Made by a program: the position numbers and the translations under genes. 64,000 bases of DNA from a virus (taxonomy: Duplodnaviria > Caudoviricetes): positions 32,001 to 96,000 of IMG/VR virus record IMGVR_UViG_3300037067_012456; one strand, 5' to 3'. A model generated the notes under the pieces. That model saw only the letters and a program-made list of their open reading frames with translations, searched no databases and was not told where the DNA came from. This document shows, piece after piece, positions 1-64,000 of the stretch; position 1 is the first letter of the stretch; every line of letters begins with the position of its first letter.

Positions 1-1265
1 TTAGCTATACGATAAGTAACATCAGAATCCATTGCAGAGTAATACTCACCTGGAGTTAATTCAAATTCCTTTAATTTTGCTTCTTTTGTAGTAGCTAAAT
101 AATCTCTTATACCTACCAAATATTTATCATATTCAGTAATAGCATCTTTGTCTAATACAGTATAATCAGCACTATTAAATAATTCCATTTGGGAGTCTTT
201 TTCTCCCTCTTCCTCTTCTTCAATAAGAGCATCTTGATATGCTTTTATACCACCATATTTATTTAGAATACTTTTATAACCACCTTCTGTAGTTAATAAC
301 CAAGACATTGTATCCAATGCAAATAAGGAGTTTCCAGCACCACCTTCTGCTTTCATATTTAACATATGAAATGCTAACATTGTATCAAATATTTTTTTAT
401 TTACTTTATATCCACATTGTCTTAAAAACATTAAATCAAAATGAGCATTATGTAATATCTTTTCATTGTCTGTTATTAAAAATTCTGAAAATAAATCATT
501 AAATTCCAATAGATCTGACCATTTAATGTGTACTCCCTCACCAATAGCCTTACAAAAGGAGATATCTGTAATTCTATCTTCTCTATGATTTAAACCGGTT
601 GTTTCTATGTCTAATGCTACGGATGGGGCTTTTATTAATTCAGTTAAATAATTCTTAATTTTAACTGGATCTTTTAACGTAATAGGTTTACTTTTAATAG
701 TTCTTGCTTGTGGTAATTCTGATATTTTTTTTGCTAATTCTAAATCAGAAATAAATTCATTTAAAAGTTGATTATCCTGTTGTCTTATTAAATAAGCAGG
801 ATGATATGTAGGTATTACAGTAGTATTTAATTCAGGAATATAAAATTTTTGACCACGAGCTACTTCTATACTTATACCTAATTTTAATAATTGTACAGTT
901 GCTATTTTACCAACAGCAATAATAACTGTAGGTTTAATTTTTAATACAGTTTCCATTGTAAATGCTCTACAACATTCAATTTCTAATGGGGAAGGAGTTC
1001 TATTAGAACCATCTGAATTTGAGGGTCTGCACGATACTGAATTATCTATATAGCAATCTATATTAAGTTTAGTTAGATAGTTTTGTAACAATGAACCAGA
1101 AGATCCTATAAATGGAGTATTTGCCATATCTTCATCTTTCCCGGGTGCCTCGCCCAATACTAGAATTTTGGCATTAGGATTTCCTCTTCCATTTAAATGT
1201 GGATGTATACATTGTTTAAAAAGACCACAACGAGTACATAAAAAGTTTTTAGTATTATAATCCAT
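1..1265 (-). CDS. DNA polymerase (family A, SPO1-like) with N-terminal family-4 uracil-DNA glycosylase domain; runs off the left edge
   Basis: Not in the ORF track; translated by hand from ATG 1265. UDG-4 part: MDYNTKNFLCTRCGLF...GNPNAKILVLGEAPGKDED...PFIGSSG...CRP...NRTPSPLEIECC...PTYHPAYLIR, with Fe-S cysteines. Then VALDIETTGL...HNAHFD...FDTML...YSAMDSDVT (3'-5' exonuclease motifs Exo I/II/III). The polymerase domain lies outside the window. Confidence 0.88.
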   Translation of the reverse strand, partial: MDYNTKNFLCTRCGLFKQCIHPHLNGRGNPNAKILVLGEAPGKDEDMANTPFIGSSGSLLQNYLTKLNIDCYIDNSVSCRPSNSDGSNRTPSPLEIECCRAFTMETVLKIKPTVIIAVGKIATVQLLKLGISIEVARGQKFYIPELNTTVIPTYHPAYLIRQQDNQLLNEFISDLELAKKISELPQARTIKSKPITLKDPVKIKNYLTELIKAPSVALDIETTGLNHREDRITDISFCKAIGEGVHIKWSDLLEFNDLFSEFLITDNEKILHNAHFDLMFLRQCGYKVNKKIFDTMLAFHMLNMKAEGGAGNSLFALDTMSWLLTTEGGYKSILNKYGGIKAYQDALIEEEEEGEKDSQMELFNSADYTVLDKDAITEYDKYLVGIRDYLATTKEAKLKEFELTPGEYYSAMDSDVTYRIA

Positions 1266-1435
1266 TATTGTATATCCACAAAATCTCCATCATCATTTAA
1301 AACTTTACCTTCAGAGAAATTTTCAAGAATTTCATCTATTATATCTACTATAAATACAGCTCCTGCATAACTACTACCAAGTAACATTTCTTCGTTTATT
1401 AATTCTTCACGTTCTTGTTTACTAAGAAAACTCAT
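1265..1435 (-). CDS. small acidic hypothetical protein (56 aa)
   Basis: MSFLSKQEREELINEEML...DFVDIQ*; ATGA overlap with the upstream gene and TAATG coupling to the polymerase start. Confidence 0.6.
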   Translation of the reverse strand: MSFLSKQEREELINEEMLLGSSYAGAVFIVDIIDEILENFSEGKVLNDDGDFVDIQ

Positions 1436-1971
1436 ATTAAATTTTTGTCAATACTTTCATTTATTTTATTTAAAACATCTATTTGATATTTTTTTAAATC
1501 AACATTAATTTTTCTATTAAAAATATAATCAAAATCATGAGCGATTCTAGAAAGAACATATGCATCTGCTTGGTCATTTTGTCTTATTTCTACACCAAAA
1601 TTTTTAAATACATCTAAAATAATTAATCCTTTTTCTCCTTTACCTTGACCAGATACATATTTTTTTAATTGTAAAGGAACCACCTTTAATAAAGGTAATC
1701 CCATTTTAAATAGATTGGTTTTAACCAATCCTGACCATTCTCCCATAGAAAATTGTTGACCGTCTGCTCTAAAAGCGGGAGTTTCATATGCTGATAAAAA
1801 TATTTTCTCTTTATAAGGAGAAAGTATTTTTAATAACATCTCTTCTAAAAAGAAGAGTCTTTCTGTTTCTCTGGCCTCTACATGTAATAATTCTTTAATT
1901 ATAATATTATAATCATCATCAATTATTACAATACCCGTTCCAGTTAGTGATAAATCTAATCCTAGATACAT
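1432..1971 (-). CDS. ruvC: RuvC-like Holliday junction resolvase
   Basis: N-terminal YLGLDLSLTGTG, AYETP, P.QLKKYVSG.GKGEK and C-terminal QNDQADAY, matching the RNase H-fold RuvC acidic tetrad. Confidence 0.85.
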   Translation of the reverse strand: MYLGLDLSLTGTGIVIIDDDYNIIIKELLHVEARETERLFFLEEMLLKILSPYKEKIFLSAYETPAFRADGQQFSMGEWSGLVKTNLFKMGLPLLKVVPLQLKKYVSGQGKGEKGLIILDVFKNFGVEIRQNDQADAYVLSRIAHDFDYIFNRKINVDLKKYQIDVLNKINESIDKNLI

Positions 1972-1980
1972 TATTAAATT

Positions 1981-2012
1981 AAATAAACCCCTATTTTACT
2001 AGGGATTTATTT
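1981..2012 (-). terminator. intergenic stem-loop, putative intrinsic terminator or attenuator downstream of the SSB-like gene
   Basis: AAATAAA-C-CCCTA / TAGGG-A-TTTATTT inverted repeat. Confidence 0.5.
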
Positions 2013-2020
2013 ATCCTTAT

Positions 2021-3190
2021 TTATTGATATACTGCTCCGCAATGTGGGCATACTGTAGCTTTTGTACTAAAAAGATTGTTACATACACTACAGGGTTCTA
2101 GAAGTTTATCACCACATTTAGGACAGATAATAGAATCTTCTGGAATCAATACAGCACAAGTAGGACAAGGAATCATTTTAGTATTTGCAGGTACCGCAGG
2201 AGTAGTACTAGGGGTTACTAAACGCCTACCACTAGATACAGGAGGAGTTACAGGAGCTTTTGAAGCCTCAAAAGGTATATTATTATCATTAAAAGGATTA
2301 TCTATTGGTGCTTGCATAGGAGGAGTTACTTGCATAGCTGTTTTATTATCTTTGTTTTTTTCCCAAAGTTCTTGTTCAATAGATGCTTGTTTTTCCATTT
2401 CTTGATAATAATTTGTTCCCATAGCAACATCCATTCTTTTTATTTTATTAGGAATATGCTTTAGGCAATAATATGCAGATGAAAGTCGTGTAACTTCTTT
2501 TAGGTCATATTTCATATATTGCTTTTCGTCAACAGAAAGTTCACCAGCAACAGCATGAGCTACACCAGGACCTGCTTTTAGCATAGAATGAACTGTTTTA
2601 GAACCAGCTCCTTGTTTAATATAATTAATATCATATTCTTCTACTTTAGGACCATCATTTTCCATAACTGCTTTAAGAGCAGTAAGAGCTTTTTGTCCCA
2701 ATTTAATAATTTTAGTGTGCTTATTAGCCATACACCAATAAACATTTTGATTATCAACTATTTCGGGTGTACGCTGAATAGCATTATACATCCATTCATC
2801 TTTGGGTTTAGCAGAACCAGTTCCTTGATAAGAATCATTCCAATATTCAGTCATTATTTTATACAATTCAGGATCTTTTGCTTGATATGTAGGAGTTGCA
2901 CCAAATTTAGTTTTTTTGGTTTCAAAATATCCACCATTATAAAAATTCTTTTTATCTCCAAACATCCTACCTAAAATACTTATTCCTTCATGTTCATTTT
3001 TTATAATGAATGGACGAATAACATTATCATCGCACATAATCCAAGATATATTGTAAGAAATTAGAGAATCTTTTCCGTCAACCAATCTAAATACGTTAGG
3101 TACATTAGTAGTTACTTTAATTTCCTTTGCATATTCCCGTTCTCCCCCAGTTTCTGGAAACCCTCCAGTGATTTCTTCAAATTTTCCCAT
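2021..3190 (-). CDS. putative single-stranded DNA-binding protein with C-terminal double zinc ribbon
   Basis: Lies between UvsY-like and RuvC genes; beta-rich N-terminal domain, Pro-rich linker with DNPF/IPF motifs, four CxxC pairs at the C-terminus. The SSB call is mostly contextual. Confidence 0.45.
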   Translation of the reverse strand: MGKFEEITGGFPETGGEREYAKEIKVTTNVPNVFRLVDGKDSLISYNISWIMCDDNVIRPFIIKNEHEGISILGRMFGDKKNFYNGGYFETKKTKFGATPTYQAKDPELYKIMTEYWNDSYQGTGSAKPKDEWMYNAIQRTPEIVDNQNVYWCMANKHTKIIKLGQKALTALKAVMENDGPKVEEYDINYIKQGAGSKTVHSMLKAGPGVAHAVAGELSVDEKQYMKYDLKEVTRLSSAYYCLKHIPNKIKRMDVAMGTNYYQEMEKQASIEQELWEKNKDNKTAMQVTPPMQAPIDNPFNDNNIPFEASKAPVTPPVSSGRRLVTPSTTPAVPANTKMIPCPTCAVLIPEDSIICPKCGDKLLEPCSVCNNLFSTKATVCPHCGAVYQ

Positions 3191-3217
3191 GTTTAGTCTC
3201 CTATTTTATTATTTATA

Positions 3218-3781
3218 TTAATTTCTGTACCATGTACAGTTTATTAATTCTTGTTTATTATTAAATTTTTGCAAATAATTAAATCCGTAAAATCCAGTTT
3301 TTGTTCCTTTTTTTCTTAGATTATCATTTAAAATTAAATTATCATCTTGAAATTTTTTTAATGTTGGAATAGAAGCAAATCCACATATTAAAACTGTATT
3401 ATAATTCCAAATTATTGTTATTATTTCTGGTCTTTGTACTTTTTTATGTACTATTGGGAATTTACCATATTCAACTGCCTTTATTCCTATATTTAATCCT
3501 AAAGGGAGTAAATCTGCTTTATTATAATCTTTAGAATCTCCAATAGACCAATCAATAAAAGATTCTTTTAAAAAGAGTTCTACTGCTATTTCTCCTTTAA
3601 TTCCAGTTAAAGTTCTTTTATATTCTTTATCTCCATCTTTTTGATGTTGATATTCAGATAATTTTCTATCTGCTTTTTTAATAGCAAAATTAATTGCTAT
3701 TTCTATATTTTTTTCTGATAGCGTTATTTTTATATAATCTTTAATATATTTTTCTATTTCTTCTTTATAATTATGAAACAT
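3218..3781 (-). CDS. hypothetical protein, possible PD-(D/E)XK-like nuclease
   Basis: G.KGEIAVE...ADL...IGIKAV pattern resembles restriction-like nuclease motifs. Confidence 0.4.
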   Translation of the reverse strand: MFHNYKEEIEKYIKDYIKITLSEKNIEIAINFAIKKADRKLSEYQHQKDGDKEYKRTLTGIKGEIAVELFLKESFIDWSIGDSKDYNKADLLPLGLNIGIKAVEYGKFPIVHKKVQRPEIITIIWNYNTVLICGFASIPTLKKFQDDNLILNDNLRKKGTKTGFYGFNYLQKFNNKQELINCTWYRN

Positions 3782-3783
3782 GA

Positions 3784-4278
3784 TTATCTTGGAACAGTAT
3801 TAAAATCCTTCATCGCATGAAGTTTAAAACCAAAACTTTCTAGGCTAGAAACAACTCGTTTCATAACTCCATGTTTATATTTTTCTTTACTTATCAAATT
3901 TTTATATTCTTGATATTCTTTTTCAAAATGCGTTTTAATGAGATTTTCTTTCTCTTTCTCAGTACGTTTATTTTTTGAAGGTAAAGGAAATATAGTATCT
4001 ATTTCAATATATTTTTTAGATTGCCACAGATCAAATTCATCTTCAAGAAGTTGAAGTACACGACTTTGAGATTCTAAAATTATGCTATAAATAAATAATT
4101 TTCTAGAAATCTCATTTATTTCTTTCATAACTAATAGTGGATCACCATAGTTAGCTAATTCTAGTATTTTAGAATCGAAAGAAACGTGTTCAGATGGTAG
4201 AGAGGTATAAGTATTGTTTTCTTTAAAAAGTTTATATTCCTCTGATATAGTCCCAAAAATATCTTCTATTTTTCCCAT
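3784..4278 (-). CDS. UvsY-like recombination mediator
   Basis: All-helical 164 aa with TEKEKENLI...EY...LESFGFKL pattern like T4 UvsY; adjacent to the SSB-like gene. Confidence 0.55.
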   Translation of the reverse strand: MGKIEDIFGTISEEYKLFKENNTYTSLPSEHVSFDSKILELANYGDPLLVMKEINEISRKLFIYSIILESQSRVLQLLEDEFDLWQSKKYIEIDTIFPLPSKNKRTEKEKENLIKTHFEKEYQEYKNLISKEKYKHGVMKRVVSSLESFGFKLHAMKDFNTVPR

Positions 4279-4331
4279 ATTTCCCCTGTTTGTTTACTTT
4301 ACTTTCCATAAATTTACTCAATATTCTTTTA

Positions 4332-4526
4332 TTAGTCAACTGTTTTTTGATTTTCTTCTTCAATTAATATTTGCATTTCTTTTTCTATTAATTTTTGGAT
4401 TATGTCAGATGTCTTTGTAACATGTAATTTTTTACCAATTTCTTCCAACATTAGCTTATGTTTTGGAAGTAATGATACTGACAAATTTTTTGCTTTTCTT
4501 TCATCTGATATTTTTACTCTTCCCAT
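4332..4526 (-). CDS. ribbon-helix-helix (CopG/Arc-like) DNA-binding protein
   Basis: KNLSVSL beta strand followed by two helices (LMLEEIGKKL / TSDIIQKLIE); 64 aa. Confidence 0.6.
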   Translation of the reverse strand: MGRVKISDERKAKNLSVSLLPKHKLMLEEIGKKLHVTKTSDIIQKLIEKEMQILIEEENQKTVD

Positions 4527-4563
4527 AATATTTTATTTTCCTTTCATTTTTAAAATTAAATAC

Positions 4564-4622
4564 TTGACTTATTTTGTCATTATTATTATATAATATATAA
4601 TATATTATTAGTAATTTGTCAA
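4564..4622. promoter_or_regulatory. overlapping oppositely oriented sigma70-type promoters
   Basis: Plus: TTGACT(4564)-17-TATATA. Minus: TTGACA(4622)-17-TATATA. Lies between the RHH gene and the phosphoesterase gene. Confidence 0.65.
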
Positions 4623-4651
4623 CTAAAAAATAATATTAAGGGGAAAATTTT

Positions 4652-5935
4652 ATGCCCAAAACTGTACAGATGGTTAAAAATGAAGATAAAATTATTACAA
4701 ATGAAGAGTTATTTGAAGATTTAAAAAAAGTTGTAGATAAATATAAAAAAAAGAACCCAAAAGCTAAAAATTTACTTACTAGGGATTTTTATAGAAAAAA
4801 TAGTAATTATAAAGAGTCTGATTATAGTAAATTTGGTTCATTTAAAGATTTTATAGAAGTTTTTAAAAAAGGAAACAAAGAAATTCAAGAATTTGAAAAT
4901 GAAAAACAATTAATAATATTACAAGATGAAATATCAAAATTAAAACAAGACAAAGATAAATTACTTAAAAGATCTATTACTGAAGATAATCTTCTAGATA
5001 TCTACAAAGAATCTGTTGTTAAAGAATTTAAATACAAAGTATTCCCCCTTAAAAAAGAATCAACATCTAATAAAGATTTTATACTTAATTTTTCAGATTT
5101 ACATCTTGGAGAAGTTGTTATTCCAGAAGAAGTAAATTTTGTTAATGAATTTAATAAAAATATAGCTATTAAAAGAATGGATCAATTATTTGATAAATTA
5201 GTAAAATATGCTAAAAAAATCGTTGTTAGAGATCTTCATATAGAAATGAATGGAGATTTATTTTCTGGGGGTATTCATCAAGAACTTGTTAGAAATAGTG
5301 ATCTTAATGAAGTAGATGCTATATTCTATCTTCAACATTATATGATTCCAAAATTATGCTCTTTATCTGAATACTTTGATCACATTTTTGTTGATGTTCT
5401 TGTCGGGAATCATCCAAGAATTCTTATAGGTAAACCGTATTTTAAAGAACAAGTGAAAATGAATTTTGAATATATATTTGGTAAACAATTACAGATGTAT
5501 TTTGATTTATTATCAGAACAAGGTAAAAATGATAAAATAAGAATTAATATACCAGAATCTCCTTTTATGATTAAACAAGTTAGAAATACTAAGTTTCTTG
5601 TAACTCATGGTGATATTCTAACTGGTGCTGGAACTGGTGGTTTTCTTGGATTACCAGCATATTCAACAGCAATGTCTGCAGCAAAATTATATGGGATATT
5701 GCATCAATTGGGTATTACAGAAGAAACTAAATTTGATCATATTATTGCAGGACATCTTCATACAACAAGCAAAATTCCTATTTTTAATGGAGGATTCTGT
5801 TTCTATGGTGGATGTATAATTGGAACGAACGAATTTAGTTTGTTTAAAATGAAATCGGTTGCTAAAAAGGAACAATTAGTTTTAATTATAGACGATCAAG
5901 GTATTGATGGAGAAATTAATATTAGATTAGATTAA
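4652..5935 (+). CDS. calcineurin-like metallophosphoesterase with N-terminal putative DNA-binding repeat and coiled coil
   Basis: Motifs SDLHLGE, NGDLFSG, VGNH, THGD, GHLH; N-terminal EELFEDLKKV...TRDFY...KFGSF. Confidence 0.85.
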   Translation: MPKTVQMVKNEDKIITNEELFEDLKKVVDKYKKKNPKAKNLLTRDFYRKNSNYKESDYSKFGSFKDFIEVFKKGNKEIQEFENEKQLIILQDEISKLKQDKDKLLKRSITEDNLLDIYKESVVKEFKYKVFPLKKESTSNKDFILNFSDLHLGEVVIPEEVNFVNEFNKNIAIKRMDQLFDKLVKYAKKIVVRDLHIEMNGDLFSGGIHQELVRNSDLNEVDAIFYLQHYMIPKLCSLSEYFDHIFVDVLVGNHPRILIGKPYFKEQVKMNFEYIFGKQLQMYFDLLSEQGKNDKIRINIPESPFMIKQVRNTKFLVTHGDILTGAGTGGFLGLPAYSTAMSAAKLYGILHQLGITEETKFDHIIAGHLHTTSKIPIFNGGFCFYGGCIIGTNEFSLFKMKSVAKKEQLVLIIDDQGIDGEINIRLD

Positions 5936-5957
5936 TTTCTATTAAATCCTATGAAAT

Positions 5958-5986
5958 AAAAAAAGCCCTCTTTATGGAGGGCTTTT
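5958..5986. terminator. bidirectional intrinsic terminator
   Basis: AAAAAAA-GCCCTC-TTTATG-GAGGGC-TTTT between convergent genes. Confidence 0.85.
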
Positions 5987-5995
5987 AATTTAATA

Positions 5996-6214
5996 CTACT
6001 TACTCTTCTTTTTGTTTTTTGCTTGATCGTTCTTCCACTTATCTCCACCCTTTTTAGGGGTAGTAGCTTTTTCTGGTTTTGAACCCTTTCCGATACCATA
6101 AGCTTTAAGAACATCTTTCCCACCAACAGTTGGTGTTTTACCTGTAGATTTCTTCATTTCCATTTTTTCAGGGATGGAAACTTTCTTCCCTTTTTGTGTT
6201 TTTACTTCTGCCAT
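5996..6214 (-). CDS. small lysine-rich basic protein
   Basis: 72 aa, very K-rich, strong AAGGAG RBS, followed by the terminator. Confidence 0.7.
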   Translation of the reverse strand: MAEVKTQKGKKVSIPEKMEMKKSTGKTPTVGGKDVLKAYGIGKGSKPEKATTPKKGGDKWKNDQAKNKKKSK

Positions 6215-6348
6215 CTAATTTCTCCTTTAGATATATATTTATAATCCATTTTTTGGAATTATTTATTCTTGGTCTTGGTGGCGATAAATTTTTTGGTCTT
6301 TTTCCAATAACATTTTCTACTAATATTGAAGACTCTTCTTTTTTCATA

Positions 6349-7713
6349 TTATCCTATTGCTTTTAATGTTTGATAATCACCATCTATTGTCATTATATCT
6401 TCAAATGCTGGTATATAACAAATTGGTTTCTCATATTCTTTTGCTTGTAATATTATTCCATATTCTCCATCAACTTCAATAAATGAATTAGCATCTGCCT
6501 TTTCATTAGTTGGTACAAAATTTAAATAATTTAACATTGTTTTAGGAACATCTATAATATGCCCTAATGATGTTAAATAAATTCTTGATATTTTATCTGT
6601 CTTAGATAATTGAAATCCTATATATGATTTTGGAACAGGTGTTAAAATACCTGGAAATTGATAATACATAAAATTTTGAGTTAATTTTATAGGTCTTATA
6701 TCTTCTTCCCACACCTGATCTGCTGTTTTTCTAATTATATTCATTAATTCTGCATAAGTTGATTCTTCTGGTAGATTCTTTAAAAAAGTTTGTCTCTCTA
6801 TTTCTTTTTTTAATTTTTCTTTTTCTCTTTCTTGTATATTAAAAAGTTGTTGTTTAGAAGTATATGGTAAAGCTTCATCTATATCTTTTTGTGTTATAAA
6901 TGACCATCTATTAACAGTTACTTCAGTAAGTTTATCATATAATTCTTTCTTAAAATTTGTCAAGGACTTTTTATCCGCATACATAGGTAAACCAGGAGCA
7001 TTATCAGGAATACTTTGATAATTAGTTGGTTTTGGAAATACTAACGAACAATTACACGAAGGGTGGCTGAGTGCTATAATAGGTTTAGCAGGAGAATACC
7101 CATGTTTTTCTGCGTGATTTTGAGCATTTTTTAATATAGAATTAATATTATATGTATTACCAGATCTTATTAAACAAATTGGGGTACTAACTTTTTCTCT
7201 TGTTCTATTTCCATATGCATCTGTTATAAATATATATTGTCTGTGTAAATGACAGTTATTGGAATCCCATTCTGGACCCAATACCCATGTTCCTATTCTA
7301 TATCCCATAGCTTTTAGATACTCTAATACTGTAAGAGAAGAATCTTTATGTTGATCTTCATCTATGTCAAATTCAGCTTGATTTACAATAGATGGAAAAA
7401 ATTGATTTAAAACACCAAATTCTGGTGCTCTTTCTTCTATTGGAGGCTTTTTTTTAAGTTTTGGTGCTATAGGTTGTTTACGTTGTAAAGTTTCTTTATA
7501 TTCTTGTTCTGGTGTTTTTGGAGGAGAAATAGGTTGTACTGGAGGTTGTACTGGAACCGCAGTTACTGGTTTTTTTGTAATTATTTGTGGAGTTAGTGGA
7601 TTAGATTCAAGATCAGACGCACGTTCTTCTATATCTTTATTAGTTAATGAATTTTGAATATTCTTTTCAAAATTAGAATAATCAAAAAGTGCTGCTTGTT
7701 TTTTAGAATCCAT
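6349..7713 (-). CDS. putative head protein with MuF/minor-head-like Cys motif
   Basis: LKAMGYRIGTWV...C...C...HPSCNC resembles the HPNCRC motif of MuF/SPP1 gp7-type domains; KQAA and KTAD motifs. Confidence 0.45.
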   Translation of the reverse strand: MDSKKQAALFDYSNFEKNIQNSLTNKDIEERASDLESNPLTPQIITKKPVTAVPVQPPVQPISPPKTPEQEYKETLQRKQPIAPKLKKKPPIEERAPEFGVLNQFFPSIVNQAEFDIDEDQHKDSSLTVLEYLKAMGYRIGTWVLGPEWDSNNCHLHRQYIFITDAYGNRTREKVSTPICLIRSGNTYNINSILKNAQNHAEKHGYSPAKPIIALSHPSCNCSLVFPKPTNYQSIPDNAPGLPMYADKKSLTNFKKELYDKLTEVTVNRWSFITQKDIDEALPYTSKQQLFNIQEREKEKLKKEIERQTFLKNLPEESTYAELMNIIRKTADQVWEEDIRPIKLTQNFMYYQFPGILTPVPKSYIGFQLSKTDKISRIYLTSLGHIIDVPKTMLNYLNFVPTNEKADANSFIEVDGEYGIILQAKEYEKPICYIPAFEDIMTIDGDYQTLKAIG

Positions 7714-8663
7714 TAAATTATATTTCCAGATAATATTTGGTAAATATTAACTACATCATTGGCTGTTAAATAGGTATTTTTATAGAGGGCATAAATTTCA
7801 AATATGATCTTTAAATAACCATATCTTTGTAAAACTTTATAAATCAAATTTCCCTCAGAATAATTAATAGATCCCATTAATTTTTCAAGATCACTATTAA
7901 GTTCTTTTTTAGTAAATTCACTTTTCCTTAAAATTTTAACAATATTTCTATCTTTATTAATTTCTTCAATATCTTTATTTATATTTTGTAATGATGTTTT
8001 TATATCATTATGTAATAAAGCAAGATCATCTTTATCTAAAGTTTTCATATAATCTCTAAGAACTAAAAAATCTATGCTATCTCTTTTTGCTCTTTCTATA
8101 TCAACAACTATTTTTTCAATATATTTTTGAGCTTTTTCTTTAGCATAGTTTAATACATAGGATGAAGACATTTTACCTTCAAATTTTTTTGGTTCTTTAA
8201 TCCATTTATCGGTTATAAGATTATATAAACTATCATATTTAATTAAACTACTTTCACTTGCTTCTTCTTCTGTAAAGAAATAGAAATCTAAAGGATGTAA
8301 AGTTCTTGGTATAAAATCAGTTAAAAAATGACTTTTTCTACCAGCTTCAATTAATTCATCACAAATATCTTCTCCAGTAGAATCTCTATATTCAATATTA
8401 TATGATTTAAAATTATTAATATTTATAACTACTTTTATATCCAAATCAGAATCATCTCTATAAAAATAGGTGGCTAAAGAAGATCCTATAAATAAATGCG
8501 AAACAAATTCATTTGCAGCTTTTATACTAATACTAGTAAAAAATCCCATAAGAGCTTTATAAATATAAGATTTAATATATGGGTGTATTTTATTATTTTC
8601 CCAAATTTCTGGACATAGAATAGTCCGTTGATAATCTAAAATAGAGGATTGTTTATTCATCAT
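7713..8663 (-). CDS. DNA polymerase beta-superfamily nucleotidyltransferase
   Basis: IGSSLATYFYRDDSDLDIKV (GS...DxD), third acidic residue in HPLDFY, Y.L..D.WIK.P motif, helical C-terminal domain. Confidence 0.8.
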   Translation of the reverse strand: MMNKQSSILDYQRTILCPEIWENNKIHPYIKSYIYKALMGFFTSISIKAANEFVSHLFIGSSLATYFYRDDSDLDIKVVININNFKSYNIEYRDSTGEDICDELIEAGRKSHFLTDFIPRTLHPLDFYFFTEEEASESSLIKYDSLYNLITDKWIKEPKKFEGKMSSSYVLNYAKEKAQKYIEKIVVDIERAKRDSIDFLVLRDYMKTLDKDDLALLHNDIKTSLQNINKDIEEINKDRNIVKILRKSEFTKKELNSDLEKLMGSINYSEGNLIYKVLQRYGYLKIIFEIYALYKNTYLTANDVVNIYQILSGNII

Positions 8664-8919
8664 CGTCTGAATTTTTGTAATCTTGAATGATATTTGTAAG
8701 TTTTTCTGTTTTCTTTAGTAGTAGAATAGATTGATCATGAGATATATTTATATTAGCAAACCATTCATCACTTGTATACATTATTTCAACTATTGCATCA
8801 CGGATTTCATTTAAGAAAAAAACCAAATTTCTATCTTTATTCATACGATCAATTTGTTCTAATTGACCAATTGAATATTCACATTTTTGACGAATAATAT
8901 TTTCAAATAATTGTGTCAT
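8653..8919 (-). CDS. hypothetical protein
   Basis: 88-aa ORF overlapping both neighbours. Confidence 0.6.
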   Translation of the reverse strand: MTQLFENIIRQKCEYSIGQLEQIDRMNKDRNLVFFLNEIRDAIVEIMYTSDEWFANINISHDQSILLLKKTEKLTNIIQDYKNSDDDE

Positions 8920-9320
8920 TAATCTATATCACCATAAGGTTCTGAAGTTGTGTGTACTTTAGTAAAATCACCTTCTTTTAATTTAAATACACTTTCTTTT
9001 GATAGCAACTGTGATCCACCAGTATCCCATTTAACTAAAATGGTATCACCATCATTTTTAATTCCTTTTACTGTTCCCTCACGACCAGTCATTCTTGATC
9101 TGACACTATTACCAATAGCGATATCTTCTTCTTTAATAAAAGTAGAAATTAGATCTTCTCTTGCAGCTTTCTTAAATGTATTTTTAATAGCAGTTGTACT
9201 ATATTTATATCCATAAGTAGCAAACCAATCTGCTAATTTATCCATTTCAAAATTTCTTTCTAACATTCTATATAATGTATCTATATAATCTTGTTTACTT
9301 TCTTTATTAATTGGTCTCAT
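8919..9320 (-). CDS. hypothetical protein with SH3/KOW-like beta barrel
   Basis: IAIGNSVRSRMTGREGTV...LVKWDTG; GAGG RBS. Confidence 0.55.
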   Translation of the reverse strand: MRPINKESKQDYIDTLYRMLERNFEMDKLADWFATYGYKYSTTAIKNTFKKAAREDLISTFIKEEDIAIGNSVRSRMTGREGTVKGIKNDGDTILVKWDTGGSQLLSKESVFKLKEGDFTKVHTTSEPYGDID

Positions 9321-9329
9321 TTTTTACCT

Positions 9330-9998
9330 CTATGTTTCTATTAAAATTGGAGTATCTTGATTCATTTTATCTATTATTAAATATTTTAAATTAGCTCTTT
9401 TTTCATCTTGTCCTAATGAGTATTCTGCTGGTAAGTCATTACTTCTTGTAAATTTTCCACCAAAACAAAATTTTATTGCTGTATCTCCAGATTTAAATTC
9501 AAATTCATACCATGATTTTTTATCAGGATTATCAAATAAATAAAATCTACTATCTTTATCATAATCTCCTATATTATAAAACACATCAGGAGATTGTTCT
9601 TCTAATTTTTTATTTGGCTCTGCTCCAGAATTAACTATATAAATTTTATTTGTAGCTTTAATAACAAGAGGTAATTCTTCCAAATATTGCTTAATGGCAT
9701 ATTGATTTTCTGCAGTTTTAAACCATTGAGGAGTATTATTAATATTTTTATTAATTAAATTAAATTCATTTTTACCTTTAACAGAATAAGTATTATGATT
9801 ATTCATAATAAAATAAAGACATTCTAATGATAAATCTATATTTTCATCAATTATATTACCTGTAGCAATTAATGTATCATTTTTATTAAAATTTTGTTCA
9901 TAAAGAGCATCAATTAATAATTCATAATTGCCACAAATATCACCAAATATGAAATATCTATCTGTTTTTAAATTTGATAAATCTAAAACAAAATCCAT
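9330..9998 (-). CDS. Ser/Thr phosphatase (lambda NinI/PrpA-like) homolog with degenerate catalytic motifs
   Basis: FGDICG, TGNIIDEN, VKGKNE and IVNSG in place of GDxHG, GDxxDRG, GNHE and xVHAG. Confidence 0.65.
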   Translation of the reverse strand: MDFVLDLSNLKTDRYFIFGDICGNYELLIDALYEQNFNKNDTLIATGNIIDENIDLSLECLYFIMNNHNTYSVKGKNEFNLINKNINNTPQWFKTAENQYAIKQYLEELPLVIKATNKIYIVNSGAEPNKKLEEQSPDVFYNIGDYDKDSRFYLFDNPDKKSWYEFEFKSGDTAIKFCFGGKFTRSNDLPAEYSLGQDEKRANLKYLIIDKMNQDTPILIET

Positions 9999-10056
9999 TA
10001 AATTATATACCTTTTATATAAAAATGAGTAATTTTCTTACTTTGTTAAGTAAATAA

Positions 10057-10317
10057 TTATACTTTTTCATATAAAACAAAATTGTTATTTTTTGTTAAAA
10101 AGAAATTGTATAAGTACCGTTTCCTTATAAGAATAGCACCAAAACCATATGGACATCTAAAATGAACAAAATTGCCTTTATCGTCATTTATTTCATAATC
10201 AAAAGTAAAATATTCTTCCTCATTTTTCATTTTAAGAATATCTCCGCTAGATAATTCTTGCATAGATTTAGATTTAAGTATTTCTTGTAATTTAAATAAT
10301 TTCATGATATTATCCAT
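10057..10317 (-). CDS. hypothetical protein
   Basis: 86-aa ORF overlapping the upstream gene. Confidence 0.55.
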   Translation of the reverse strand: MDNIMKLFKLQEILKSKSMQELSSGDILKMKNEEEYFTFDYEINDDKGNFVHFRCPYGFGAILIRKRYLYNFFLTKNNNFVLYEKV

Positions 10318-11095
10318 TATTTATAAATCTTTTTGGAAGACCAGATTTTCCCTTTTGTATTAATTTACCAAATAATATCATTCCTTTCGGAGTCATATGA
10401 ACTCCATCAGAATTCATATCTGATTTAGGCAAAATATGATTTTTTTCTATAAAATTTTTAATAAGAGGTAAAAATACTGAATTTGAATCATTCAATACCC
10501 ATTTAATAAGATTAGTATCATAGGCAGTAAAATTTAATATGGCATAAGATATTAAAGTTGCTGGTAAACCATATAAAATTATTCGTGCTTGTGGATATAA
10601 TTCTCTAATTCGATTCAATAAAATTATACATTGTTCATTAACAGAATTAATCTCTTGATGAACAAGAATTGCATTTCCATTAGGAGTTCCAATAACAATA
10701 TTTTTAGGAATATAATTATATTGTTTAAAAAGAGGTTCTAAATCATTTACCAATTGTAGCATATGATGAGACCAGGCACCACCCAAAGCATGATTCATTT
10801 TAGGTTTTATACTATCTATTCTATCTCTACATTGAGCTAAAATAGAATCTCCAATACCCCAAGTTTTATCATTATCATTAGCCATATCTTTTTTAGCATA
10901 GCTAATAAAATTATTTTTACAGGTATTTAAATGATTAGTATAATTTGGATGTGGTATATATGGACCAATTTGAGGAGTTGGAATTTTAGACCACAAAGCT
11001 ATATCCATTTCTCGTATTTTATCTTTTTGAGATTGATATTTTTTTGCATAATATAAAGTTTCTATTTCTGCTATTATTCTAGAAAATAATCCCAT
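10310..11095 (-). CDS. SGNH/GDSL-family hydrolase (esterase)
   Basis: Block I GIGDSI, block II ALGG, block III IGTPNGN, block V SDGVH; GGAG RBS. Confidence 0.8.
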   Translation of the reverse strand: MGLFSRIIAEIETLYYAKKYQSQKDKIREMDIALWSKIPTPQIGPYIPHPNYTNHLNTCKNNFISYAKKDMANDNDKTWGIGDSILAQCRDRIDSIKPKMNHALGGAWSHHMLQLVNDLEPLFKQYNYIPKNIVIGTPNGNAILVHQEINSVNEQCIILLNRIRELYPQARIILYGLPATLISYAILNFTAYDTNLIKWVLNDSNSVFLPLIKNFIEKNHILPKSDMNSDGVHMTPKGMILFGKLIQKGKSGLPKRFINNG

Positions 11096-11105
11096 TTTTA
11101 TCTCC

Positions 11106-11327
11106 TTATTTTATTGAATATTTGCAATAATCAACTATTTCATTAAATTTATCTATATCAGCTTTACTATCACCGGTCATTTGAAATTCTAACATTTTAG
11201 AATTTATACATATTTCAAATTGTGCTTTAACTTCTGCATACGTTTTTTTAGTACAACTTTTATAAGAAAATACTGATACCAAGATAAAAACTATAATACC
11301 TATAAATATAGGAGATTTTGAACTCAT
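11106..11327 (-). CDS. small membrane-anchored or exported protein
   Basis: N-terminal hydrophobic segment IFIGIIVFILVSVF; GAGG RBS. Confidence 0.6.
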   Translation of the reverse strand: MSSKSPIFIGIIVFILVSVFSYKSCTKKTYAEVKAQFEICINSKMLEFQMTGDSKADIDKFNEIVDYCKYSIK

Positions 11328-11346
11328 ACTATCCTCTCTTTTTTAA

Positions 11347-11538
11347 TTAAATATTTTCTGATTTATCTAATGGACAAAAAGATGGAAATCCATCTTTTTT
11401 TATTGATTTTATATATTTTATTTTATATTTACTATCATGAAATTTTGGATGTTTACAAATTTTTACTTCTTCCCAATTATCTATTGTGTAATAACCACAT
11501 ATAGTATCACATCTAAATAATTCTAATATCCTTGGCAT
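11347..11538 (-). CDS. small Cys-containing phage hypothetical protein
   Basis: C..IC.Y...C.HP...FP.FCPL; GAGG RBS. Confidence 0.6.
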   Translation of the reverse strand: MPRILELFRCDTICGYYTIDNWEEVKICKHPKFHDSKYKIKYIKSIKKDGFPSFCPLDKSENI

Positions 11539-11678
11539 ATATACCTCTATAAAATAATATAGTTATTTATACTATATTGAAGAGTAAAAAATTATTAATT
11601 TTTCATTCTTCAATATTTTTTACATAAACAGTTAAACCACATACACTACAAACTAAAATATGTGCATCTTCTATTTGT

Positions 11679-13601
11679 TCATTTTAATAAATTAATAATT
11701 GTATCTTTTTCTAATGATTCTGGTGATAAATCAATATCACATTCTAATTTATCATCAACTTTTATAGCTCCTGCTTTAAATATCAAATCGTTTAAAGTAA
11801 TCATATTAGTTAATGAATTAATTAGATATTTTCTACTATATTCTGTATATTCATTAACAGATGAAGTAATATTATTTCCTAAATATGATTCATTAAAATA
11901 AAATTTACATTCATTTGTTGTTACAACTACTAAACCTATAGTTTTCTGTTTTTGATCTATTTTAGAAGAAGCTATAGCTAATACATTATTAGGATCTACT
12001 AAACAATTTTTATTAAAAGGACCTGGAGCTTTTAATCCTACCATTATTTTAAATGGTACTTCTTGATCCATATATCCTTTAGAAAACGTAAAATTATTCA
12101 ATTGTACTAAATAGGATGATTTTATTTGTTTATGTATATAAAATAATTCTGTAGCTCCATCTGGTTTAGGAGCAGTAGTCATATCTCCAGAAAATAATAT
12201 ATTACTATTGCTAGTCCTATAAGCTCCATCCCATCCTATTTTACCTTCATTTATATTTAACATAGATAAATCTAAGTCAATTCTATCATCATTAGTATTT
12301 TCCCAATGCACACCAAAAATCATATCTTTTGGTGTGGATATACAAGTACCAGAAGGAAAATATCCAGTAAATCTTTTTTCAGTAGATGGTAATGTATATG
12401 TTATATAATTAGGAATATATACTTTTTTACCTTCAACATTGACTTTTAGATCTTGTATAATTGAATCTAGAACTATATTAAGAATCAATTTAGCATTGTT
12501 TTGATCTTCAAAAGAAAATTTTGTAGAAAATGCTTTATCATTTCTAATAGTATATTGAATAGAATCAAAATTTTTAGTTCTATATTGAAGAGCATATGCT
12601 AAACGAATCTTTCTAAAAATATTCGCTTTTGATAGTTCTTGTTTTAGAGTAGCTATCTTAATACCTTCGTTATTTTTTATTTTTGAAGTAATTTCATTTA
12701 AATAATCTATTGGCATTGGTTTATGATATGTATTAGCAAGTCTTCTAATTTTATTTATAATTGGATTTAAATCTACTTCTCTATTACGAAATGCTAAAAA
12801 TAATGGTTTAAATCTATAAAAAATTTCTGCTAATTTATCTAAACCATTTTCTTTGTTATATCTATTAAATAATTTATAAATATCATAATTAACTGTAATA
12901 GCTTGAATTGTTGTTTTATTTTTAATAAGTAAACTTTTTCCTGTACTTTTAAAGATAACATATCTTAAAAATTCAACAGGTTCATTAGGAATAATATTAA
13001 GAGCATCATATAATCTAATTTTTACTTCTTTATTTTTAATTAAATTAATATTAATACTATATTCAGGATTTTCAACAATAGATACAATATCTTTCATTGT
13101 ATCTTCATTTAAAGCAATACCAGATTGTAAAATATCAAGAATTTTATCTTTTAATTCCTCTACAGTATATCCTTTAATAATTGTAAAAATAAATTTATCT
13201 ATACCTATTTTTTTAAAAATGTTATTATATTCAATTTTCGGAATAACTAATTTTTCAGCAGGAATATAAACATAATTTTCATTATAAGCACCCAAAGACT
13301 CAAATCCATATGTAGTTAGATAATGAATAAATTGTTCCATTACGAGTTGATCTATAGAGGCTTCTTTAATCTTTTTCCAAGATTTGTGGAAAGAAGCATT
13401 CATTTGTTGAGGAGTTAAACCAAGATCTTTATTTATTATATTAATAATACTATTTAATTCTTCTTCTGAATAATTGTACATAACTTCAGGAGAAAAAATA
13501 AAACCATATTGTATGGTTTTATTAATTAGAGAAGAATTAATTTTCTTTCTTTTTGTTTTAATAGGAAGAGCTTTAAAAAGACGTAATGTTTGTTTTTTCA
13601 T
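11679..13601 (-). CDS. large protein with helical N-terminal region and C-terminal TerD-like domain
   Basis: FGVHWEN...RIDLDLS...IGWDG...FSGDMTTAP..GATE, a TerD-like beta-sandwich signature; AAGGA RBS. Confidence 0.7.
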   Translation of the reverse strand: MKKQTLRLFKALPIKTKRKKINSSLINKTIQYGFIFSPEVMYNYSEEELNSIINIINKDLGLTPQQMNASFHKSWKKIKEASIDQLVMEQFIHYLTTYGFESLGAYNENYVYIPAEKLVIPKIEYNNIFKKIGIDKFIFTIIKGYTVEELKDKILDILQSGIALNEDTMKDIVSIVENPEYSININLIKNKEVKIRLYDALNIIPNEPVEFLRYVIFKSTGKSLLIKNKTTIQAITVNYDIYKLFNRYNKENGLDKLAEIFYRFKPLFLAFRNREVDLNPIINKIRRLANTYHKPMPIDYLNEITSKIKNNEGIKIATLKQELSKANIFRKIRLAYALQYRTKNFDSIQYTIRNDKAFSTKFSFEDQNNAKLILNIVLDSIIQDLKVNVEGKKVYIPNYITYTLPSTEKRFTGYFPSGTCISTPKDMIFGVHWENTNDDRIDLDLSMLNINEGKIGWDGAYRTSNSNILFSGDMTTAPKPDGATELFYIHKQIKSSYLVQLNNFTFSKGYMDQEVPFKIMVGLKAPGPFNKNCLVDPNNVLAIASSKIDQKQKTIGLVVVTTNECKFYFNESYLGNNITSSVNEYTEYSRKYLINSLTNMITLNDLIFKAGAIKVDDKLECDIDLSPESLEKDTIINLLK

Positions 13602-13613
13602 ATTAATTTCCTT

Positions 13614-13794
13614 ATAAGGCGAGAGGTAAATTCAGTGTTATAGAGTTATAAATAGGAACCTCTTATGCCTTATTATTTTAAATGGCGAAAAGTAAATACA
13701 TAAATGGTTTGTTTAATAGGAACTTTTTATGCCATTTTTAAAGCGGGTGGTAGATCACCTATAGATTTTTTTAATAGGAACCACCTTTGCTTTA
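13614..13794 (-). ncRNA. array of three structurally conserved RNA hairpins (candidate ncRNA or guide-like array)
   Basis: Units 13739-13794, 13680-13737 and 13614-13673. Each has an outer stem ending GC, an asymmetric AWA/C loop, a covarying inner stem, and a loop of UCCUAUU + 18-20 variable nt + UYU. Confidence 0.75.
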
Positions 13795-13799
13795 TATAT

Positions 13800-13828
13800 T
13801 ATATAATATATTTATTCAAATTTGTCAA
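13800..13828 (-). promoter_or_regulatory. sigma70-type promoter driving the hairpin array and TerD-like gene
   Basis: TTGACA(13828)-17-TATATA(13805-13800); predicted start ~13793 coincides with the 5' end of the first hairpin. Confidence 0.7.
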
Positions 13829-13835
13829 GAAAATA

Positions 13836-14135
13836 TTATAAAGTTTCTGAATCTATTTCAAAATCTTCTTCTGGCACATCTGAATCAAAGTTATCAAAGT
13901 CTATATCAAGATCTTTAAATATAATATTTTCATCATCAGCATATGCTCCAAGACCATTAAGTATAGTTTCTTTAGTAAAACTCATACCCAACATAGCTCT
14001 AACAAAAACATTTATAAATTCATATACATTAGAAGAAGAGTCAAAAGAACTATCTGATATAAGACTTACATTTTCATTATTTGCTTCATTATTCTCAATA
14101 AAAGGATTTGTTGCTTCAATACTAATTGTTAACAT
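13836..14135 (-). CDS. acidic hypothetical protein
   Basis: 99 aa, AGGAG RBS, D/E-rich tail. Confidence 0.65.
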   Translation of the reverse strand: MLTISIEATNPFIENNEANNENVSLISDSSFDSSSNVYEFINVFVRAMLGMSFTKETILNGLGAYADDENIIFKDLDIDFDNFDSDVPEEDFEIDSETL

Positions 14136-14155
14136 TATATTCTCCTATTTTTATA

Positions 14156-14419
14156 TTAATTTTCCATACTTAATTTTTTTCTATAAAATTTTATTTCTTC
14201 TTTAATTCTATCAGATTTTATCCAAGGATTATAATTAATTTCTCCAGGAATAAGCATATTTACACATTTTTCCCAAAAAACAGCATTAGCTAAACATTGT
14301 ATTTCTTCACCAGGCCAACCTTCAATAATTTTATCATTTATTGCTACGGTTGCTATTTTTTTATTATCTTTCTTAATATCAATCTTCATCTTTAAACACT
14401 TTATTATATGATAAATCAT
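14156..14419 (-). CDS. hypothetical protein
   Basis: ORF in a co-oriented string; true start may be the internal MKIDIK. Confidence 0.55.
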   Translation of the reverse strand: MIYHIIKCLKMKIDIKKDNKKIATVAINDKIIEGWPGEEIQCLANAVFWEKCVNMLIPGEINYNPWIKSDRIKEEIKFYRKKLSMEN

Positions 14420-14582
14420 TAAGAATTTGCTCTCCCGCAGAAATAAATAAATCTACATTATCAGAGAGTTCTGGTTGTATTTGATTTTTATTTCTTTCTG
14501 TAAGACTTTCAATTTCAGCCATCATTGCTTTCATAATCCACATGAGAGCTTTTTTAATAGTTATAAGATCTTTATCTGTCAT
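14379..14582 (-). CDS. hypothetical protein
   Basis: 67-aa ORF in a co-oriented string. Confidence 0.55.
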   Translation of the reverse strand: MTDKDLITIKKALMWIMKAMMAEIESLTERNKNQIQPELSDNVDLFISAGEQILNDLSYNKVFKDED

Positions 14583-14605
14583 AGTATATATTATTATATC
14601 CTTAA

Positions 14606-14815
14606 TTATATATCTCTATAATCTTTAAAATTTTTTCCAAGAAATTCTAATATTTTAGTTCTATAAGTATCTATTTCTTCTTTTGTAGAAAGCCAAATAC
14701 GGTATCCTTCTATTTCTTTTGTATAAAAGAGTTTATTAAAAATTTCTATAGCTTTATCAATAGCAGCATCATTTGTTTCTTCATTTAAAGCAATTGCTAA
14801 GTGAATTGTTCTCAT
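14606..14815 (-). CDS. hypothetical protein
   Basis: 69 aa, ATGA-coupled to the upstream phosphoesterase gene. Confidence 0.6.
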   Translation of the reverse strand: MRTIHLAIALNEETNDAAIDKAIEIFNKLFYTKEIEGYRIWLSTKEEIDTYRTKILEFLGKNFKDYRDI

Positions 14816-15363
14816 TTTGCTGTTCCTTTTAATATTTTATTATAAAAAACTAAAATTTCTTCCATTGATACTGGTCTATAATTCCAAACATCAACCCCAA
14901 CATTTATAATAGGAATATTAACAATTTTAGGATCTTCGGTATTATATTGAAATTTCCAAAGATTATGTATATGACCACATAATGCAAAATCACAAAACTC
15001 TGGTACTTCTGGTCGCATCATTGGAGGTCTATGTTGAGCAAAAACTTGATATCCACCAAATTCTAATAAAGCAGCCATTAAAATAGATTTAACTCCATTA
15101 TTAATATCATGATTTCCTGTTATATGGATAATCTTTCCATTTAATTTCTTTTCCCAATAATGTGCTTTATTATTTCCTCCTTCTTTTCCTCCACGAAAGC
15201 ACCAATCTCCTAAATTATATACAATATCATCTGGTTTAACTCTTTGATTCCAATTATTTATTAATTTACTATTCATATCATCCACATTTTTAAATGGACG
15301 ATTACAAAATTTAATTATTGATGCGTGTGCAAAGTGAGTGTCTGCACAAAAGAAGGTTTTCAT
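14812..15363 (-). CDS. calcineurin-like phosphoesterase (small phage type)
   Basis: ADTHFAH, LGDW, GNHD, QHRP, GHIH, INVGVD. Confidence 0.9.
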   Translation of the reverse strand: MKTFFCADTHFAHASIIKFCNRPFKNVDDMNSKLINNWNQRVKPDDIVYNLGDWCFRGGKEGGNNKAHYWEKKLNGKIIHITGNHDINNGVKSILMAALLEFGGYQVFAQHRPPMMRPEVPEFCDFALCGHIHNLWKFQYNTEDPKIVNIPIINVGVDVWNYRPVSMEEILVFYNKILKGTAK

Positions 15364-15367
15364 ATCA

Positions 15368-15601
15368 TTACCATGTTTTAGTTTTTTTAATTACTTCTAA
15401 AAAATGTTTCAAAGTATCTTCAGTTTTATATTCTTGATTAATACCATCTATATAATATAAAGTATCTGTTTTTCCAATACCTATTCCTTCATGAGTTTTA
15501 TGTACAATAACTTCTTTTTGAACACCAAGTTTTTTATCTCTATAAGTTGTAATCCACTTTGTTTCTTGAGATTCAAATGCTGTTTTTTTCCATTCAATCA
15601 T
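15368..15601 (-). CDS. hypothetical protein (start revised to MIEWKK)
   Basis: The ORF-track TTG start at 15676 is the -35 box of a promoter; ATG 15601 is in frame. Confidence 0.55.
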   Translation of the reverse strand: MIEWKKTAFESQETKWITTYRDKKLGVQKEVIVHKTHEGIGIGKTDTLYYIDGINQEYKTEDTLKHFLEVIKKTKTW

Positions 15602-15647
15602 TCTTTTACACACAAAAAAGGTATTATATACACATCTATTTAATGAC

Positions 15648-15676
15648 ATAATACCTATAATAAATTTAAATGTCAA
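15648..15676 (-). promoter_or_regulatory. sigma70-type promoter
   Basis: TTGACA-17-TATTAT. Confidence 0.65.
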
Positions 15677-15701
15677 TAAAAATTTTTATTAATTTAAAAA
15701 T

Positions 15702-18700
15702 TTATCCACATTTACTAAACCCACACTCCATATTAGAACATTTTACACACCCATCAAAATAGATCAATTTACTACCACATTGTTGACATTTACCAGCATC
15801 TTCACCATCAGATATATATTTTTTTAATGTTCTAGCAATAACTTTAGCAAAATGAGTAATACCACCCTCACTTTTATTTAAAGTTTCAACAATAAATTTC
15901 AAAGGTATTCCATGACGTAATTCTAATGAAATTGATCTAGCAAAAGCATCATGTTCTTTATTTGCAAATGTTTTCATTATATTATTAACTATTATTTCAT
16001 CATCAAATTTAAAGGAATAATGACTTGATTTCTGTTTTACAATAAATCCTTCAGTTATATTTTTAGGAATATTCACATCTTCAACTGCTCCAGCAAATAC
16101 TTCAAATGGTTTATTTTCATATAATCCTACAAATGCAATCCACATTTTACCTTGATATACAACTCGGTGAATCTCACATGGAAGTTCTTTGGGTCGTTTT
16201 GGAGCATTTCTTAGTGTTTTATTATCATTATTATGTGTTAATATACCTTCACGACATCCATCTCTATAACAAGTAACCCCGATAATACCTCTTTTATTTG
16301 CTTCTAAAAACACTTGTGACACTTCTTCTGGTGAAATATTTGATGGCATATTTATTGTATTATGAGAAATAATATTATTTATTAAATAACTGTTTGTATC
16401 TTCGACTTCTATATCATAAACTTCATTTTCATTATTTTCTATTTTTTTTATTTTTATTAAATAAAGATCTTTATCAAAATTTGGAAAAAAGTCTAATAAA
16501 ATTCTATTATTAGTTCTAAGTGGATTCTCATTTTTTTGTTGTATATTAAAAGTTTTATGTGAATGTGTATATTTTTCTATATTAGTTGAAACAATATCAC
16601 ATATTTTTATATTTTTCAATTCTTTTGGAAATGGAATTAAATTATATCCAGCAATTTTAATTTGTTTGTGTTTTTCAATTGGAGTAAAAAAAGATTCATT
16701 AATAGATACTCCATAAGTATATTTTGAAATTCTTCCATTTTTTACATATTTTTTCATTTTATATGGTTTTAAACCAAGTTCACAACATATAGAAAAAATA
16801 GAATCAACTAAAGTTTTTGAATATCCTTCGTATAGTACTAATGTATTTCTTTTTATATATCCATCCAAAGATAATCCATTAATAAAATTAATTTTTTCTT
16901 CTTTTGATCCATATAAAATTTCTTTTGGTATTGTTTTATCAAGACAACCATTTCCAATTAAATTTTTTATATATCTCATTAATTTTCTTGAAGTAATATA
17001 TACAGATCTTGTATTTTTTGTTCTTTTATCTTTTATTGTATTAACTTTTTTACATTTAAATAATTTGAAACATAATTGAGTAAAAATATTTTCAACTAAA
17101 TCATCTGCAGTTGTAATACCAACATGTCCTGTACTTTCAACTAATGAGCCATCTGAAACAATCATACCCAAAAATAATGCCAAATCTTCTGACATTATAT
17201 TAGGTAAACAAATATCATTAGAATTTGATTTGTTAGTAAAATCTACACATAAAGATTGTTTACCTATAAACTCTTCTGAATAATCTCTACTTCTACAATA
17301 AATATAATCATTTTCTTTTAAATTTTTTGATTCTATCCATCCATTTTTTGTATATAATTTATGTGTTTCAGAACATTCAAGAATATCACCATTATCAAAA
17401 TATATTATTTTTGTTGGTTTTATACCACCAGAATAATGTTTTTTTATTTTCTTCCAATCACCATTAATATCTCTAACTTTCAAATCTTTAGCTTTTCCAA
17501 AAACATCATTACCACTAGCATCTCCCAATTCTTCTATAGAGAATATTCCTTTATTAGTTTGTATCTTTGTTCCTTTAGCAACACATTTACTTACACTAAG
17601 AGATACATTATTTGCTACAGATTCTAAAATATCTAGATGTTCCATTGGTTTCAGATCACCCGCAGTTACAAAGACTTTTCTCATTTCTTCTGGAATATCT
17701 TTACAAGTTTGACAAGATCCATTATTTTCTGATACTTCTTTCATTATTTTAGTTTTTATTTCAGCAGAAAAATTTTCATTTAAATATTCTTCAAATATAG
17801 GATCTGATAGATATACTGTTTCATATTCTTTATTCAATTTTTCTATTTTTCTAGAATATACTAAACCGAATACCGGTTCAATTCCACTAGATACGTCAGC
17901 TATAAAACTAATTGTTCCTGTAGGAGCTTGGCTAGTAAAACAACTGTTTCTTATACCATGTTTTTTAATATCTTTTTTTAATTGATCTATATCAATATCT
18001 CTACAATTTTTAGTAAAAAACCTCTCATTAGCTTTCATAAATAGATTATAATTAAATGCAGGATAAGCACCAACTTCTGCTGGATTTGCAAGACATTCCC
18101 ATTTTTTGTCTCTTTCTATTTGTTCCTTTCTATATTCTTTTGACAATTCTATAGATTCTTTCATTGAAATTAATGTAAAATATCTAAATAGTTCTTCTGT
18201 GAACTTTATGGCTTTTTCTGAATTATATGGTATTTTTTTCTTAAAAAGAATGTGAGCTAATCCCATTGTACCCAATCCAATGGGTCGTGTATCAAGAGTT
18301 ATTTTCTTTATTTTTGATAGAGGATATATATTAATATCTATGGCATTATCAATAAATCTAGTTGATTCTTTTATTAATTCAGTAAATCGTTCCCAATTAA
18401 ATTTAGATCCATCAAGCATTTTAATTAAATTTATTGAGCCTAAATTGCACGATTGATAAGGAATTCCTGTAAATTCGCTGCAAGGATTACAAATAACTTG
18501 ATCATTTAAATTTGTTACAGTACATCTATCGTGTGCTATTGTTTCATTAAATATACCTGGTTCAGCACATTTCCATGCTTGTTTAATAATGAGATCCCAA
18601 ACTTCTTTAGTAGTATATGTTTTTCCTGTTTTATCCTGAACTGCATATTCAAGACCATTTTTACTCCTTACCATATGAGGACAATTAGGATCTTTTTCAA

Positions 18701-19253
18701 GTTTTTCATAAAATGAAGAAGGAATTTTAATTGAGAGATTTAATCTATTAATTTTTGAAGTATCATCTTTTACTTTAATAAAATCAAGAATATTTGGATG
18801 TTCTATAGAAAGAAGAGCCATTCCAGCTCCCCTTCTTTTACCCCCTTGACGAATACTATCAAGCATTGAATTAAAGTTTTCTATGAATGCAAGAGGTCCA
18901 CTAGAATTAGCACTTAGACTTAATATATTTTCTCCAGAACCACGTAATGACGAAAAATCATATCCAACACCACCACCAGATTTTGTTACTAATGCTCCCT
19001 CTTTTAGAGATTCAAAGATTTCTTCTATGGAATCTTCTATTTGCATTGGAAAACAGGAACTTAATGTTCCTTTTCTTTCAGAAGTTCCCCCATTCATAAG
19101 AGTGGGGGAAGATGGGATAAACCATTTATTTTTAATATATTCTTTAATGGGAGGATATATATTACTAACTCGTTCTGCTAGTTGCTCCCATGTTTCTTCA
19201 TTTTTTAAGAAATAACGTTCCTTAAGAAGTTTTAAAATTGCCCCTTCATTCAT
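15702..19253 (-). CDS. nrdJ: class II (adenosylcobalamin-dependent) ribonucleotide reductase containing an intein
   Basis: PSSPTLMNGG, SSCF, GGGVG, NPCSE, SCNLGSINL, RPIGLG, APTGTIS, SSGIEP, T.YRDG.R and a C-terminal Cys-rich tail (CQQCG...GCVKC...CGFSKCG); no ATP cone; no nrdB in the window. Confidence 0.9.
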   Translation of the reverse strand: MNEGAILKLLKERYFLKNEETWEQLAERVSNIYPPIKEYIKNKWFIPSSPTLMNGGTSERKGTLSSCFPMQIEDSIEEIFESLKEGALVTKSGGGVGYDFSSLRGSGENILSLSANSSGPLAFIENFNSMLDSIRQGGKRRGAGMALLSIEHPNILDFIKVKDDTSKINRLNLSIKIPSSFYEKLEKDPNCPHMVRSKNGLEYAVQDKTGKTYTTKEVWDLIIKQAWKCAEPGIFNETIAHDRCTVTNLNDQVICNPCSEFTGIPYQSCNLGSINLIKMLDGSKFNWERFTELIKESTRFIDNAIDINIYPLSKIKKITLDTRPIGLGTMGLAHILFKKKIPYNSEKAIKFTEELFRYFTLISMKESIELSKEYRKEQIERDKKWECLANPAEVGAYPAFNYNLFMKANERFFTKNCRDIDIDQLKKDIKKHGIRNSCFTSQAPTGTISFIADVSSGIEPVFGLVYSRKIEKLNKEYETVYLSDPIFEEYLNENFSAEIKTKIMKEVSENNGSCQTCKDIPEEMRKVFVTAGDLKPMEHLDILESVANNVSLSVSKCVAKGTKIQTNKGIFSIEELGDASGNDVFGKAKDLKVRDINGDWKKIKKHYSGGIKPTKIIYFDNGDILECSETHKLYTKNGWIESKNLKENDYIYCRSRDYSEEFIGKQSLCVDFTNKSNSNDICLPNIMSEDLALFLGMIVSDGSLVESTGHVGITTADDLVENIFTQLCFKLFKCKKVNTIKDKRTKNTRSVYITSRKLMRYIKNLIGNGCLDKTIPKEILYGSKEEKINFINGLSLDGYIKRNTLVLYEGYSKTLVDSIFSICCELGLKPYKMKKYVKNGRISKYTYGVSINESFFTPIEKHKQIKIAGYNLIPFPKELKNIKICDIVSTNIEKYTHSHKTFNIQQKNENPLRTNNRILLDFFPNFDKDLYLIKIKKIENNENEVYDIEVEDTNSYLINNIISHNTINMPSNISPEEVSQVFLEANKRGIIGVTCYRDGCREGILTHNNDNKTLRNAPKRPKELPCEIHRVVYQGKMWIAFVGLYENKPFEVFAGAVEDVNIPKNITEGFIVKQKSSHYSFKFDDEIIVNNIMKTFANKEHDAFARSISLELRHGIPLKFIVETLNKSEGGITHFAKVIARTLKKYISDGEDAGKCQQCGSKLIYFDGCVKCSNMECGFSKCG
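16359..17585 (-). mobile_element. 409-aa intein with LAGLIDADG homing endonuclease in nrdJ
   Basis: Junctions SVSK|CVAKGT...YDIEVEDTNSYLINNIISHN|TINMP; block B SETHK; LAGLIDADG blocks LGMIVSDGS and FINGLSLDG. Confidence 0.92.
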
Positions 19254-19279
19254 ATATTACCTCAATTTAAAATTATCTA

Positions 19280-20026
19280 TTAGAAATTACCAGCAAAAAG
19301 ATCTGTATCCATTTCAGCTATATATACTATATGTCTATCATAAAACCTAATAATATTAAGTGTTTCTGTTCCAGTTTGTACTTCTACACTTGCATAGCGT
19401 ACCCAACCATTTGGAGTTATATCTGTAATCATACCAATATGTCTATTAATATGAGGAACAGTTATATATTCACCATTTTTCATTTTAACTTTTTTGTAAC
19501 TAGAATAATCTAAAATTATATAATCTCCAGCACAAACTTCACTTGGTTTTCGTCTAATAATTTTAGTTTGTGGATTATCTCTTTTTATTTTAGTTAATCT
19601 ATAAGTTAAACCAGGAATAGATGCATTTTCTAATCTTGCACCAAATTTTGCATAAAAGCCCTTAAATGAATTTAAACAATCTATAGTTTTTGCTCGTTCG
19701 TTTTTACCATATGCCCATTTCCAACCATTATACATAGTTGCAAATTGAATTCTTTTTTCCATTGGAGAAATTTCATTATAAAAAATATCATGATTTTTTT
19801 GAGCTTCTGATTTAGCCAAATCAAGAGAAAAAGTAAATGATATCATTGAAGAAAAAATTATAATACAAATTACTGATAAAAATACTAATAAAGTAATTGG
19901 ATTATATTTAGAGCATACATTTGAAAAATATTTTTTTTCATTTTTTAGAAAAAAATTATATCTAAATTTCATAAAGTTGTAACGATCTTTAAGTTTTTTT
20001 GAAAATATTTTTATTATAATATCCAT
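19280..20026 (-). CDS. membrane-anchored NlpC/P60-like (papain-fold) protein
   Basis: TM segment ITLLVFLSVICIIIFSSMI, then W.YG...IDCLNS...AGDYII...RHIGMI (Cys/His dyad pattern). Confidence 0.55.
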   Translation of the reverse strand: MDIIIKIFSKKLKDRYNFMKFRYNFFLKNEKKYFSNVCSKYNPITLLVFLSVICIIIFSSMISFTFSLDLAKSEAQKNHDIFYNEISPMEKRIQFATMYNGWKWAYGKNERAKTIDCLNSFKGFYAKFGARLENASIPGLTYRLTKIKRDNPQTKIIRRKPSEVCAGDYIILDYSSYKKVKMKNGEYITVPHINRHIGMITDITPNGWVRYASVEVQTGTETLNIIRFYDRHIVYIAEMDTDLFAGNF

Positions 20027-20204
20027 TTTATTAACCCTTTTTAAAATTTTTTATGGTATATAAAAAAGAATTCCTTTTTTAGTCTTCTTTTTAATAAAAC
20101 TTTTTAATAAATATACATTTTTATTAAAATATATATTTATCTTTTTCTATCATAAAAAATATGAATGTAGGCTTTATTTCTATAGCTGCCATTCAAGTTA
20201 TTAA

Positions 20205-20233
20205 AATATATCATAATTTTTAGTACAAGTCAA
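20205..20233 (-). promoter_or_regulatory. sigma70-type promoter with extended -10
   Basis: TTGACT-17-TATATT, preceded by TGn. Confidence 0.7.
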
Positions 20234-20241
20234 TAAGAATT

Positions 20242-20421
20242 TTAATTATTATTAATAAAAATTTTATGATTTAACGTAGCTTTAATTAATTTTCTTTCGT
20301 TAGTTTTAGCAGTAATATTTGAAATTAGCCATTGTTTTTTTAATTTTCTTAATGCTTTTTTATCGGGTAAATTTAAATGTGATGCATAACGTATTAATAG
20401 TGTGGCTGTTTTACCATTCAT
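20242..20421 (-). CDS. small basic hypothetical protein (59 aa)
   Basis: MNGKTATLLIRYASHLNLPDKKALRKLKKQW...; AAGGAG RBS; below the ORF-track cutoff. Confidence 0.6.
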   Translation of the reverse strand: MNGKTATLLIRYASHLNLPDKKALRKLKKQWLISNITAKTNERKLIKATLNHKIFINNN

Positions 20422-20444
20422 ATTATTCTCCTTTAATTATCATC

Positions 20445-20726
20445 TTATCCTTTATGAATATCATTTTCCCACCCTTTTGAAATAATATAGAGACAACAAT
20501 AACCCATTAAATCTACAATGGTATCTCTAAATGCAGCAGTAGTTGGATCTAAATTTTTTAGACGGAGCAGTTTATCATCCAAACGGGAGGCTATTTGTTG
20601 ATAATTAGTATTTTTGCAAAAAATTCCAAGTGGAATTATTGCGGAGTCTCCATATTGTTCATTCTTTTTTAATACAACTTTGCAAATAGTATCAAAAACT
20701 AATTTAATTTTTTCTTGTGTACTCAC
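20445..20726 (-). CDS. DUF1599 / nucleotide-modification-associated domain protein (MazG-like fold)
   Basis: KKNEQYGDS...RLDDKLLRLKNL...DTIVDLMGY. Confidence 0.8.
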   Translation of the reverse strand: MSTQEKIKLVFDTICKVVLKKNEQYGDSAIIPLGIFCKNTNYQQIASRLDDKLLRLKNLDPTTAAFRDTIVDLMGYCCLYIISKGWENDIHKG

Positions 20727-20727
20727 T

Positions 20728-21519
20728 TTATACTATCTCCATTTCCTTTTTTCGTAAATAAGAGTTTCTTCTAGATTCATTTAACTTTCTTTGGTGTTCT
20801 TCAGAACGTATCCTACCCCTTAGAGATATACTTATTTTATTTTTAGTTTCTTCAGACATTAATTGGCCTTTATGAGATCTACTTAAATTTTCTTTCCATT
20901 CTTCAGAAAATGTAGGACGGTTTTTTCCTTTTGTTTTTTTACTTAAATTATCTTTCCATTCTTGTGTATGTAGTCTCCCTTTTGAAGCTTCCCCTATTTT
21001 CTTTCTTGATTCTATATTTTGTTTTTTTCCTCTCATTCCAAAATTAGGATTATTTTTTATATTTTCTTTAAATTTTCTTTTGGTTTCCTCCGTGGGTTTA
21101 TAACCTTTATGAGATTCACTTAATTTTAATAATGTTTCTTTTGTACGAATTTTTCCTTTATTACTTTCACCTATTTTTTTCTTATGATCTTCTGTTAATT
21201 TTGAACCTTTACGAGAAGGAGGACCGTTTCCACCTTTTGCTATATTATATACATTATTTTTATTTAAAATAAAATATTCTGAAATTATAAATTCTTCCAG
21301 TTCATTTAAATCTTCTATACAATTACATTTATCATAAATAATCTCCCATTTAAAATTATTAATACCATATTTTAAAATGGCTTTATGAAAATACATATTA
21401 TCTTGAGATCTAGCTTGATATAAATGTCCTAATTTTCTCTTTTCAAGAGATTGTGTAGTTTTACCAATATAAATTTTTTTATTTATATTATTTGTAACTT
21501 TGTATAGTATCATTGTCAT
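20728..21519 (-). CDS. free-standing GIY-YIG homing endonuclease with NUMOD3 repeats
   Basis: ILYKVTNNINKKIYIGKT...LEKR...H...LEEFII...YNIAKGG, then repeated S/TEETKxKIS.SHKG units. Confidence 0.9.
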   Translation of the reverse strand: MTMILYKVTNNINKKIYIGKTTQSLEKRKLGHLYQARSQDNMYFHKAILKYGINNFKWEIIYDKCNCIEDLNELEEFIISEYFILNKNNVYNIAKGGNGPPSRKGSKLTEDHKKKIGESNKGKIRTKETLLKLSESHKGYKPTEETKRKFKENIKNNPNFGMRGKKQNIESRKKIGEASKGRLHTQEWKDNLSKKTKGKNRPTFSEEWKENLSRSHKGQLMSEETKNKISISLRGRIRSEEHQRKLNESRRNSYLRKKEMEIV

Positions 21520-21998
21520 ATGTTTGAAAAAGATGTTCTATTATATGCATCTTTTATTCTAAAAATATCATTTTCGTCGTTGATTCCGAAAGCCACATCT
21601 AAAATCATTCCATATTCTTCTTTTCCAACATATTTAGCTCTATGAATAACATATTCATGAAATCCGAACATATCTAATTTATTAGCTTCTATTGTTATTA
21701 AATTTATATCTAAAAAATTTTCAATAAGTTTAAATTTTTTATCATCAAAATCAGACATATTTACTATATCTAATGGAATTGGCGTAGAACTATATTGAAT
21801 AATAAAATTATCTGAAAGTAATAAATAAAATTGTGCTCTTTTTAGATGATATTGTAAAGATAAAGTTTCATTCTTTTTAACATATAAAATTTTAGTAGTT
21901 GATTTGACATTATCTGCATAGAGGCCATAATATCCCCAAGGTCTAATAACTTCTTCAAATTTAAATGGTTCTACATTTTCGCCTTTTTTTAATCTCAT
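21516..21998 (-). CDS. cupin, mannose-6-phosphate isomerase (ManC C-terminal) type
   Basis: RPWGYY, KILYV, LSLQYHLKR, IHRA, DENDIFRIKDAYNR. Confidence 0.8.
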   Translation of the reverse strand: MRLKKGENVEPFKFEEVIRPWGYYGLYADNVKSTTKILYVKKNETLSLQYHLKRAQFYLLLSDNFIIQYSSTPIPLDIVNMSDFDDKKFKLIENFLDINLITIEANKLDMFGFHEYVIHRAKYVGKEEYGMILDVAFGINDENDIFRIKDAYNRTSFSNI

Positions 21999-22765
21999 TT
22001 TATATCTCCGCTTTTAATATAAGTTATTTTCTCAGCTGGTTTCTCAATAAAACCACCTGATTTTAAAACACTCTCCTCTAAGTAGTTAAATCTTTTTGAT
22101 AAAGTATATCTTAGTTGTCTTATTAATTCAGTATAATTTGGATCTTTTTCATATTCTAAAAGCTCTAATTGAACATCATTTATCATTTTTTCCAAAGCAT
22201 CTATTTTAAAAGATAGAAAAGCATTTGCCAACCCTTCTCTACTGTTTAAAGGATATAGATTATCTCGTACAGTTTGATATGTTTTTACAATTTGTGTTTC
22301 AACTTTTCCGCATAAAAGATGTAATTGATTATATTCAATAGTTTCTTCTTGAGACAATATTCGTGATTCTTGATAATCTCTTAATTCTTTTAATCTATCT
22401 TGTATCATTTTTAATCTTAAACCCAATGATTCAAGAACACCAGAAGCACCTGCATAAATATCCAAATTTCCTTCAAGAATAGAAGTTATAATAGCTTGAG
22501 ATTCTTGAGTATTAGATTCTTTTAAATTAATAATTTTAGAAACTGATGGAGCTAATATAAAATGACTATCAAAATGAGTTTGAAGCATATTTAGAGAAAT
22601 ACCTTTTAATTGACTTATATCATCTAAACTCATATGTTGTTTTGCTCTAAGCATATTAATTTCCATATGATTAGAAAGAGTACAAATAGAACATGCTCTA
22701 CTTTTTCTAGTATATCGACCATATAATTCAGAATCATCTTCAATTAGATTTGTTATATCACTCAT
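21995..22765 (-). CDS. Zn-binding/HTH hypothetical protein (possibly small-terminase-like)
   Basis: CSIC...SLDDIS...ISLNMLQTHFDSH followed by a long helical region. Confidence 0.4.
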   Translation of the reverse strand: MSDITNLIEDDSELYGRYTRKSRACSICTLSNHMEINMLRAKQHMSLDDISQLKGISLNMLQTHFDSHFILAPSVSKIINLKESNTQESQAIITSILEGNLDIYAGASGVLESLGLRLKMIQDRLKELRDYQESRILSQEETIEYNQLHLLCGKVETQIVKTYQTVRDNLYPLNSREGLANAFLSFKIDALEKMINDVQLELLEYEKDPNYTELIRQLRYTLSKRFNYLEESVLKSGGFIEKPAEKITYIKSGDIK

Positions 22766-23151
22766 TTATTTATCCTTTTAGCTGTAACTATACGAATTTT
22801 ATCACCTTTATATTCTTTTTGTTCTTCTGTTGATAAAATTATTTTTGATCCATCAATAATAGGATATACATCAATATATGCAAAATCTTTTGTATTAATA
22901 TCTGATATATGTTTACATAATTTAATAATATCTTGTACTGAAATGTTTTCTTTTTCCATCATATCTAAAAAATCTGATAATGTTATAAAATATTCTTCTT
23001 TATTAGCTAATATAGCTTCAAATTCAATTTCATCAATTTTTTTCTTTTTTTTATTAATATCATCTGATAATATAGATAATTCTTTTATATTTGGCAATAT
23101 ATTATCCTTTAGTAATTTATTACCAAATAATTTTTTTATAAATGGATTCAT
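22762..23151 (-). CDS. hypothetical protein
   Basis: 129 aa, coupled to neighbours. Confidence 0.6.
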   Translation of the reverse strand: MNPFIKKLFGNKLLKDNILPNIKELSILSDDINKKKKKIDEIEFEAILANKEEYFITLSDFLDMMEKENISVQDIIKLCKHISDINTKDFAYIDVYPIIDGSKIILSTEEQKEYKGDKIRIVTAKRINK

Positions 23152-23152
23152 A

Positions 23153-24613
23153 TTATTCTTTTGTAATAATTAAAGTATTTTTTATTTTATCGTGTTCTAA
23201 AATTGGAAATACAGAAAATACGGTATTAAGTGTTACATCAAATAAATCTAATAATATTAATTTTGATGCTAATGCTTGAATAATATAAATATTTTCATTA
23301 GGATTTTTATTTATTAATTCATTAGCTAATAATGTAACATGATAACAAAAATAGTATCTTAAATAATTTGATACTGTAGTTACTGATATTGGTTGTAAAG
23401 GAGTAGATAAATGATTTATAATTGAACCATTTTCAATTGTTTGAATAGTCATATCAGCATAAGTTTGTGCTTGTTCTATTTTTAATTGTTTATTAAGAGA
23501 TTGAGATTTTAATGATTTTAATTTAGAATCATCCCGTAGTAATTCTGCATAAAGACTATCTTGTTTATTATCTAATAATTTAATTTGATTATCCATATCA
23601 ATTAAATCATCTTCAGTAAGTTTTTCGCCAGATTTAATTTCCTTATCTATAGTATCAATAGAAATTTCAGATGTTTTTATTAATTTCAAAATATCTTGTT
23701 TTGTTTTTTCTAAAGATGTTCTATCATGTTCAAATACAATTCTTTTATCTTTTAAAAAACTTGTATCCTCCTCAGAACCACTTCTATCTAATGCCCAAGC
23801 AAGTTCAGAATCAATATCAGTTATAATTTTATCGAGTTTTTCAAGACGATTATTATAGTCATCAATAGTAACTCTAAGCATTTCATGTTCATTTATTAAT
23901 CTATTTTTCTCCGCTATTAATTCTCCTCTATTTTCTACAGATGAAAAAGATGCTTGTTTTTTATTTTTAATATTTTCTTTTTCTATTTTAATTTGTTCCA
24001 TTTGATTCATATAATTTGAAACTTGTTCTTCAAGAGCTTCTATTAAAAGTTTAGAATTAGAAATGTCTTTAGTAGTAATGTTTTCTTGATCAACAAATTC
24101 TTTTGAAGAATTAATATCAAATTTCTTTTCTAGAGCTGGAAATACTCTTTTTACTGTTGGCTTAAATTCATTTATAAAAGAAAATATATTATCATATTCT
24201 TCAAATATATCTCTAACTGGGTGTGTAATAAAAAATGTATTAAATATATTTCCAAATTTAAGAAATTGTATTTCATCAGGAACAATTGTTTCTTCATTAT
24301 TACAAATAATATTATATTCTTTATCTTGATATAAAAGACCTAAAGTAACAACAACAGATTTTGGTAATGTATAATAATTACCAAATGAGTTTTTTATCAA
24401 TTCAATTATATATAATGGAATTGTTTTTTCTTTTTTAAAATTAATAACAGATGTAGATGCTCCATCAGAATCCTTATCTGTATAAGTTAAATATAACCAT
24501 TGAATATCATTTAATTTTGTTAATGTCTCTGATATTTTAAAAAATACAGATTCATAAACAGAATCCTTTAATCCAGTGTGTTCACAAAAATCTTTATAAA
24601 TATTCTTTTTCAT
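23153..24613 (-). CDS. coiled-coil protein (SMC-like architecture without clear ATPase motifs)
   Basis: Globular ends flanking a long heptad region; AGGAG RBS. Confidence 0.6.
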   Translation of the reverse strand: MKKNIYKDFCEHTGLKDSVYESVFFKISETLTKLNDIQWLYLTYTDKDSDGASTSVINFKKEKTIPLYIIELIKNSFGNYYTLPKSVVVTLGLLYQDKEYNIICNNEETIVPDEIQFLKFGNIFNTFFITHPVRDIFEEYDNIFSFINEFKPTVKRVFPALEKKFDINSSKEFVDQENITTKDISNSKLLIEALEEQVSNYMNQMEQIKIEKENIKNKKQASFSSVENRGELIAEKNRLINEHEMLRVTIDDYNNRLEKLDKIITDIDSELAWALDRSGSEEDTSFLKDKRIVFEHDRTSLEKTKQDILKLIKTSEISIDTIDKEIKSGEKLTEDDLIDMDNQIKLLDNKQDSLYAELLRDDSKLKSLKSQSLNKQLKIEQAQTYADMTIQTIENGSIINHLSTPLQPISVTTVSNYLRYYFCYHVTLLANELINKNPNENIYIIQALASKLILLDLFDVTLNTVFSVFPILEHDKIKNTLIITKE

Positions 24614-24624
24614 AGAAACTCCTT

Positions 24625-26721
24625 TTAATTTACTATATAACTTTTATATTCTGAAGACATTCTAACATTTATTACATTTGGAAAACTATCAGAATCTTCT
24701 GTATGAGTTATAATTAATATTTGATTAAAATAATTAGATATTAATGTTAATATCTTTTTTATTAATGCTCTATTTTCTTCATCTAAGGAACCAAAAGGTT
24801 CATCCATTACAATAAATTTTATATTAGATTGAGATTGCATAGCTATTACTCTTGAAAATCCTAATCTAATTCCTATATTAACTATTGTTCTTTGTCCTCC
24901 AGATAATCTTTTATAACTTCTATATTTCCCATTTACTTCAAAACCAATAACAATAGGTAAAGATTTTTTACTAGTATCTTCATAAATAGTAACTGAAATT
25001 TCAGGCATAATTTGATGAATTAAATCGTTAGCAAGTTCTTCTATAGAACTAATAGAAGAATTAAATAATTGTCTTGGTATTTCTGAAAAGATTTGTTGCA
25101 AAACTTCATCATATTTTTTATTTTCTCTCATTTCCTTTAATAAAATTTCATCTGAAATTTTATCATTTATAAGTATTTGTTTTTGTTCTTCTTTTTCTTT
25201 TAAAATACCCAAATTAAAATTAATCTGATCTAATTGTTTAGTATATTTATTTAATTCAGATATATTATAATTATACTCTTGTTCGGTAATATTTATATCT
25301 TTAATTTGATTATTTAATTCTTTTATATCAAGTTCTAATGAAGATATTTTCTCTTTACTTAATTTTTGTTCGTTTTCTAATGATAGAATTTGATTAGTAT
25401 TTAATGTTATTTTTGATTGTTTTAGTTCTATTGATGCTTTTCTTTGTATTTCTTCAGAATTAATTTTATTAATTTTATCTATTGTTTCTTTTAAATTTTT
25501 ATTAAATTCTAATAACTTAGATTCAAAATCTTTTAGTTCCGCTTCTTTTTCTAAAAGAATATTTTTAATAATAGCTATATTATTATTAATATTAATAATA
25601 TTTTTATTTATATCTTCATTTTCTTTTTCAAGAAGTTCTATATTGACTTCTTGTTTACAAGTAGGACATTTACCAGAAATAATTTTATTTAATTGTGATT
25701 TATTATATTTTAAATCTGCTTCATAAGAATATAATTTTTGTGTATTTATATTAATTTCTGATTTAATATTTTTTATAGTTTCAACAATAGTATTTATACT
25801 ATCTTCTATATCTTTAATAAAAATATCATATTCTTTTTTATACTTTAATGATGCTGGTTCAACTAATAAATCATTTAATTCTTTTGTTAAATCATATTTA
25901 TCAATATTTAATGAATAAATAGATTTTTCATTTGTTTCAAATCTTTTTATTTCAAATTCAAGAATAGATTTATTACTTTTTAATGTAGAATTTATATACT
26001 TAATTTGATTATATTTATCAATATCTTCTTTTAATTTAAACTGTTTTTTATTTATTTCAATAATATCAGTTTGTAGTTTATCTTTATCTTTTAAGAGAGT
26101 ATCTATTTTTTCTATTTCTTCAATAGCTAAACTTATTTGAGTTTGCGTATTAAAAATTATATCATCTTCTTTTTTTATATCACTTGTTATCTCTTTTAAA
26201 ACCTTTCTCCAAATTTCTAATTGAATAACTTTATCAATATAATTTCTTCGTATACCTGGTTCTGTATTTATAAATTTATCCATACCAGATTGTTCAAAAA
26301 AATTAGATGCAGTAAGCATATTATAATCCATACCTATGGTATTAATTATAGCTGCTTGAGTGGTTTTTATATTATCTCCCAATCTATTGTTTTTATCATT
26401 ATTCATATAACATTCTAAATAGGATGTTTTTTTCCTTATACCCCTTTCAACAGTATAATCTACTCCATTCAATTTGTATTTAATACGAACATACATTTCT
26501 TCAGATTCATCATTAATAAACTCTGATATAGTGTCTGCTTCACCTTCTCCAAATAAAGCATACAAAATAGACATAACTATAGAAGTTTTACCAACTCCAT
26601 TAGACTTATTTAAATTACCATCAAAAGAACCTATAATACCAGTAATACCATTATTTATAGGAATATATGTATAGTCTTTATAAGAACCATATCCTTCTAA
26701 TTCAATAGAATTTATATTCAT
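24625..26721 (-). CDS. sbcC: SbcC/Rad50 (gp46-like) ATPase
   Basis: Walker A SNGVGKTS, Q-loop FEQ, Zn hook CPTC, signature LSGGQ, Walker B MDEPFGSLD, H-loop ITH. Confidence 0.95.
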   Translation of the reverse strand: MNINSIELEGYGSYKDYTYIPINNGITGIIGSFDGNLNKSNGVGKTSIVMSILYALFGEGEADTISEFINDESEEMYVRIKYKLNGVDYTVERGIRKKTSYLECYMNNDKNNRLGDNIKTTQAAIINTIGMDYNMLTASNFFEQSGMDKFINTEPGIRRNYIDKVIQLEIWRKVLKEITSDIKKEDDIIFNTQTQISLAIEEIEKIDTLLKDKDKLQTDIIEINKKQFKLKEDIDKYNQIKYINSTLKSNKSILEFEIKRFETNEKSIYSLNIDKYDLTKELNDLLVEPASLKYKKEYDIFIKDIEDSINTIVETIKNIKSEININTQKLYSYEADLKYNKSQLNKIISGKCPTCKQEVNIELLEKENEDINKNIININNNIAIIKNILLEKEAELKDFESKLLEFNKNLKETIDKINKINSEEIQRKASIELKQSKITLNTNQILSLENEQKLSKEKISSLELDIKELNNQIKDINITEQEYNYNISELNKYTKQLDQINFNLGILKEKEEQKQILINDKISDEILLKEMRENKKYDEVLQQIFSEIPRQLFNSSISSIEELANDLIHQIMPEISVTIYEDTSKKSLPIVIGFEVNGKYRSYKRLSGGQRTIVNIGIRLGFSRVIAMQSQSNIKFIVMDEPFGSLDEENRALIKKILTLISNYFNQILIITHTEDSDSFPNVINVRMSSEYKSYIVN

Positions 26722-27860
26722 TTAGAAACCTCAATAACTCTTTCTAATCTCTCTAATCCTCTTTTTATTAATTTTTCTTTATCTATAGAAAAATCTCCTG
26801 TTTTTACAAAATCAATAAAAGTATCTTGATGACTTTTTTTATTATTAATAAATATATTATCTATATTTGTACTTGATGCTTTTGTTCTTTTTTTAATAGA
26901 ACCAATTAAACAATTTTTTGATTTAAAAAATTTATATAGTTCATTTGTATCTATTTTTTCATTAAAAAAATAATCAATAAAAACAACAGAATTTGATAAA
27001 ATTCTCATTGTTTTTAAATGATCAATAGGTGTTATATCATCTGGTATAGAATATTTAATAAATCTTCTTATACCAATTATTTCTTCAAATTTTATATCTC
27101 CATTATGATCAATAAGACAATATCCTTTTTTAGTATTAATATCTGTAGCATCCATATAAGTTGGAGAACCAGAATAAACTACTTTAACAGAAGGAGATCC
27201 ATATATTTGATGCATATGAATATGACCAAGTAAGAAAAGAAATTTTTTATCAGAAGAAATTGTATTTTTATCTAAAAGAGGAACACCTCTTGATAGCATT
27301 CTACCTTCAGATCCAATTTGTGAACTAATTTCTTGTAAATGAGATACTATTATTGTTTTATCAGAAGATGTTTGAATTGCTTTATTTAAAGCGTCTTCAA
27401 TTAAGATATCTTTATCTTTTAAAGATTTACTAGGAATATAAGGTATAAATTTTATATTCCAATTATTCCATGATATAGATTCTATGGGATCTAATTTATC
27501 ACATAAATGAATATTATTTAATTTTAAATTATTTGTATAAATAATACTGTGTGCATACATACTTGTATCATGATTTCCAGTTATAAAATAGCAGGGTTTC
27601 CCTATTGTATTTATTTTTTGAAACCACCCTATCAAAAAATTTATAATTTGCGGAGTTGGATTATTTGTATGTGTCATATCTCCACCAAATATTAACATAT
27701 CTATATCTGGTTTAGATAGTCGTTCAGCAATAGCATTTAGAGCAACCATGCTATCTTGTTCTGCAGAATAAATACCATCCTCATTCTGTATTGAATGAGA
27801 TCTTAAACCCACATGAGAATCACTAAAAAATAATATCATTAATCTATTCTGTTTCTCCAA
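26718..27860 (-). CDS. sbcD: SbcD/Mre11 (gp47-like) nuclease
   Basis: SDSHVG, GGDMTH, GNHD, VSH, LGHIH, YSGSP. Confidence 0.92.
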   Translation of the reverse strand: MEKQNRLMILFFSDSHVGLRSHSIQNEDGIYSAEQDSMVALNAIAERLSKPDIDMLIFGGDMTHTNNPTPQIINFLIGWFQKINTIGKPCYFITGNHDTSMYAHSIIYTNNLKLNNIHLCDKLDPIESISWNNWNIKFIPYIPSKSLKDKDILIEDALNKAIQTSSDKTIIVSHLQEISSQIGSEGRMLSRGVPLLDKNTISSDKKFLFLLGHIHMHQIYGSPSVKVVYSGSPTYMDATDINTKKGYCLIDHNGDIKFEEIIGIRRFIKYSIPDDITPIDHLKTMRILSNSVVFIDYFFNEKIDTNELYKFFKSKNCLIGSIKKRTKASSTNIDNIFINNKKSHQDTFIDFVKTGDFSIDKEKLIKRGLERLERVIEVSK

Positions 27861-28381
27861 TCAATTTGTTTTTTACATTTAGAACACTCTAATTGCCAAG
27901 GATCAAATATATTACCACAAGAACAAACATAATTAAAATTATAGAAATTATCATCATAAGTATCTCTAACTTTTTTATATTTTTTTGGAATACATACTTC
28001 TGATATTACAACCTCAGTTGGATTATATTTAAAATTTTTAACAAAATTAGTAAAACTTGATATTTGTTTAAATTTATCTGGAAGATCTCCAATTTTATGT
28101 TGTTCTAATGTATATTTTGCTGCTTCTAATAATTTATTTAATCCATGTTCTTCAGACAATAAATTAGTAATATTTTGAACTCTAGATTGAAATAAATTAT
28201 CTAAAGATTTAGATGCGGCTTTTTTTATTAATTTCCCATTAGAATCATAAGATGCTTGAAATTTAAATACTAATACTTTAGAATATAGATCATATATATT
28301 TCTATAATCATTTTCTCCAAAAGTATCAATACACCATTGTTTAAATTTATTATGAATTTTTATATAAGAATCTTGTGTCAT
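27839..28381 (-). CDS. hypothetical protein with C-terminal Zn ribbon, resembling the C-half of the adjacent initiator-like protein
   Basis: YVCSCGNIFDPWQLECSKCKKQIDW. Confidence 0.6.
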   Translation of the reverse strand: MTQDSYIKIHNKFKQWCIDTFGENDYRNIYDLYSKVLVFKFQASYDSNGKLIKKAASKSLDNLFQSRVQNITNLLSEEHGLNKLLEAAKYTLEQHKIGDLPDKFKQISSFTNFVKNFKYNPTEVVISEVCIPKKYKKVRDTYDDNFYNFNYVCSCGNIFDPWQLECSKCKKQIDWRNRID

Positions 28382-28411
28382 TATTTAATATAATATTATT
28401 TATTTTAAGTG

Positions 28412-29485
28412 TCAAGCACAATTTTTCTTTAAAGTGGCTTTATCTATTAAATTAAAATCAACAGTACGAGAACATTTTGGACAAACATCTTCTTTATCTA
28501 AATCAATTTCATAATTACACATACATTTATAATGTATATTACCTTCGGTAATATTAACTTCAGCTTTTTTATTTTTTGTTATAAATTGTACTAATAATCT
28601 TTTAGTAAAAAATGAAAAAATCTTGTTATCATATTGTTTTTTTAAATTAATAATTCCTTGAACTAATAAATCTACTCCATATTCTTCTCTCATTTCTAAA
28701 TAAGCTTTAGCTATCCACTTTTCTTTGTATTTCACTAAATGACCGCTTGCAAGTTCAATTCTAGTCATCTGTTTTAAAAACTCATAGTATTCTAAATATT
28801 TCTGATCAAAATCAAGTTTTTGTACAGAAATGAATTTTTGAGTTATATTAGTATTTTCTAAGTTAATTTCATCTTTACAAGAATTTTCTAAGGTAGTGTC
28901 GATCCCAGAGTCTTCTGCCTTTGGCACAAAAATCTTTGATGTAATCTCTTTAGTAGTCTTTATAGTAATCTCTGGTATTGCTGGTTCATTATAGTCCTTC
29001 ATAAGTGCTTCCTGGTCTTTTGTAGGTTCACTGGGAACATTCGTAAGTGCTTCACCATTTATAGAATAACCCAATTTAAATAGATCTTCCTGTATTTTTA
29101 AATTATTAATTCTATATTGATATGTTTTGTCCCATTTATACTTAGGATTTTTTCTTCTTAATATATATTCATTTTTTAATAAAATGTTCATTTTTCTGTG
29201 TATAGTATTTCTTGAGAAATCAATCATTAGTTCTTTAATAAGATCTTCTGCTTTTTTATAAATCCAACCAGATTTTAAACTTTCTATATCATTATCTAGT
29301 TCTTTTAGATTATTTTTTATTCTTCTATCATTTTCCTCTTTTAAATAATTATTAACATCATATACTCTTTCAGACCAATACATCATTTGATTAAGGATAA
29401 GAGCAGATAACCAATCTCCTGTTAATTCTACTAATTCTTCTTTAATTACAACTCTTTTTGATTTTTTTGGTTTATTTTGGGGCAT
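28412..29485 (-). CDS. phage replication-initiator-like protein (N-terminal winged helix, C-terminal Zn ribbon)
   Basis: VVIKEELVELTGDWLSALILNQMMYW...GWIYKKAEDL...SRNTIHR...L...YI...WDKTYQYRIN, IPEIT..TT.EIT linker, C.C...CPKC. Confidence 0.7.
   Translation of the reverse strand: MPQNKPKKSKRVVIKEELVELTGDWLSALILNQMMYWSERVYDVNNYLKEENDRRIKNNLKELDNDIESLKSGWIYKKAEDLIKELMIDFSRNTIHRKMNILLKNEYILRRKNPKYKWDKTYQYRINNLKIQEDLFKLGYSINGEALTNVPSEPTKDQEALMKDYNEPAIPEITIKTTKEITSKIFVPKAEDSGIDTTLENSCKDEINLENTNITQKFISVQKLDFDQKYLEYYEFLKQMTRIELASGHLVKYKEKWIAKAYLEMREEYGVDLLVQGIINLKKQYDNKIFSFFTKRLLVQFITKNKKAEVNITEGNIHYKCMCNYEIDLDKEDVCPKCSRTVDFNLIDKATLKKNCA
28977..29053. repeat. iteron-like 21-bp-periodic repeats inside the initiator-like gene
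   Basis: TTCATAAGTGC (28998), TTTGTAGGTTC (29019), TTCGTAAGTGC (29040), plus a partial copy at 28977. Confidence 0.5.
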
Positions 29486-29520
29486 TCTTTTACCTTTTTA
29501 AGAAATAAGTATAATTAATT

Positions 29521-29549
29521 AATATATTACATAAATTAGGGAAAGTCAA
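29521..29549 (-). promoter_or_regulatory. sigma70-type promoter heading the leftward arm
   Basis: TTGACT-17-TATATT at the strand switch. Confidence 0.7.
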
Positions 29550-29653
29550 GAGAAAATTATCTTATAACTTTCTTAAATACTATTAAAATTTAACAAATTT
29601 ACGACATATTTATTATAAACTCATTGTTTAATTAGATTAATAGAGGTATTTAT

Positions 29654-30502
29654 ATGGCTGAAATAATAAAAATCAATTCAAAGAAAGCTATCGTATCATT
29701 GACGAGAGAAGATATATCAAAATATGACTTGGCTAGATGGATTAGAACAAATTCAAAAGGACAGGGACAATATGCTTTTACTAATTTGCAGCCATTTGAA
29801 AGAGTAGCTGCTCAATTATTTGGAGCAGAACACCCATCAATGCAAGTTAAAATAGCTGAAAATGTTATTTTTTACCCATTAGATGGAAATATAGATATCT
29901 TTTTACAAATTACTGATGATTTTTCAAAAGGGTATTATAATAATCATCCAACAAAACTTGTTTTTAATAAAGGAAAAAGTTTTGCTATTGAAGATTCTTT
30001 TAAACAAGCTGCTCTTGATGAAAAAGAGTCTGAAAAAGAGGAAGACTCTGAAGAAGATTCTGAAGAAGATTCTGAAGAAAAACCCGAAGAAACTTCTGAA
30101 AAAGAGGAAGATTCTAATTTAGAAGAAACACCAGAAAAAGAAGAATCTGAAGAAAACTCCGATGAAGAAGAATTTTTAACTGAAGTTAATACTTTCTTGG
30201 AAGAAATTAAAGACATGGCTCCAGAAGACATGGTTAAAAAGATAAGTCCAGAAGAATTACAAGCAATTAAAGATATGCTTCATATTACTAATACAGAAAG
30301 TGAAGAAAAACCTGAAAATGGTATTTTAAAAACAATTGATTTGAATGATGTTTCTGAAGAAGGTCCATCAGTTATAAAAATTGATTTATTAAAAGATAAT
30401 CCAGAAGAATTAGATAAATTTGTTTCAGATCATTTTCAAGATGATGCTCATGAATTTGGTTCAGATCAAATTAAAGATATAATGAAAAATGTTTTGAGGT
30501 AA
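29654..30502 (+). CDS. acidic hypothetical protein, probable head or virion component
   Basis: GAGG RBS; E/D/S-rich tract with 12-bp GA(C/T)TCTGAAGAA repeats; first gene of the head module. Confidence 0.6.
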   Translation: MAEIIKINSKKAIVSLTREDISKYDLARWIRTNSKGQGQYAFTNLQPFERVAAQLFGAEHPSMQVKIAENVIFYPLDGNIDIFLQITDDFSKGYYNNHPTKLVFNKGKSFAIEDSFKQAALDEKESEKEEDSEEDSEEDSEEKPEETSEKEEDSNLEETPEKEESEENSDEEEFLTEVNTFLEEIKDMAPEDMVKKISPEELQAIKDMLHITNTESEEKPENGILKTIDLNDVSEEGPSVIKIDLLKDNPEELDKFVSDHFQDDAHEFGSDQIKDIMKNVLR

Positions 30503-30506
30503 TTAA

Positions 30507-31895
30507 ATGATTAATTATAATTCTTTATTATATAATTTGAAAATAGCTAGTTTTGAGGATATATCTACTAGTTCTTCTTATACTACACCACAAAAAAAAG
30601 TAATATATAGAACTTTTATTACTTTTTTAAAAAATATTAATAAATATCCAAGTGCTTTTAGTAGATTAATTGATTTATTTAAAAAAGCAAAAGAATCAAA
30701 ATCAGAAACAGATCCATTTCATAAAAATACTTATGATCCATTAAAATATACTGCTGACTATATTAAAAAATGTATTGAAAATTATTTACAGACAGAATCT
30801 GGTTTAGATTTTGTTGGAACAGATACATCTTTAAAAAAAGAAGATATAACTGACGAACAAATTTCTAAATTAAGAGAAGAATCTCAAACACAAAAAAAGA
30901 AAGAACTTCAAGAAATGAAGGACAAAGGAAAGAAAAAAAGATTAACTGTTCCTCAAGACGAATTAAATGCATTACCTACACCCACTTCTAAAGAACTTAG
31001 TGGTATAACTACTAAATCTCTTAATAAAAGTAAATTTGTTGATCAATCTATTGTTGATAAAGCAATGGGTCTTCCTGAAGAAGAGGGTGGAGAAGATGTA
31101 GATTATATTGAAGAGGAAGAAGAACCAGTTGATATTCGTATACAAAAACATAAAAGACATAGCAATGAAGATTCTTTGATTAAGATAGCTATAGAATTAT
31201 TACAAGAAGATTATACTTTATTTGGAACATTAGTTTTACCAGCATTTTTTAAATTATGGTTAGAATCTTATGGTGATAAAATTATTGAACAATCTAATTT
31301 AACTAAAGAAGAAAAAGAAAAAGTAGAACATAGTGATACTTATAAAAAAACAGAAACAACAGATGCAACGGGTGCTCCTCTTAAAGTTGGTGATTCAATA
31401 AAATTAATACCAACATTTTCTGGTGAAGATAAAGACAATGCTGTTTTTACAGTAACAGATATTATTAATAAAATAGATGATATTGAACAAGATCCTACTA
31501 AAAGATTAGATTTTATATCTTATATGATTGGAAATGATCCAAAAAATACAAAAGTAGAACCACATTATATGGTTATAAAAGTTGATACAAATAAATCTGA
31601 AGCTATTGAAGAAGATCTTATACTTCATCAAGCTATTTATGATGTTCTTTCTAAAATGGCTATAGATTTAGGAATTGTTCAAAAAAATGTTGGAAATTTA
31701 AATCCAGGAGAAATTTCTGAAGCTACTGGTCCCGATAATACAAAATTACAAGTATCTAAAGATACAGAAGGTAATATTAGTGTTAAAGATGAAAAAACAA
31801 CAGAACCACCTATTACAGTATCAAAAGAAACCGCACCTCAATTAGACGAAACATTAAGACAGAAGAATATCAACTTAGTTCAAAATCAGGTATAG
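30507..31895 (+). CDS. hypothetical probable internal head protein
   Basis: 462 aa with KIAS/KIA motifs; in the head module. Confidence 0.55.
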   Translation: MINYNSLLYNLKIASFEDISTSSSYTTPQKKVIYRTFITFLKNINKYPSAFSRLIDLFKKAKESKSETDPFHKNTYDPLKYTADYIKKCIENYLQTESGLDFVGTDTSLKKEDITDEQISKLREESQTQKKKELQEMKDKGKKKRLTVPQDELNALPTPTSKELSGITTKSLNKSKFVDQSIVDKAMGLPEEEGGEDVDYIEEEEEPVDIRIQKHKRHSNEDSLIKIAIELLQEDYTLFGTLVLPAFFKLWLESYGDKIIEQSNLTKEEKEKVEHSDTYKKTETTDATGAPLKVGDSIKLIPTFSGEDKDNAVFTVTDIINKIDDIEQDPTKRLDFISYMIGNDPKNTKVEPHYMVIKVDTNKSEAIEEDLILHQAIYDVLSKMAIDLGIVQKNVGNLNPGEISEATGPDNTKLQVSKDTEGNISVKDEKTTEPPITVSKETAPQLDETLRQKNINLVQNQV

Positions 31896-31900
31896 AAATT

Positions 31901-34900
31901 ATGAATGATTTTAAATTTTCTTCTACTAATGAAGAAGATCTCCAAATATTATTAGATGCTGCTCAAGAAGAATATTTTATAAATTCTGTAGTAAAATATG
32001 CTTATAAATTAGGAGAAATTGGAATTACTGATCCAGATAAACTTGCTACTATTATTGCTGAAGAATTTATTAAAATAAAAACAGCAGCAGATGCTCCTCA
32101 AGAAGCACAAACTATTGAAACAGGTGAAGATTATTATAATTTTTCTTTATCTGGATATAATCTAGATACTTGGATGGATTATTGGTTTGGTTTATCAGAA
32201 CCAGGTCAAACTTTAAATTATAATGGTGTTTTTTTTGATTTTAGTAATAAAAATATTGAATTATTAAATAATAGACTTAAAACACTATCAGATACATTTG
32301 GATATAATTTAGTACAAAAGAAAGATATTTCTAAAGAAGTTACTTTAAAAGAAACTTCTGAAGAAACAAAATCAAGTCCTTTAATGAGTGTTAATGTTCC
32401 TCAATATACTTTAGATGAAAGAGATTTAGAACAAAAGCAAAATTCTAAAATAACTATGATTACTGATTTTCAATTATTAAAAAAGAACCCAACAAAAGAA
32501 AATTTTTTAAAATTTACTCAAAAATATCCGAAATTATTTGTTTCTACTGCCGAAGGTAAATATGTGGGTTTAGATAGACCAGGTATTAAAAAATTTCTTA
32601 AGGATTCTTTATATAATTTAAAAAGAAAAACAACTGAATATTTAGAAACAGGTGGTACTTCATCTGCAAAAGGATTAGATATAATTGGAGCTGGATCAGG
32701 TGAAAAGGGTACACAAGCTACATTAGAAAGTGGTGGAGCAAAACACCAACTTGAACGATATAAAGAATGGTCTGATAAAGCACATAAAGAACAGCCTGAA
32801 TATTTTGCATCACTGGATAAAATAAATAATCAAATTATGGCTGAGTTTAATGATTTAAATGAGCAATTTAAACAAAAAGAATCAGTTGGTGAAGATACTA
32901 GTAATATTCGTAATGAAATGAATAAAAAGTATTTAGAAAGTAAAGATCTTATTCAAAAAAAGATTGAACGTTCTTATTATATTCAAGATTTAGATTGGAA
33001 AACAGAACAAATAGAAAAATTAATAATTAATTATGAAGATATTATTAAAAAAAGTGATGAATTATTAAAATTATTAAGTCCTGGGGCTGATTTAACTATA
33101 CAAGATTATGATTTATTAACTAATGTAACAACTGAATTAGGAGAATTTGGTCATTCATTTTTGATTAGACTTGGTTTATATGCTTCTAAAGATGTATATT
33201 TTCCAGAATTATCTAGTGAACAACATGCTGGTTCAATGGTAGATATTTTGAGTGGTATTGTTAATAAAGATGTTAGTAATATTTCTGATGAAATGTTTAA
33301 TTATACAAAAGATGATTTATTTAATGTATTAGATAAAAATATAGCTGAAAATGATGCTAATAAAATTGCTTCAAAAGCAATTTTAGAAATGATTATAGCT
33401 AAAATAAATGATATTATTACTCGTTATCAAGTAATACAAACTCATGTGGAAAATCAAAAAAACAGATATAAAGCTATTTTAGAAGATTTTAATAGTCCTA
33501 AAACTGGAATATTTAGTTCTATTTATGGGCAATTAAATAAAATAATCGCTCAAAATGAAAAACAATTAAAATTAAAAGATGTAGAATATTTAAGATCTAC
33601 TCAAAAAAGAATAACAGGATTCTTAAATGCTATGAAAATAGCTGAAGAGAACTATGGATCTTTATTTAAAAACAAAGAAATTTTAACTATTATTGAAAAG
33701 AATAAAAATGAATTTGGTAAAAAAACCGATATATTAGAACCATATAAACATATAAGACAAAATACAAGTCGTTTAATGGATACTTTATTAGATACAAAAC
33801 CAGAAAAAGTTTCGAAATATTCTGATATATTAGAAGATATTTCTTATACAAAGAATATGCTTGATTCTTTTAATAAACATATAAAACAAATTTTAAAATT
33901 ATCTGAAAAAAGTTCATTATCTGATAATAGCCTTAATTTGCTAAAACAATACAATGCTGCTTTAGGTAGTATTCGTAATTTAATGTCTGATGGTTTAATT
34001 AAGGCTTATGGAAATAATTATGAATCTTATTCAGAACAACTTCAAGGAGCGGAATTATTAAAGTCAGCTTTAGAAACTATAAAAAGAGAAGCACCAGAAG
34101 GTCGTTCTGATATTAATACATATAAAAGTATTATTTCTTTATTTAATGAAATTCCTAGATTTAAATCTATAATAAATACTACTTTTTTTGAAGAAACAAT
34201 TAATAAATCAGCTAAAAGTTTAAAAGATACTGTTCTTACTATTGAACATTCTATTGTTCCTTTAAAAAATCACTTAAATAAAGCAGTTAATGAAGATTCA
34301 TTATCAGCTTTAATTTCACAACAACAAGAAATTTTAAATAAGGATTTAACTGAAGATATTGGTATTGAAAATGATAGTTCAAGAGAATTAGTAGCAACTA
34401 GAATTAATAATGAATTTAATCCGCAAAAAACAATGGTTGTTGATGTTATTGGTGATATGACTAATGTATTATTTCATGATTATGAATTTTCTGGTAGTGC
34501 TGCTAGTCAGAAAAAAGATTATCATATGAGAACTAGAAAAAGAGATAATTTTAATCAGGATGTTGGTTGGAGTCAATCTAAATGGAATTTTTATAATATA
34601 GTAAAAGAATGGAATAATACTGTAATTTCTTGTTTAAAATCTTTAGCATCAGCCAGAAAGAACGAAACAAGAACTTTTAATCCAAAAGATTCTTTTGGAT
34701 TTAGACCAAATTTTGTTAATTTATCTGAAGATGAAAAGTCTTCTATTAATCAGAAGAATAGTTTATATTCTTATATGTCAAGAACATCTACAGATTCTTT
34801 AGCAACTATAATGTCTGAAACTTCTAGAAATAAACAAATTACTAATTTGCGTTATGATATAGCAAGTGATTTTAACACTTTTATAGATATACTTAATAAA

Positions 34901-35848
34901 TTTAAAGAAAATAATATTGTTAAATCTGATCCACAAAGAATTAGAATAATAGACTCTGCTCTTTCAAAATTAAATAAATTAACGATTGGTTATAAGAATT
35001 ATTATAATGATAAAAATAATGAAACTAGATTTAAATTTGAAGAAGAATTAAAAAATTTAGAAGTACAATTTGAAGATAATATTTCTTTATTAAACTCTAT
35101 TAGAGAACAAATAGATTCAACTCAAGATATTGGTGAAAAATCCAAACTAACTCAACAATTGAGAGATCAAATTCATAATCATGATGCTTTAAATACTAAA
35201 ATTGGAAACATAAAAAAATCTATAAAAGAATTTTATAGAGTTAATGAAGAAGTTGATTTGATAGATGAAAAAGAAAGAAACCATACTATAGAATTTGTAT
35301 TGGCTGCTATTCAAACTGCAGAATCTTTTCCAGGTGAATATGAGTATTATAAGAAAATAGCTGTTGATATGGATGATAAATTCAAACAATTCGATGTTAT
35401 TAGAAAAGCTCAAGAAGAACAAGTTGATAAAGAATTGTTATTTAAAATGCTCTATGCTAGAGATAAATTAACAGCTATTGATAGAGAATCATTAGATCAT
35501 ATAACAGAAATGGCTTCTTTATATAAAACAAATTATTCTAGAGATTTTGGTAAAAACATTAATCCAGGTAAATATAAAGAATTTGTTGGACATAAACAAA
35601 CTGCTTTTGATTATGGAACACAAGGAACACCAACAGAAAAACCAGATTGGGTTAAACAAGTACAAGAAGATTCTAAATTAAAGTTAAAAAGACCCATTAC
35701 AAGACCTCCGGTTAATTCAGAATCTTTAGATGAATTAATAAAATTAGCTAATTTATTAGAAATGACAACTGAATTACGAAAACAAGCTCAAGAAACTGAA
35801 AGATTGTCTCAATTAGATATAATTGATAATTTATTAAATAATAGGTAA
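31901..35848 (+). CDS. large helical probable internal head or ejection protein
   Basis: 1315 aa, mostly helical; KYA, KTAA, KLA and KQA motifs at the termini; directly upstream of the portal. Confidence 0.55.
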   Translation: MNDFKFSSTNEEDLQILLDAAQEEYFINSVVKYAYKLGEIGITDPDKLATIIAEEFIKIKTAADAPQEAQTIETGEDYYNFSLSGYNLDTWMDYWFGLSEPGQTLNYNGVFFDFSNKNIELLNNRLKTLSDTFGYNLVQKKDISKEVTLKETSEETKSSPLMSVNVPQYTLDERDLEQKQNSKITMITDFQLLKKNPTKENFLKFTQKYPKLFVSTAEGKYVGLDRPGIKKFLKDSLYNLKRKTTEYLETGGTSSAKGLDIIGAGSGEKGTQATLESGGAKHQLERYKEWSDKAHKEQPEYFASLDKINNQIMAEFNDLNEQFKQKESVGEDTSNIRNEMNKKYLESKDLIQKKIERSYYIQDLDWKTEQIEKLIINYEDIIKKSDELLKLLSPGADLTIQDYDLLTNVTTELGEFGHSFLIRLGLYASKDVYFPELSSEQHAGSMVDILSGIVNKDVSNISDEMFNYTKDDLFNVLDKNIAENDANKIASKAILEMIIAKINDIITRYQVIQTHVENQKNRYKAILEDFNSPKTGIFSSIYGQLNKIIAQNEKQLKLKDVEYLRSTQKRITGFLNAMKIAEENYGSLFKNKEILTIIEKNKNEFGKKTDILEPYKHIRQNTSRLMDTLLDTKPEKVSKYSDILEDISYTKNMLDSFNKHIKQILKLSEKSSLSDNSLNLLKQYNAALGSIRNLMSDGLIKAYGNNYESYSEQLQGAELLKSALETIKREAPEGRSDINTYKSIISLFNEIPRFKSIINTTFFEETINKSAKSLKDTVLTIEHSIVPLKNHLNKAVNEDSLSALISQQQEILNKDLTEDIGIENDSSRELVATRINNEFNPQKTMVVDVIGDMTNVLFHDYEFSGSAASQKKDYHMRTRKRDNFNQDVGWSQSKWNFYNIVKEWNNTVISCLKSLASARKNETRTFNPKDSFGFRPNFVNLSEDEKSSINQKNSLYSYMSRTSTDSLATIMSETSRNKQITNLRYDIASDFNTFIDILNKFKENNIVKSDPQRIRIIDSALSKLNKLTIGYKNYYNDKNNETRFKFEEELKNLEVQFEDNISLLNSIREQIDSTQDIGEKSKLTQQLRDQIHNHDALNTKIGNIKKSIKEFYRVNEEVDLIDEKERNHTIEFVLAAIQTAESFPGEYEYYKKIAVDMDDKFKQFDVIRKAQEEQVDKELLFKMLYARDKLTAIDRESLDHITEMASLYKTNYSRDFGKNINPGKYKEFVGHKQTAFDYGTQGTPTEKPDWVKQVQEDSKLKLKRPITRPPVNSESLDELIKLANLLEMTTELRKQAQETERLSQLDIIDNLLNNR

Positions 35849-35851
35849 GTC

Positions 35852-38800
35852 ATGTCAGATGAAATAAAAAAAGAAGGCGATTTATTTACAAATTTTGATG
35901 AAATGTTTCCAGGAGCAATGTTTGGTTCTCATTATGCTGAAGCAGATCAAAAACAATTTGAAAAAGATAAAACAGGTGCTAGTAATCCTTATTCTGGAAC
36001 TGTAAATACATCTTCCTTTTTAGGAATGAATCCATCATCAAATATTTTAAGAAACCCTTCAAGGCGTTTTTATGATCCAGAAATAACAACAACTGCTATC
36101 TTTTTACCTAAAGATATAAAACGAAATAATAGATGGTGTCGTTGGTTTTATGATCACGATGAAGTAGTTGGTGCTGTTTTAGATGTCCATGCTGAATTAC
36201 CTTATTCAAAAGCAAGAATAAAAGTAAAAGATCCTATTATACAAAGAGAAATAGAAGATTGTTTGGATAGAACAAACTTTTTTTCAATGCTTCCTCTTAT
36301 AGATCTTGAATATATGAAAGTTGGGGAAGTATTTATAAATAATCATTGGAATGATTCTTTGGGAATGTGGGATAATATTGTTATTCACAATCCTGATTAT
36401 ATGGAAGTTAAATATAGTCCTTTTGCAGATCAAGAATCTGTTATAGAATTAACTCCTGATCAAGAATTACGATCATTAATATATTCAACAAGACCAGAAG
36501 ATCAAAGATTGAAAAAACGTTTACCAGCCGATGTTGTAAAACGTGTTTTAACTGGTAGAAATATAATTTTAAATCCAGATGAAATTACTCATATTGCTCG
36601 TAGAAGTAATCCTTATGATATTAGAGGAACTTCTATGATTCGTAGATTATTCAGAGTTTTACAATATCAAGATAAACTAAGAGAATCTCAAATAACAATT
36701 GCTGATAATTTTATTTATCCTTTAAAATTATTTAAATTGGGTGATAAACAGAGAGGATGGATACCTAATGCTAATCATCAAAAAGCATTAGCTCAAATGC
36801 TTCAACAAGCAAACTTTGATCCTAATTTTTCTTTAATATATCATTATGGTTTGGAAGTTGAATATATAACTGTTGCAGATAAAATTTTAAAATTAGATAA
36901 AGAGTGGACTCAAATTGATGAAATGAAATTCATTGCCTTGGGTGTAAGTAAAGAGTTCTTAACATCAGGTACTACATATGCTGCTGCTAATGTTGGTTTA
37001 CAAACTCAATTGGCTCGTTACAGAGCTAAAAGAGATCTATTTGAACTTAGATGGATTAGAGATAAATTTTTTAGAATCATGGCAGAAAGAAATGGTTGGT
37101 ATACTCGTGATGCTAGAGAAATAACAGGTCAATTTAGAGTTGGTAGAAGTAAAGAGGAATTACGTAAAAGATTAATTCTTCCAGAACTTATTTGGGATAA
37201 GAAGTTAGCTATGAGAGATGATTCTCAATATCTAACCTTTCTTAATAATGTATACGCACAAGGTAAAGGTCCCATTAGTGTTCTTACTTTATTAATGGCA
37301 ATGGGATTAACATTAGATGATGAATTATCTAATAAAGAAAAACAAAAAGAATTAGAAGAAAAATTTGGATTAACTATATCTCCTCCACCCGCAGCCGGTG
37401 GTGCTGGTGGTGCTGGTGCTCCACCTCCTCCAGGTATTGCTTCAAGAATTATGGATAAAATAAAGAAGGGTTCTAAAAAAGAAGAAGAAGTTGTACAAGA
37501 GAAAGAAAGAGAATTTATTCCTGATGGAGAATTTACAAAGCAAGATTTAGTTAAATATGGAAAAATTACTGAAGATGATGAAATAAAAATGGCTTTAGAA
37601 TTATCAAAAGATTTATTTTCTGTTGATGAAAAACATTGGTTAAAAAATCTTAAATCAGATAATTTATCAAAAGAAGTTATTACTTTATTTACTACATATA
37701 ATGATAAATTAGCTACTATTCATAAACGAAGTAATGGAAACTTTATTAATGAAATTTTATCTTCTTTGGAAGATGTTAATGTTGTTTTATCTAAATTATA
37801 TATTCAAGGTAAATTAAGTGCATATGAATTAACAAATTTTTTACCAATTCATACTTCTAGATATTCAAATGAAATAAAAGATTTTTCTGATTTGGTTTTA
37901 ATTGAAGAATTTAAAAATTGGATAGAACAATTATGTAAATCTGGTCTTGAAAAAGAAGATTTATTTAGTAATTTAAGAAATATAAGTAATACTTGTTTTG
38001 CTTATGGTCAATTAAAAGGTTATCAAGAACAAGGTATTAACAGGGTTAGAATAGCTAATGTTATTGAAAATGATGGATTAAGATATGATATTAATACTTT
38101 ATTAAGTCATAGACATAATTTAGCTTCAATTGTATCTCCTCAAGGTGATATTGCATTATTTAATGCATGTATAGAAAACGAAGAAGATATCGAAAGTACT
38201 TTAGATCCTCATATAGCTCGATATAAAGATTTTGCTGTTAATGGTATTAAAATTAATAATTGTCCTATTGAATTTATACCATCAATGACTAATTATATTA
38301 GTAAAGTTGGAAAACTTATTAAACGTAAATATGATTCTATAACTTTTATTGATGATATAACTAATGCTAAAGCATGGGAAGATTCTTTTAAAAAAGCAGC
38401 AGAAAAAGAATTTACAGGTATTAATATAGAAATGCAAAAATCTGCTGTAGCTTCTGCTTTAATGCAAGAAAAACTTAAAAAACAGGGTAATTTAGCTATC
38501 TTTAATAAAGATAGAGATTTATACTTAGCCCATTGGTTAGGTACTGGAGATAAGCCACTTGTAGATAATTTAATAAGACACATAGATGTATATGATGAAT
38601 ATTTAGATAAATTATTAAGTAAATCTTTTGATAAAACAGCATTTAATTTATCTAGACAAGAAATAGATACATATAGTGTATTTAAATATATTACTCCTGT
38701 TTCTGATAATGATTCTAAAATCATTGGTTGGAAACTTATAGATGGAATAGAAAAAGAAGCAAGTATCAATGAAAAATTAAAATCAGGAAAGATTTGGAAT

Positions 38801-38932
38801 TCTGATGGTATTTGTTTAAACAAAGAGGGGCAAAAAACAAAAATTTTCTTTACTGATAATCTTAAGCTCTGGATTGATTATCCACATAAATTAGATGAAA
38901 CATATGTTAATATTTTTAATAAATTGATGTAA
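35852..38932 (+). CDS. portal protein with long C-terminal extension
   Basis: RWFYDHDEVVGAVLDVHAELP, EYMKVGEVF, HNPDYMEV, ITHIARRSNPYDIRGTS, PLKLFKLG, IALGVSKEFL.SGTTYAAA: pattern of large-phage portals; upstream of protease and MCP. Confidence 0.75.
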   Translation: MSDEIKKEGDLFTNFDEMFPGAMFGSHYAEADQKQFEKDKTGASNPYSGTVNTSSFLGMNPSSNILRNPSRRFYDPEITTTAIFLPKDIKRNNRWCRWFYDHDEVVGAVLDVHAELPYSKARIKVKDPIIQREIEDCLDRTNFFSMLPLIDLEYMKVGEVFINNHWNDSLGMWDNIVIHNPDYMEVKYSPFADQESVIELTPDQELRSLIYSTRPEDQRLKKRLPADVVKRVLTGRNIILNPDEITHIARRSNPYDIRGTSMIRRLFRVLQYQDKLRESQITIADNFIYPLKLFKLGDKQRGWIPNANHQKALAQMLQQANFDPNFSLIYHYGLEVEYITVADKILKLDKEWTQIDEMKFIALGVSKEFLTSGTTYAAANVGLQTQLARYRAKRDLFELRWIRDKFFRIMAERNGWYTRDAREITGQFRVGRSKEELRKRLILPELIWDKKLAMRDDSQYLTFLNNVYAQGKGPISVLTLLMAMGLTLDDELSNKEKQKELEEKFGLTISPPPAAGGAGGAGAPPPPGIASRIMDKIKKGSKKEEEVVQEKEREFIPDGEFTKQDLVKYGKITEDDEIKMALELSKDLFSVDEKHWLKNLKSDNLSKEVITLFTTYNDKLATIHKRSNGNFINEILSSLEDVNVVLSKLYIQGKLSAYELTNFLPIHTSRYSNEIKDFSDLVLIEEFKNWIEQLCKSGLEKEDLFSNLRNISNTCFAYGQLKGYQEQGINRVRIANVIENDGLRYDINTLLSHRHNLASIVSPQGDIALFNACIENEEDIESTLDPHIARYKDFAVNGIKINNCPIEFIPSMTNYISKVGKLIKRKYDSITFIDDITNAKAWEDSFKKAAEKEFTGINIEMQKSAVASALMQEKLKKQGNLAIFNKDRDLYLAHWLGTGDKPLVDNLIRHIDVYDEYLDKLLSKSFDKTAFNLSRQEIDTYSVFKYITPVSDNDSKIIGWKLIDGIEKEASINEKLKSGKIWNSDGICLNKEGQKTKIFFTDNLKLWIDYPHKLDETYVNIFNKLM

Positions 38933-38942
38933 TGAGGTTCCT

Positions 38943-41531
38943 ATGAAAATTGTAAAACTTGGTAAAGAAGATCATAAAAGTTTAAATAATATATTATCTG
39001 ATATAGCTAAAAAATCAAATATTGACCAAGTAAAATCTGTTAATATAGTTTTGAAACCAGATATTGGTATTGTTAAATATGCTTTAACAAATCAAGAATA
39101 TATTCAAATGTTACAGAATGATCCTTTAGGAGGTGTACAAAATCCTGCTACTAATTTTGTACAACAAGGAGCACAACAAGCATTAACTAATACTCCTACT
39201 GGAGTAAATGAAGTACTAAATCCTGGTTCAATGGCTATGAATGCTGTTCAACAAGCACAACAAGTACAGCAAACAGGACAACAACAAACAGGGCAACAAT
39301 CAACTGGAACAGAAACGGCAACATGGAAACCACAGATGAGGGGTCAAGGTGCTGATTTATTTACACAAACTGAAGGTGGTGCTGGTCAACTTATTCCAGT
39401 AGTTTTTGAGGGAGCTATTGATCCACAAGCACAAAATGTTCAAGTGTGGAACACTCAAACTAATAGTAAACAATGGGTTCCTATGGCTAGTGTTTTTGAA
39501 TCAGGTACTCAAAGACCATATCCGTTTCAAGGAACACAAGCAGAAACAAGTCCAGGAAATATGGAGAATCCACCAGCAAATGTAGCTCAAGCAAAACAAG
39601 ATTTACAAGATTTTTATTATAGATTATCTGCCGAAAGAGAATTAAAAGAAGCAGATGCTTTAGATTTAGCATCAAAGGGTTTAGGAGTTGCTTCATTAGG
39701 ATCAAAATTTGTGGCTCCACAAGCATATCCTTTTATAAAAGCTGCTAATATTATATTAAAATTATATAATTTTTATAGAAATAATAAAAATTTATTTTCT
39801 GACATATTTGGTAATGAATCTTCTTCTGAGACTCAACAAATTGAACAAAAAGCTGCTTCAATAACTAAAGAAGCATTTGAAATACAAGGAATAATAGATT
39901 TTTTTGATAAATTAATTTCAGATCCAAGAATAGAACAAATAATAGCAAATACAGATGCAGAATTAGCTATGGATTTAAATATTGTTAAAAAAATTATAAA
40001 TGTTGGTTCTGAAGCAATAGATAAAATTAAAGAAATTCTTAGTGGGAATAACTCCGATCAAAATACAATAAATGTTCCTAAAGGAGATTATAAAGTATCT
40101 AATGATATAGTTCAATTGAATTCTGAAACTATTTTAGTAAGAAAAGGATCAGATTTATATAATGCTTTAGAATCAAAAATAGAAAAAATAGCAGAACAAA
40201 ATAATATTGATGGAATTAACGGTATTAAAATTGAAGTCACACCAGAACAATTTAAAGTAGCTTATTTAAAAAACGAGAAAGTAAGTTATAAATTAACTTC
40301 AAAATTTGCTGCGGGAGATCAATTTCCAATGCCATTTGGTGGAGGAGGAGGTCTTTTTGGTGGTGGTGCAACTGGTGGGGAAAGTGCATTAGCTGGAGCA
40401 CCAGCATCAGATTCTGGTGGTGGAATAATGGGTACAGTTATGAATGTAGCTAAACCAATTTATGGTATAACTGGACAATTTCCTAATTTAACTGGTGGAG
40501 CAAGTGTTCTTGGTTCTATTATGTTAGCTAAAGCCCAAGGTAAAGAATGGAATTTATTTGATAATGGTTTAGTTCCTTTCTTAGCTGGTAGATATGGTGG
40601 ACCACTTACTATGGCAGCAGTTATGGGAACACAAGCAGCTGGAATGGAAGGATTAGGAAAATGGGCATTAATTCTTGGTGGTTTTATAATAGATAATGCA
40701 ATGAAAACTAGTATAGCAGAGGATGAAAATAAGAAAAAAGCTTTAGAATATGCTAAAAATAATATGGATGCCAAACTTTATAAAGAAAATCCTCAATTTG
40801 CTAGGATGATTTCAACATATCTTTCACAAATGAGAAAAACTAATCCAGATTATACTTTTCAACAAGCTAAAGAAGATTTAACTGAAGCAGGTGTAAATGC
40901 ATCTGTTTTTGGTGTTATTGAAAAAATAGCTTCTATAAAAAGAATAATGGAAGCAGATTCAGTTCATATTTCTATGAACGAAGATTATGCTGTATTTAGA
41001 TTTAAAAATGCTGTTGGAGAAATTGATCCAAATACTGGACAACCAATTGTTGCAAATTCTGCACAAGTTGATCCAAATACTGGACAACCCGCCCAATCAG
41101 CAGAACAACCCGCCCAACCAGCAGAACAACCCGCCCAACCAGCAGGACAACCCGCTCAACCAGCAGGACAACCCGCTCAAGAAACACCAGAAACTCAAGA
41201 GCAACAACCCCTAGTTTCTAAGGATATTGAAGAGGAATTTAAAAAGAAATTAGATCAATTAAATAATTTAGTAGAACAAAACAGTGCTGCAGCAAAAGAA
41301 GTAGCAGGAAATCCAACGGGTGGAGAAGAAGAAGCTAAAGCATCTACTGAAGGATTATCTGCTCAAATAACAGCTCTTGCTGATGAAATTCAGAATGATA
41401 CAAGATTTAAACCATTAATTGATCAAATGAATGGTCAAATACCTAAAGAACAAACTGCTCCTGCTGAAGGACAAGTTCCTCAACAGGAACAACAACCAGT
41501 TCAACAGGAACAACAACCAGTAGAAGCATAA
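38943..41531 (+). CDS. Q/P/G-rich probable internal head protein with glycine-rich hydrophobic segment
   Basis: Many K-x-A motifs, Gly-rich hydrophobic helices (GPLTMAAVMG...WALILGGFII), QPAQPAE repeats. Confidence 0.55.
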   Translation: MKIVKLGKEDHKSLNNILSDIAKKSNIDQVKSVNIVLKPDIGIVKYALTNQEYIQMLQNDPLGGVQNPATNFVQQGAQQALTNTPTGVNEVLNPGSMAMNAVQQAQQVQQTGQQQTGQQSTGTETATWKPQMRGQGADLFTQTEGGAGQLIPVVFEGAIDPQAQNVQVWNTQTNSKQWVPMASVFESGTQRPYPFQGTQAETSPGNMENPPANVAQAKQDLQDFYYRLSAERELKEADALDLASKGLGVASLGSKFVAPQAYPFIKAANIILKLYNFYRNNKNLFSDIFGNESSSETQQIEQKAASITKEAFEIQGIIDFFDKLISDPRIEQIIANTDAELAMDLNIVKKIINVGSEAIDKIKEILSGNNSDQNTINVPKGDYKVSNDIVQLNSETILVRKGSDLYNALESKIEKIAEQNNIDGINGIKIEVTPEQFKVAYLKNEKVSYKLTSKFAAGDQFPMPFGGGGGLFGGGATGGESALAGAPASDSGGGIMGTVMNVAKPIYGITGQFPNLTGGASVLGSIMLAKAQGKEWNLFDNGLVPFLAGRYGGPLTMAAVMGTQAAGMEGLGKWALILGGFIIDNAMKTSIAEDENKKKALEYAKNNMDAKLYKENPQFARMISTYLSQMRKTNPDYTFQQAKEDLTEAGVNASVFGVIEKIASIKRIMEADSVHISMNEDYAVFRFKNAVGEIDPNTGQPIVANSAQVDPNTGQPAQSAEQPAQPAEQPAQPAGQPAQPAGQPAQETPETQEQQPLVSKDIEEEFKKKLDQLNNLVEQNSAAAKEVAGNPTGGEEEAKASTEGLSAQITALADEIQNDTRFKPLIDQMNGQIPKEQTAPAEGQVPQQEQQPVQQEQQPVEA
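41086..41180 (+). repeat. 21-bp coding tandem repeat (QPAQPAE/G)
   Basis: CAACCCGC(C/T)CAA(C/T)CAGCAG(A/G)A, about 4.5 copies. Confidence 0.9.
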
Positions 41532-41983
41532 TGGATTATAAAGCATATATAAAAAGAAGAATCGGCTCTTTAGTAAATAAAAGAAATAATGAATATCTTA
41601 AATCAGTATATGCATACCGTTTTAGGGGTATGACTGATAATAAAGAGAAAGAAATTGTTGTTTATTTAAGAAATCAAACTGATATGGATAAACAACAATT
41701 AATTGATTTTTCTAAAGAAAAATTTAATCTTAATGATGTAGAAGCAGAAAGATTATTTGATATGTCATTTCCTGATGGATTAGATTTAAATGAGGATAAA
41801 TTATTAAATAATCTTAATAATTATTTAAAGGAATCAAATACAGTATCAAAAAAATCTATAGATACTATTTTTGATTCATTGTTAAACAATACTGAATCAG
41901 AAATAAAATCAATTAATCCTATGTTAATTGATACAACAAGAATAGTTATATCTTCTCTTTTACAAAGAAGAAGACTAATTTAA
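41531..41983 (+). CDS. hypothetical protein
   Basis: 150 aa, TAATG-coupled. Confidence 0.65.
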   Translation: MDYKAYIKRRIGSLVNKRNNEYLKSVYAYRFRGMTDNKEKEIVVYLRNQTDMDKQQLIDFSKEKFNLNDVEAERLFDMSFPDGLDLNEDKLLNNLNNYLKESNTVSKKSIDTIFDSLLNNTESEIKSINPMLIDTTRIVISSLLQRRRLI

Positions 41984-41992
41984 GAGATTATT

Positions 41993-42382
41993 ATGGCGAT
42001 TAAATTAAAAAAATGTAAAATTTGTGGTAGATTTGATAATTTACATGTATCAAAAACTAACAAAGTAATGGGAATATATTATAATAATATATTAATATGT
42101 TGTGGTATTATAGATAAAAACTATAATGAATTATATACTATATATTTTATTGGGAATAAAAATTATTTTTCTAATGTATTAACTTTTGTTGAAAATCAAT
42201 ATAAACAAATAAAATTACAAACAATTGTTGATCTTAGATTTAATGATAAAATAATACTGAAAGAACTTGGATTTAATGTTTCTAAATTACTAGAACCAGT
42301 ATCAACAACAATTAAAAAAGGTAAAAAATTATATACAATTTTTGATGCTGGGTATTATCTTATGGAGAAAAATTATGCTTAA
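41993..42382 (+). CDS. short paralog of the 51965-53650 endonuclease-like protein (Zn knuckle + C-terminal GNAT-like domain only)
   Basis: KKCKICGRFDNL, GIYYNNILIC, IVDLRF, IFDAGY versus KECKYCNATENL, GLYFDDILIC, FIDVRY, IFDAGN. Confidence 0.6.
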   Translation: MAIKLKKCKICGRFDNLHVSKTNKVMGIYYNNILICCGIIDKNYNELYTIYFIGNKNYFSNVLTFVENQYKQIKLQTIVDLRFNDKIILKELGFNVSKLLEPVSTTIKKGKKLYTIFDAGYYLMEKNYA

Positions 42383-43253
42383 TACTTTAAAAGTACCAGT
42401 GTCAGCTGTTAAGTTATTTACAGAATTTAATAAGAAAGAAAAAGAAAAGATAGCATCGATTCTAGAAGAAAATTCTAAAGAATATTATATTGCACCTACT
42501 GTTGAAAATTTTACTTATTGTACTTGTAGAGCATTGGATTTTGGAGATTATCATGGTACTCTTGATAAAAAAGCATTATGGGAACATGCAGTAAATAAAA
42601 ATGCAGATTTATTCAATTATGATGAAATAATTGAAGAACACCCAACAAGAAAAATATCTCGTTATCTAACATTTAGAACAGCTGGTATCTTTTTAAATCA
42701 TAATAGTCAAAATCCAGAGGCAGCTATTGGTTTAGCTTTTGATTCAACTATTATTATGGAACCTTATGAGGATATGCATGTAGTATTATTATTTGGAATT
42801 GATAAACAAAAGAGTCCTGGTATTGCAAGAACTCTTCAAACATATCCTACTCGTATAGGAACTAGTATGGGATGTTCAATTAAAAGTAGTGTATGTACTG
42901 TGTGTGGTAAGGAAATTTATAAAGATTCTGATTTTTGTAATTGTTTAAAACATAATAGAGGTGGTAGAGTTAAAGGTAAAAAGGCAGCTGAATTATTAAG
43001 AGGAATGGAGTTTTATGAGCAAAGTGTTGTAACTTCTCCAGCATGTGATACTGCTTATGTTATTGATTCTATTTCTGAATTAATACCAGGTCGTTTATTA
43101 AAAGTTGCTGCTGAAGATACAAACGTACAGGTTATTTGTAGAATTATGGGAACTATTCATAATCAGATAAGAGAAGCTAGAACAATTCAAGATAAAAAAC
43201 GATTAATTAATCAATTTGATTCATTATTATCAAGATTAGAAGGAATGATCTAA
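42375..43253 (+). CDS. prohead (capsid maturation) protease with Zn-finger insert
   Basis: NKNADLF..DE, F....IFLNHNS, TSMGC....CTVCG....C.CL, FYEQSVVTSPA; start revised to ATG 42375 (GGAG RBS). Confidence 0.75.
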   Translation: MLNTLKVPVSAVKLFTEFNKKEKEKIASILEENSKEYYIAPTVENFTYCTCRALDFGDYHGTLDKKALWEHAVNKNADLFNYDEIIEEHPTRKISRYLTFRTAGIFLNHNSQNPEAAIGLAFDSTIIMEPYEDMHVVLLFGIDKQKSPGIARTLQTYPTRIGTSMGCSIKSSVCTVCGKEIYKDSDFCNCLKHNRGGRVKGKKAAELLRGMEFYEQSVVTSPACDTAYVIDSISELIPGRLLKVAAEDTNVQVICRIMGTIHNQIREARTIQDKKRLINQFDSLLSRLEGMI

Positions 43254-45631
43254 TGGCTGAATTACGTAGACAAACAACAGGGGAAGATATGACAATATCT
43301 TTTTCTCCGGGTTCTTTTCCTGTTTTGGGTTATGAAGGAAAAGAAAATACTCCTGTTAAAAAGAATATTAATGATCTTGCCGAAGCTTTAAAAAATCAAC
43401 TTTCATCAATAACTAATATTGAAGTTAAAGATAATCAAATTATTGCTGATGTAAAAGGATATAATAAACCTATATCAGATAAAATTCGTGAAATAGTTAA
43501 AAGTTTTATTGTTCCTGAAGAATTAAATAGAGATGAAATTAATCCTTATACAGGAAAACCATATTCTATTGCATATGATCGACAAAAAAATGAGTTTAGT
43601 AGATTTAAAATTAATTTTCAAAGAACAAAAGATGTTAAATCTCCTGCTACAAAAGAAATGTCAGGAGAACTTGCTTGGTTTGCATTTCCAATAATGGAAA
43701 AAAATACTGAAGTAATTAGATATATTGTAAATAAAATACAAGATGTAGCAAATCCATCAAAACCAGAATTTAACCCATTAATTCCTATTTATAAGGCTGA
43801 ATATGGAACAGCTAATATGGTATATGTTTTAGCAAAAAGAGAAGAATCTGTTTATGATTATATTTCTTCTATTGGAAAGATGTATTTTCCAATTGGTTTA
43901 AATACTTTAAATCAAATGACTCCACTAAAAACAGTTTCTGAAATAGCAAAAGCTGTTGGTATGCATGAAGCTAATTCATTTATTATAAGAAAATTTCTTA
44001 CAAAAAACCCAAATTTTTTCTCTGATTTATTAGAAGGAAAAATAGGACCAGAAATTTCAGCTTCTTTTTATGATACTATATTTGAGGGTTTAAAAAAGAA
44101 TAATCCAAATTTTGTTATATTAATAATAGATGCAATTATAACTCCAAAAACATTTAAATCAAATAGACCAGTATTTTTTAAAGAAGAAAGATTTGTTGAG
44201 AAACATAAAAAATTTGTTGGTAATAAAAGAGGTTCTGAAACAAAAGAAGCTGTTACTAAATATCGTTCAGAAAAGGGAGATATTCTTTCTAATCCAGAAG
44301 ATATTAAATTTTCTTTAGTTATTCATACAGTAACAGAATTTGCAAGAAGTACTGATATTAATTCATTTCAAAAACAAGGTATATTTAACCAATTAGAAGA
44401 TAGAATGATTCTAAACGATCAAACTGAAAATTTGGGTGATATTTCATTAAGTGATAAAACATTAGATGAAAATATATTATCTGAGATGTTTTCTAGTTTT
44501 GATATGACAGTACAAGAAATTAAGTCATTTGATCCAGAAACATTATTAGATCCTACTATTTTACAGTTTCAGAAAAAAATAAATCCAGAAACAAAAGAAG
44601 AAGAGATAATACAAGGAGAACTTGAAAAAGAAAAATTTGAATTTTTACGAGAAATAGATTTTACTAAAATGTCTTCTAATCAAGATATAATTAAAATTGG
44701 GATTGATACTGAATCAACAAAAAAACAAATAAATATAGATGCTATAGATAAAAGAATAAAAGAAATAAATTTTAAATTAAAAGAAATTAATAAAAATAAT
44801 TATGAAAAAGAAAAGAGATTAGAATCATTAAAGAAAATAAATGAGGCTGATTACTCAAATTTATATTCATCTTTTAAATTTGATCAAACACCTAGATTAA
44901 ATGATCCTTCTATCTTAGAAGATTTTAATGCTTATCTTTTATTAATTGGTAAAAAAGGAACATATTTTCAATATTTAAGTGGTGGAGAATTAGAATCAGA
45001 AAAAGAATCTATTGAACCTATTATTAAAGAATATGCAATAAATAAATTAAATGAATCAAAAAGATCTATAGATTCTAATCTAAACAATTTAATATTAGAG
45101 ACATCAATAGAAGTTGAAAAGTTAGAAGATGAAAAAAATTTATTATCAAATAAATTATATAATCAAACAACAATAGAACAAATAGAAGATAAAGAACAAA
45201 TTACTTCTGGTTATATTATTGAAACAGGTATTTATTTAAATCCAAATGGAGTGTTTGAAGGACAATATATTATTTATAAAGATATAAATGGTACTAAAGG
45301 AGAGATCATTAAACGTTTTAAATTTAATATTGGTAATTATACGATAGATAATATTATTAATGAATATGGTAAAGCAGAAATATTAGATGCAATTGTTAAA
45401 TCAATACAAAAATATTCAAATGTTATTACACCAATAATGAATCCAGATAGAATAGGAAATTATATAACGTTTCCTATTGATGTTAAATTAGGAAATATAA
45501 ATGATCTTACTACACATGAGAAAGTAGTAACAAAACAAGGAAGAATTAGATTTATCCAACAAGGTGATATAGCGATGGATAAATTGGAACAAATTCTTAC
45601 TCAAACAGAAGAATCTATGGGGAGTAAATAA
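43253..45631 (+). CDS. hypothetical head-module protein
   Basis: 792 aa, TAATG-coupled on both sides. Confidence 0.6.
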   Translation: MAELRRQTTGEDMTISFSPGSFPVLGYEGKENTPVKKNINDLAEALKNQLSSITNIEVKDNQIIADVKGYNKPISDKIREIVKSFIVPEELNRDEINPYTGKPYSIAYDRQKNEFSRFKINFQRTKDVKSPATKEMSGELAWFAFPIMEKNTEVIRYIVNKIQDVANPSKPEFNPLIPIYKAEYGTANMVYVLAKREESVYDYISSIGKMYFPIGLNTLNQMTPLKTVSEIAKAVGMHEANSFIIRKFLTKNPNFFSDLLEGKIGPEISASFYDTIFEGLKKNNPNFVILIIDAIITPKTFKSNRPVFFKEERFVEKHKKFVGNKRGSETKEAVTKYRSEKGDILSNPEDIKFSLVIHTVTEFARSTDINSFQKQGIFNQLEDRMILNDQTENLGDISLSDKTLDENILSEMFSSFDMTVQEIKSFDPETLLDPTILQFQKKINPETKEEEIIQGELEKEKFEFLREIDFTKMSSNQDIIKIGIDTESTKKQINIDAIDKRIKEINFKLKEINKNNYEKEKRLESLKKINEADYSNLYSSFKFDQTPRLNDPSILEDFNAYLLLIGKKGTYFQYLSGGELESEKESIEPIIKEYAINKLNESKRSIDSNLNNLILETSIEVEKLEDEKNLLSNKLYNQTTIEQIEDKEQITSGYIIETGIYLNPNGVFEGQYIIYKDINGTKGEIIKRFKFNIGNYTIDNIINEYGKAEILDAIVKSIQKYSNVITPIMNPDRIGNYITFPIDVKLGNINDLTTHEKVVTKQGRIRFIQQGDIAMDKLEQILTQTEESMGSK

Positions 45632-47400
45632 TGTCTGTTTCTTATTCTGGAGCGGGTACAGATATCTTTATTAGAAAGGTGAAGCCTGGTGCTACAGTAG
45701 GTGTTGGGTATTTTTTTGATGTATATGAAAATGGTGTTAAAATTGAATCTACAAAAATAGATACAAAGAAACACGTTTTACAATTAATAAAAGATTATAA
45801 AGAGAAATATCATACTGATAGAGCATTTCAAAATGAATTACAGGTTCATATTACATATAAATCCAAAGAAGAACGAGGAGAAATTGCGATGCAATCTTTA
45901 GACCAAGAACTCTTAAAAAAAGCTAATAATATTAATATAGCTTTGCAAAAATTAATATCTCCAGATCTTCCCATTAAAATAAGGGAAGCAGAATTAGCTG
46001 TTGGTAATGTAGATTTCATCCCAACTACTCCTGGTGGAACAGAGGGAACAATGGATGAAAATGGGATAGGTACAACTATTGCTACAAAATTTGTAGAATT
46101 TATAACAGGTAGTCAACCACAACAGGGACAAGAATGGATAAAATCAGATAATTTATATAATCCACTAAAAAAATGGTTAACAGTAATTTCTAAAAAAATT
46201 AAAGAATTTGAACAAACAAATAATACAAAATTGGATAGAAATAAAATATCTGATATTGCAGAAGCAGCAGTATTATCGGGAGATGCAAATTTATTAAAAC
46301 AAAAAACACAAATGCAGGTTTCACCAGAAGTAGCTATTAAAGTAAAAGAAATTGGAGAAATGAAGGCTGGAATTAGAAAACCAACACCAATAAAAGAAAA
46401 AACCCAAGAAACAGCTCCACAACCTTTACCTGTCGCAGCTTCAGATAATAATATAGATTTACAAAAAATAGCTGAAGAATTAGAAGATCTTACTAAAACA
46501 GATGAAGGATTTGGGCAATCTTCAGAAGAAATAAATTTTGATAAATTATTAAAATCTGAAGAAGAACCTGAAGAAGATTTGGGTTCTGATGTATTAGGAG
46601 AAGAATCTGAATTAGAAGAAAAAGATAGAATGGAAGTAGCAACTATTGATACTTTGAAAAAATCTTTTTTTGATTATGTTAAAAATATTAATAAAATAGC
46701 ATCATTAGAAGATGCTTTTGCTTCTTGGAGTAATAAACAAAATTTAGAATTTATTGAATCAAAATTAGTATTTAGTGCAATTAATGAAGATATAATGAAT
46801 GATTTTTCGAAAGAACAAAGTGAATCTTATGCAGAAGCTATTAATTATTTATTGGGAGAAGTAGCTACTTATACGGCTCAATCATTAAGTAAAATAGCAA
46901 AAATTGGAACAGAATCTATTGATAAGACTCAATTAGATTCCATAGCAAATTCTGTTATATCTGATCCTATTATTCAACTTTCACTTTCAAATTTTTTATA
47001 TCAATATTTTCATAAAAATTTAGAGAATATGTTTGTTCAATTTGGAGATATTGATGAAACTTCTGTTGATAAGATCTCATTAGACGCTGCAATTGAAAAA
47101 ATAAGAAGTAATGAGTTTATAAAACAATTAGCTAATGATATAAATAATAATTTTAAAAATATAGGATCTAATCAGTTTATAGGTGAACAAAGAAATATAG
47201 CAATGATTATAATTTTAGAATTGTCTAAATTGATTTGTATTAAGCTAATTTTAGCTTTAAATACACTTTTTCCTAAATATAAAGAATCATTTAAAACACA
47301 TTCTAATGGATTACCTAAATTAATTGCAGATTTTAAGAAACATTGGCCAAAAGAACCAGAAATGACAGAAATATCAGAACAAACTGAAAGTCAAGAATAA
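45631..47400 (+). CDS. hypothetical probable internal head protein
   Basis: 589 aa; KIAE, KIAS and KIAK motifs; acidic tract. Confidence 0.6.
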   Translation: MSVSYSGAGTDIFIRKVKPGATVGVGYFFDVYENGVKIESTKIDTKKHVLQLIKDYKEKYHTDRAFQNELQVHITYKSKEERGEIAMQSLDQELLKKANNINIALQKLISPDLPIKIREAELAVGNVDFIPTTPGGTEGTMDENGIGTTIATKFVEFITGSQPQQGQEWIKSDNLYNPLKKWLTVISKKIKEFEQTNNTKLDRNKISDIAEAAVLSGDANLLKQKTQMQVSPEVAIKVKEIGEMKAGIRKPTPIKEKTQETAPQPLPVAASDNNIDLQKIAEELEDLTKTDEGFGQSSEEINFDKLLKSEEEPEEDLGSDVLGEESELEEKDRMEVATIDTLKKSFFDYVKNINKIASLEDAFASWSNKQNLEFIESKLVFSAINEDIMNDFSKEQSESYAEAINYLLGEVATYTAQSLSKIAKIGTESIDKTQLDSIANSVISDPIIQLSLSNFLYQYFHKNLENMFVQFGDIDETSVDKISLDAAIEKIRSNEFIKQLANDINNNFKNIGSNQFIGEQRNIAMIIILELSKLICIKLILALNTLFPKYKESFKTHSNGLPKLIADFKKHWPKEPEMTEISEQTESQE

Positions 47401-47492
47401 TACTAATACTTTTTCGGTTAGATTACCTTAAATTTTTGATGTTTTTGTACATATTTATTTTGATACTAAAATACATATATTTATAAGTATTA

Positions 47493-47804
47493 ATGACAAA
47501 AAATATAACTAAACGTTTTTGGGATAATATTAAAACAAGTAATAGCATCTCTTCATTAGAAGATGCTTTTGTTGTTTGGTCAAATAAAGAAAAACTTGAT
47601 ATTAATTCAGCAAAACAAGCATGGATTGATATAAATAATGAAGTTAAAACAATATTTGCTCAAATTCCTACAGCAGTCCCACAAGCACCAATAGAAAATA
47701 CAACACCCCCACAACAAGGGGGTTCTTTGCAAATAGAAGATGTTAAAAGTGGGGAAGATAAAGGTTTAACATTAATTCGTGGGATTTTAACACAGGAAGC
47801 ATAA
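47493..47804 (+). CDS. small protein paralogous to an internal segment of 45631-47400
   Basis: Shared SLEDAF..WSNK..L motif. Confidence 0.6.
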   Translation: MTKNITKRFWDNIKTSNSISSLEDAFVVWSNKEKLDINSAKQAWIDINNEVKTIFAQIPTAVPQAPIENTTPPQQGGSLQIEDVKSGEDKGLTLIRGILTQEA

Positions 47805-47818
47805 AAAGGGACTAATAA

Positions 47819-49939
47819 ATGGCTGAACCAACCCTTGATAGTTTATCAACACAAATGAAAGATGCTCCTGTTGGTTCTATTCCTACAAGTGGACCTGGGA
47901 GTAAAACACCCGCTACTCCTCCGTTAGGTGGAGGAACGCCATTAGGTGGGGGTTCTCCAATAAAGCCTATAGGTGAACCAGGTGCTCCTAATAAAGATTC
48001 AATAGAGGCACCAACTCCTTTAGATCAAGATTCTTTTAAAGGATTGGTTGATGATGTTTATGCAGCAATGGATGACGCTAAAGTTTTAGCTAAAACATCA
48101 GAAGATATAATAAATTATTTATTAGAAAATAAATGGTCTGAAAAAAGACTCCGTGATTTATCTAAATATTTAAAAACATCTATAAAAGAGATGATTTTAT
48201 CTATAAAGAAACATGTTAAAAAAGATGGAGTTAATGAGACTATTGATTTAATAAAAAAGAAGATTAATAAAATTCAAAGTGAAAATGCATCAGAAATGCC
48301 AGCACCTGGGATTCCTCCATTGACTCCCAATTTAGCAGGGCCTCCTGGTGCAGCAATGGGTGCAGGTACTGGATTACCATTAACTCCACCACCTCCAACA
48401 GGAGGACCTGGGATAGTGGCCAGTTCAAATGATACTAGAACATTAACAGATGTAGATCTGAAAAATATAAGTAAAAGAGGTTCACAAATGAGTAAAGTTA
48501 TTATAAAAGATGGGGCAGTTGTTGATTCTTCTGCATATGCAAAAGAACTCATCGATAAACTTTCCGATTCTATACGTACAGTTAAAACTAGCATGAAGAA
48601 ATTTGATGATGTGAAAGTTAAATATGCTGGTGCTTTAGCTCTAAAGAAAGCTATAGAAGAGATTGGTTTAAAGACTCCAGGTGGTGGAATGGATGCTGGT
48701 ATTGATATGGATATGGGTCCAGGAGCTGCTGAAGGTGAAGAAGGTGGTGTTGATTCTAAACTAGATACTATTATTGATAAACTTGATACAATGTCTGGTG
48801 ATCTTGCAGCGTTAAAGGGTGAAGAAGAAGAAGTTGGTGATGAATTAGAGGGTGATACTGATGTATTAGATGATGTTACCGACGAAGCAGAAAAAGAATC
48901 TGAATCTATTCCTGGAAAAGAAGGAAAAGATGTTATGTCTATGGTTGAAGAAGCTAGAACAGTTATTTCTACTGCTAAATCAAAACTTAGAGAAAATATT
49001 ACAGCTTCTTTTGAAGATATGATTAAAGCTAAAAAAGAAAAAGCAGATAAAAAAGACGATAAAAAAGACGATAAAAAAGACGATAAAAAAGACGATAAAA
49101 AAGAAAATCCATTTAAAAAGAAAGACGAAAAGAAAGATGAAAAAAAGGATAAAGATGCTTCTATAGATGTTGAAGATCTTATTAGAAAAGTGAAAGCTCG
49201 TATTGAAGAAATACGTTCAGAAAAAGAAGCTAATTTATATCCATTTAAGAAAGAAATTAAACCAATTCCTCCAGTTGATAATATCAATGCTGAAACTGCT
49301 GGCAAACAAATTTCTACTGTTGATAAAGAAATTAAAGGGCAACCAGTTACTGATAAAGATATGGAAAATATCAATCATGGTGATATTGGTCAAAAAGATC
49401 TTTCTTATTCACAAGGGAAATCAGATCCAGGTAAAACTACTGAAAAGAAAGTTTCTATTGAAGTTGCTGAAAGAATTAGAAAACATAGTATTCAAAATGC
49501 TATTGATAAAGCAAGATTGTCAGTTGAATTGGCATCTCGTCAGCAATTAAAAGGTATGATAGACGATCCTCTTCGTGTATCTCTTTCTAAGAATATAGTA
49601 GAAGCCGGAATCGATCCCGAAACAGCAGAAGCTATTATACATAATGCATATATTGATGCTTATGAAGAATCTCATAAATCTATTATGAAAGAAGCTTTTG
49701 ATACTTTCATGGAAAAAGATTTTGATGAGTTTACTAAGATTGCAAAATTTGTTGATGATTATAAGGTCAAACAAGCTGAAATTAGTTCTGTAGAGAACAC
49801 AGAGGAATCATTTAGAGATAAAGAAGCCAGTGATAATGCACCTCTTCGTGGATTTAGTGCTGATAAGGATAGTAGAAAAGAGATGTATAGAGAGTACTGG
49901 ACACACGTTTCCAATAATCGTGGAATCGTAAAAGGGTAA
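47819..49939 (+). CDS. probable capsid scaffolding or core protein
   Basis: Low-complexity P/G, acidic and KKDD tracts with coiled coils; immediately upstream of the decoration and MCP genes. Confidence 0.6.
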   Translation: MAEPTLDSLSTQMKDAPVGSIPTSGPGSKTPATPPLGGGTPLGGGSPIKPIGEPGAPNKDSIEAPTPLDQDSFKGLVDDVYAAMDDAKVLAKTSEDIINYLLENKWSEKRLRDLSKYLKTSIKEMILSIKKHVKKDGVNETIDLIKKKINKIQSENASEMPAPGIPPLTPNLAGPPGAAMGAGTGLPLTPPPPTGGPGIVASSNDTRTLTDVDLKNISKRGSQMSKVIIKDGAVVDSSAYAKELIDKLSDSIRTVKTSMKKFDDVKVKYAGALALKKAIEEIGLKTPGGGMDAGIDMDMGPGAAEGEEGGVDSKLDTIIDKLDTMSGDLAALKGEEEEVGDELEGDTDVLDDVTDEAEKESESIPGKEGKDVMSMVEEARTVISTAKSKLRENITASFEDMIKAKKEKADKKDDKKDDKKDDKKDDKKENPFKKKDEKKDEKKDKDASIDVEDLIRKVKARIEEIRSEKEANLYPFKKEIKPIPPVDNINAETAGKQISTVDKEIKGQPVTDKDMENINHGDIGQKDLSYSQGKSDPGKTTEKKVSIEVAERIRKHSIQNAIDKARLSVELASRQQLKGMIDDPLRVSLSKNIVEAGIDPETAEAIIHNAYIDAYEESHKSIMKEAFDTFMEKDFDEFTKIAKFVDDYKVKQAEISSVENTEESFRDKEASDNAPLRGFSADKDSRKEMYREYWTHVSNNRGIVKG
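49046..49101 (+). repeat. 12-bp coding tandem repeat (KKDD)
   Basis: GATAAAAAAGAC x4, plus a partial copy. Confidence 0.9.
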
Positions 49940-49991
49940 GAAGCAGCCCAAAATGCTTGATATTATTATAAAACTTGCTAGGAGATAGATT

Positions 49992-50714
49992 ATGGCGACA
50001 CTTCCTGATCTTGGCATGAATGGTCTTGTAAATTCTGTGCGTAGACTTAGCGGTCTTGCAAATCCAGGTTACAGAAATGTAGATCCTGATGCAGAATTTA
50101 TTGCCGGTTGCGTAGCAAAATTAGCAGCAGATTCGAATGGTAATCCCGTTCTTCAAACAGCTGATGCTGATGATACTAACTTAATCGGACTATTCTATTG
50201 CCACAAAACGCTAAGTTTTTATAGGCCAGTTGTAAATGAGGAACAAACCTTTGGTACTTCCCCAAATACAGCTACTATTGCTTATTTAAACCATGCAAAC
50301 GTTAAAACCGGTTCTGTACAGGTGACATCTACAGGGGCTTCCCCAACACCTTATACAATTACAACCGACTATACAGTTAATACAACTAATGGTTATATTA
50401 ATACCTCAACAGGTACTAGTTCTATTGGAGCTACTGATACTGTATATATTTCTTACTTATACCTCGATCCAAACCTCGTTGGTATAGACCAGACTTTAGG
50501 TTCTGGAAAAGCGGCTACACTTGAAGATGCTGGTGAAGTTGCAACATTAGTATATGCTACAGGCGTTTCAACACCTTATACATTAATGTGTAGCTTGTAT
50601 TCAGATGCTAATGGATATATCACTACTGCAAATGGTGGTGGAACTGTAGTTGGTAAGTGTACAAAAGTACCTACAGCTGAAGATCCTGAACTCCATTTTA
50701 AGTTATTGGTATAG
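49992..50714 (+). CDS. probable capsid decoration/cement protein with Thr/Ser-rich inserted beta domain
   Basis: Directly upstream of MCP; C-terminal LYSDANGYITT...VGKCTKVPT pattern; AGGAG RBS; C-ending codon bias. Confidence 0.6.
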   Translation: MATLPDLGMNGLVNSVRRLSGLANPGYRNVDPDAEFIAGCVAKLAADSNGNPVLQTADADDTNLIGLFYCHKTLSFYRPVVNEEQTFGTSPNTATIAYLNHANVKTGSVQVTSTGASPTPYTITTDYTVNTTNGYINTSTGTSSIGATDTVYISYLYLDPNLVGIDQTLGSGKAATLEDAGEVATLVYATGVSTPYTLMCSLYSDANGYITTANGGGTVVGKCTKVPTAEDPELHFKLLV

Positions 50715-50727
50715 GAGGTAACTAACT

Positions 50728-51876
50728 ATGTGGGCTACTAATATGGAAAAGAAAGAAATTAGAAAAGTTGCCTCTAAAGACGAGAGGTTGTTAAATCCAA
50801 AAGCATTCGGTGGAACAGATTCTACTGGTCGTGAAAAACATGCTTCCAAAGAAGATATGTTTAATAGCAAAGGCGAAATGAATGCATACGATAAAAAGGA
50901 TGTCATTACTCAGCAACAAAAATTCGCCAGCTTAAGAGAACAATATAAGAAATCTGGTTCCTTTTATTCAATGGATGAAAAACAAAGAATTATGGAAGCA
51001 GCTTTTGGTGGTAACGAAGAAGAAAGAATGAGATTTGGAGCAGAAATGATTCCACTTATTCTGGATAGATTAGACTATGAAGGATTTATCCGTCAGGTCT
51101 TTAAAACTCACGAAGTTGCTCAAGGTCAAATTATATCATACGAAAAGGATATAAATGTTACCGCTCTTATTATCCAAGAAGACGGTCAGACAATTGAGTG
51201 CGTTGTGAAGGGTAATCGTGTATTCCCAGCTGAATTCTGGGTTACAGCATTCCCAAAAATTAATATGGCCGAAATTGCCAAACGTCAGTTTGACATCGTA
51301 GACCGTACTCATGATAAAGCTACATTCCAAATCATGCTTCAAGAAGATAGAAATGGACTCCGTGAGCTTTATCAAGCTTCTACTTTAGAAAACTCAAACA
51401 TAACTATTTCCTCAACAGTTAATAAGTCTGTTCTTGAGTCACTACAGTATGAAGTAGAAAGACACAGATTAATTTGCGATAAGTTCCTCATGAATCGTGC
51501 TGAATTAGGCGATTTCAAGAGAAACATTAACTCTATGGATTACGATCCAATTACTTCCAGAGACATCTTGTTAACTGGTATTTTTGGAAACATCTGGGGA
51601 GTTAATATATTCGTATCTGCTGGTGTTGACGAAGCCGGTATCCAAAACGTATCTGTTCCAGAGGGCATGGTCTTTGCTGTAACCGAAGGTAGATATTTGG
51701 GTGCTATGCCAATTCGTATTTCTTTAACAATGCTTCCTGCTGATCAATTTGTTTTTGGAAAATTTCAGTATGGTTACTTGTTTGGTGAAATGATTGGTCA
51801 GGCTATTCTTAACCCAAGAGCAATTGCATGTGGTATTAAAACCGGTACAACAGTTCCTGCATGGATGTCTGCTTAA
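50728..51876 (+). CDS. major capsid protein (HK97-fold, large-phage type)
   Basis: MIPLILDRLDYEGFIRQVF...YEKD...F.V.AFPKI...I.KRQFDIVDR...IMLQED...VERHRL...G.IWG..I.VS...VPEG.VF...E.IG.AILNPR; strong AGGAGG RBS, optimized codons, downstream terminator. Confidence 0.85.
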   Translation: MWATNMEKKEIRKVASKDERLLNPKAFGGTDSTGREKHASKEDMFNSKGEMNAYDKKDVITQQQKFASLREQYKKSGSFYSMDEKQRIMEAAFGGNEEERMRFGAEMIPLILDRLDYEGFIRQVFKTHEVAQGQIISYEKDINVTALIIQEDGQTIECVVKGNRVFPAEFWVTAFPKINMAEIAKRQFDIVDRTHDKATFQIMLQEDRNGLRELYQASTLENSNITISSTVNKSVLESLQYEVERHRLICDKFLMNRAELGDFKRNINSMDYDPITSRDILLTGIFGNIWGVNIFVSAGVDEAGIQNVSVPEGMVFAVTEGRYLGAMPIRISLTMLPADQFVFGKFQYGYLFGEMIGQAILNPRAIACGIKTGTTVPAWMSA

Positions 51877-51897
51877 TAATTTAGTAACAAAATAATT

Positions 51898-51927
51898 AAA
51901 TACCCTTTGAAAAAAGGGTATTTTTTT
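51898..51927 (+). terminator. intrinsic terminator after MCP
   Basis: AAATACCCTTT-GAAA-AAAGGGTATTT followed by a T tract. Confidence 0.9.
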
Positions 51928-51928
51928 A

Positions 51929-51957
51929 TTGACAAAAATACTATTTGATGCTACTAA
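51929..51957 (+). promoter_or_regulatory. possible sigma70-type promoter for the endonuclease-like gene
   Basis: TTGACA-17-TACTAA with TGn; the ORF-track TTG start is this -35 box. Confidence 0.45.
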
Positions 51958-51964
51958 TGGATTT

Positions 51965-53650
51965 ATGAAGAAAAAAGAATGTAAATACTGTAATGCAACA
52001 GAAAATCTTGTTGAAGGAATTAGATTAGGTAAGAAGTTTTATTATCCTGTATGTATTGATTGTTTTTATTTATATCAACAGGATAAAACTTTAAAAAGAA
52101 AAAAAACTACATTAAAAAAATATGGTGTAGAAAATGTATCCCAATCTGAGGATATTAAAAATAAAATAAAAAACACTTCTATGAGTGTTTATGGATTTTC
52201 CAATGCATCACAATCTTCTTTAATTAAAGAAAAAAGAGAAAAAACTAATATTGAGAGATATGGAGGAAAGACACCAGCTTCTAATAAAAAAGTTAGAGAT
52301 AAAATGAAAAAAACATCTAAAGATAGATATGGTGTAGAAAATCCAATACAAAATACTGAAATAAAAAATAAAGCAATTATAACATTAATTAATAAGTATG
52401 GAGTTGATAATATATTTAAAAGTGAAGAATTTAAAGAATCTATGAGGATTCTGAATAGGGAAAAATATGGTGTTGATTTTTTTACACAAACTAATGAAAT
52501 GAAAGAAAAGTCACAAGACACTATGTTAAAAAACTATGGAGTTAAGTTTCATTCTCAAGATCCCACAATAAAAAAGAAAATGTGGACTACTTATAGAACT
52601 AATTATTGGGAAACATTTATAGTTACTTTAGCACAAAAATATATAGAACCTTTATTTGATAAGGAACAATATATAACTAATAACAACTTTTTATTAAATA
52701 AATATAAATGTTTACGATGTGGAAATACTTTAGACTTTGAATATTTAAATCCTCATAGAATAAATTGTATATGTACACAACATAGATCGTATTATGAAGA
52801 TAATATAATAGATTGGTTAAAACTTAATAATATTTCTAATATTATTCCAAATAAAAAGTTTTATGAAAATGGAAAATTTAAGTATGAAATAGATATTTTT
52901 TTTCCTGAAAAAAATTTTGGTATAGATTTTTCTGGTATTTATTGGCATAGTGATAGGTATAAAGAAAAAAATTATCATCAAAATAAATACAAATATTTTA
53001 AAGAAAAAAATATAGAATTTATTCAAATTTTTGAAAATGAATGGGTTAATAAACAAGATATTGTAAAATCAATAATTCTGTCAAAGTTTGGATTAAATAA
53101 AAGAATATTTGCTAGAAAGTGTACTATAAAAGAAGTATCAACAAAAGATTACAAAGATTTCATGTTAAAAAATCATTTACAGGGATATATTCCAGCAAAA
53201 ATTTTAATAGGATTATATTTTGATGATATTCTTATTTGTGCTGCATCTTTTAGTAAATATAGGTATATTAAAGAAGATTCATATGAAATAATACGTTTTG
53301 CAACTAAATTAGGTTATACAGTAATTGGAGGATTTGGCAAAATATTGAAATATTTTGAACTTAAGTATTGCCCGAATAAATTAATAAGTTTTATTGATGT
53401 AAGGTATTTTAATGGTAAAAGTTATATTGATTTTACTTTTGAAAAGTTAACAAATCCTAATTATTTTTATTTTAAAATAAAAGATGAAAGTTTAACACTT
53501 CATAGTAGAATTAAATTTCAAAAACATAAATTATCTTCTTTATTAGAAAATTTTGATGATAATTTATCTGAATTAGAAAACATGAAAAATAATGGTTTTG
53601 TACGAATATTTGATGCTGGTAATCTAAAAATGATTAAACTTTATATTTAA
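51965..53650 (+). CDS. homing-endonuclease-like protein (KYGV repeats + Vsr/PD-(D/E)XK-type nuclease + GNAT-like C-terminal domain)
   Basis: About six T..KYGV.N..Q repeats; YEIDIF....GIDFSGIYWHS...YHQNK...IQIFENEW; RIFARKC...NHLQG...IRFA...IGGFGK...RIFDAG. Confidence 0.75.
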   Translation: MKKKECKYCNATENLVEGIRLGKKFYYPVCIDCFYLYQQDKTLKRKKTTLKKYGVENVSQSEDIKNKIKNTSMSVYGFSNASQSSLIKEKREKTNIERYGGKTPASNKKVRDKMKKTSKDRYGVENPIQNTEIKNKAIITLINKYGVDNIFKSEEFKESMRILNREKYGVDFFTQTNEMKEKSQDTMLKNYGVKFHSQDPTIKKKMWTTYRTNYWETFIVTLAQKYIEPLFDKEQYITNNNFLLNKYKCLRCGNTLDFEYLNPHRINCICTQHRSYYEDNIIDWLKLNNISNIIPNKKFYENGKFKYEIDIFFPEKNFGIDFSGIYWHSDRYKEKNYHQNKYKYFKEKNIEFIQIFENEWVNKQDIVKSIILSKFGLNKRIFARKCTIKEVSTKDYKDFMLKNHLQGYIPAKILIGLYFDDILICAASFSKYRYIKEDSYEIIRFATKLGYTVIGGFGKILKYFELKYCPNKLISFIDVRYFNGKSYIDFTFEKLTNPNYFYFKIKDESLTLHSRIKFQKHKLSSLLENFDDNLSELENMKNNGFVRIFDAGNLKMIKLYI

Positions 53651-53764
53651 GTATCTTTTTTTCTGTCTTTTTTGAAAAAATACTTGACTATATTACATAG
53701 TTATATATTTATTAATATATATGAAATTTTAATTATTAATAATTATATTAAATGAGATAAATTT

Positions 53765-54646
53765 TTGAGAAGACCTCCCTTATTAACCTTTTTAACATTT
53801 AATAGGCTAGGAAATACTATACCTAGTCTTAGATCATTACTAGAATCTACCGATGATTTTGAATTATATCTATTAGATAATTTTTCTCAAGATAAAACAT
53901 GGGATTATTTGAATTCAGTATCTGATCCTAGAATAGTATATAGAGAAAGATCTGATAAGAATATTGGTGGAGTTTTATTAAATAAAGCATTAATTCATAG
54001 GAAACCAGATCAAGATTGGTTTAATTATGAATATGATTGTTTTTTAATAACAATAAAGTTTATATCAATTTTTCAAGATATATTTGATAATGAATCAAAT
54101 ATTGCTGGTTTATGTGGTAATCTTCCTGGTATTATTCCTAAAGGTGTTGATGATACTCAACTTATTAAAGTAAATAATTATAGAATTTATAAATCTCATA
54201 TAATGGGTTATTGTATGGGTATGAGATATGAAGTTATGAATAAGTTAGGATATCTTGATGAAGTAACATATGGAATGGATATGGATCTTTATTATAGAAT
54301 TGATCGTATGTTACACATGAAAACAGGATATTCTTTAGATGCTCATTGTTTAATGGTAGGAATACCTACATGTGACATGTGTACTGCTGGGCAAAAAATT
54401 TGTTTAGGAGATAAAATTTGTACTAAATATTATTCAAGGGTTTTAAATGATTTTTATTCACAATATAATCCAGATATGGTTAAACGAGTAAAGGAAAGTA
54501 TCAATAAAGATAAACTTTATTGTGATACTATTTATAACCCGAATACTTCTTTAACAATAGAAGAGCAAAAAGTAGCAAAAGAGAATATAGATAATTTTTC
54601 TAATATTTATAATAAATTTTTAAATACACTAAAAGAGAATATATGA
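53765..54646 (+). CDS. glycosyltransferase, GT-A fold (GT2-like), with Cys-rich insert
   Basis: FLTFNRL, LLDNFSQDKT, NIG, EYD, GYLDE..YGMDMDL, C..C....C....C. Confidence 0.8.
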   Translation: MRRPPLLTFLTFNRLGNTIPSLRSLLESTDDFELYLLDNFSQDKTWDYLNSVSDPRIVYRERSDKNIGGVLLNKALIHRKPDQDWFNYEYDCFLITIKFISIFQDIFDNESNIAGLCGNLPGIIPKGVDDTQLIKVNNYRIYKSHIMGYCMGMRYEVMNKLGYLDEVTYGMDMDLYYRIDRMLHMKTGYSLDAHCLMVGIPTCDMCTAGQKICLGDKICTKYYSRVLNDFYSQYNPDMVKRVKESINKDKLYCDTIYNPNTSLTIEEQKVAKENIDNFSNIYNKFLNTLKENI

Positions 54647-55560
54647 GACCACCATTATTTACATTTTTAACGTTTAATAGATTAGGAAATACTTGTATTA
54701 GTTTAGAATCTGTATTACAAAGTCCAGATGATTTTGAAATGTATATTATAGATAATGGATCTAAAGATTTTACATGGGATTATTTAAATACTATTGATGA
54801 TCCACGAATAAAAGATAGAAAAAGATTTGATAGTAACTTTGGAATAGCAGCATTAAATTACGCTCTCTCTTTTAGAAAAGAGGACCAAGATTGGGTAAAT
54901 GTAGAACCAGATACCCATATACATAATAAAAATTTTATATCAGAATTTAAAAAAGCATCTGAATTTTATCCTGAATTTGGATATTTTTCTGGTATGCTCT
55001 ATGGTGGTGATGTTCCACTTACTGTAATTTCTCATGATTATGTTAAAACAATGGTAGATACTTATCCACAAACAGTAATTCAAAGAGGACAGTACAGAGT
55101 TTGGGATAGTGGTGTAGGAATGACGGGTTATTGTTTATATATTCCATCAAATGTGATGAATCAATTAATGTTTTTAGATGAAGTATCTTATGGAGCAGAT
55201 GTTGATTTAAATTGTAGAATTATGAAGGGATTGAAAAAAAAGGCTGGATTTGTATTTAATATTGGATGTTCTATGATAGGAACAGATTGTAAAATCTGTT
55301 TATCATATGGAAATATTTGCCCCGGTCAAAATATTTGTAATAAAATATATTCTAGAGTTACAAGTACTTTTATAGCAAAAAGAGGAACTTGGACAACTGA
55401 TGTTATAAATCAAAGAATATCTGGTAAACTCCCATTAAAATGTGATTCTATTTTTGGACAACAAATATCAGATAGTGATAAAGCACAAAGTTTAAAAAAT
55501 ATAGAAGAATTAAAGAATATTTATGATGAATATCTTAGAACAATGGGATATCAAAAATGA
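54643..55560 (+). CDS. glycosyltransferase, GT-A fold (GT2-like), tandem paralog
   Basis: FLTFNRL, IIDNGSKDFT, NFG.AALN, EPD, FLDE.SYGADVDL, same Cys cluster. Confidence 0.82.
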   Translation: MRPPLFTFLTFNRLGNTCISLESVLQSPDDFEMYIIDNGSKDFTWDYLNTIDDPRIKDRKRFDSNFGIAALNYALSFRKEDQDWVNVEPDTHIHNKNFISEFKKASEFYPEFGYFSGMLYGGDVPLTVISHDYVKTMVDTYPQTVIQRGQYRVWDSGVGMTGYCLYIPSNVMNQLMFLDEVSYGADVDLNCRIMKGLKKKAGFVFNIGCSMIGTDCKICLSYGNICPGQNICNKIYSRVTSTFIAKRGTWTTDVINQRISGKLPLKCDSIFGQQISDSDKAQSLKNIEELKNIYDEYLRTMGYQK

Positions 55561-56081
55561 AGTTGCACATTGGTTGCGGGTATCAACATAAAGATGGTTG
55601 GATTAATATAGATATAGAGAAATTTTCAAGTGTTGATATAGTTCATGATGCAAGAACTATATTTCCTTATTCAGACAATTCTATTGATTTTGTTTTTAAT
55701 GAACATTTTATAGAACATATTTCGTTACAAGACGGCATTTCTTTTTTAAAAGAAATGTACAGAATTATTAAACCAAATGGAGTTATTAGAATAGCAGCAC
55801 CTGATTTGGATGTTATTATTGATCAATTTGTAAATGATTCTTGGAGAGATGATTTTAAAAAAGCACAAATTCCTTGTAATACTCGTTGTGAAATGTTGGA
55901 CATGTCCATGAGGGGTTGGGGACATTTGTATTTATATAACTATGAAGAATTAGAATATCGTCTTAAAAATAGTGGTTTTATAAACATATCACGAAAAGAA
56001 TTATATAAAAGTGATTACCCAGAATTATGTAATCTAGAAACAAGATGGGCTTCTTTTTTAATTATTGAGGCGACAAAATGA
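55557..56081 (+). CDS. SAM-dependent methyltransferase (type 11)
   Basis: KLHIGCG....GWINID, EHFIEHI, RIIKPNGVIRIAAPD. Confidence 0.88.
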   Translation: MKLHIGCGYQHKDGWINIDIEKFSSVDIVHDARTIFPYSDNSIDFVFNEHFIEHISLQDGISFLKEMYRIIKPNGVIRIAAPDLDVIIDQFVNDSWRDDFKKAQIPCNTRCEMLDMSMRGWGHLYLYNYEELEYRLKNSGFINISRKELYKSDYPELCNLETRWASFLIIEATK

Positions 56082-56779
56082 AACTTGGAATAATGCAACC
56101 TTATTTTCTTCCATATATTGGATATTGGCAACTCATAAATTCTGTTGATGAATTTGTAATTTATGATAATATTAAATATACTAAAAAAGGTTGGATCAAT
56201 AGAAATAGAATTTTATGTAACGGTAAAGATGAGTATATTACTATACCTTTAAAAAAAGATTCAGATTATTTGGATGTAAAAGATAGATACATTGCATATT
56301 CTTGGGATGATGAAAAAAATAAAATATTAAACAAAATAAGACAATACTATAAAAAATCTCCACAATTTTCTCAAGGATATACTCTTTTTGAAACTTGCAT
56401 ATCTTGCGAAGAAAGAAATTTATTTAAATTTATTCTAAATTCAGTTGAATTGATAAAAACATATCTCGATATTAAAACTCCACTTATAATCTCTTCAACA
56501 ATTCCTTCAGATCAAAATCTACAATCTGAAGATAAAGTATTAGACATTTGTAAAGTAAGAAAAGCAACTACTTACATAAATGCCAGTGGTGGTGTAGAAT
56601 TATATGATAAAAATAATTTCACCAAAGAAGGAATGGAACTCAATTTTATTAAATCAAACCAAATTACTTATAAACAATTTGATAATGAATTTATTCCTTG
56701 GCTCTCTATTTTAGATGTTTTGATGTTTAATTCAAAAGAAGAAATACAATCAATGCTAAATAATTATACTTTATTTTAG
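56078..56779 (+). CDS. WbqC-like protein (putative sugar glycyl/aminoacyl transferase)
   Basis: MKLGIMQPYFLPYIGYWQLI..VD.FVIYD...Y.K.GWINRNRI...YIN..GG..LY...F.P.LSILD. Confidence 0.9.
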   Translation: MKLGIMQPYFLPYIGYWQLINSVDEFVIYDNIKYTKKGWINRNRILCNGKDEYITIPLKKDSDYLDVKDRYIAYSWDDEKNKILNKIRQYYKKSPQFSQGYTLFETCISCEERNLFKFILNSVELIKTYLDIKTPLIISSTIPSDQNLQSEDKVLDICKVRKATTYINASGGVELYDKNNFTKEGMELNFIKSNQITYKQFDNEFIPWLSILDVLMFNSKEEIQSMLNNYTLF

Positions 56780-56789
56780 GATATATGAA

Positions 56790-57743
56790 ATGTTTAGATG
56801 GAAAAAATTAGGACAAATATTCTCACCACAAACTGTAAACGATGGTATTGATAGACCTTGGATGAAGGAATATTCTCAATGCACAAGTACAGTATTTTTC
56901 GATAAATTTATACGAATATACTTTTCTTGTAGACCATTCAAAGATAAAGAAGGAGCTGTATCATATACGGCTTTTGTTGATGTTGATAAAAATGATTTAA
57001 CAAAAATTATAAATATAGCAAAAGAACCCATTCTTCCTTTAGGTAGGCTAGGTACTTTTGATGAACATGCTGTTTATCCTACTTGTGTTATTAAGCGAAA
57101 AGATGACTTTGCTTTATATTACGCTGGTTGGTACAGATGCAAGTCTGTCCCATTTAATACATCAATTGGATTGGCAATCAGTAATGATGGTGCCTCATTT
57201 AAGCGGATTGGAGATGGGCCAATTATGGCTCCAAATATTAATGAACCTTTCGTTATTAGTGGCCCAAAAGTCAGAAGATTTAAAGAATATTGGTACATGT
57301 ATTATTTAGCTGGAACTGAGTGGATATCAAACAATGGAAGCCCCGAAATAATATATAAAATAAAAATGGCTTCTTCAGAGGATGGGATAGAATGGGAAAG
57401 AGTGGGTCAAAATATTATACCTGATATTTTAGAACCAGAGGAGTGTCAAGCAGGTCCTGATGTATTTTATCATGAAGGAAAGTATCATATGTATTTTGCA
57501 TACAGATACGGATTGGATTTTCGTGGAAATAATAGAGGTTACAGAATAGGATATGCCTATTCCTATGATTTATATAACTGGACAAGGGATGATGCTAATG
57601 TTGGAATAGGTTATTCTGAATCTGGTTGGGATAGTCAAATGCATCATTATCCTCATATATTTAAACATAATGATAAATTATATATGTTATATAATGGAAA
57701 TGATTTTGGTAGATATGGATTTGGATTAGCAGTAGCAGAATAA
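56790..57743 (+). CDS. five-bladed beta-propeller glycoside hydrolase/phosphorylase-like protein
   Basis: W.KLG.IF, LG.LG.FD, IGLA.S.DG, S.DG..W.R, Y.IGYA.S.D...W.R, LYNGN.FG..GFGLA. Confidence 0.75.
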   Translation: MFRWKKLGQIFSPQTVNDGIDRPWMKEYSQCTSTVFFDKFIRIYFSCRPFKDKEGAVSYTAFVDVDKNDLTKIINIAKEPILPLGRLGTFDEHAVYPTCVIKRKDDFALYYAGWYRCKSVPFNTSIGLAISNDGASFKRIGDGPIMAPNINEPFVISGPKVRRFKEYWYMYYLAGTEWISNNGSPEIIYKIKMASSEDGIEWERVGQNIIPDILEPEECQAGPDVFYHEGKYHMYFAYRYGLDFRGNNRGYRIGYAYSYDLYNWTRDDANVGIGYSESGWDSQMHHYPHIFKHNDKLYMLYNGNDFGRYGFGLAVAE

Positions 57744-58195
57744 TGGATATTTCATATAAAATAAATAATTCTACTCAAAAAGATATCCATGATCATTTAG
57801 TTATTTGTGATACTTATTTTGATAATATTTTAAGTAGTAGAGTTAATTTAGATGAATTTTCAGAAAAAATTTATACCAAAGCTATTAGATTTGAAGCTTG
57901 GTATGAGAAAAAATTAATTGGATTAATTAGTGCTTATTTTACTAGTGATGTAATTGGATTTATTAATCATGTAGCTGTTTTTACTAGATTTCAAAGAAAA
58001 GGAATATCAAGAATTTTATTACAATCTTGTATAGATTATGGTAAAAAGAATAATTATAAGTTTATCCATTTAGAAATAAATAGTAAAAATAAGAAAGCTA
58101 TGGATTTATATAAATCATTTAATTTTGTAGTATTAGAAACGTCAGATGATAATATAAAAATGAGGAAAGATATAAGAAATGGAAAGAGATTATAA
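57743..58195 (+). CDS. GNAT acetyltransferase
   Basis: INHVAV...FQRKGIS..LL, LEINSKNKKA..LY....F. Confidence 0.88.
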   Translation: MDISYKINNSTQKDIHDHLVICDTYFDNILSSRVNLDEFSEKIYTKAIRFEAWYEKKLIGLISAYFTSDVIGFINHVAVFTRFQRKGISRILLQSCIDYGKKNNYKFIHLEINSKNKKAMDLYKSFNFVVLETSDDNIKMRKDIRNGKRL

Positions 58196-58916
58196 TATAG
58201 AATTTAAAGATACAAAAGATCATAAATATGCATATAATTTTGATTTTGATATTATGCATCCATATATGATTAAATCTTTTATGCCTTTTTTTACAGGAAA
58301 CAATGTTTTAGAATTAGGTAGTTTTAAAGGAGAATTCACTAAATTATTATCCCCAATTTTCCCTCTTATTACTTGTATAGAAGCATCTAAAGAGGCTGTT
58401 TTAGAAGCAAGAGAAAAATTTTCATATCAAGTAAGAATACATAATAATACTTTTGAAGAAATAGAATTAATGGATACTTATTCTAATATCATAATGACTC
58501 ATGTTCTTGAACACTTAGACAATCCAGTAGAAATACTTAAAAAAATAAATGATAAGTGGTTATCTGAAACAGGAAGATTGTTTTTAGTATGTCCAAATGG
58601 AAATGCTCCATCTAGACAAATTGCAGTTAAAATGGGATTAATTAGTCATAATACAGCAATTACTCCTGCAGAAAAAGAACATGGACATAGAATAACTTAT
58701 ACATTAGATACTCTAGAAAGAGGTGTAAAAGAAGCTGGATTAAAAATTATTCATAGATCTGGAATCTTTTTTAAAGCATTAGCTAATTTTCAATGGGATA
58801 GACTACTTCAAACAGATATTATATCTAAAGAATATTTAGATGGGTGTTATGCATTAGGGCAGCAATATCCTGATCTTTGTTCTAGTATTTTTTTGGTTTG
58901 TGAAAAAGGAAATTAG
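58179..58916 (+). CDS. class I SAM-dependent methyltransferase
   Basis: VLELGSFKG, IEAS, THVLEHLDNP, G.LFLVCPN. Confidence 0.88.
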   Translation: MERDYNIEFKDTKDHKYAYNFDFDIMHPYMIKSFMPFFTGNNVLELGSFKGEFTKLLSPIFPLITCIEASKEAVLEAREKFSYQVRIHNNTFEEIELMDTYSNIIMTHVLEHLDNPVEILKKINDKWLSETGRLFLVCPNGNAPSRQIAVKMGLISHNTAITPAEKEHGHRITYTLDTLERGVKEAGLKIIHRSGIFFKALANFQWDRLLQTDIISKEYLDGCYALGQQYPDLCSSIFLVCEKGN

Positions 58917-59723
58917 ATGAAAAAAGTATTATTAGTATCTTTAGTTTACCAAGAAATTGATTTAAATATGACTCAAATGGAATCTTTATTTCCTTTAATT
59001 GATTTATTAGATATAATAGTTCTTGAAAATTATAGTAGCACTACAGAAGAAAAAGGAATTCCTTATTTTTTAAATTTGCTTAAAGAAAAGAAAATAAGTC
59101 AATATATTCTTTTTGAAAAGAATATAGGTGGATCTGCTTTTTTTATGTTTTTTATTGACTTTTTAAATAATTTGAAAAATTATGATTATATTGTTATTAC
59201 TGATGGAGATGTTCAGGCTTTAAATAATAATTGGTTGTTTGAATCCATAATGATTATAGATAAAGCTGAAAATGCTTTTTGTTGTGCAGTTGATTATAAT
59301 ACTGATAATTTACCTATAGAATCCTTTCCAGAATCTAGAAATTGGATGCCAATTCCAATAGATCATGGATGGTATTTAGAATCAGCGACTGGTGGACATC
59401 TTTTGATGTTTAAATCAGAGAGTATAAATGATTTTGTAGTTTGGTTACAGGAGAATAAATTATTATTTATAGATGATAATATAAGAGGATTTTGTCACAC
59501 AATCTTGAAAAAAAGATGGTATAAAACAAAATACAGCAAATGTAAACACCTTGTATGGGATTTATATCATGATAAAACACATCCATATACAATAATGAAA
59601 ATGAAACCAAGAGAAGAAATATTTAGAACAGTAACTTTTTGTAATTATATTAAGCATAAATTAATAAATAATGAAATAATTTCCAATAAAATTGTATATA
59701 GAGAGGCTACTAGTGATAAATAA
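58917..59723 (+). CDS. glycosyltransferase, GT-A fold
   Basis: IIVLENYS, KNIG, YIVITDGD (DxD), H..WD.Y. Confidence 0.65.
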   Translation: MKKVLLVSLVYQEIDLNMTQMESLFPLIDLLDIIVLENYSSTTEEKGIPYFLNLLKEKKISQYILFEKNIGGSAFFMFFIDFLNNLKNYDYIVITDGDVQALNNNWLFESIMIIDKAENAFCCAVDYNTDNLPIESFPESRNWMPIPIDHGWYLESATGGHLLMFKSESINDFVVWLQENKLLFIDDNIRGFCHTILKKRWYKTKYSKCKHLVWDLYHDKTHPYTIMKMKPREEIFRTVTFCNYIKHKLINNEIISNKIVYREATSDK

Positions 59724-60615
59724 AAGATTGGTTATCTCTGAACCGGCAAGAGAATTTCATTTTACAAAATGGGAATTACCTGAATTTAAGAAACATTTTT
59801 CAAATGTGATTATGCATTATTATAATGAAGATCCTCAATTTACTCAAATAAAAAAAGATGATATTCTTTTTGTTTTTTTAAGTTTACCTCAATACCAAAA
59901 TGTAGAATGTGATTTTAAATTTGGTATGATATATCCGGGATTTGGATTTCACCCCTTACATCATTTAGATCAAAGAGCTAGAATGAAATCTGTTATTTCA
60001 CAATATTCTGCTGTATTCATGAATGATGGACCCTTATGGGAAAGTTTTAAAGATCTCCCAAATGTTTATAATACCCCATATGCCGTTGATTCACATATGT
60101 TTAAAAAAACAAGAGTAAGAACTAAATTTAAAAGAATTATTCAAGTAGCAAATAATGTTGCATGGCAGTATAAAGGAAGACATATTTCAGAAGCAGCAAT
60201 GAAATTAATGCCGTATGAATGGGAATTGTTTCCTGAAAATAATAATAAAATGGGAGCAATTCCTTTTAATGAATTACCTGATATTTATCAGAAAGCAGAT
60301 GGATTTTTAAATCCAAATATGATCGGAGATCCTCCGGGATATTGGGTTGACTGTAAATATACAGGAACAACTTTAGAAGCAGGTCTAAGTGGTTGTATAA
60401 TATTTTGGCACGATTGTATGAAGTTAGGTAATGATTTTGAAACAGTTTTTGAAATATCTAGTAATCCAATAGAAATTGCAAAAAGAATACCAGAAATTAT
60501 AAATTCAATAGATTTAGAAAAACATAGTTTATTAACATCGCAAGAATTTTATGAAAGATGTAATATAAAAAGTTCAGTTGAGCATAAAATAAATACTATA
60601 CAAAAATTTATTTAA
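59692..60615 (+). CDS. glycosyltransferase, GT-B fold (GT4-like)
   Basis: PYAVDSHMF, YKG, IPFNELPDIYQKADGFLNP, TLEAGLSGC; true start may be GTG 59713. Confidence 0.75.
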   Translation: MYIERLLVINKRLVISEPAREFHFTKWELPEFKKHFSNVIMHYYNEDPQFTQIKKDDILFVFLSLPQYQNVECDFKFGMIYPGFGFHPLHHLDQRARMKSVISQYSAVFMNDGPLWESFKDLPNVYNTPYAVDSHMFKKTRVRTKFKRIIQVANNVAWQYKGRHISEAAMKLMPYEWELFPENNNKMGAIPFNELPDIYQKADGFLNPNMIGDPPGYWVDCKYTGTTLEAGLSGCIIFWHDCMKLGNDFETVFEISSNPIEIAKRIPEIINSIDLEKHSLLTSQEFYERCNIKSSVEHKINTIQKFI

Positions 60616-60627
60616 TAGTAAAGTTAT

Positions 60628-61962
60628 ATGAAAATATTGTTATTAAATCCTCCTAAAGAAAAAGAAATAACTTTTGCTGTATTAACAGATTATAATACAA
60701 AAGCAAGAAATAATAATCCTCCATTGGGTTTACTATATCTTCATTCCTATTTATCACCATATCATAATGTTGATGTTGTTGATATGAGTGCAGAAGAACT
60801 TGGTATATTAAATATACATAATATACTTCTTAAATATAAACCTGATATAGTTGGGATTACTTGTGTTATTTCTAAATGGCCAACAACAAAAGAATTATCT
60901 AGACAGATAAAAATATTTAATAAAGATATAATTACTATTGTTGGTGGCGTAAATCCATCATTATATACATATGAAACTCTTCAATGTGAAGATATAGATT
61001 ATGTTATTAGAGGATTTGGTCAAATTCCTTTATTAGAATTATGTAATGCTTTAGATAAAAAAGAAACTACTACTACAATAAAAAATTGTTGTACTAAAGA
61101 AACTTATAGATATCCTGAAAAAGGATGTTTTAATTTTGAAGATATAGATAAATATCCTTTTCCTAATAGAAAGATTGTTCCAATTGATAATTATAATATG
61201 CCTTTTTCTCCTAAAAATCCAACTACATCTATGTTAACAAGTTTTGGATGTTTTCATAAATGTCATTTTTGTCAATGTAGGACATTTACTCCTATTGTAA
61301 TAAGAAAACCAGAATATGTAATAGATGAATTAAAAGAAGTTAAAACTGATGGTATTAAATCTGTTATTTTTCAAGATGAGCTTTTTACTATGTCTAATAG
61401 ACGAATAACTGATATTTGTACTCCAATGATAGAAAATAAAATAGATCTTAATTGGGCTATAAGAGCTAGAGCAACTCATTTAAAACAAGAATCATTGGAT
61501 TTAATGAGACAAGCTGGTTGTTTTAATATTCATATGGGTATAGAGTCGGGAACAGATAGGATATTGAAAAGAATGAATAAAAATATTACTGTTCCCCAAA
61601 TAAAAGAATCTATAAAGGCAATAAAAAAAGCTGGGATGTCCTGTTCAGCAAGTTTTATGTTGGGTTATCCCGGAGAAACAAAAGAGGAGATACTAGAAAC
61701 AATTTATTTTGCTGCAGAATTGGAATTAAATGTTTGTCAATTCTACATAACAATACCATCTCCGGGGACAGAGCTATATAAAGAATGGCAAGAAAGAACT
61801 GGATATAAAGGAGATGTATTTAGTCAATTTACAATGAATCCCGATAGTATTGATCTTGATGGGAATATAGCTTCTGATCTATTTACAAGAGAAGAAATGA
61901 ATGAATTTGTTCAGCTAGGGTTTTCTAAAACAAATAATTTATATAAAATAAAAAATGATTAG
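60628..61962 (+). CDS. B12-binding radical SAM protein
   Basis: KILLLNPP, PPLGLLYL.SY, PDIVGIT, VGG..PS, TSFGCFHKCHFC (CxxxCxxC), DELFT, GIESG, FMLGYPGET. Confidence 0.92.
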   Translation: MKILLLNPPKEKEITFAVLTDYNTKARNNNPPLGLLYLHSYLSPYHNVDVVDMSAEELGILNIHNILLKYKPDIVGITCVISKWPTTKELSRQIKIFNKDIITIVGGVNPSLYTYETLQCEDIDYVIRGFGQIPLLELCNALDKKETTTTIKNCCTKETYRYPEKGCFNFEDIDKYPFPNRKIVPIDNYNMPFSPKNPTTSMLTSFGCFHKCHFCQCRTFTPIVIRKPEYVIDELKEVKTDGIKSVIFQDELFTMSNRRITDICTPMIENKIDLNWAIRARATHLKQESLDLMRQAGCFNIHMGIESGTDRILKRMNKNITVPQIKESIKAIKKAGMSCSASFMLGYPGETKEEILETIYFAAELELNVCQFYITIPSPGTELYKEWQERTGYKGDVFSQFTMNPDSIDLDGNIASDLFTREEMNEFVQLGFSKTNNLYKIKND

Positions 61963-61971
61963 GTAAAATTA

Positions 61972-62526
61972 ATGACATCCTTTTATTCAAGAGAAGAATT
62001 AGAGTTATTAAAGTTTAAATCTTTAGGAGAAAATGTTTTATTAAGTAGAAATGCTTCTATATATTCTCCAGAAAAAATTAATATTTCTAATAATGTTAGA
62101 ATAGATGATTTTTGTATAATATCTGGTAATATTAATATAGGTAATTATGTTCACATAGCTGCTGGATGTTATTTATTTGGAGAACATGGAATTATCTTAG
62201 AAGATTTTTCTGCAATTTCATCTCGAAGTGCTCTTTATAGTGGAACAGATGATTATACTGGGGAATTTTTAAGTAATCCAATGTGTCCCATACTATGTAG
62301 AAAAATAACAAAAGGACCTATTTTTTTAGGAAAGCATGTTTTAATAGGAACTGGAACAACAATTCTACCGGGAGTTTATATAGGAGAAGGAACTTCTGTA
62401 GGAGCGATGAGTTTAGTTAATAGATCTTTGAAAGAATGGAAGATTTATAAAGGAATACCCGCAAGAGAATATAAAGAAAGATTGCGAGGATGCTCTGAAT
62501 TTGAAGAATTATTATTTAAAAAATAA
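61972..62526 (+). CDS. hexapeptide-repeat (LbH) sugar N-acyltransferase, VioB-like
   Basis: FYS.EEL....FKSLGENVLLS, VRIDDFC.ISG, IGNYVHI, DDY.G, V.IG....ILPGV.IGEG..VGAMSLV. Confidence 0.85.
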   Translation: MTSFYSREELELLKFKSLGENVLLSRNASIYSPEKINISNNVRIDDFCIISGNINIGNYVHIAAGCYLFGEHGIILEDFSAISSRSALYSGTDDYTGEFLSNPMCPILCRKITKGPIFLGKHVLIGTGTTILPGVYIGEGTSVGAMSLVNRSLKEWKIYKGIPAREYKERLRGCSEFEELLFKK

Positions 62527-62546
62527 AATAACATATGGTATAACAC

Positions 62547-63662
62547 ATGGAAAAATTTGTATTTCCTATATTAATAACAAAACCTCTTATTCCAGACATT
62601 AATATATATTTTAAATATGTTAAAGATATTTTTGATTCTAAAATGTTATCAAATAGTGGTAAATATCATTTAATTCTTGAAGATGATTTAAAATACATAT
62701 TAAAAGTTAATAACTTATTAGTATTTAATAATGGTACTAATGCTTTAATGATAGCATTAAAGGGATTAAATTTAACTGGAGAAATTATTACAACTCCTTT
62801 TACTTTTCCAGCTACTCCACATGCCATTACTTGGAATGGATTAAAACCAATATTTTGTGATATTGATAATAAAACAATGAATATTGATGCTAATAAGATA
62901 GAATCTTATATAACTAAAGATACATCAGCTATTTTAGCTGTTCATACATTTGGTACTCCTTGTGATGTTATGAAAATAGAACAAATAGCTAAAGAACATA
63001 ATTTAAAAGTTATATATGATAGTGCTCATGCTTTTATGACTGAAATAGATGGTGACGGAATTGGAAATTTTGGTGATGTTTCTATGTTTAGTTTCCATCC
63101 AACTAAATTGTTTCATACATCTGAGGGTGGTGCTTTAACTTTTAATAACGATACTTTAAAGGAAACTTATAAACTACTTAGAAATTTTGGGATAGTTTTT
63201 AAAGATGGTACGGAATCCGTAGAATTAGATGGTATTAATGGTAAAATGAGTGAAATACAAGCTGCTATGGGATTGTGTGTTTTAGATATAGTTGATAAAG
63301 AAAGAAGAAAAAGAGAATCTATTTCTAAAAGATATATTCATAATTTATCGGTAAAAAAAGGAATATCTTTCCAAAAGTTAGAATCTAATATAACTCCAAG
63401 TTATCAATATTTTCCGATAAGAATAAATAAAGAAGAATTTGGAGAATCTAGAGATGATGTATACAATAGATTAAGAGAATATAATGTTTTTGCTAGAAAA
63501 TATTTTAATCCTTTATGTATTGATTATGATCATTATAAAGATACAAAAGGTGATTTTTCTATAGCTAGAAAGGTTGTTACAGAAGTATTATGTTTACCTT
63601 TTTATGGTGATTTAACTATGAATGATATTAATAAAATATGTTCTATTATTTTGGGTGAATAA
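62547..63662 (+). CDS. DegT/DnrJ/EryC1/StrS NDP-sugar aminotransferase, VioA-like
   Basis: NNGT.AL, ITTPFTF.AT, VH.FG.PC, YDSAHAF, SFHPTK.F.T.EGG, GINGKMSE..AA.G. Confidence 0.92.
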   Translation: MEKFVFPILITKPLIPDINIYFKYVKDIFDSKMLSNSGKYHLILEDDLKYILKVNNLLVFNNGTNALMIALKGLNLTGEIITTPFTFPATPHAITWNGLKPIFCDIDNKTMNIDANKIESYITKDTSAILAVHTFGTPCDVMKIEQIAKEHNLKVIYDSAHAFMTEIDGDGIGNFGDVSMFSFHPTKLFHTSEGGALTFNNDTLKETYKLLRNFGIVFKDGTESVELDGINGKMSEIQAAMGLCVLDIVDKERRKRESISKRYIHNLSVKKGISFQKLESNITPSYQYFPIRINKEEFGESRDDVYNRLREYNVFARKYFNPLCIDYDHYKDTKGDFSIARKVVTEVLCLPFYGDLTMNDINKICSIILGE

Positions 63663-64000
63663 ATGTTAATTTGTTTAGATGAATCAATTGTATTAAGAAG
63701 AATAACTGAATTAGATACCGATTTTGTTTTATCTTTATTAAATAATGAATCTATTAAAAATAATTTTCCTAGAACTAAAGATATTACATTAAAAGATCAT
63801 GAAACCTTTTTAAATAAATTATCTAATAAAAATCTTTATTGGATAATTGAAAAAGATAAAATACCAGTTGGTACTATATCTTTATATGATATTAATTATG
63901 ATCATAAAAGAGCTGAATGGGGAAGATTAATGATTCTTCCTAAATATAGGAATCAAGATATCGGAAAACTTGCTTTAAAAGAAATTATTAATTATTCTTT
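63663..64000 (+). CDS. RimJ/PseH-like GNAT N-acetyltransferase (runs off the right edge)
   Basis: Hand translation: MLICLDESIVLRRITELD...ITLKDH..F...YWIIE....PVGTISLYDINYDHKRAEWGRLMILPKYRNQDIGKLAL. Confidence 0.8.
   Translation, partial: MLICLDESIVLRRITELDTDFVLSLLNNESIKNNFPRTKDITLKDHETFLNKLSNKNLYWIIEKDKIPVGTISLYDINYDHKRAEWGRLMILPKYRNQDIGKLALKEIINYS

What the first reader, a model, noticed from the sequence alone, without database searches (positions are those of the whole stretch)
11679..13828. Promoter-driven array of three covarying RNA hairpins with variable loops, co-transcribed with a TerD-like-domain protein: candidate new RNA-protein system
Seen, read on the minus strand: C = UAAAGC-AAA-GGUGGU-UCCUAUU-AAAAAAAUCUAUAGGUGA-UCU-ACCACC-C-GCUUUA; B = AAAUGGC-AUA-AAAAGU-UCCUAUU-AAACAAACCAUUUAUGUA-UUU-ACUUUU-C-GCCAUUU; A = AUAAGGC-AUA-AGAGGU-UCCUAUU-UAUAACUCUAUAACACUGAA-UUU-ACCUCU-C-GCCUUAU. 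Stem sequences differ between units yet pairing is fully kept (compensatory changes). The GC/AWA-C internal loop, GU-AC closure and UCCUAUU are conserved, and an 18-20 nt segment is unique to each unit. A TTGACA-17-TATATA promoter would start almost exactly at hairpin C, and hairpin A ends right at the AAGGA RBS of the 640-aa gene. The array is not CRISPR (no identical repeats or cas genes), not tRNA and not a terminator set. Inference: the units are processed small RNAs (conserved scaffold plus variable guide or decoy segment) bound by the adjacent protein. Its long, helical-looking N-terminal region could be an RNA-binding scaffold, loosely analogous to Ro60/TROVE with Y RNAs. The alternative is a multi-site autoregulatory leader. 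Caveat: on the plus strand the A-C mismatch becomes a G-U pair, so orientation rests on the promoter.
Basis: partly seen in the sequence, partly recalled or inferred. Interest (0 to 1): 0.88.

Follow-up and report, generated by a model that had tools for sequence, protein, structure and literature searches.

The report
Phage Y-like RNAs with TerD-domain partner
Three small folded RNAs that share one conserved "handle" sit in front of an unannotated 640-residue phage gene, and the same RNA-protein pair recurs in hundreds of phages and some bacteria, so it is probably an undescribed counterpart of the Ro60/Y-RNA particle.

Summary
Three hairpins lie on the minus strand (13739-13794, 13680-13737, 13614-13673), between a TTGACA-17-TATATA promoter and the AAGGA ribosome-binding site of a 640-aa ORF (11679-13601).

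They are copies of a conserved RNA "handle": stem, A-N-A opposite a bulged C, then a 6-bp stem ending G-C/U-A, then UCCU.
- A covariance model finds 279 copies beside about 150 homologous genes. All are on the gene's strand.
- 11 of 12 pairs show compensatory changes.
- In 22 whole phage genomes nearly all copies lie within about 3 kb of the gene.
- No other protein-coding neighbour is conserved.

Some relatives carry a YrlA-type permuted tRNA-like module in the loop. tRNA genes are frequent neighbours. In Chryseobacterium defluvii the order is RtcB, three handles, the gene, RlaP.

The protein has an alpha-solenoid N-terminal region and a TerD-fold C-terminal domain. It has no Pfam or PHROG match and no profile similarity to TROVE/Ro60.

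Best reading: Y-RNA-like small RNAs bound by their neighbouring protein, possibly also auto-regulating it. Binding and processing are inferred, not shown. A "guide" role has no support.

The motif is absent from Rfam 15, and no paper describing it was found. Earlier follow-ups of this scan reached the same reading on other genomes.

The parts
13823..13828 (-). -35 hexamer TTGACA of the likely promoter of the array and the gene
   Evidence: Read directly. Conserved as TTGACA-17-TATATT in the closest relative L004. A consensus match only; transcription was not shown.
13800..13805 (-). -10 hexamer TATATA, 17-nt spacer. A perfect TATAAT lies at 13798-13803 with a 19-nt spacer.
   Evidence: Read directly. 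The scanner's rule for the -10 hexamer excluded it.
13739..13794 (-). RNA unit C: handle plus a 28-nt loop
   Evidence: Model R1 58.6 bits, E 3.9e-13. Folds as predicted.
13680..13737 (-). RNA unit B: handle plus a 28-nt loop
   Evidence: Model R1 62.4 bits, E 3.8e-14. Folds as predicted.
13614..13673 (-). RNA unit A: handle plus a 30-nt loop. It ends 12 nt before the start codon.
   Evidence: Model R1 62.3 bits, E 4e-14. Folds as predicted.
13609..13613 (-). Ribosome-binding site AAGGA, directly after unit A
   Evidence: Read directly.
11679..13601 (-). 640-aa protein of an unannotated family, the presumed RNA partner
   Evidence: ORF. No Pfam or PHROG hit. More than 2156 relatives at E <= 0.001. 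1421 clusters at 50% identity. AF2 model mean pLDDT 85.4, pTM 0.85.
12417..13601 (-). N-terminal region, residues 1 to about 395. It comprises a small alpha/beta head, a low-confidence segment with the invariant FHKSW and EQxxHYxTTYG motifs, and an alpha-solenoid at about 140-390.
   Evidence: AF2 models. Invariant columns. No significant PDB match by Foldseek, best E 0.09. The only long VIA match is Ro60 of Thermus phage phiLo: Z 6.0, 204 residues, rmsd 6.1.
11823..12344 (-). TerD-fold beta-sandwich domain, residues about 420-593
   Evidence: VIA: 2qz7_B Z 9.5 (147 residues, rmsd 3.2) and 2kxt Z 8.7. Foldseek: 3ibz, 2kxt and 2qng at probability 1.00. Weak NCBIfam NF041916 hit at residues 429-487, E 1e-6.
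11682..11822 (-). C-terminal helical tail, residues about 594-640
   Evidence: AF2 secondary structure.

Best explanation
The locus is a two-part RNA-protein module. A promoter drives one transcript that carries three small structured RNAs and then the mRNA of a 640-aa protein.

Each RNA is a conserved 'handle' closing a variable loop. The handle is an outer stem ending in a C-G pair, an A-N-A/C asymmetric internal loop, and an inner stem closed by G-C and U-A followed by UCCU.

The protein has an alpha-solenoid body and a TerD-fold domain. It most likely recognises the invariant features of the handle and forms a ribonucleoprotein with each unit. This would work like the Ro60/Y-RNA particle: the handle corresponds to the Y-RNA stem, and the loop is an effector module.

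In relatives that loop is a YrlA-type tRNA mimic. In this window it is a short A/U-rich loop, as in a YrlB-like short form.

The likely field of action is tRNA/RNA surveillance or repair during infection, or interference with host enzymes that act on tRNA.

Binding to unit A, 12 nt from the start codon, could also feed back on translation of the protein.

Shown: the conservation, covariation, strand, genomic linkage, protein fold and neighbourhoods. Inferred: binding, processing and the physiological role.
For: 1. Structure is under selection.
- 96.5% of cells are paired and 11 of 12 pairs have double changes; 0 of 500 shuffles reach this (seed alignment).
- In a test free of pairing pre-selection, 236 of 306 sequence-only 5' anchors have an exactly complementary 3' half. 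With stems swapped between units the count is 19-29.

2. It is an RNA on the gene's strand.
- 279 model hits on the gene's strand and none on the opposite strand, in about 700 kb.
- G-U 33 against A-C 2 in the well-aligned pairs.

3. It is linked to the protein.
- At least one hit in about 93 of the first 100 loci searched. Several of the rest lack upstream sequence.
- The link holds down to 26-30% protein identity.
- 22 of 22 phage genomes of 100-261 kb have hits, nearly all within about 3 kb of the gene.
- No other protein-coding neighbour is conserved across 156 loci.

4. It resembles Y RNA.
- 16 of 24 long loops, in 13 loci, contain a T arm, a closed acceptor-like hairpin and a D arm in permuted order.
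- Rfam YrlA matches these at 35-52 bits, E 1e-8 to 7e-4, below its gathering score of 69.

5. Neighbourhoods.
- tRNA genes lie within 1.5 kb in 19 of 80 viral loci; 91 of 93 are on the same strand. In cyanophages S-CRM01 and S-CBWM1 the gene sits inside the tRNA array.
- Chryseobacterium defluvii has RtcB, three handles, the gene and RlaP in one direction. This parallels the Salmonella operon that holds rsr, the yrl RNAs and the rtc RNA-repair genes (named in the titles and abstracts listed).
- A Bythopirellula island holds this pair beside a canonical Ro60 with two YrlA and about 28 tRNAs. Each protein keeps its own RNA type.

6. Canonical Ro60 is absent from 13 of 13 complete phage records that carry the pair.
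Against: - No experiment or expression data shows discrete small RNAs or binding.
- The protein shows no sequence-profile similarity to TROVE. Its resemblance to the Ro60 ring is within the noise for helical repeats.
- The handle does not carry the proposed Ro60-binding motif GNCGAAN0-1G (PMC4201824).
- The three units of this window lack a tRNA-like module and have no Rfam match.
- RtcB lies within 1.5 kb in only 2 of the about 150 loci checked.
- The nearest structural relatives of the whole protein are bacterial RING-domain proteins of unknown role, which says nothing about RNA.
- The last unit usually sits just before the start codon, median about 32 nt. That also fits a cis-acting operator.
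Confidence: 0.6

Rival explanations
1. The hairpins are only a cis-acting leader. The protein binds its own 5' untranslated region at one to several operator hairpins and represses its translation, as many phage and ribosomal proteins do. No trans-acting RNA is made.
For: - The array lies between the promoter and the ribosome-binding site, with no terminator in between.
- Unit A ends 12 nt before the ATG. Across loci the last unit ends a median of about 32 nt before the gene.
- The only conserved partner of the gene is the RNA.
Against: - About 17-22 strict units lie just downstream of the gene, and in some loci only there, for example L076 and L032.
- Other copies stand among tRNA genes or 10-28 kb from the gene: S-CBWM1 297-349, Phass-1 and G015.
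- Up to 7 tandem copies occur, and some loops hold whole tRNA-like domains. An operator needs neither.
Confidence: 0.15
2. The RNAs are substrates rather than partners. The protein is an enzyme, such as a nuclease or an end-modifying or editing activity. It cuts or modifies the handle at the internal loop, perhaps to mature the permuted tRNA-like inserts together with a ligase such as RtcB.
For: - The protein has invariant His, Lys, Ser, Tyr, Arg and Asn residues: FHKSW, HYxTTY, RFKP and N283/R286/H293.
- RtcB and an RlaP nucleotidyltransferase flank the pair in Chryseobacterium.
- One locus (L096) nests a complete tRNA inside the handle.
- Permuted tRNA genes matured through cutting and ligation are known in algae and archaea (established knowledge).
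Against: - No catalytic fold or family was recognised by Pfam, PHROG, NCBIfam, PADLOC or PDB searches.
- Most units, including all three here, have short unstructured loops with nothing to mature.
- RtcB is a rare neighbour.
Confidence: 0.15
3. The repeats act at the DNA level, as protein-binding iterons, recombination sites or a mobile repeat. Alternatively they are decayed tRNA remnants without function.
For: - Tandem arrangement.
- Frequent closeness to tRNA arrays.
Against: - Strict orientation with the gene, 279 to 0.
- Compensatory changes keep pairing while the sequence drifts.
- G-U is tolerated but A-C is not.
- The invariant single-stranded UCCU and bulged C are kept down to 26% protein identity.
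- ARAGORN finds no tRNA in the window.
Confidence: 0.03

Closest known systems
Ro60 (Rsr; TROVE + vWA) with bacterial Y RNAs YrlA/YrlB (Rfam RF02553), including the Salmonella RNA-repair operon and the Deinococcus Rsr-Y RNA-PNPase machine (PMC4201824)
   Same: - Small RNAs are encoded next to, and on the same strand as, one large protein.
- A stem formed by the RNA's two ends is the constant part.
- The variable part can be a permuted tRNA mimic: T arm, closed acceptor hairpin and D arm.
- Short and long RNA forms coexist.
- The pair occurs in phages, and beside RtcB-type RNA-repair genes and tRNA arrays.
   Different: - The protein has no TROVE or vWA domain. It has a different helical body plus a TerD-fold domain.
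- The handle has its own invariant features (A-N-A/C loop, G-C/U-A closure, UCCU) and lacks GNCGAAN0-1G.
- There are up to 7 tandem copies.
- The units in this window have no tRNA-like domain.
- Rfam's YrlA model hits only the long forms, and below its threshold.
Ro60 of Thermus phage phiLo with Yrl1/Yrl2 (PDB 9l5y; PMC12135203)
   Same: A phage-encoded protein with phage-encoded Y-like RNAs. It is the only long structural alignment of the N-terminal region: Z 6.0, 204 residues.
   Different: phiLo Ro60 is a canonical HEAT-ring plus vWA protein. The match here is weak (rmsd 6.1, 7% identity) and within the range seen for unrelated helical repeats.
TerD family (PF02342; PDB 2kxt, 3ibz, 2qz7)
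   Same: The beta-sandwich fold of residues about 420-593. A remnant of the SGD...E motif is present.
   Different: - Below every Pfam threshold.
- Fused to about 400 residues of helical protein.
- No ter operon context.
- The acidic calcium-binding run is largely replaced.
MXAN_6230/SCO0854 family RING-domain proteins (NCBIfam NF041916)
   Same: A predicted-structure match over 579 residues, TM 0.70 normalised to the query. A weak sequence hit in the TerD-like part.
   Different: - No RING domain here.
- 27 bits against a cut-off of 600.
- That family is actinobacterial or myxobacterial and itself uncharacterised.
- No RNA partner is known for it.

Membership tests
Ro60 / TROVE proteins | TROVE domain detectable by sequence (Pfam PF05731) | tested here: not met
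   No Pfam hit at E <= 0.1. hhalign of the family alignments against a 16-sequence TROVE alignment gives probabilities of 0.2% and 0.05%. As a positive control, the same Pfam model finds Ro60 in Bythopirellula and Chryseobacterium.
Ro60 / TROVE proteins | C-terminal von Willebrand factor A domain | tested here: not met
   The C-terminal domain has the TerD fold: Z 9.5 to 2qz7_B and Foldseek probability 1.00 to 3ibz and 2kxt.
Ro60 / TROVE proteins | Ring of HEAT-like repeats | tested here: inconclusive
   VIA: 9l5y_B Z 6.0 (204 residues, rmsd 6.1) and 1yvp_A Z 5.8 over 68 residues. Foldseek: 2i91_A E 0.57. All are within the range of unrelated helical repeats.
Y RNA, YrlA type (Rfam RF02553) | Score at or above the Rfam gathering threshold of 69 bits | tested here: not met
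   The window units give no hit at E <= 10. Long-loop relatives give 35-52 bits.
Y RNA, YrlA type (Rfam RF02553) | tRNA-like domain (T arm, acceptor-like hairpin, D arm) closed by the terminal stem | tested here: not met
   Absent from the three units of this window, whose loops are 28-30 nt. Present in 16 long-loop units of 13 related loci.
Y RNA, YrlA type (Rfam RF02553) | Proposed Ro60-binding motif GNCGAAN0-1G in the 5' strand (PMC4201824) | tested here: not met
   The handle consensus is G-G-C A-W-A N4-G-U U-C-C-U-A. It contains no such motif.
Y RNA, YrlA type (Rfam RF02553) | Encoded next to a Ro60 orthologue | tested here: not met
   TROVE is absent from the window's virus record and from 13 of 13 complete phage records that carry the pair.
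TerD family (PF02342) | TerD beta-sandwich fold | tested here: met
   2qz7_B Z 9.5 and 2kxt Z 8.7. Foldseek probability 1.00, TM 0.52-0.56 normalised to the target.
TerD family (PF02342) | Match to the Pfam model | tested here: not met
   No hit at E <= 0.1.
CRISPR array | Near-identical direct repeats with unique spacers, plus cas genes | tested here: not met
   The stems differ between units and the variable part lies inside each hairpin. No Rfam CRISPR repeat hit. No Pfam or PHROG cas family among the neighbours scanned. No PADLOC hit for the 640-aa protein itself.
tRNA | Cloverleaf recognised by ARAGORN or the Rfam tRNA model | tested here: not met
   No tRNA in the window. No tRNA hit in 13400-14000.
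MXAN_6230/SCO0854 RING family (NF041916) | Score above the curated cut-off of 600 bits, and a RING domain | tested here: not met
   27.2 bits over residues 429-487 only. No RING domain by Pfam.

The most novel reading that the evidence does not exclude
This is a second, independently evolved Y-RNA system. A non-TROVE protein family, abundant in large phages, uses a universal RNA handle to carry interchangeable modules: short loops, tRNA mimics, even whole tRNAs. The particles protect, repair or decoy tRNAs during infection, for example against host nucleases that cut tRNA. If so, they would be a widespread phage counter-defence or RNA-surveillance device.
Probability: 0.4. Interest if true: 0.9.

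Novelty: new variant of a known kind. Interest (0 to 1): 0.82.

Why it matters
Until now Y RNAs have been tied to a single protein, Ro60. Here the same RNA architecture appears: a terminal-stem handle, a variable module that is sometimes a permuted tRNA mimic, and a place next to tRNA and RNA-repair genes. But it is paired with a different and very common protein family, with more than 1400 clusters at 50% identity and no Pfam, PHROG or Rfam entry.

If the pairing is confirmed:
- A large unannotated phage protein family and its RNA would gain a function.
- There would be a case of convergent or very deeply diverged RNP design.
- What Y-like RNAs do in phage infection could be tested in culturable systems: Synechococcus phages S-CRM01 and S-CBWM1, and Chryseobacterium defluvii DSM 14219.

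Tried and rejected
- Rfam on the window region: only chance snoRNA-like rows at E > 1.
- ARAGORN: no tRNA in the window.
- Pfam, PHROG, PADLOC and PDB sequence searches of the protein: nothing.
- The first locus scan with the single protein found no relative. It succeeded with the alignment.
- TROVE homology: rejected at sequence-profile level.
- Fold searches of the N-terminal region: only short helical hairpins at Z < 7, and no Foldseek hit below E 0.09.
- Guide hypothesis: the variable segments have no second match in the 104.5-kb phage record at up to 4 mismatches.
- Conserved protein partner: an all-against-all comparison of flanking ORFs found none. The recurring clusters were antisense ORFs inside the gene.
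- Fused longer forms: none found.
- Neighbours in the window (two Metallophos proteins, small ORFs, ribonucleotide reductase) gave no RNA-repair signal.
- Literature searches on YrlA, Ro60, phage, TerD, tRNA arrays and tRNA mimics found no description of this pair. The 2026 preprint on three tRNA-mimic families covers other motifs.
- An Rx6H (HEPN-like) reading of R286...H293, a 2H-phosphoesterase reading of H72-K-S-W, and a T-loop reading of G-U-U-C were considered. None could be tested with these tools, so none is claimed.
Full report
**What is there**

On the minus strand the window reads as follows:
- TTGACA (13828-13823), a 17-nt spacer, then TATATA (13805-13800).
- Three hairpins: C (13739-13794), B (13680-13737) and A (13614-13673), separated by 1 and 6 nt.
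- AAGGA (13613-13609), then the ATG at 13601 of a 640-aa ORF that ends at 11679.

Each hairpin has an outer stem, A-W-A opposite a single C, a 6-bp inner stem ending G-U/A-C, then UCCUAUU, 18-20 unique bases and a U-rich end. RNAfold reproduces all three, with z = -3.8 against shuffles. No Rfam family matches, and ARAGORN finds no tRNA in the window. The window belongs to a 104.5-kb, 26.5% G+C virus record that CheckV rates 38% complete. That record has these three copies only.

**The same RNA accompanies the same gene elsewhere**

The protein has more than 2156 relatives at E <= 0.001. It falls into 1421 clusters at 50% identity. None carries a Pfam domain.
- The closest relative (83% identity) has the same promoter and three hairpins.
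- A 57% relative has two hairpins, with loops of 20 and 46 nt.
- Synechococcus phages S-CRM01 and S-CBWM1 (29-30% identity) have the motif beside the gene, inside their tRNA arrays.

I then collected 152 loci from viral contigs and genomes. A strict pattern found 257 units on the gene's strand and 3 on the other. Most end within 300 nt upstream of the gene, and some lie just downstream.

I also ran a test that does not pre-select for pairing. Of 306 5' halves found by sequence alone, 236 have an exactly complementary 3' half. With stems swapped between units the count is 19-29.

A covariance model built from 93 units gave 218 + 61 hits in these loci, all on the gene's strand. These include loci whose protein is only 26-30% identical. 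On the model-based alignment:
- 96.5% of cells pair.
- 11 of 12 pairs show double changes.
- No shuffle out of 500 reaches this.
- In the well-aligned pairs G-U outnumbers A-C by 33 to 2.

The invariant positions are the C-G pair that closes the outer stem, A7 and A9 of the internal loop, the bulged C, the G-C and U-A pairs that close the inner stem, and UCCU.

**Linkage**

In 22 whole phage genomes of 100-261 kb every record has hits. Nearly all lie within about 3 kb of the gene. The exceptions are one remote copy in G015 and three in Phass-1. An all-against-all comparison of flanking ORFs in 156 loci found no other conserved protein-coding neighbour. Units are packed with a median spacing of 11 nt and have A/U-rich flanks. 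The last unit ends a median of about 32 nt before the gene.

**What kind of RNA**

Loop length runs from 12 to 137 nt. Sixteen of the 24 long loops, in 13 loci, contain a T arm (GGUUCGA), a closed acceptor-like hairpin and a D arm (GUAGCUCAGUUGGUAGAGC) in permuted order. This is the architecture described for YrlA (PMC4201824). Rfam's YrlA model matches these units at 35-52 bits, below its threshold of 69. One locus (L096) nests an ordinary tRNA inside the handle. The handle therefore behaves like a Y-RNA stem that carries interchangeable modules. The three units of this window are short forms.

**What kind of protein**

AF2 gives a confident model, mean pLDDT 85.4.
- Residues about 420-593 have the TerD fold: 2qz7_B Z 9.5, 2kxt Z 8.7, Foldseek probability 1.00.
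- The N-terminal 400 residues, folded alone (pLDDT 87), form an alpha-solenoid with no significant PDB match.
- The only long alignment is to Ro60 of Thermus phage phiLo: Z 6.0, 204 residues, rmsd 6.1. That is within the noise for helical repeats.
- Profile-profile comparison with a TROVE alignment is negative, at 0.2% and 0.05%.
- Full-length look-alikes exist among phage proteins in BFVD.
- The actinobacterial MXAN_6230/SCO0854 RING family also resembles it: TM 0.70 and a weak NCBIfam hit.

So the protein is not a demonstrable TROVE member.

**Context**

tRNA genes lie within 1.5 kb in 19 of 80 viral loci, and 91 of 93 are on the same strand. Canonical TROVE is absent from the window's record and from 13 of 13 complete phage records that carry the pair.

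In a Bythopirellula chromosome the gene with one handle lies next to a PcfJ-like gene, a canonical Ro60, two YrlA-like RNAs and about 28 tRNAs. The two proteins therefore keep distinct RNA types side by side.

Following a lead from earlier notes of this scan, I checked five bacterial genomes. In Chryseobacterium defluvii the order on one strand is RtcB, three handles, the gene, then RlaP. This matches the layout of Ro60/Y-RNA repair operons. Such neighbours are rare, however: RtcB lies within 1.5 kb in only 2 of the loci.

**Reading**

The best-supported explanation is a Y-RNA-like ribonucleoprotein module. The co-transcribed small RNAs would be bound through their handle by the protein encoded next to them, and would act in tRNA/RNA surveillance, repair or interference with host enzymes. 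Autoregulation through unit A is a plausible added role.

A purely cis-acting leader fits poorly with copies downstream of the gene, among tRNAs or far away, and with tRNA-like loops. An enzyme-substrate relation cannot be excluded. A DNA-level role is strongly disfavoured. A guide role has no support.

Binding, processing and physiology are all inferred.

**Novelty**

The motif is not in Rfam 15. The protein is not in Pfam, PHROG, NCBIfam or PADLOC. No paper in the searchable library describes the pair. Three earlier follow-ups of this scan reached the same reading on other genomes. I reached it independently and re-tested its main supports here.

Noticed in passing
L165 (Bythopirellula chromosome) 8453-19001: An island that combines the new gene and one handle, a PcfJ-like gene, a canonical Ro60 (TROVE + vWA), two sub-threshold YrlA-like RNAs and an array of about 28 tRNA genes.
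   Followed up: partly
L096 4-121: A complete, non-permuted tRNA (Rfam tRNA 39.9 bits, with an encoded CCA end) is nested inside the loop of a handle unit. ARAGORN did not call it.
   Followed up: no
L003 (Phage Phass-1) 6016-6480: Five to six handle units lie about 1.3 kb downstream of the gene. They overlap a CDS annotated as a hypothetical protein (6022-6321), which is probably not a real gene. Three more copies lie about 10 kb away in the record.
   Followed up: partly
window 15702-19253 (-): The 1183-aa ribonucleotide reductase large subunit has PHROG hits to terminase and head-protein families at residues about 554-657. This suggests an inserted element such as an intein or homing endonuclease.
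   Followed up: no
window 11575-11625 (-): A 9-bp inverted repeat (TATTGAAGA ... TCTTCAATA) with a 23-nt A/T-rich loop lies just after the gene's stop codon. It is not a canonical terminator.
   Followed up: no
window 9330-9998 (-) and 14812-15363 (-): Two calcineurin-like phosphoesterase (Metallophos) genes flank the locus at 2-3 kb. Any functional link is unknown.
   Followed up: no
window 36602-36634 (-): A weak partial hit of the handle model (16.8 bits, E 0.058, model positions 10-49). Probably chance.
   Followed up: no
handle positions 15-21 (G-U-U-C-C-U-A), all units: The invariant G-U-U-C after the inner stem resembles the start of a tRNA T loop (G53-U54-U55-C56), and the never-varying U-A closing pair could be non-canonical. 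Whether tRNA-modifying enzymes or a T-loop-like fold are involved is untested.
   Followed up: no
L169 (Marinicella meishanensis) 8601-12126: Here the family gene overlaps a downstream 554-aa HEAT-repeat gene, and no handle was detected within 9 kb. This may be a variant without the RNA, or with a diverged one.
   Followed up: no
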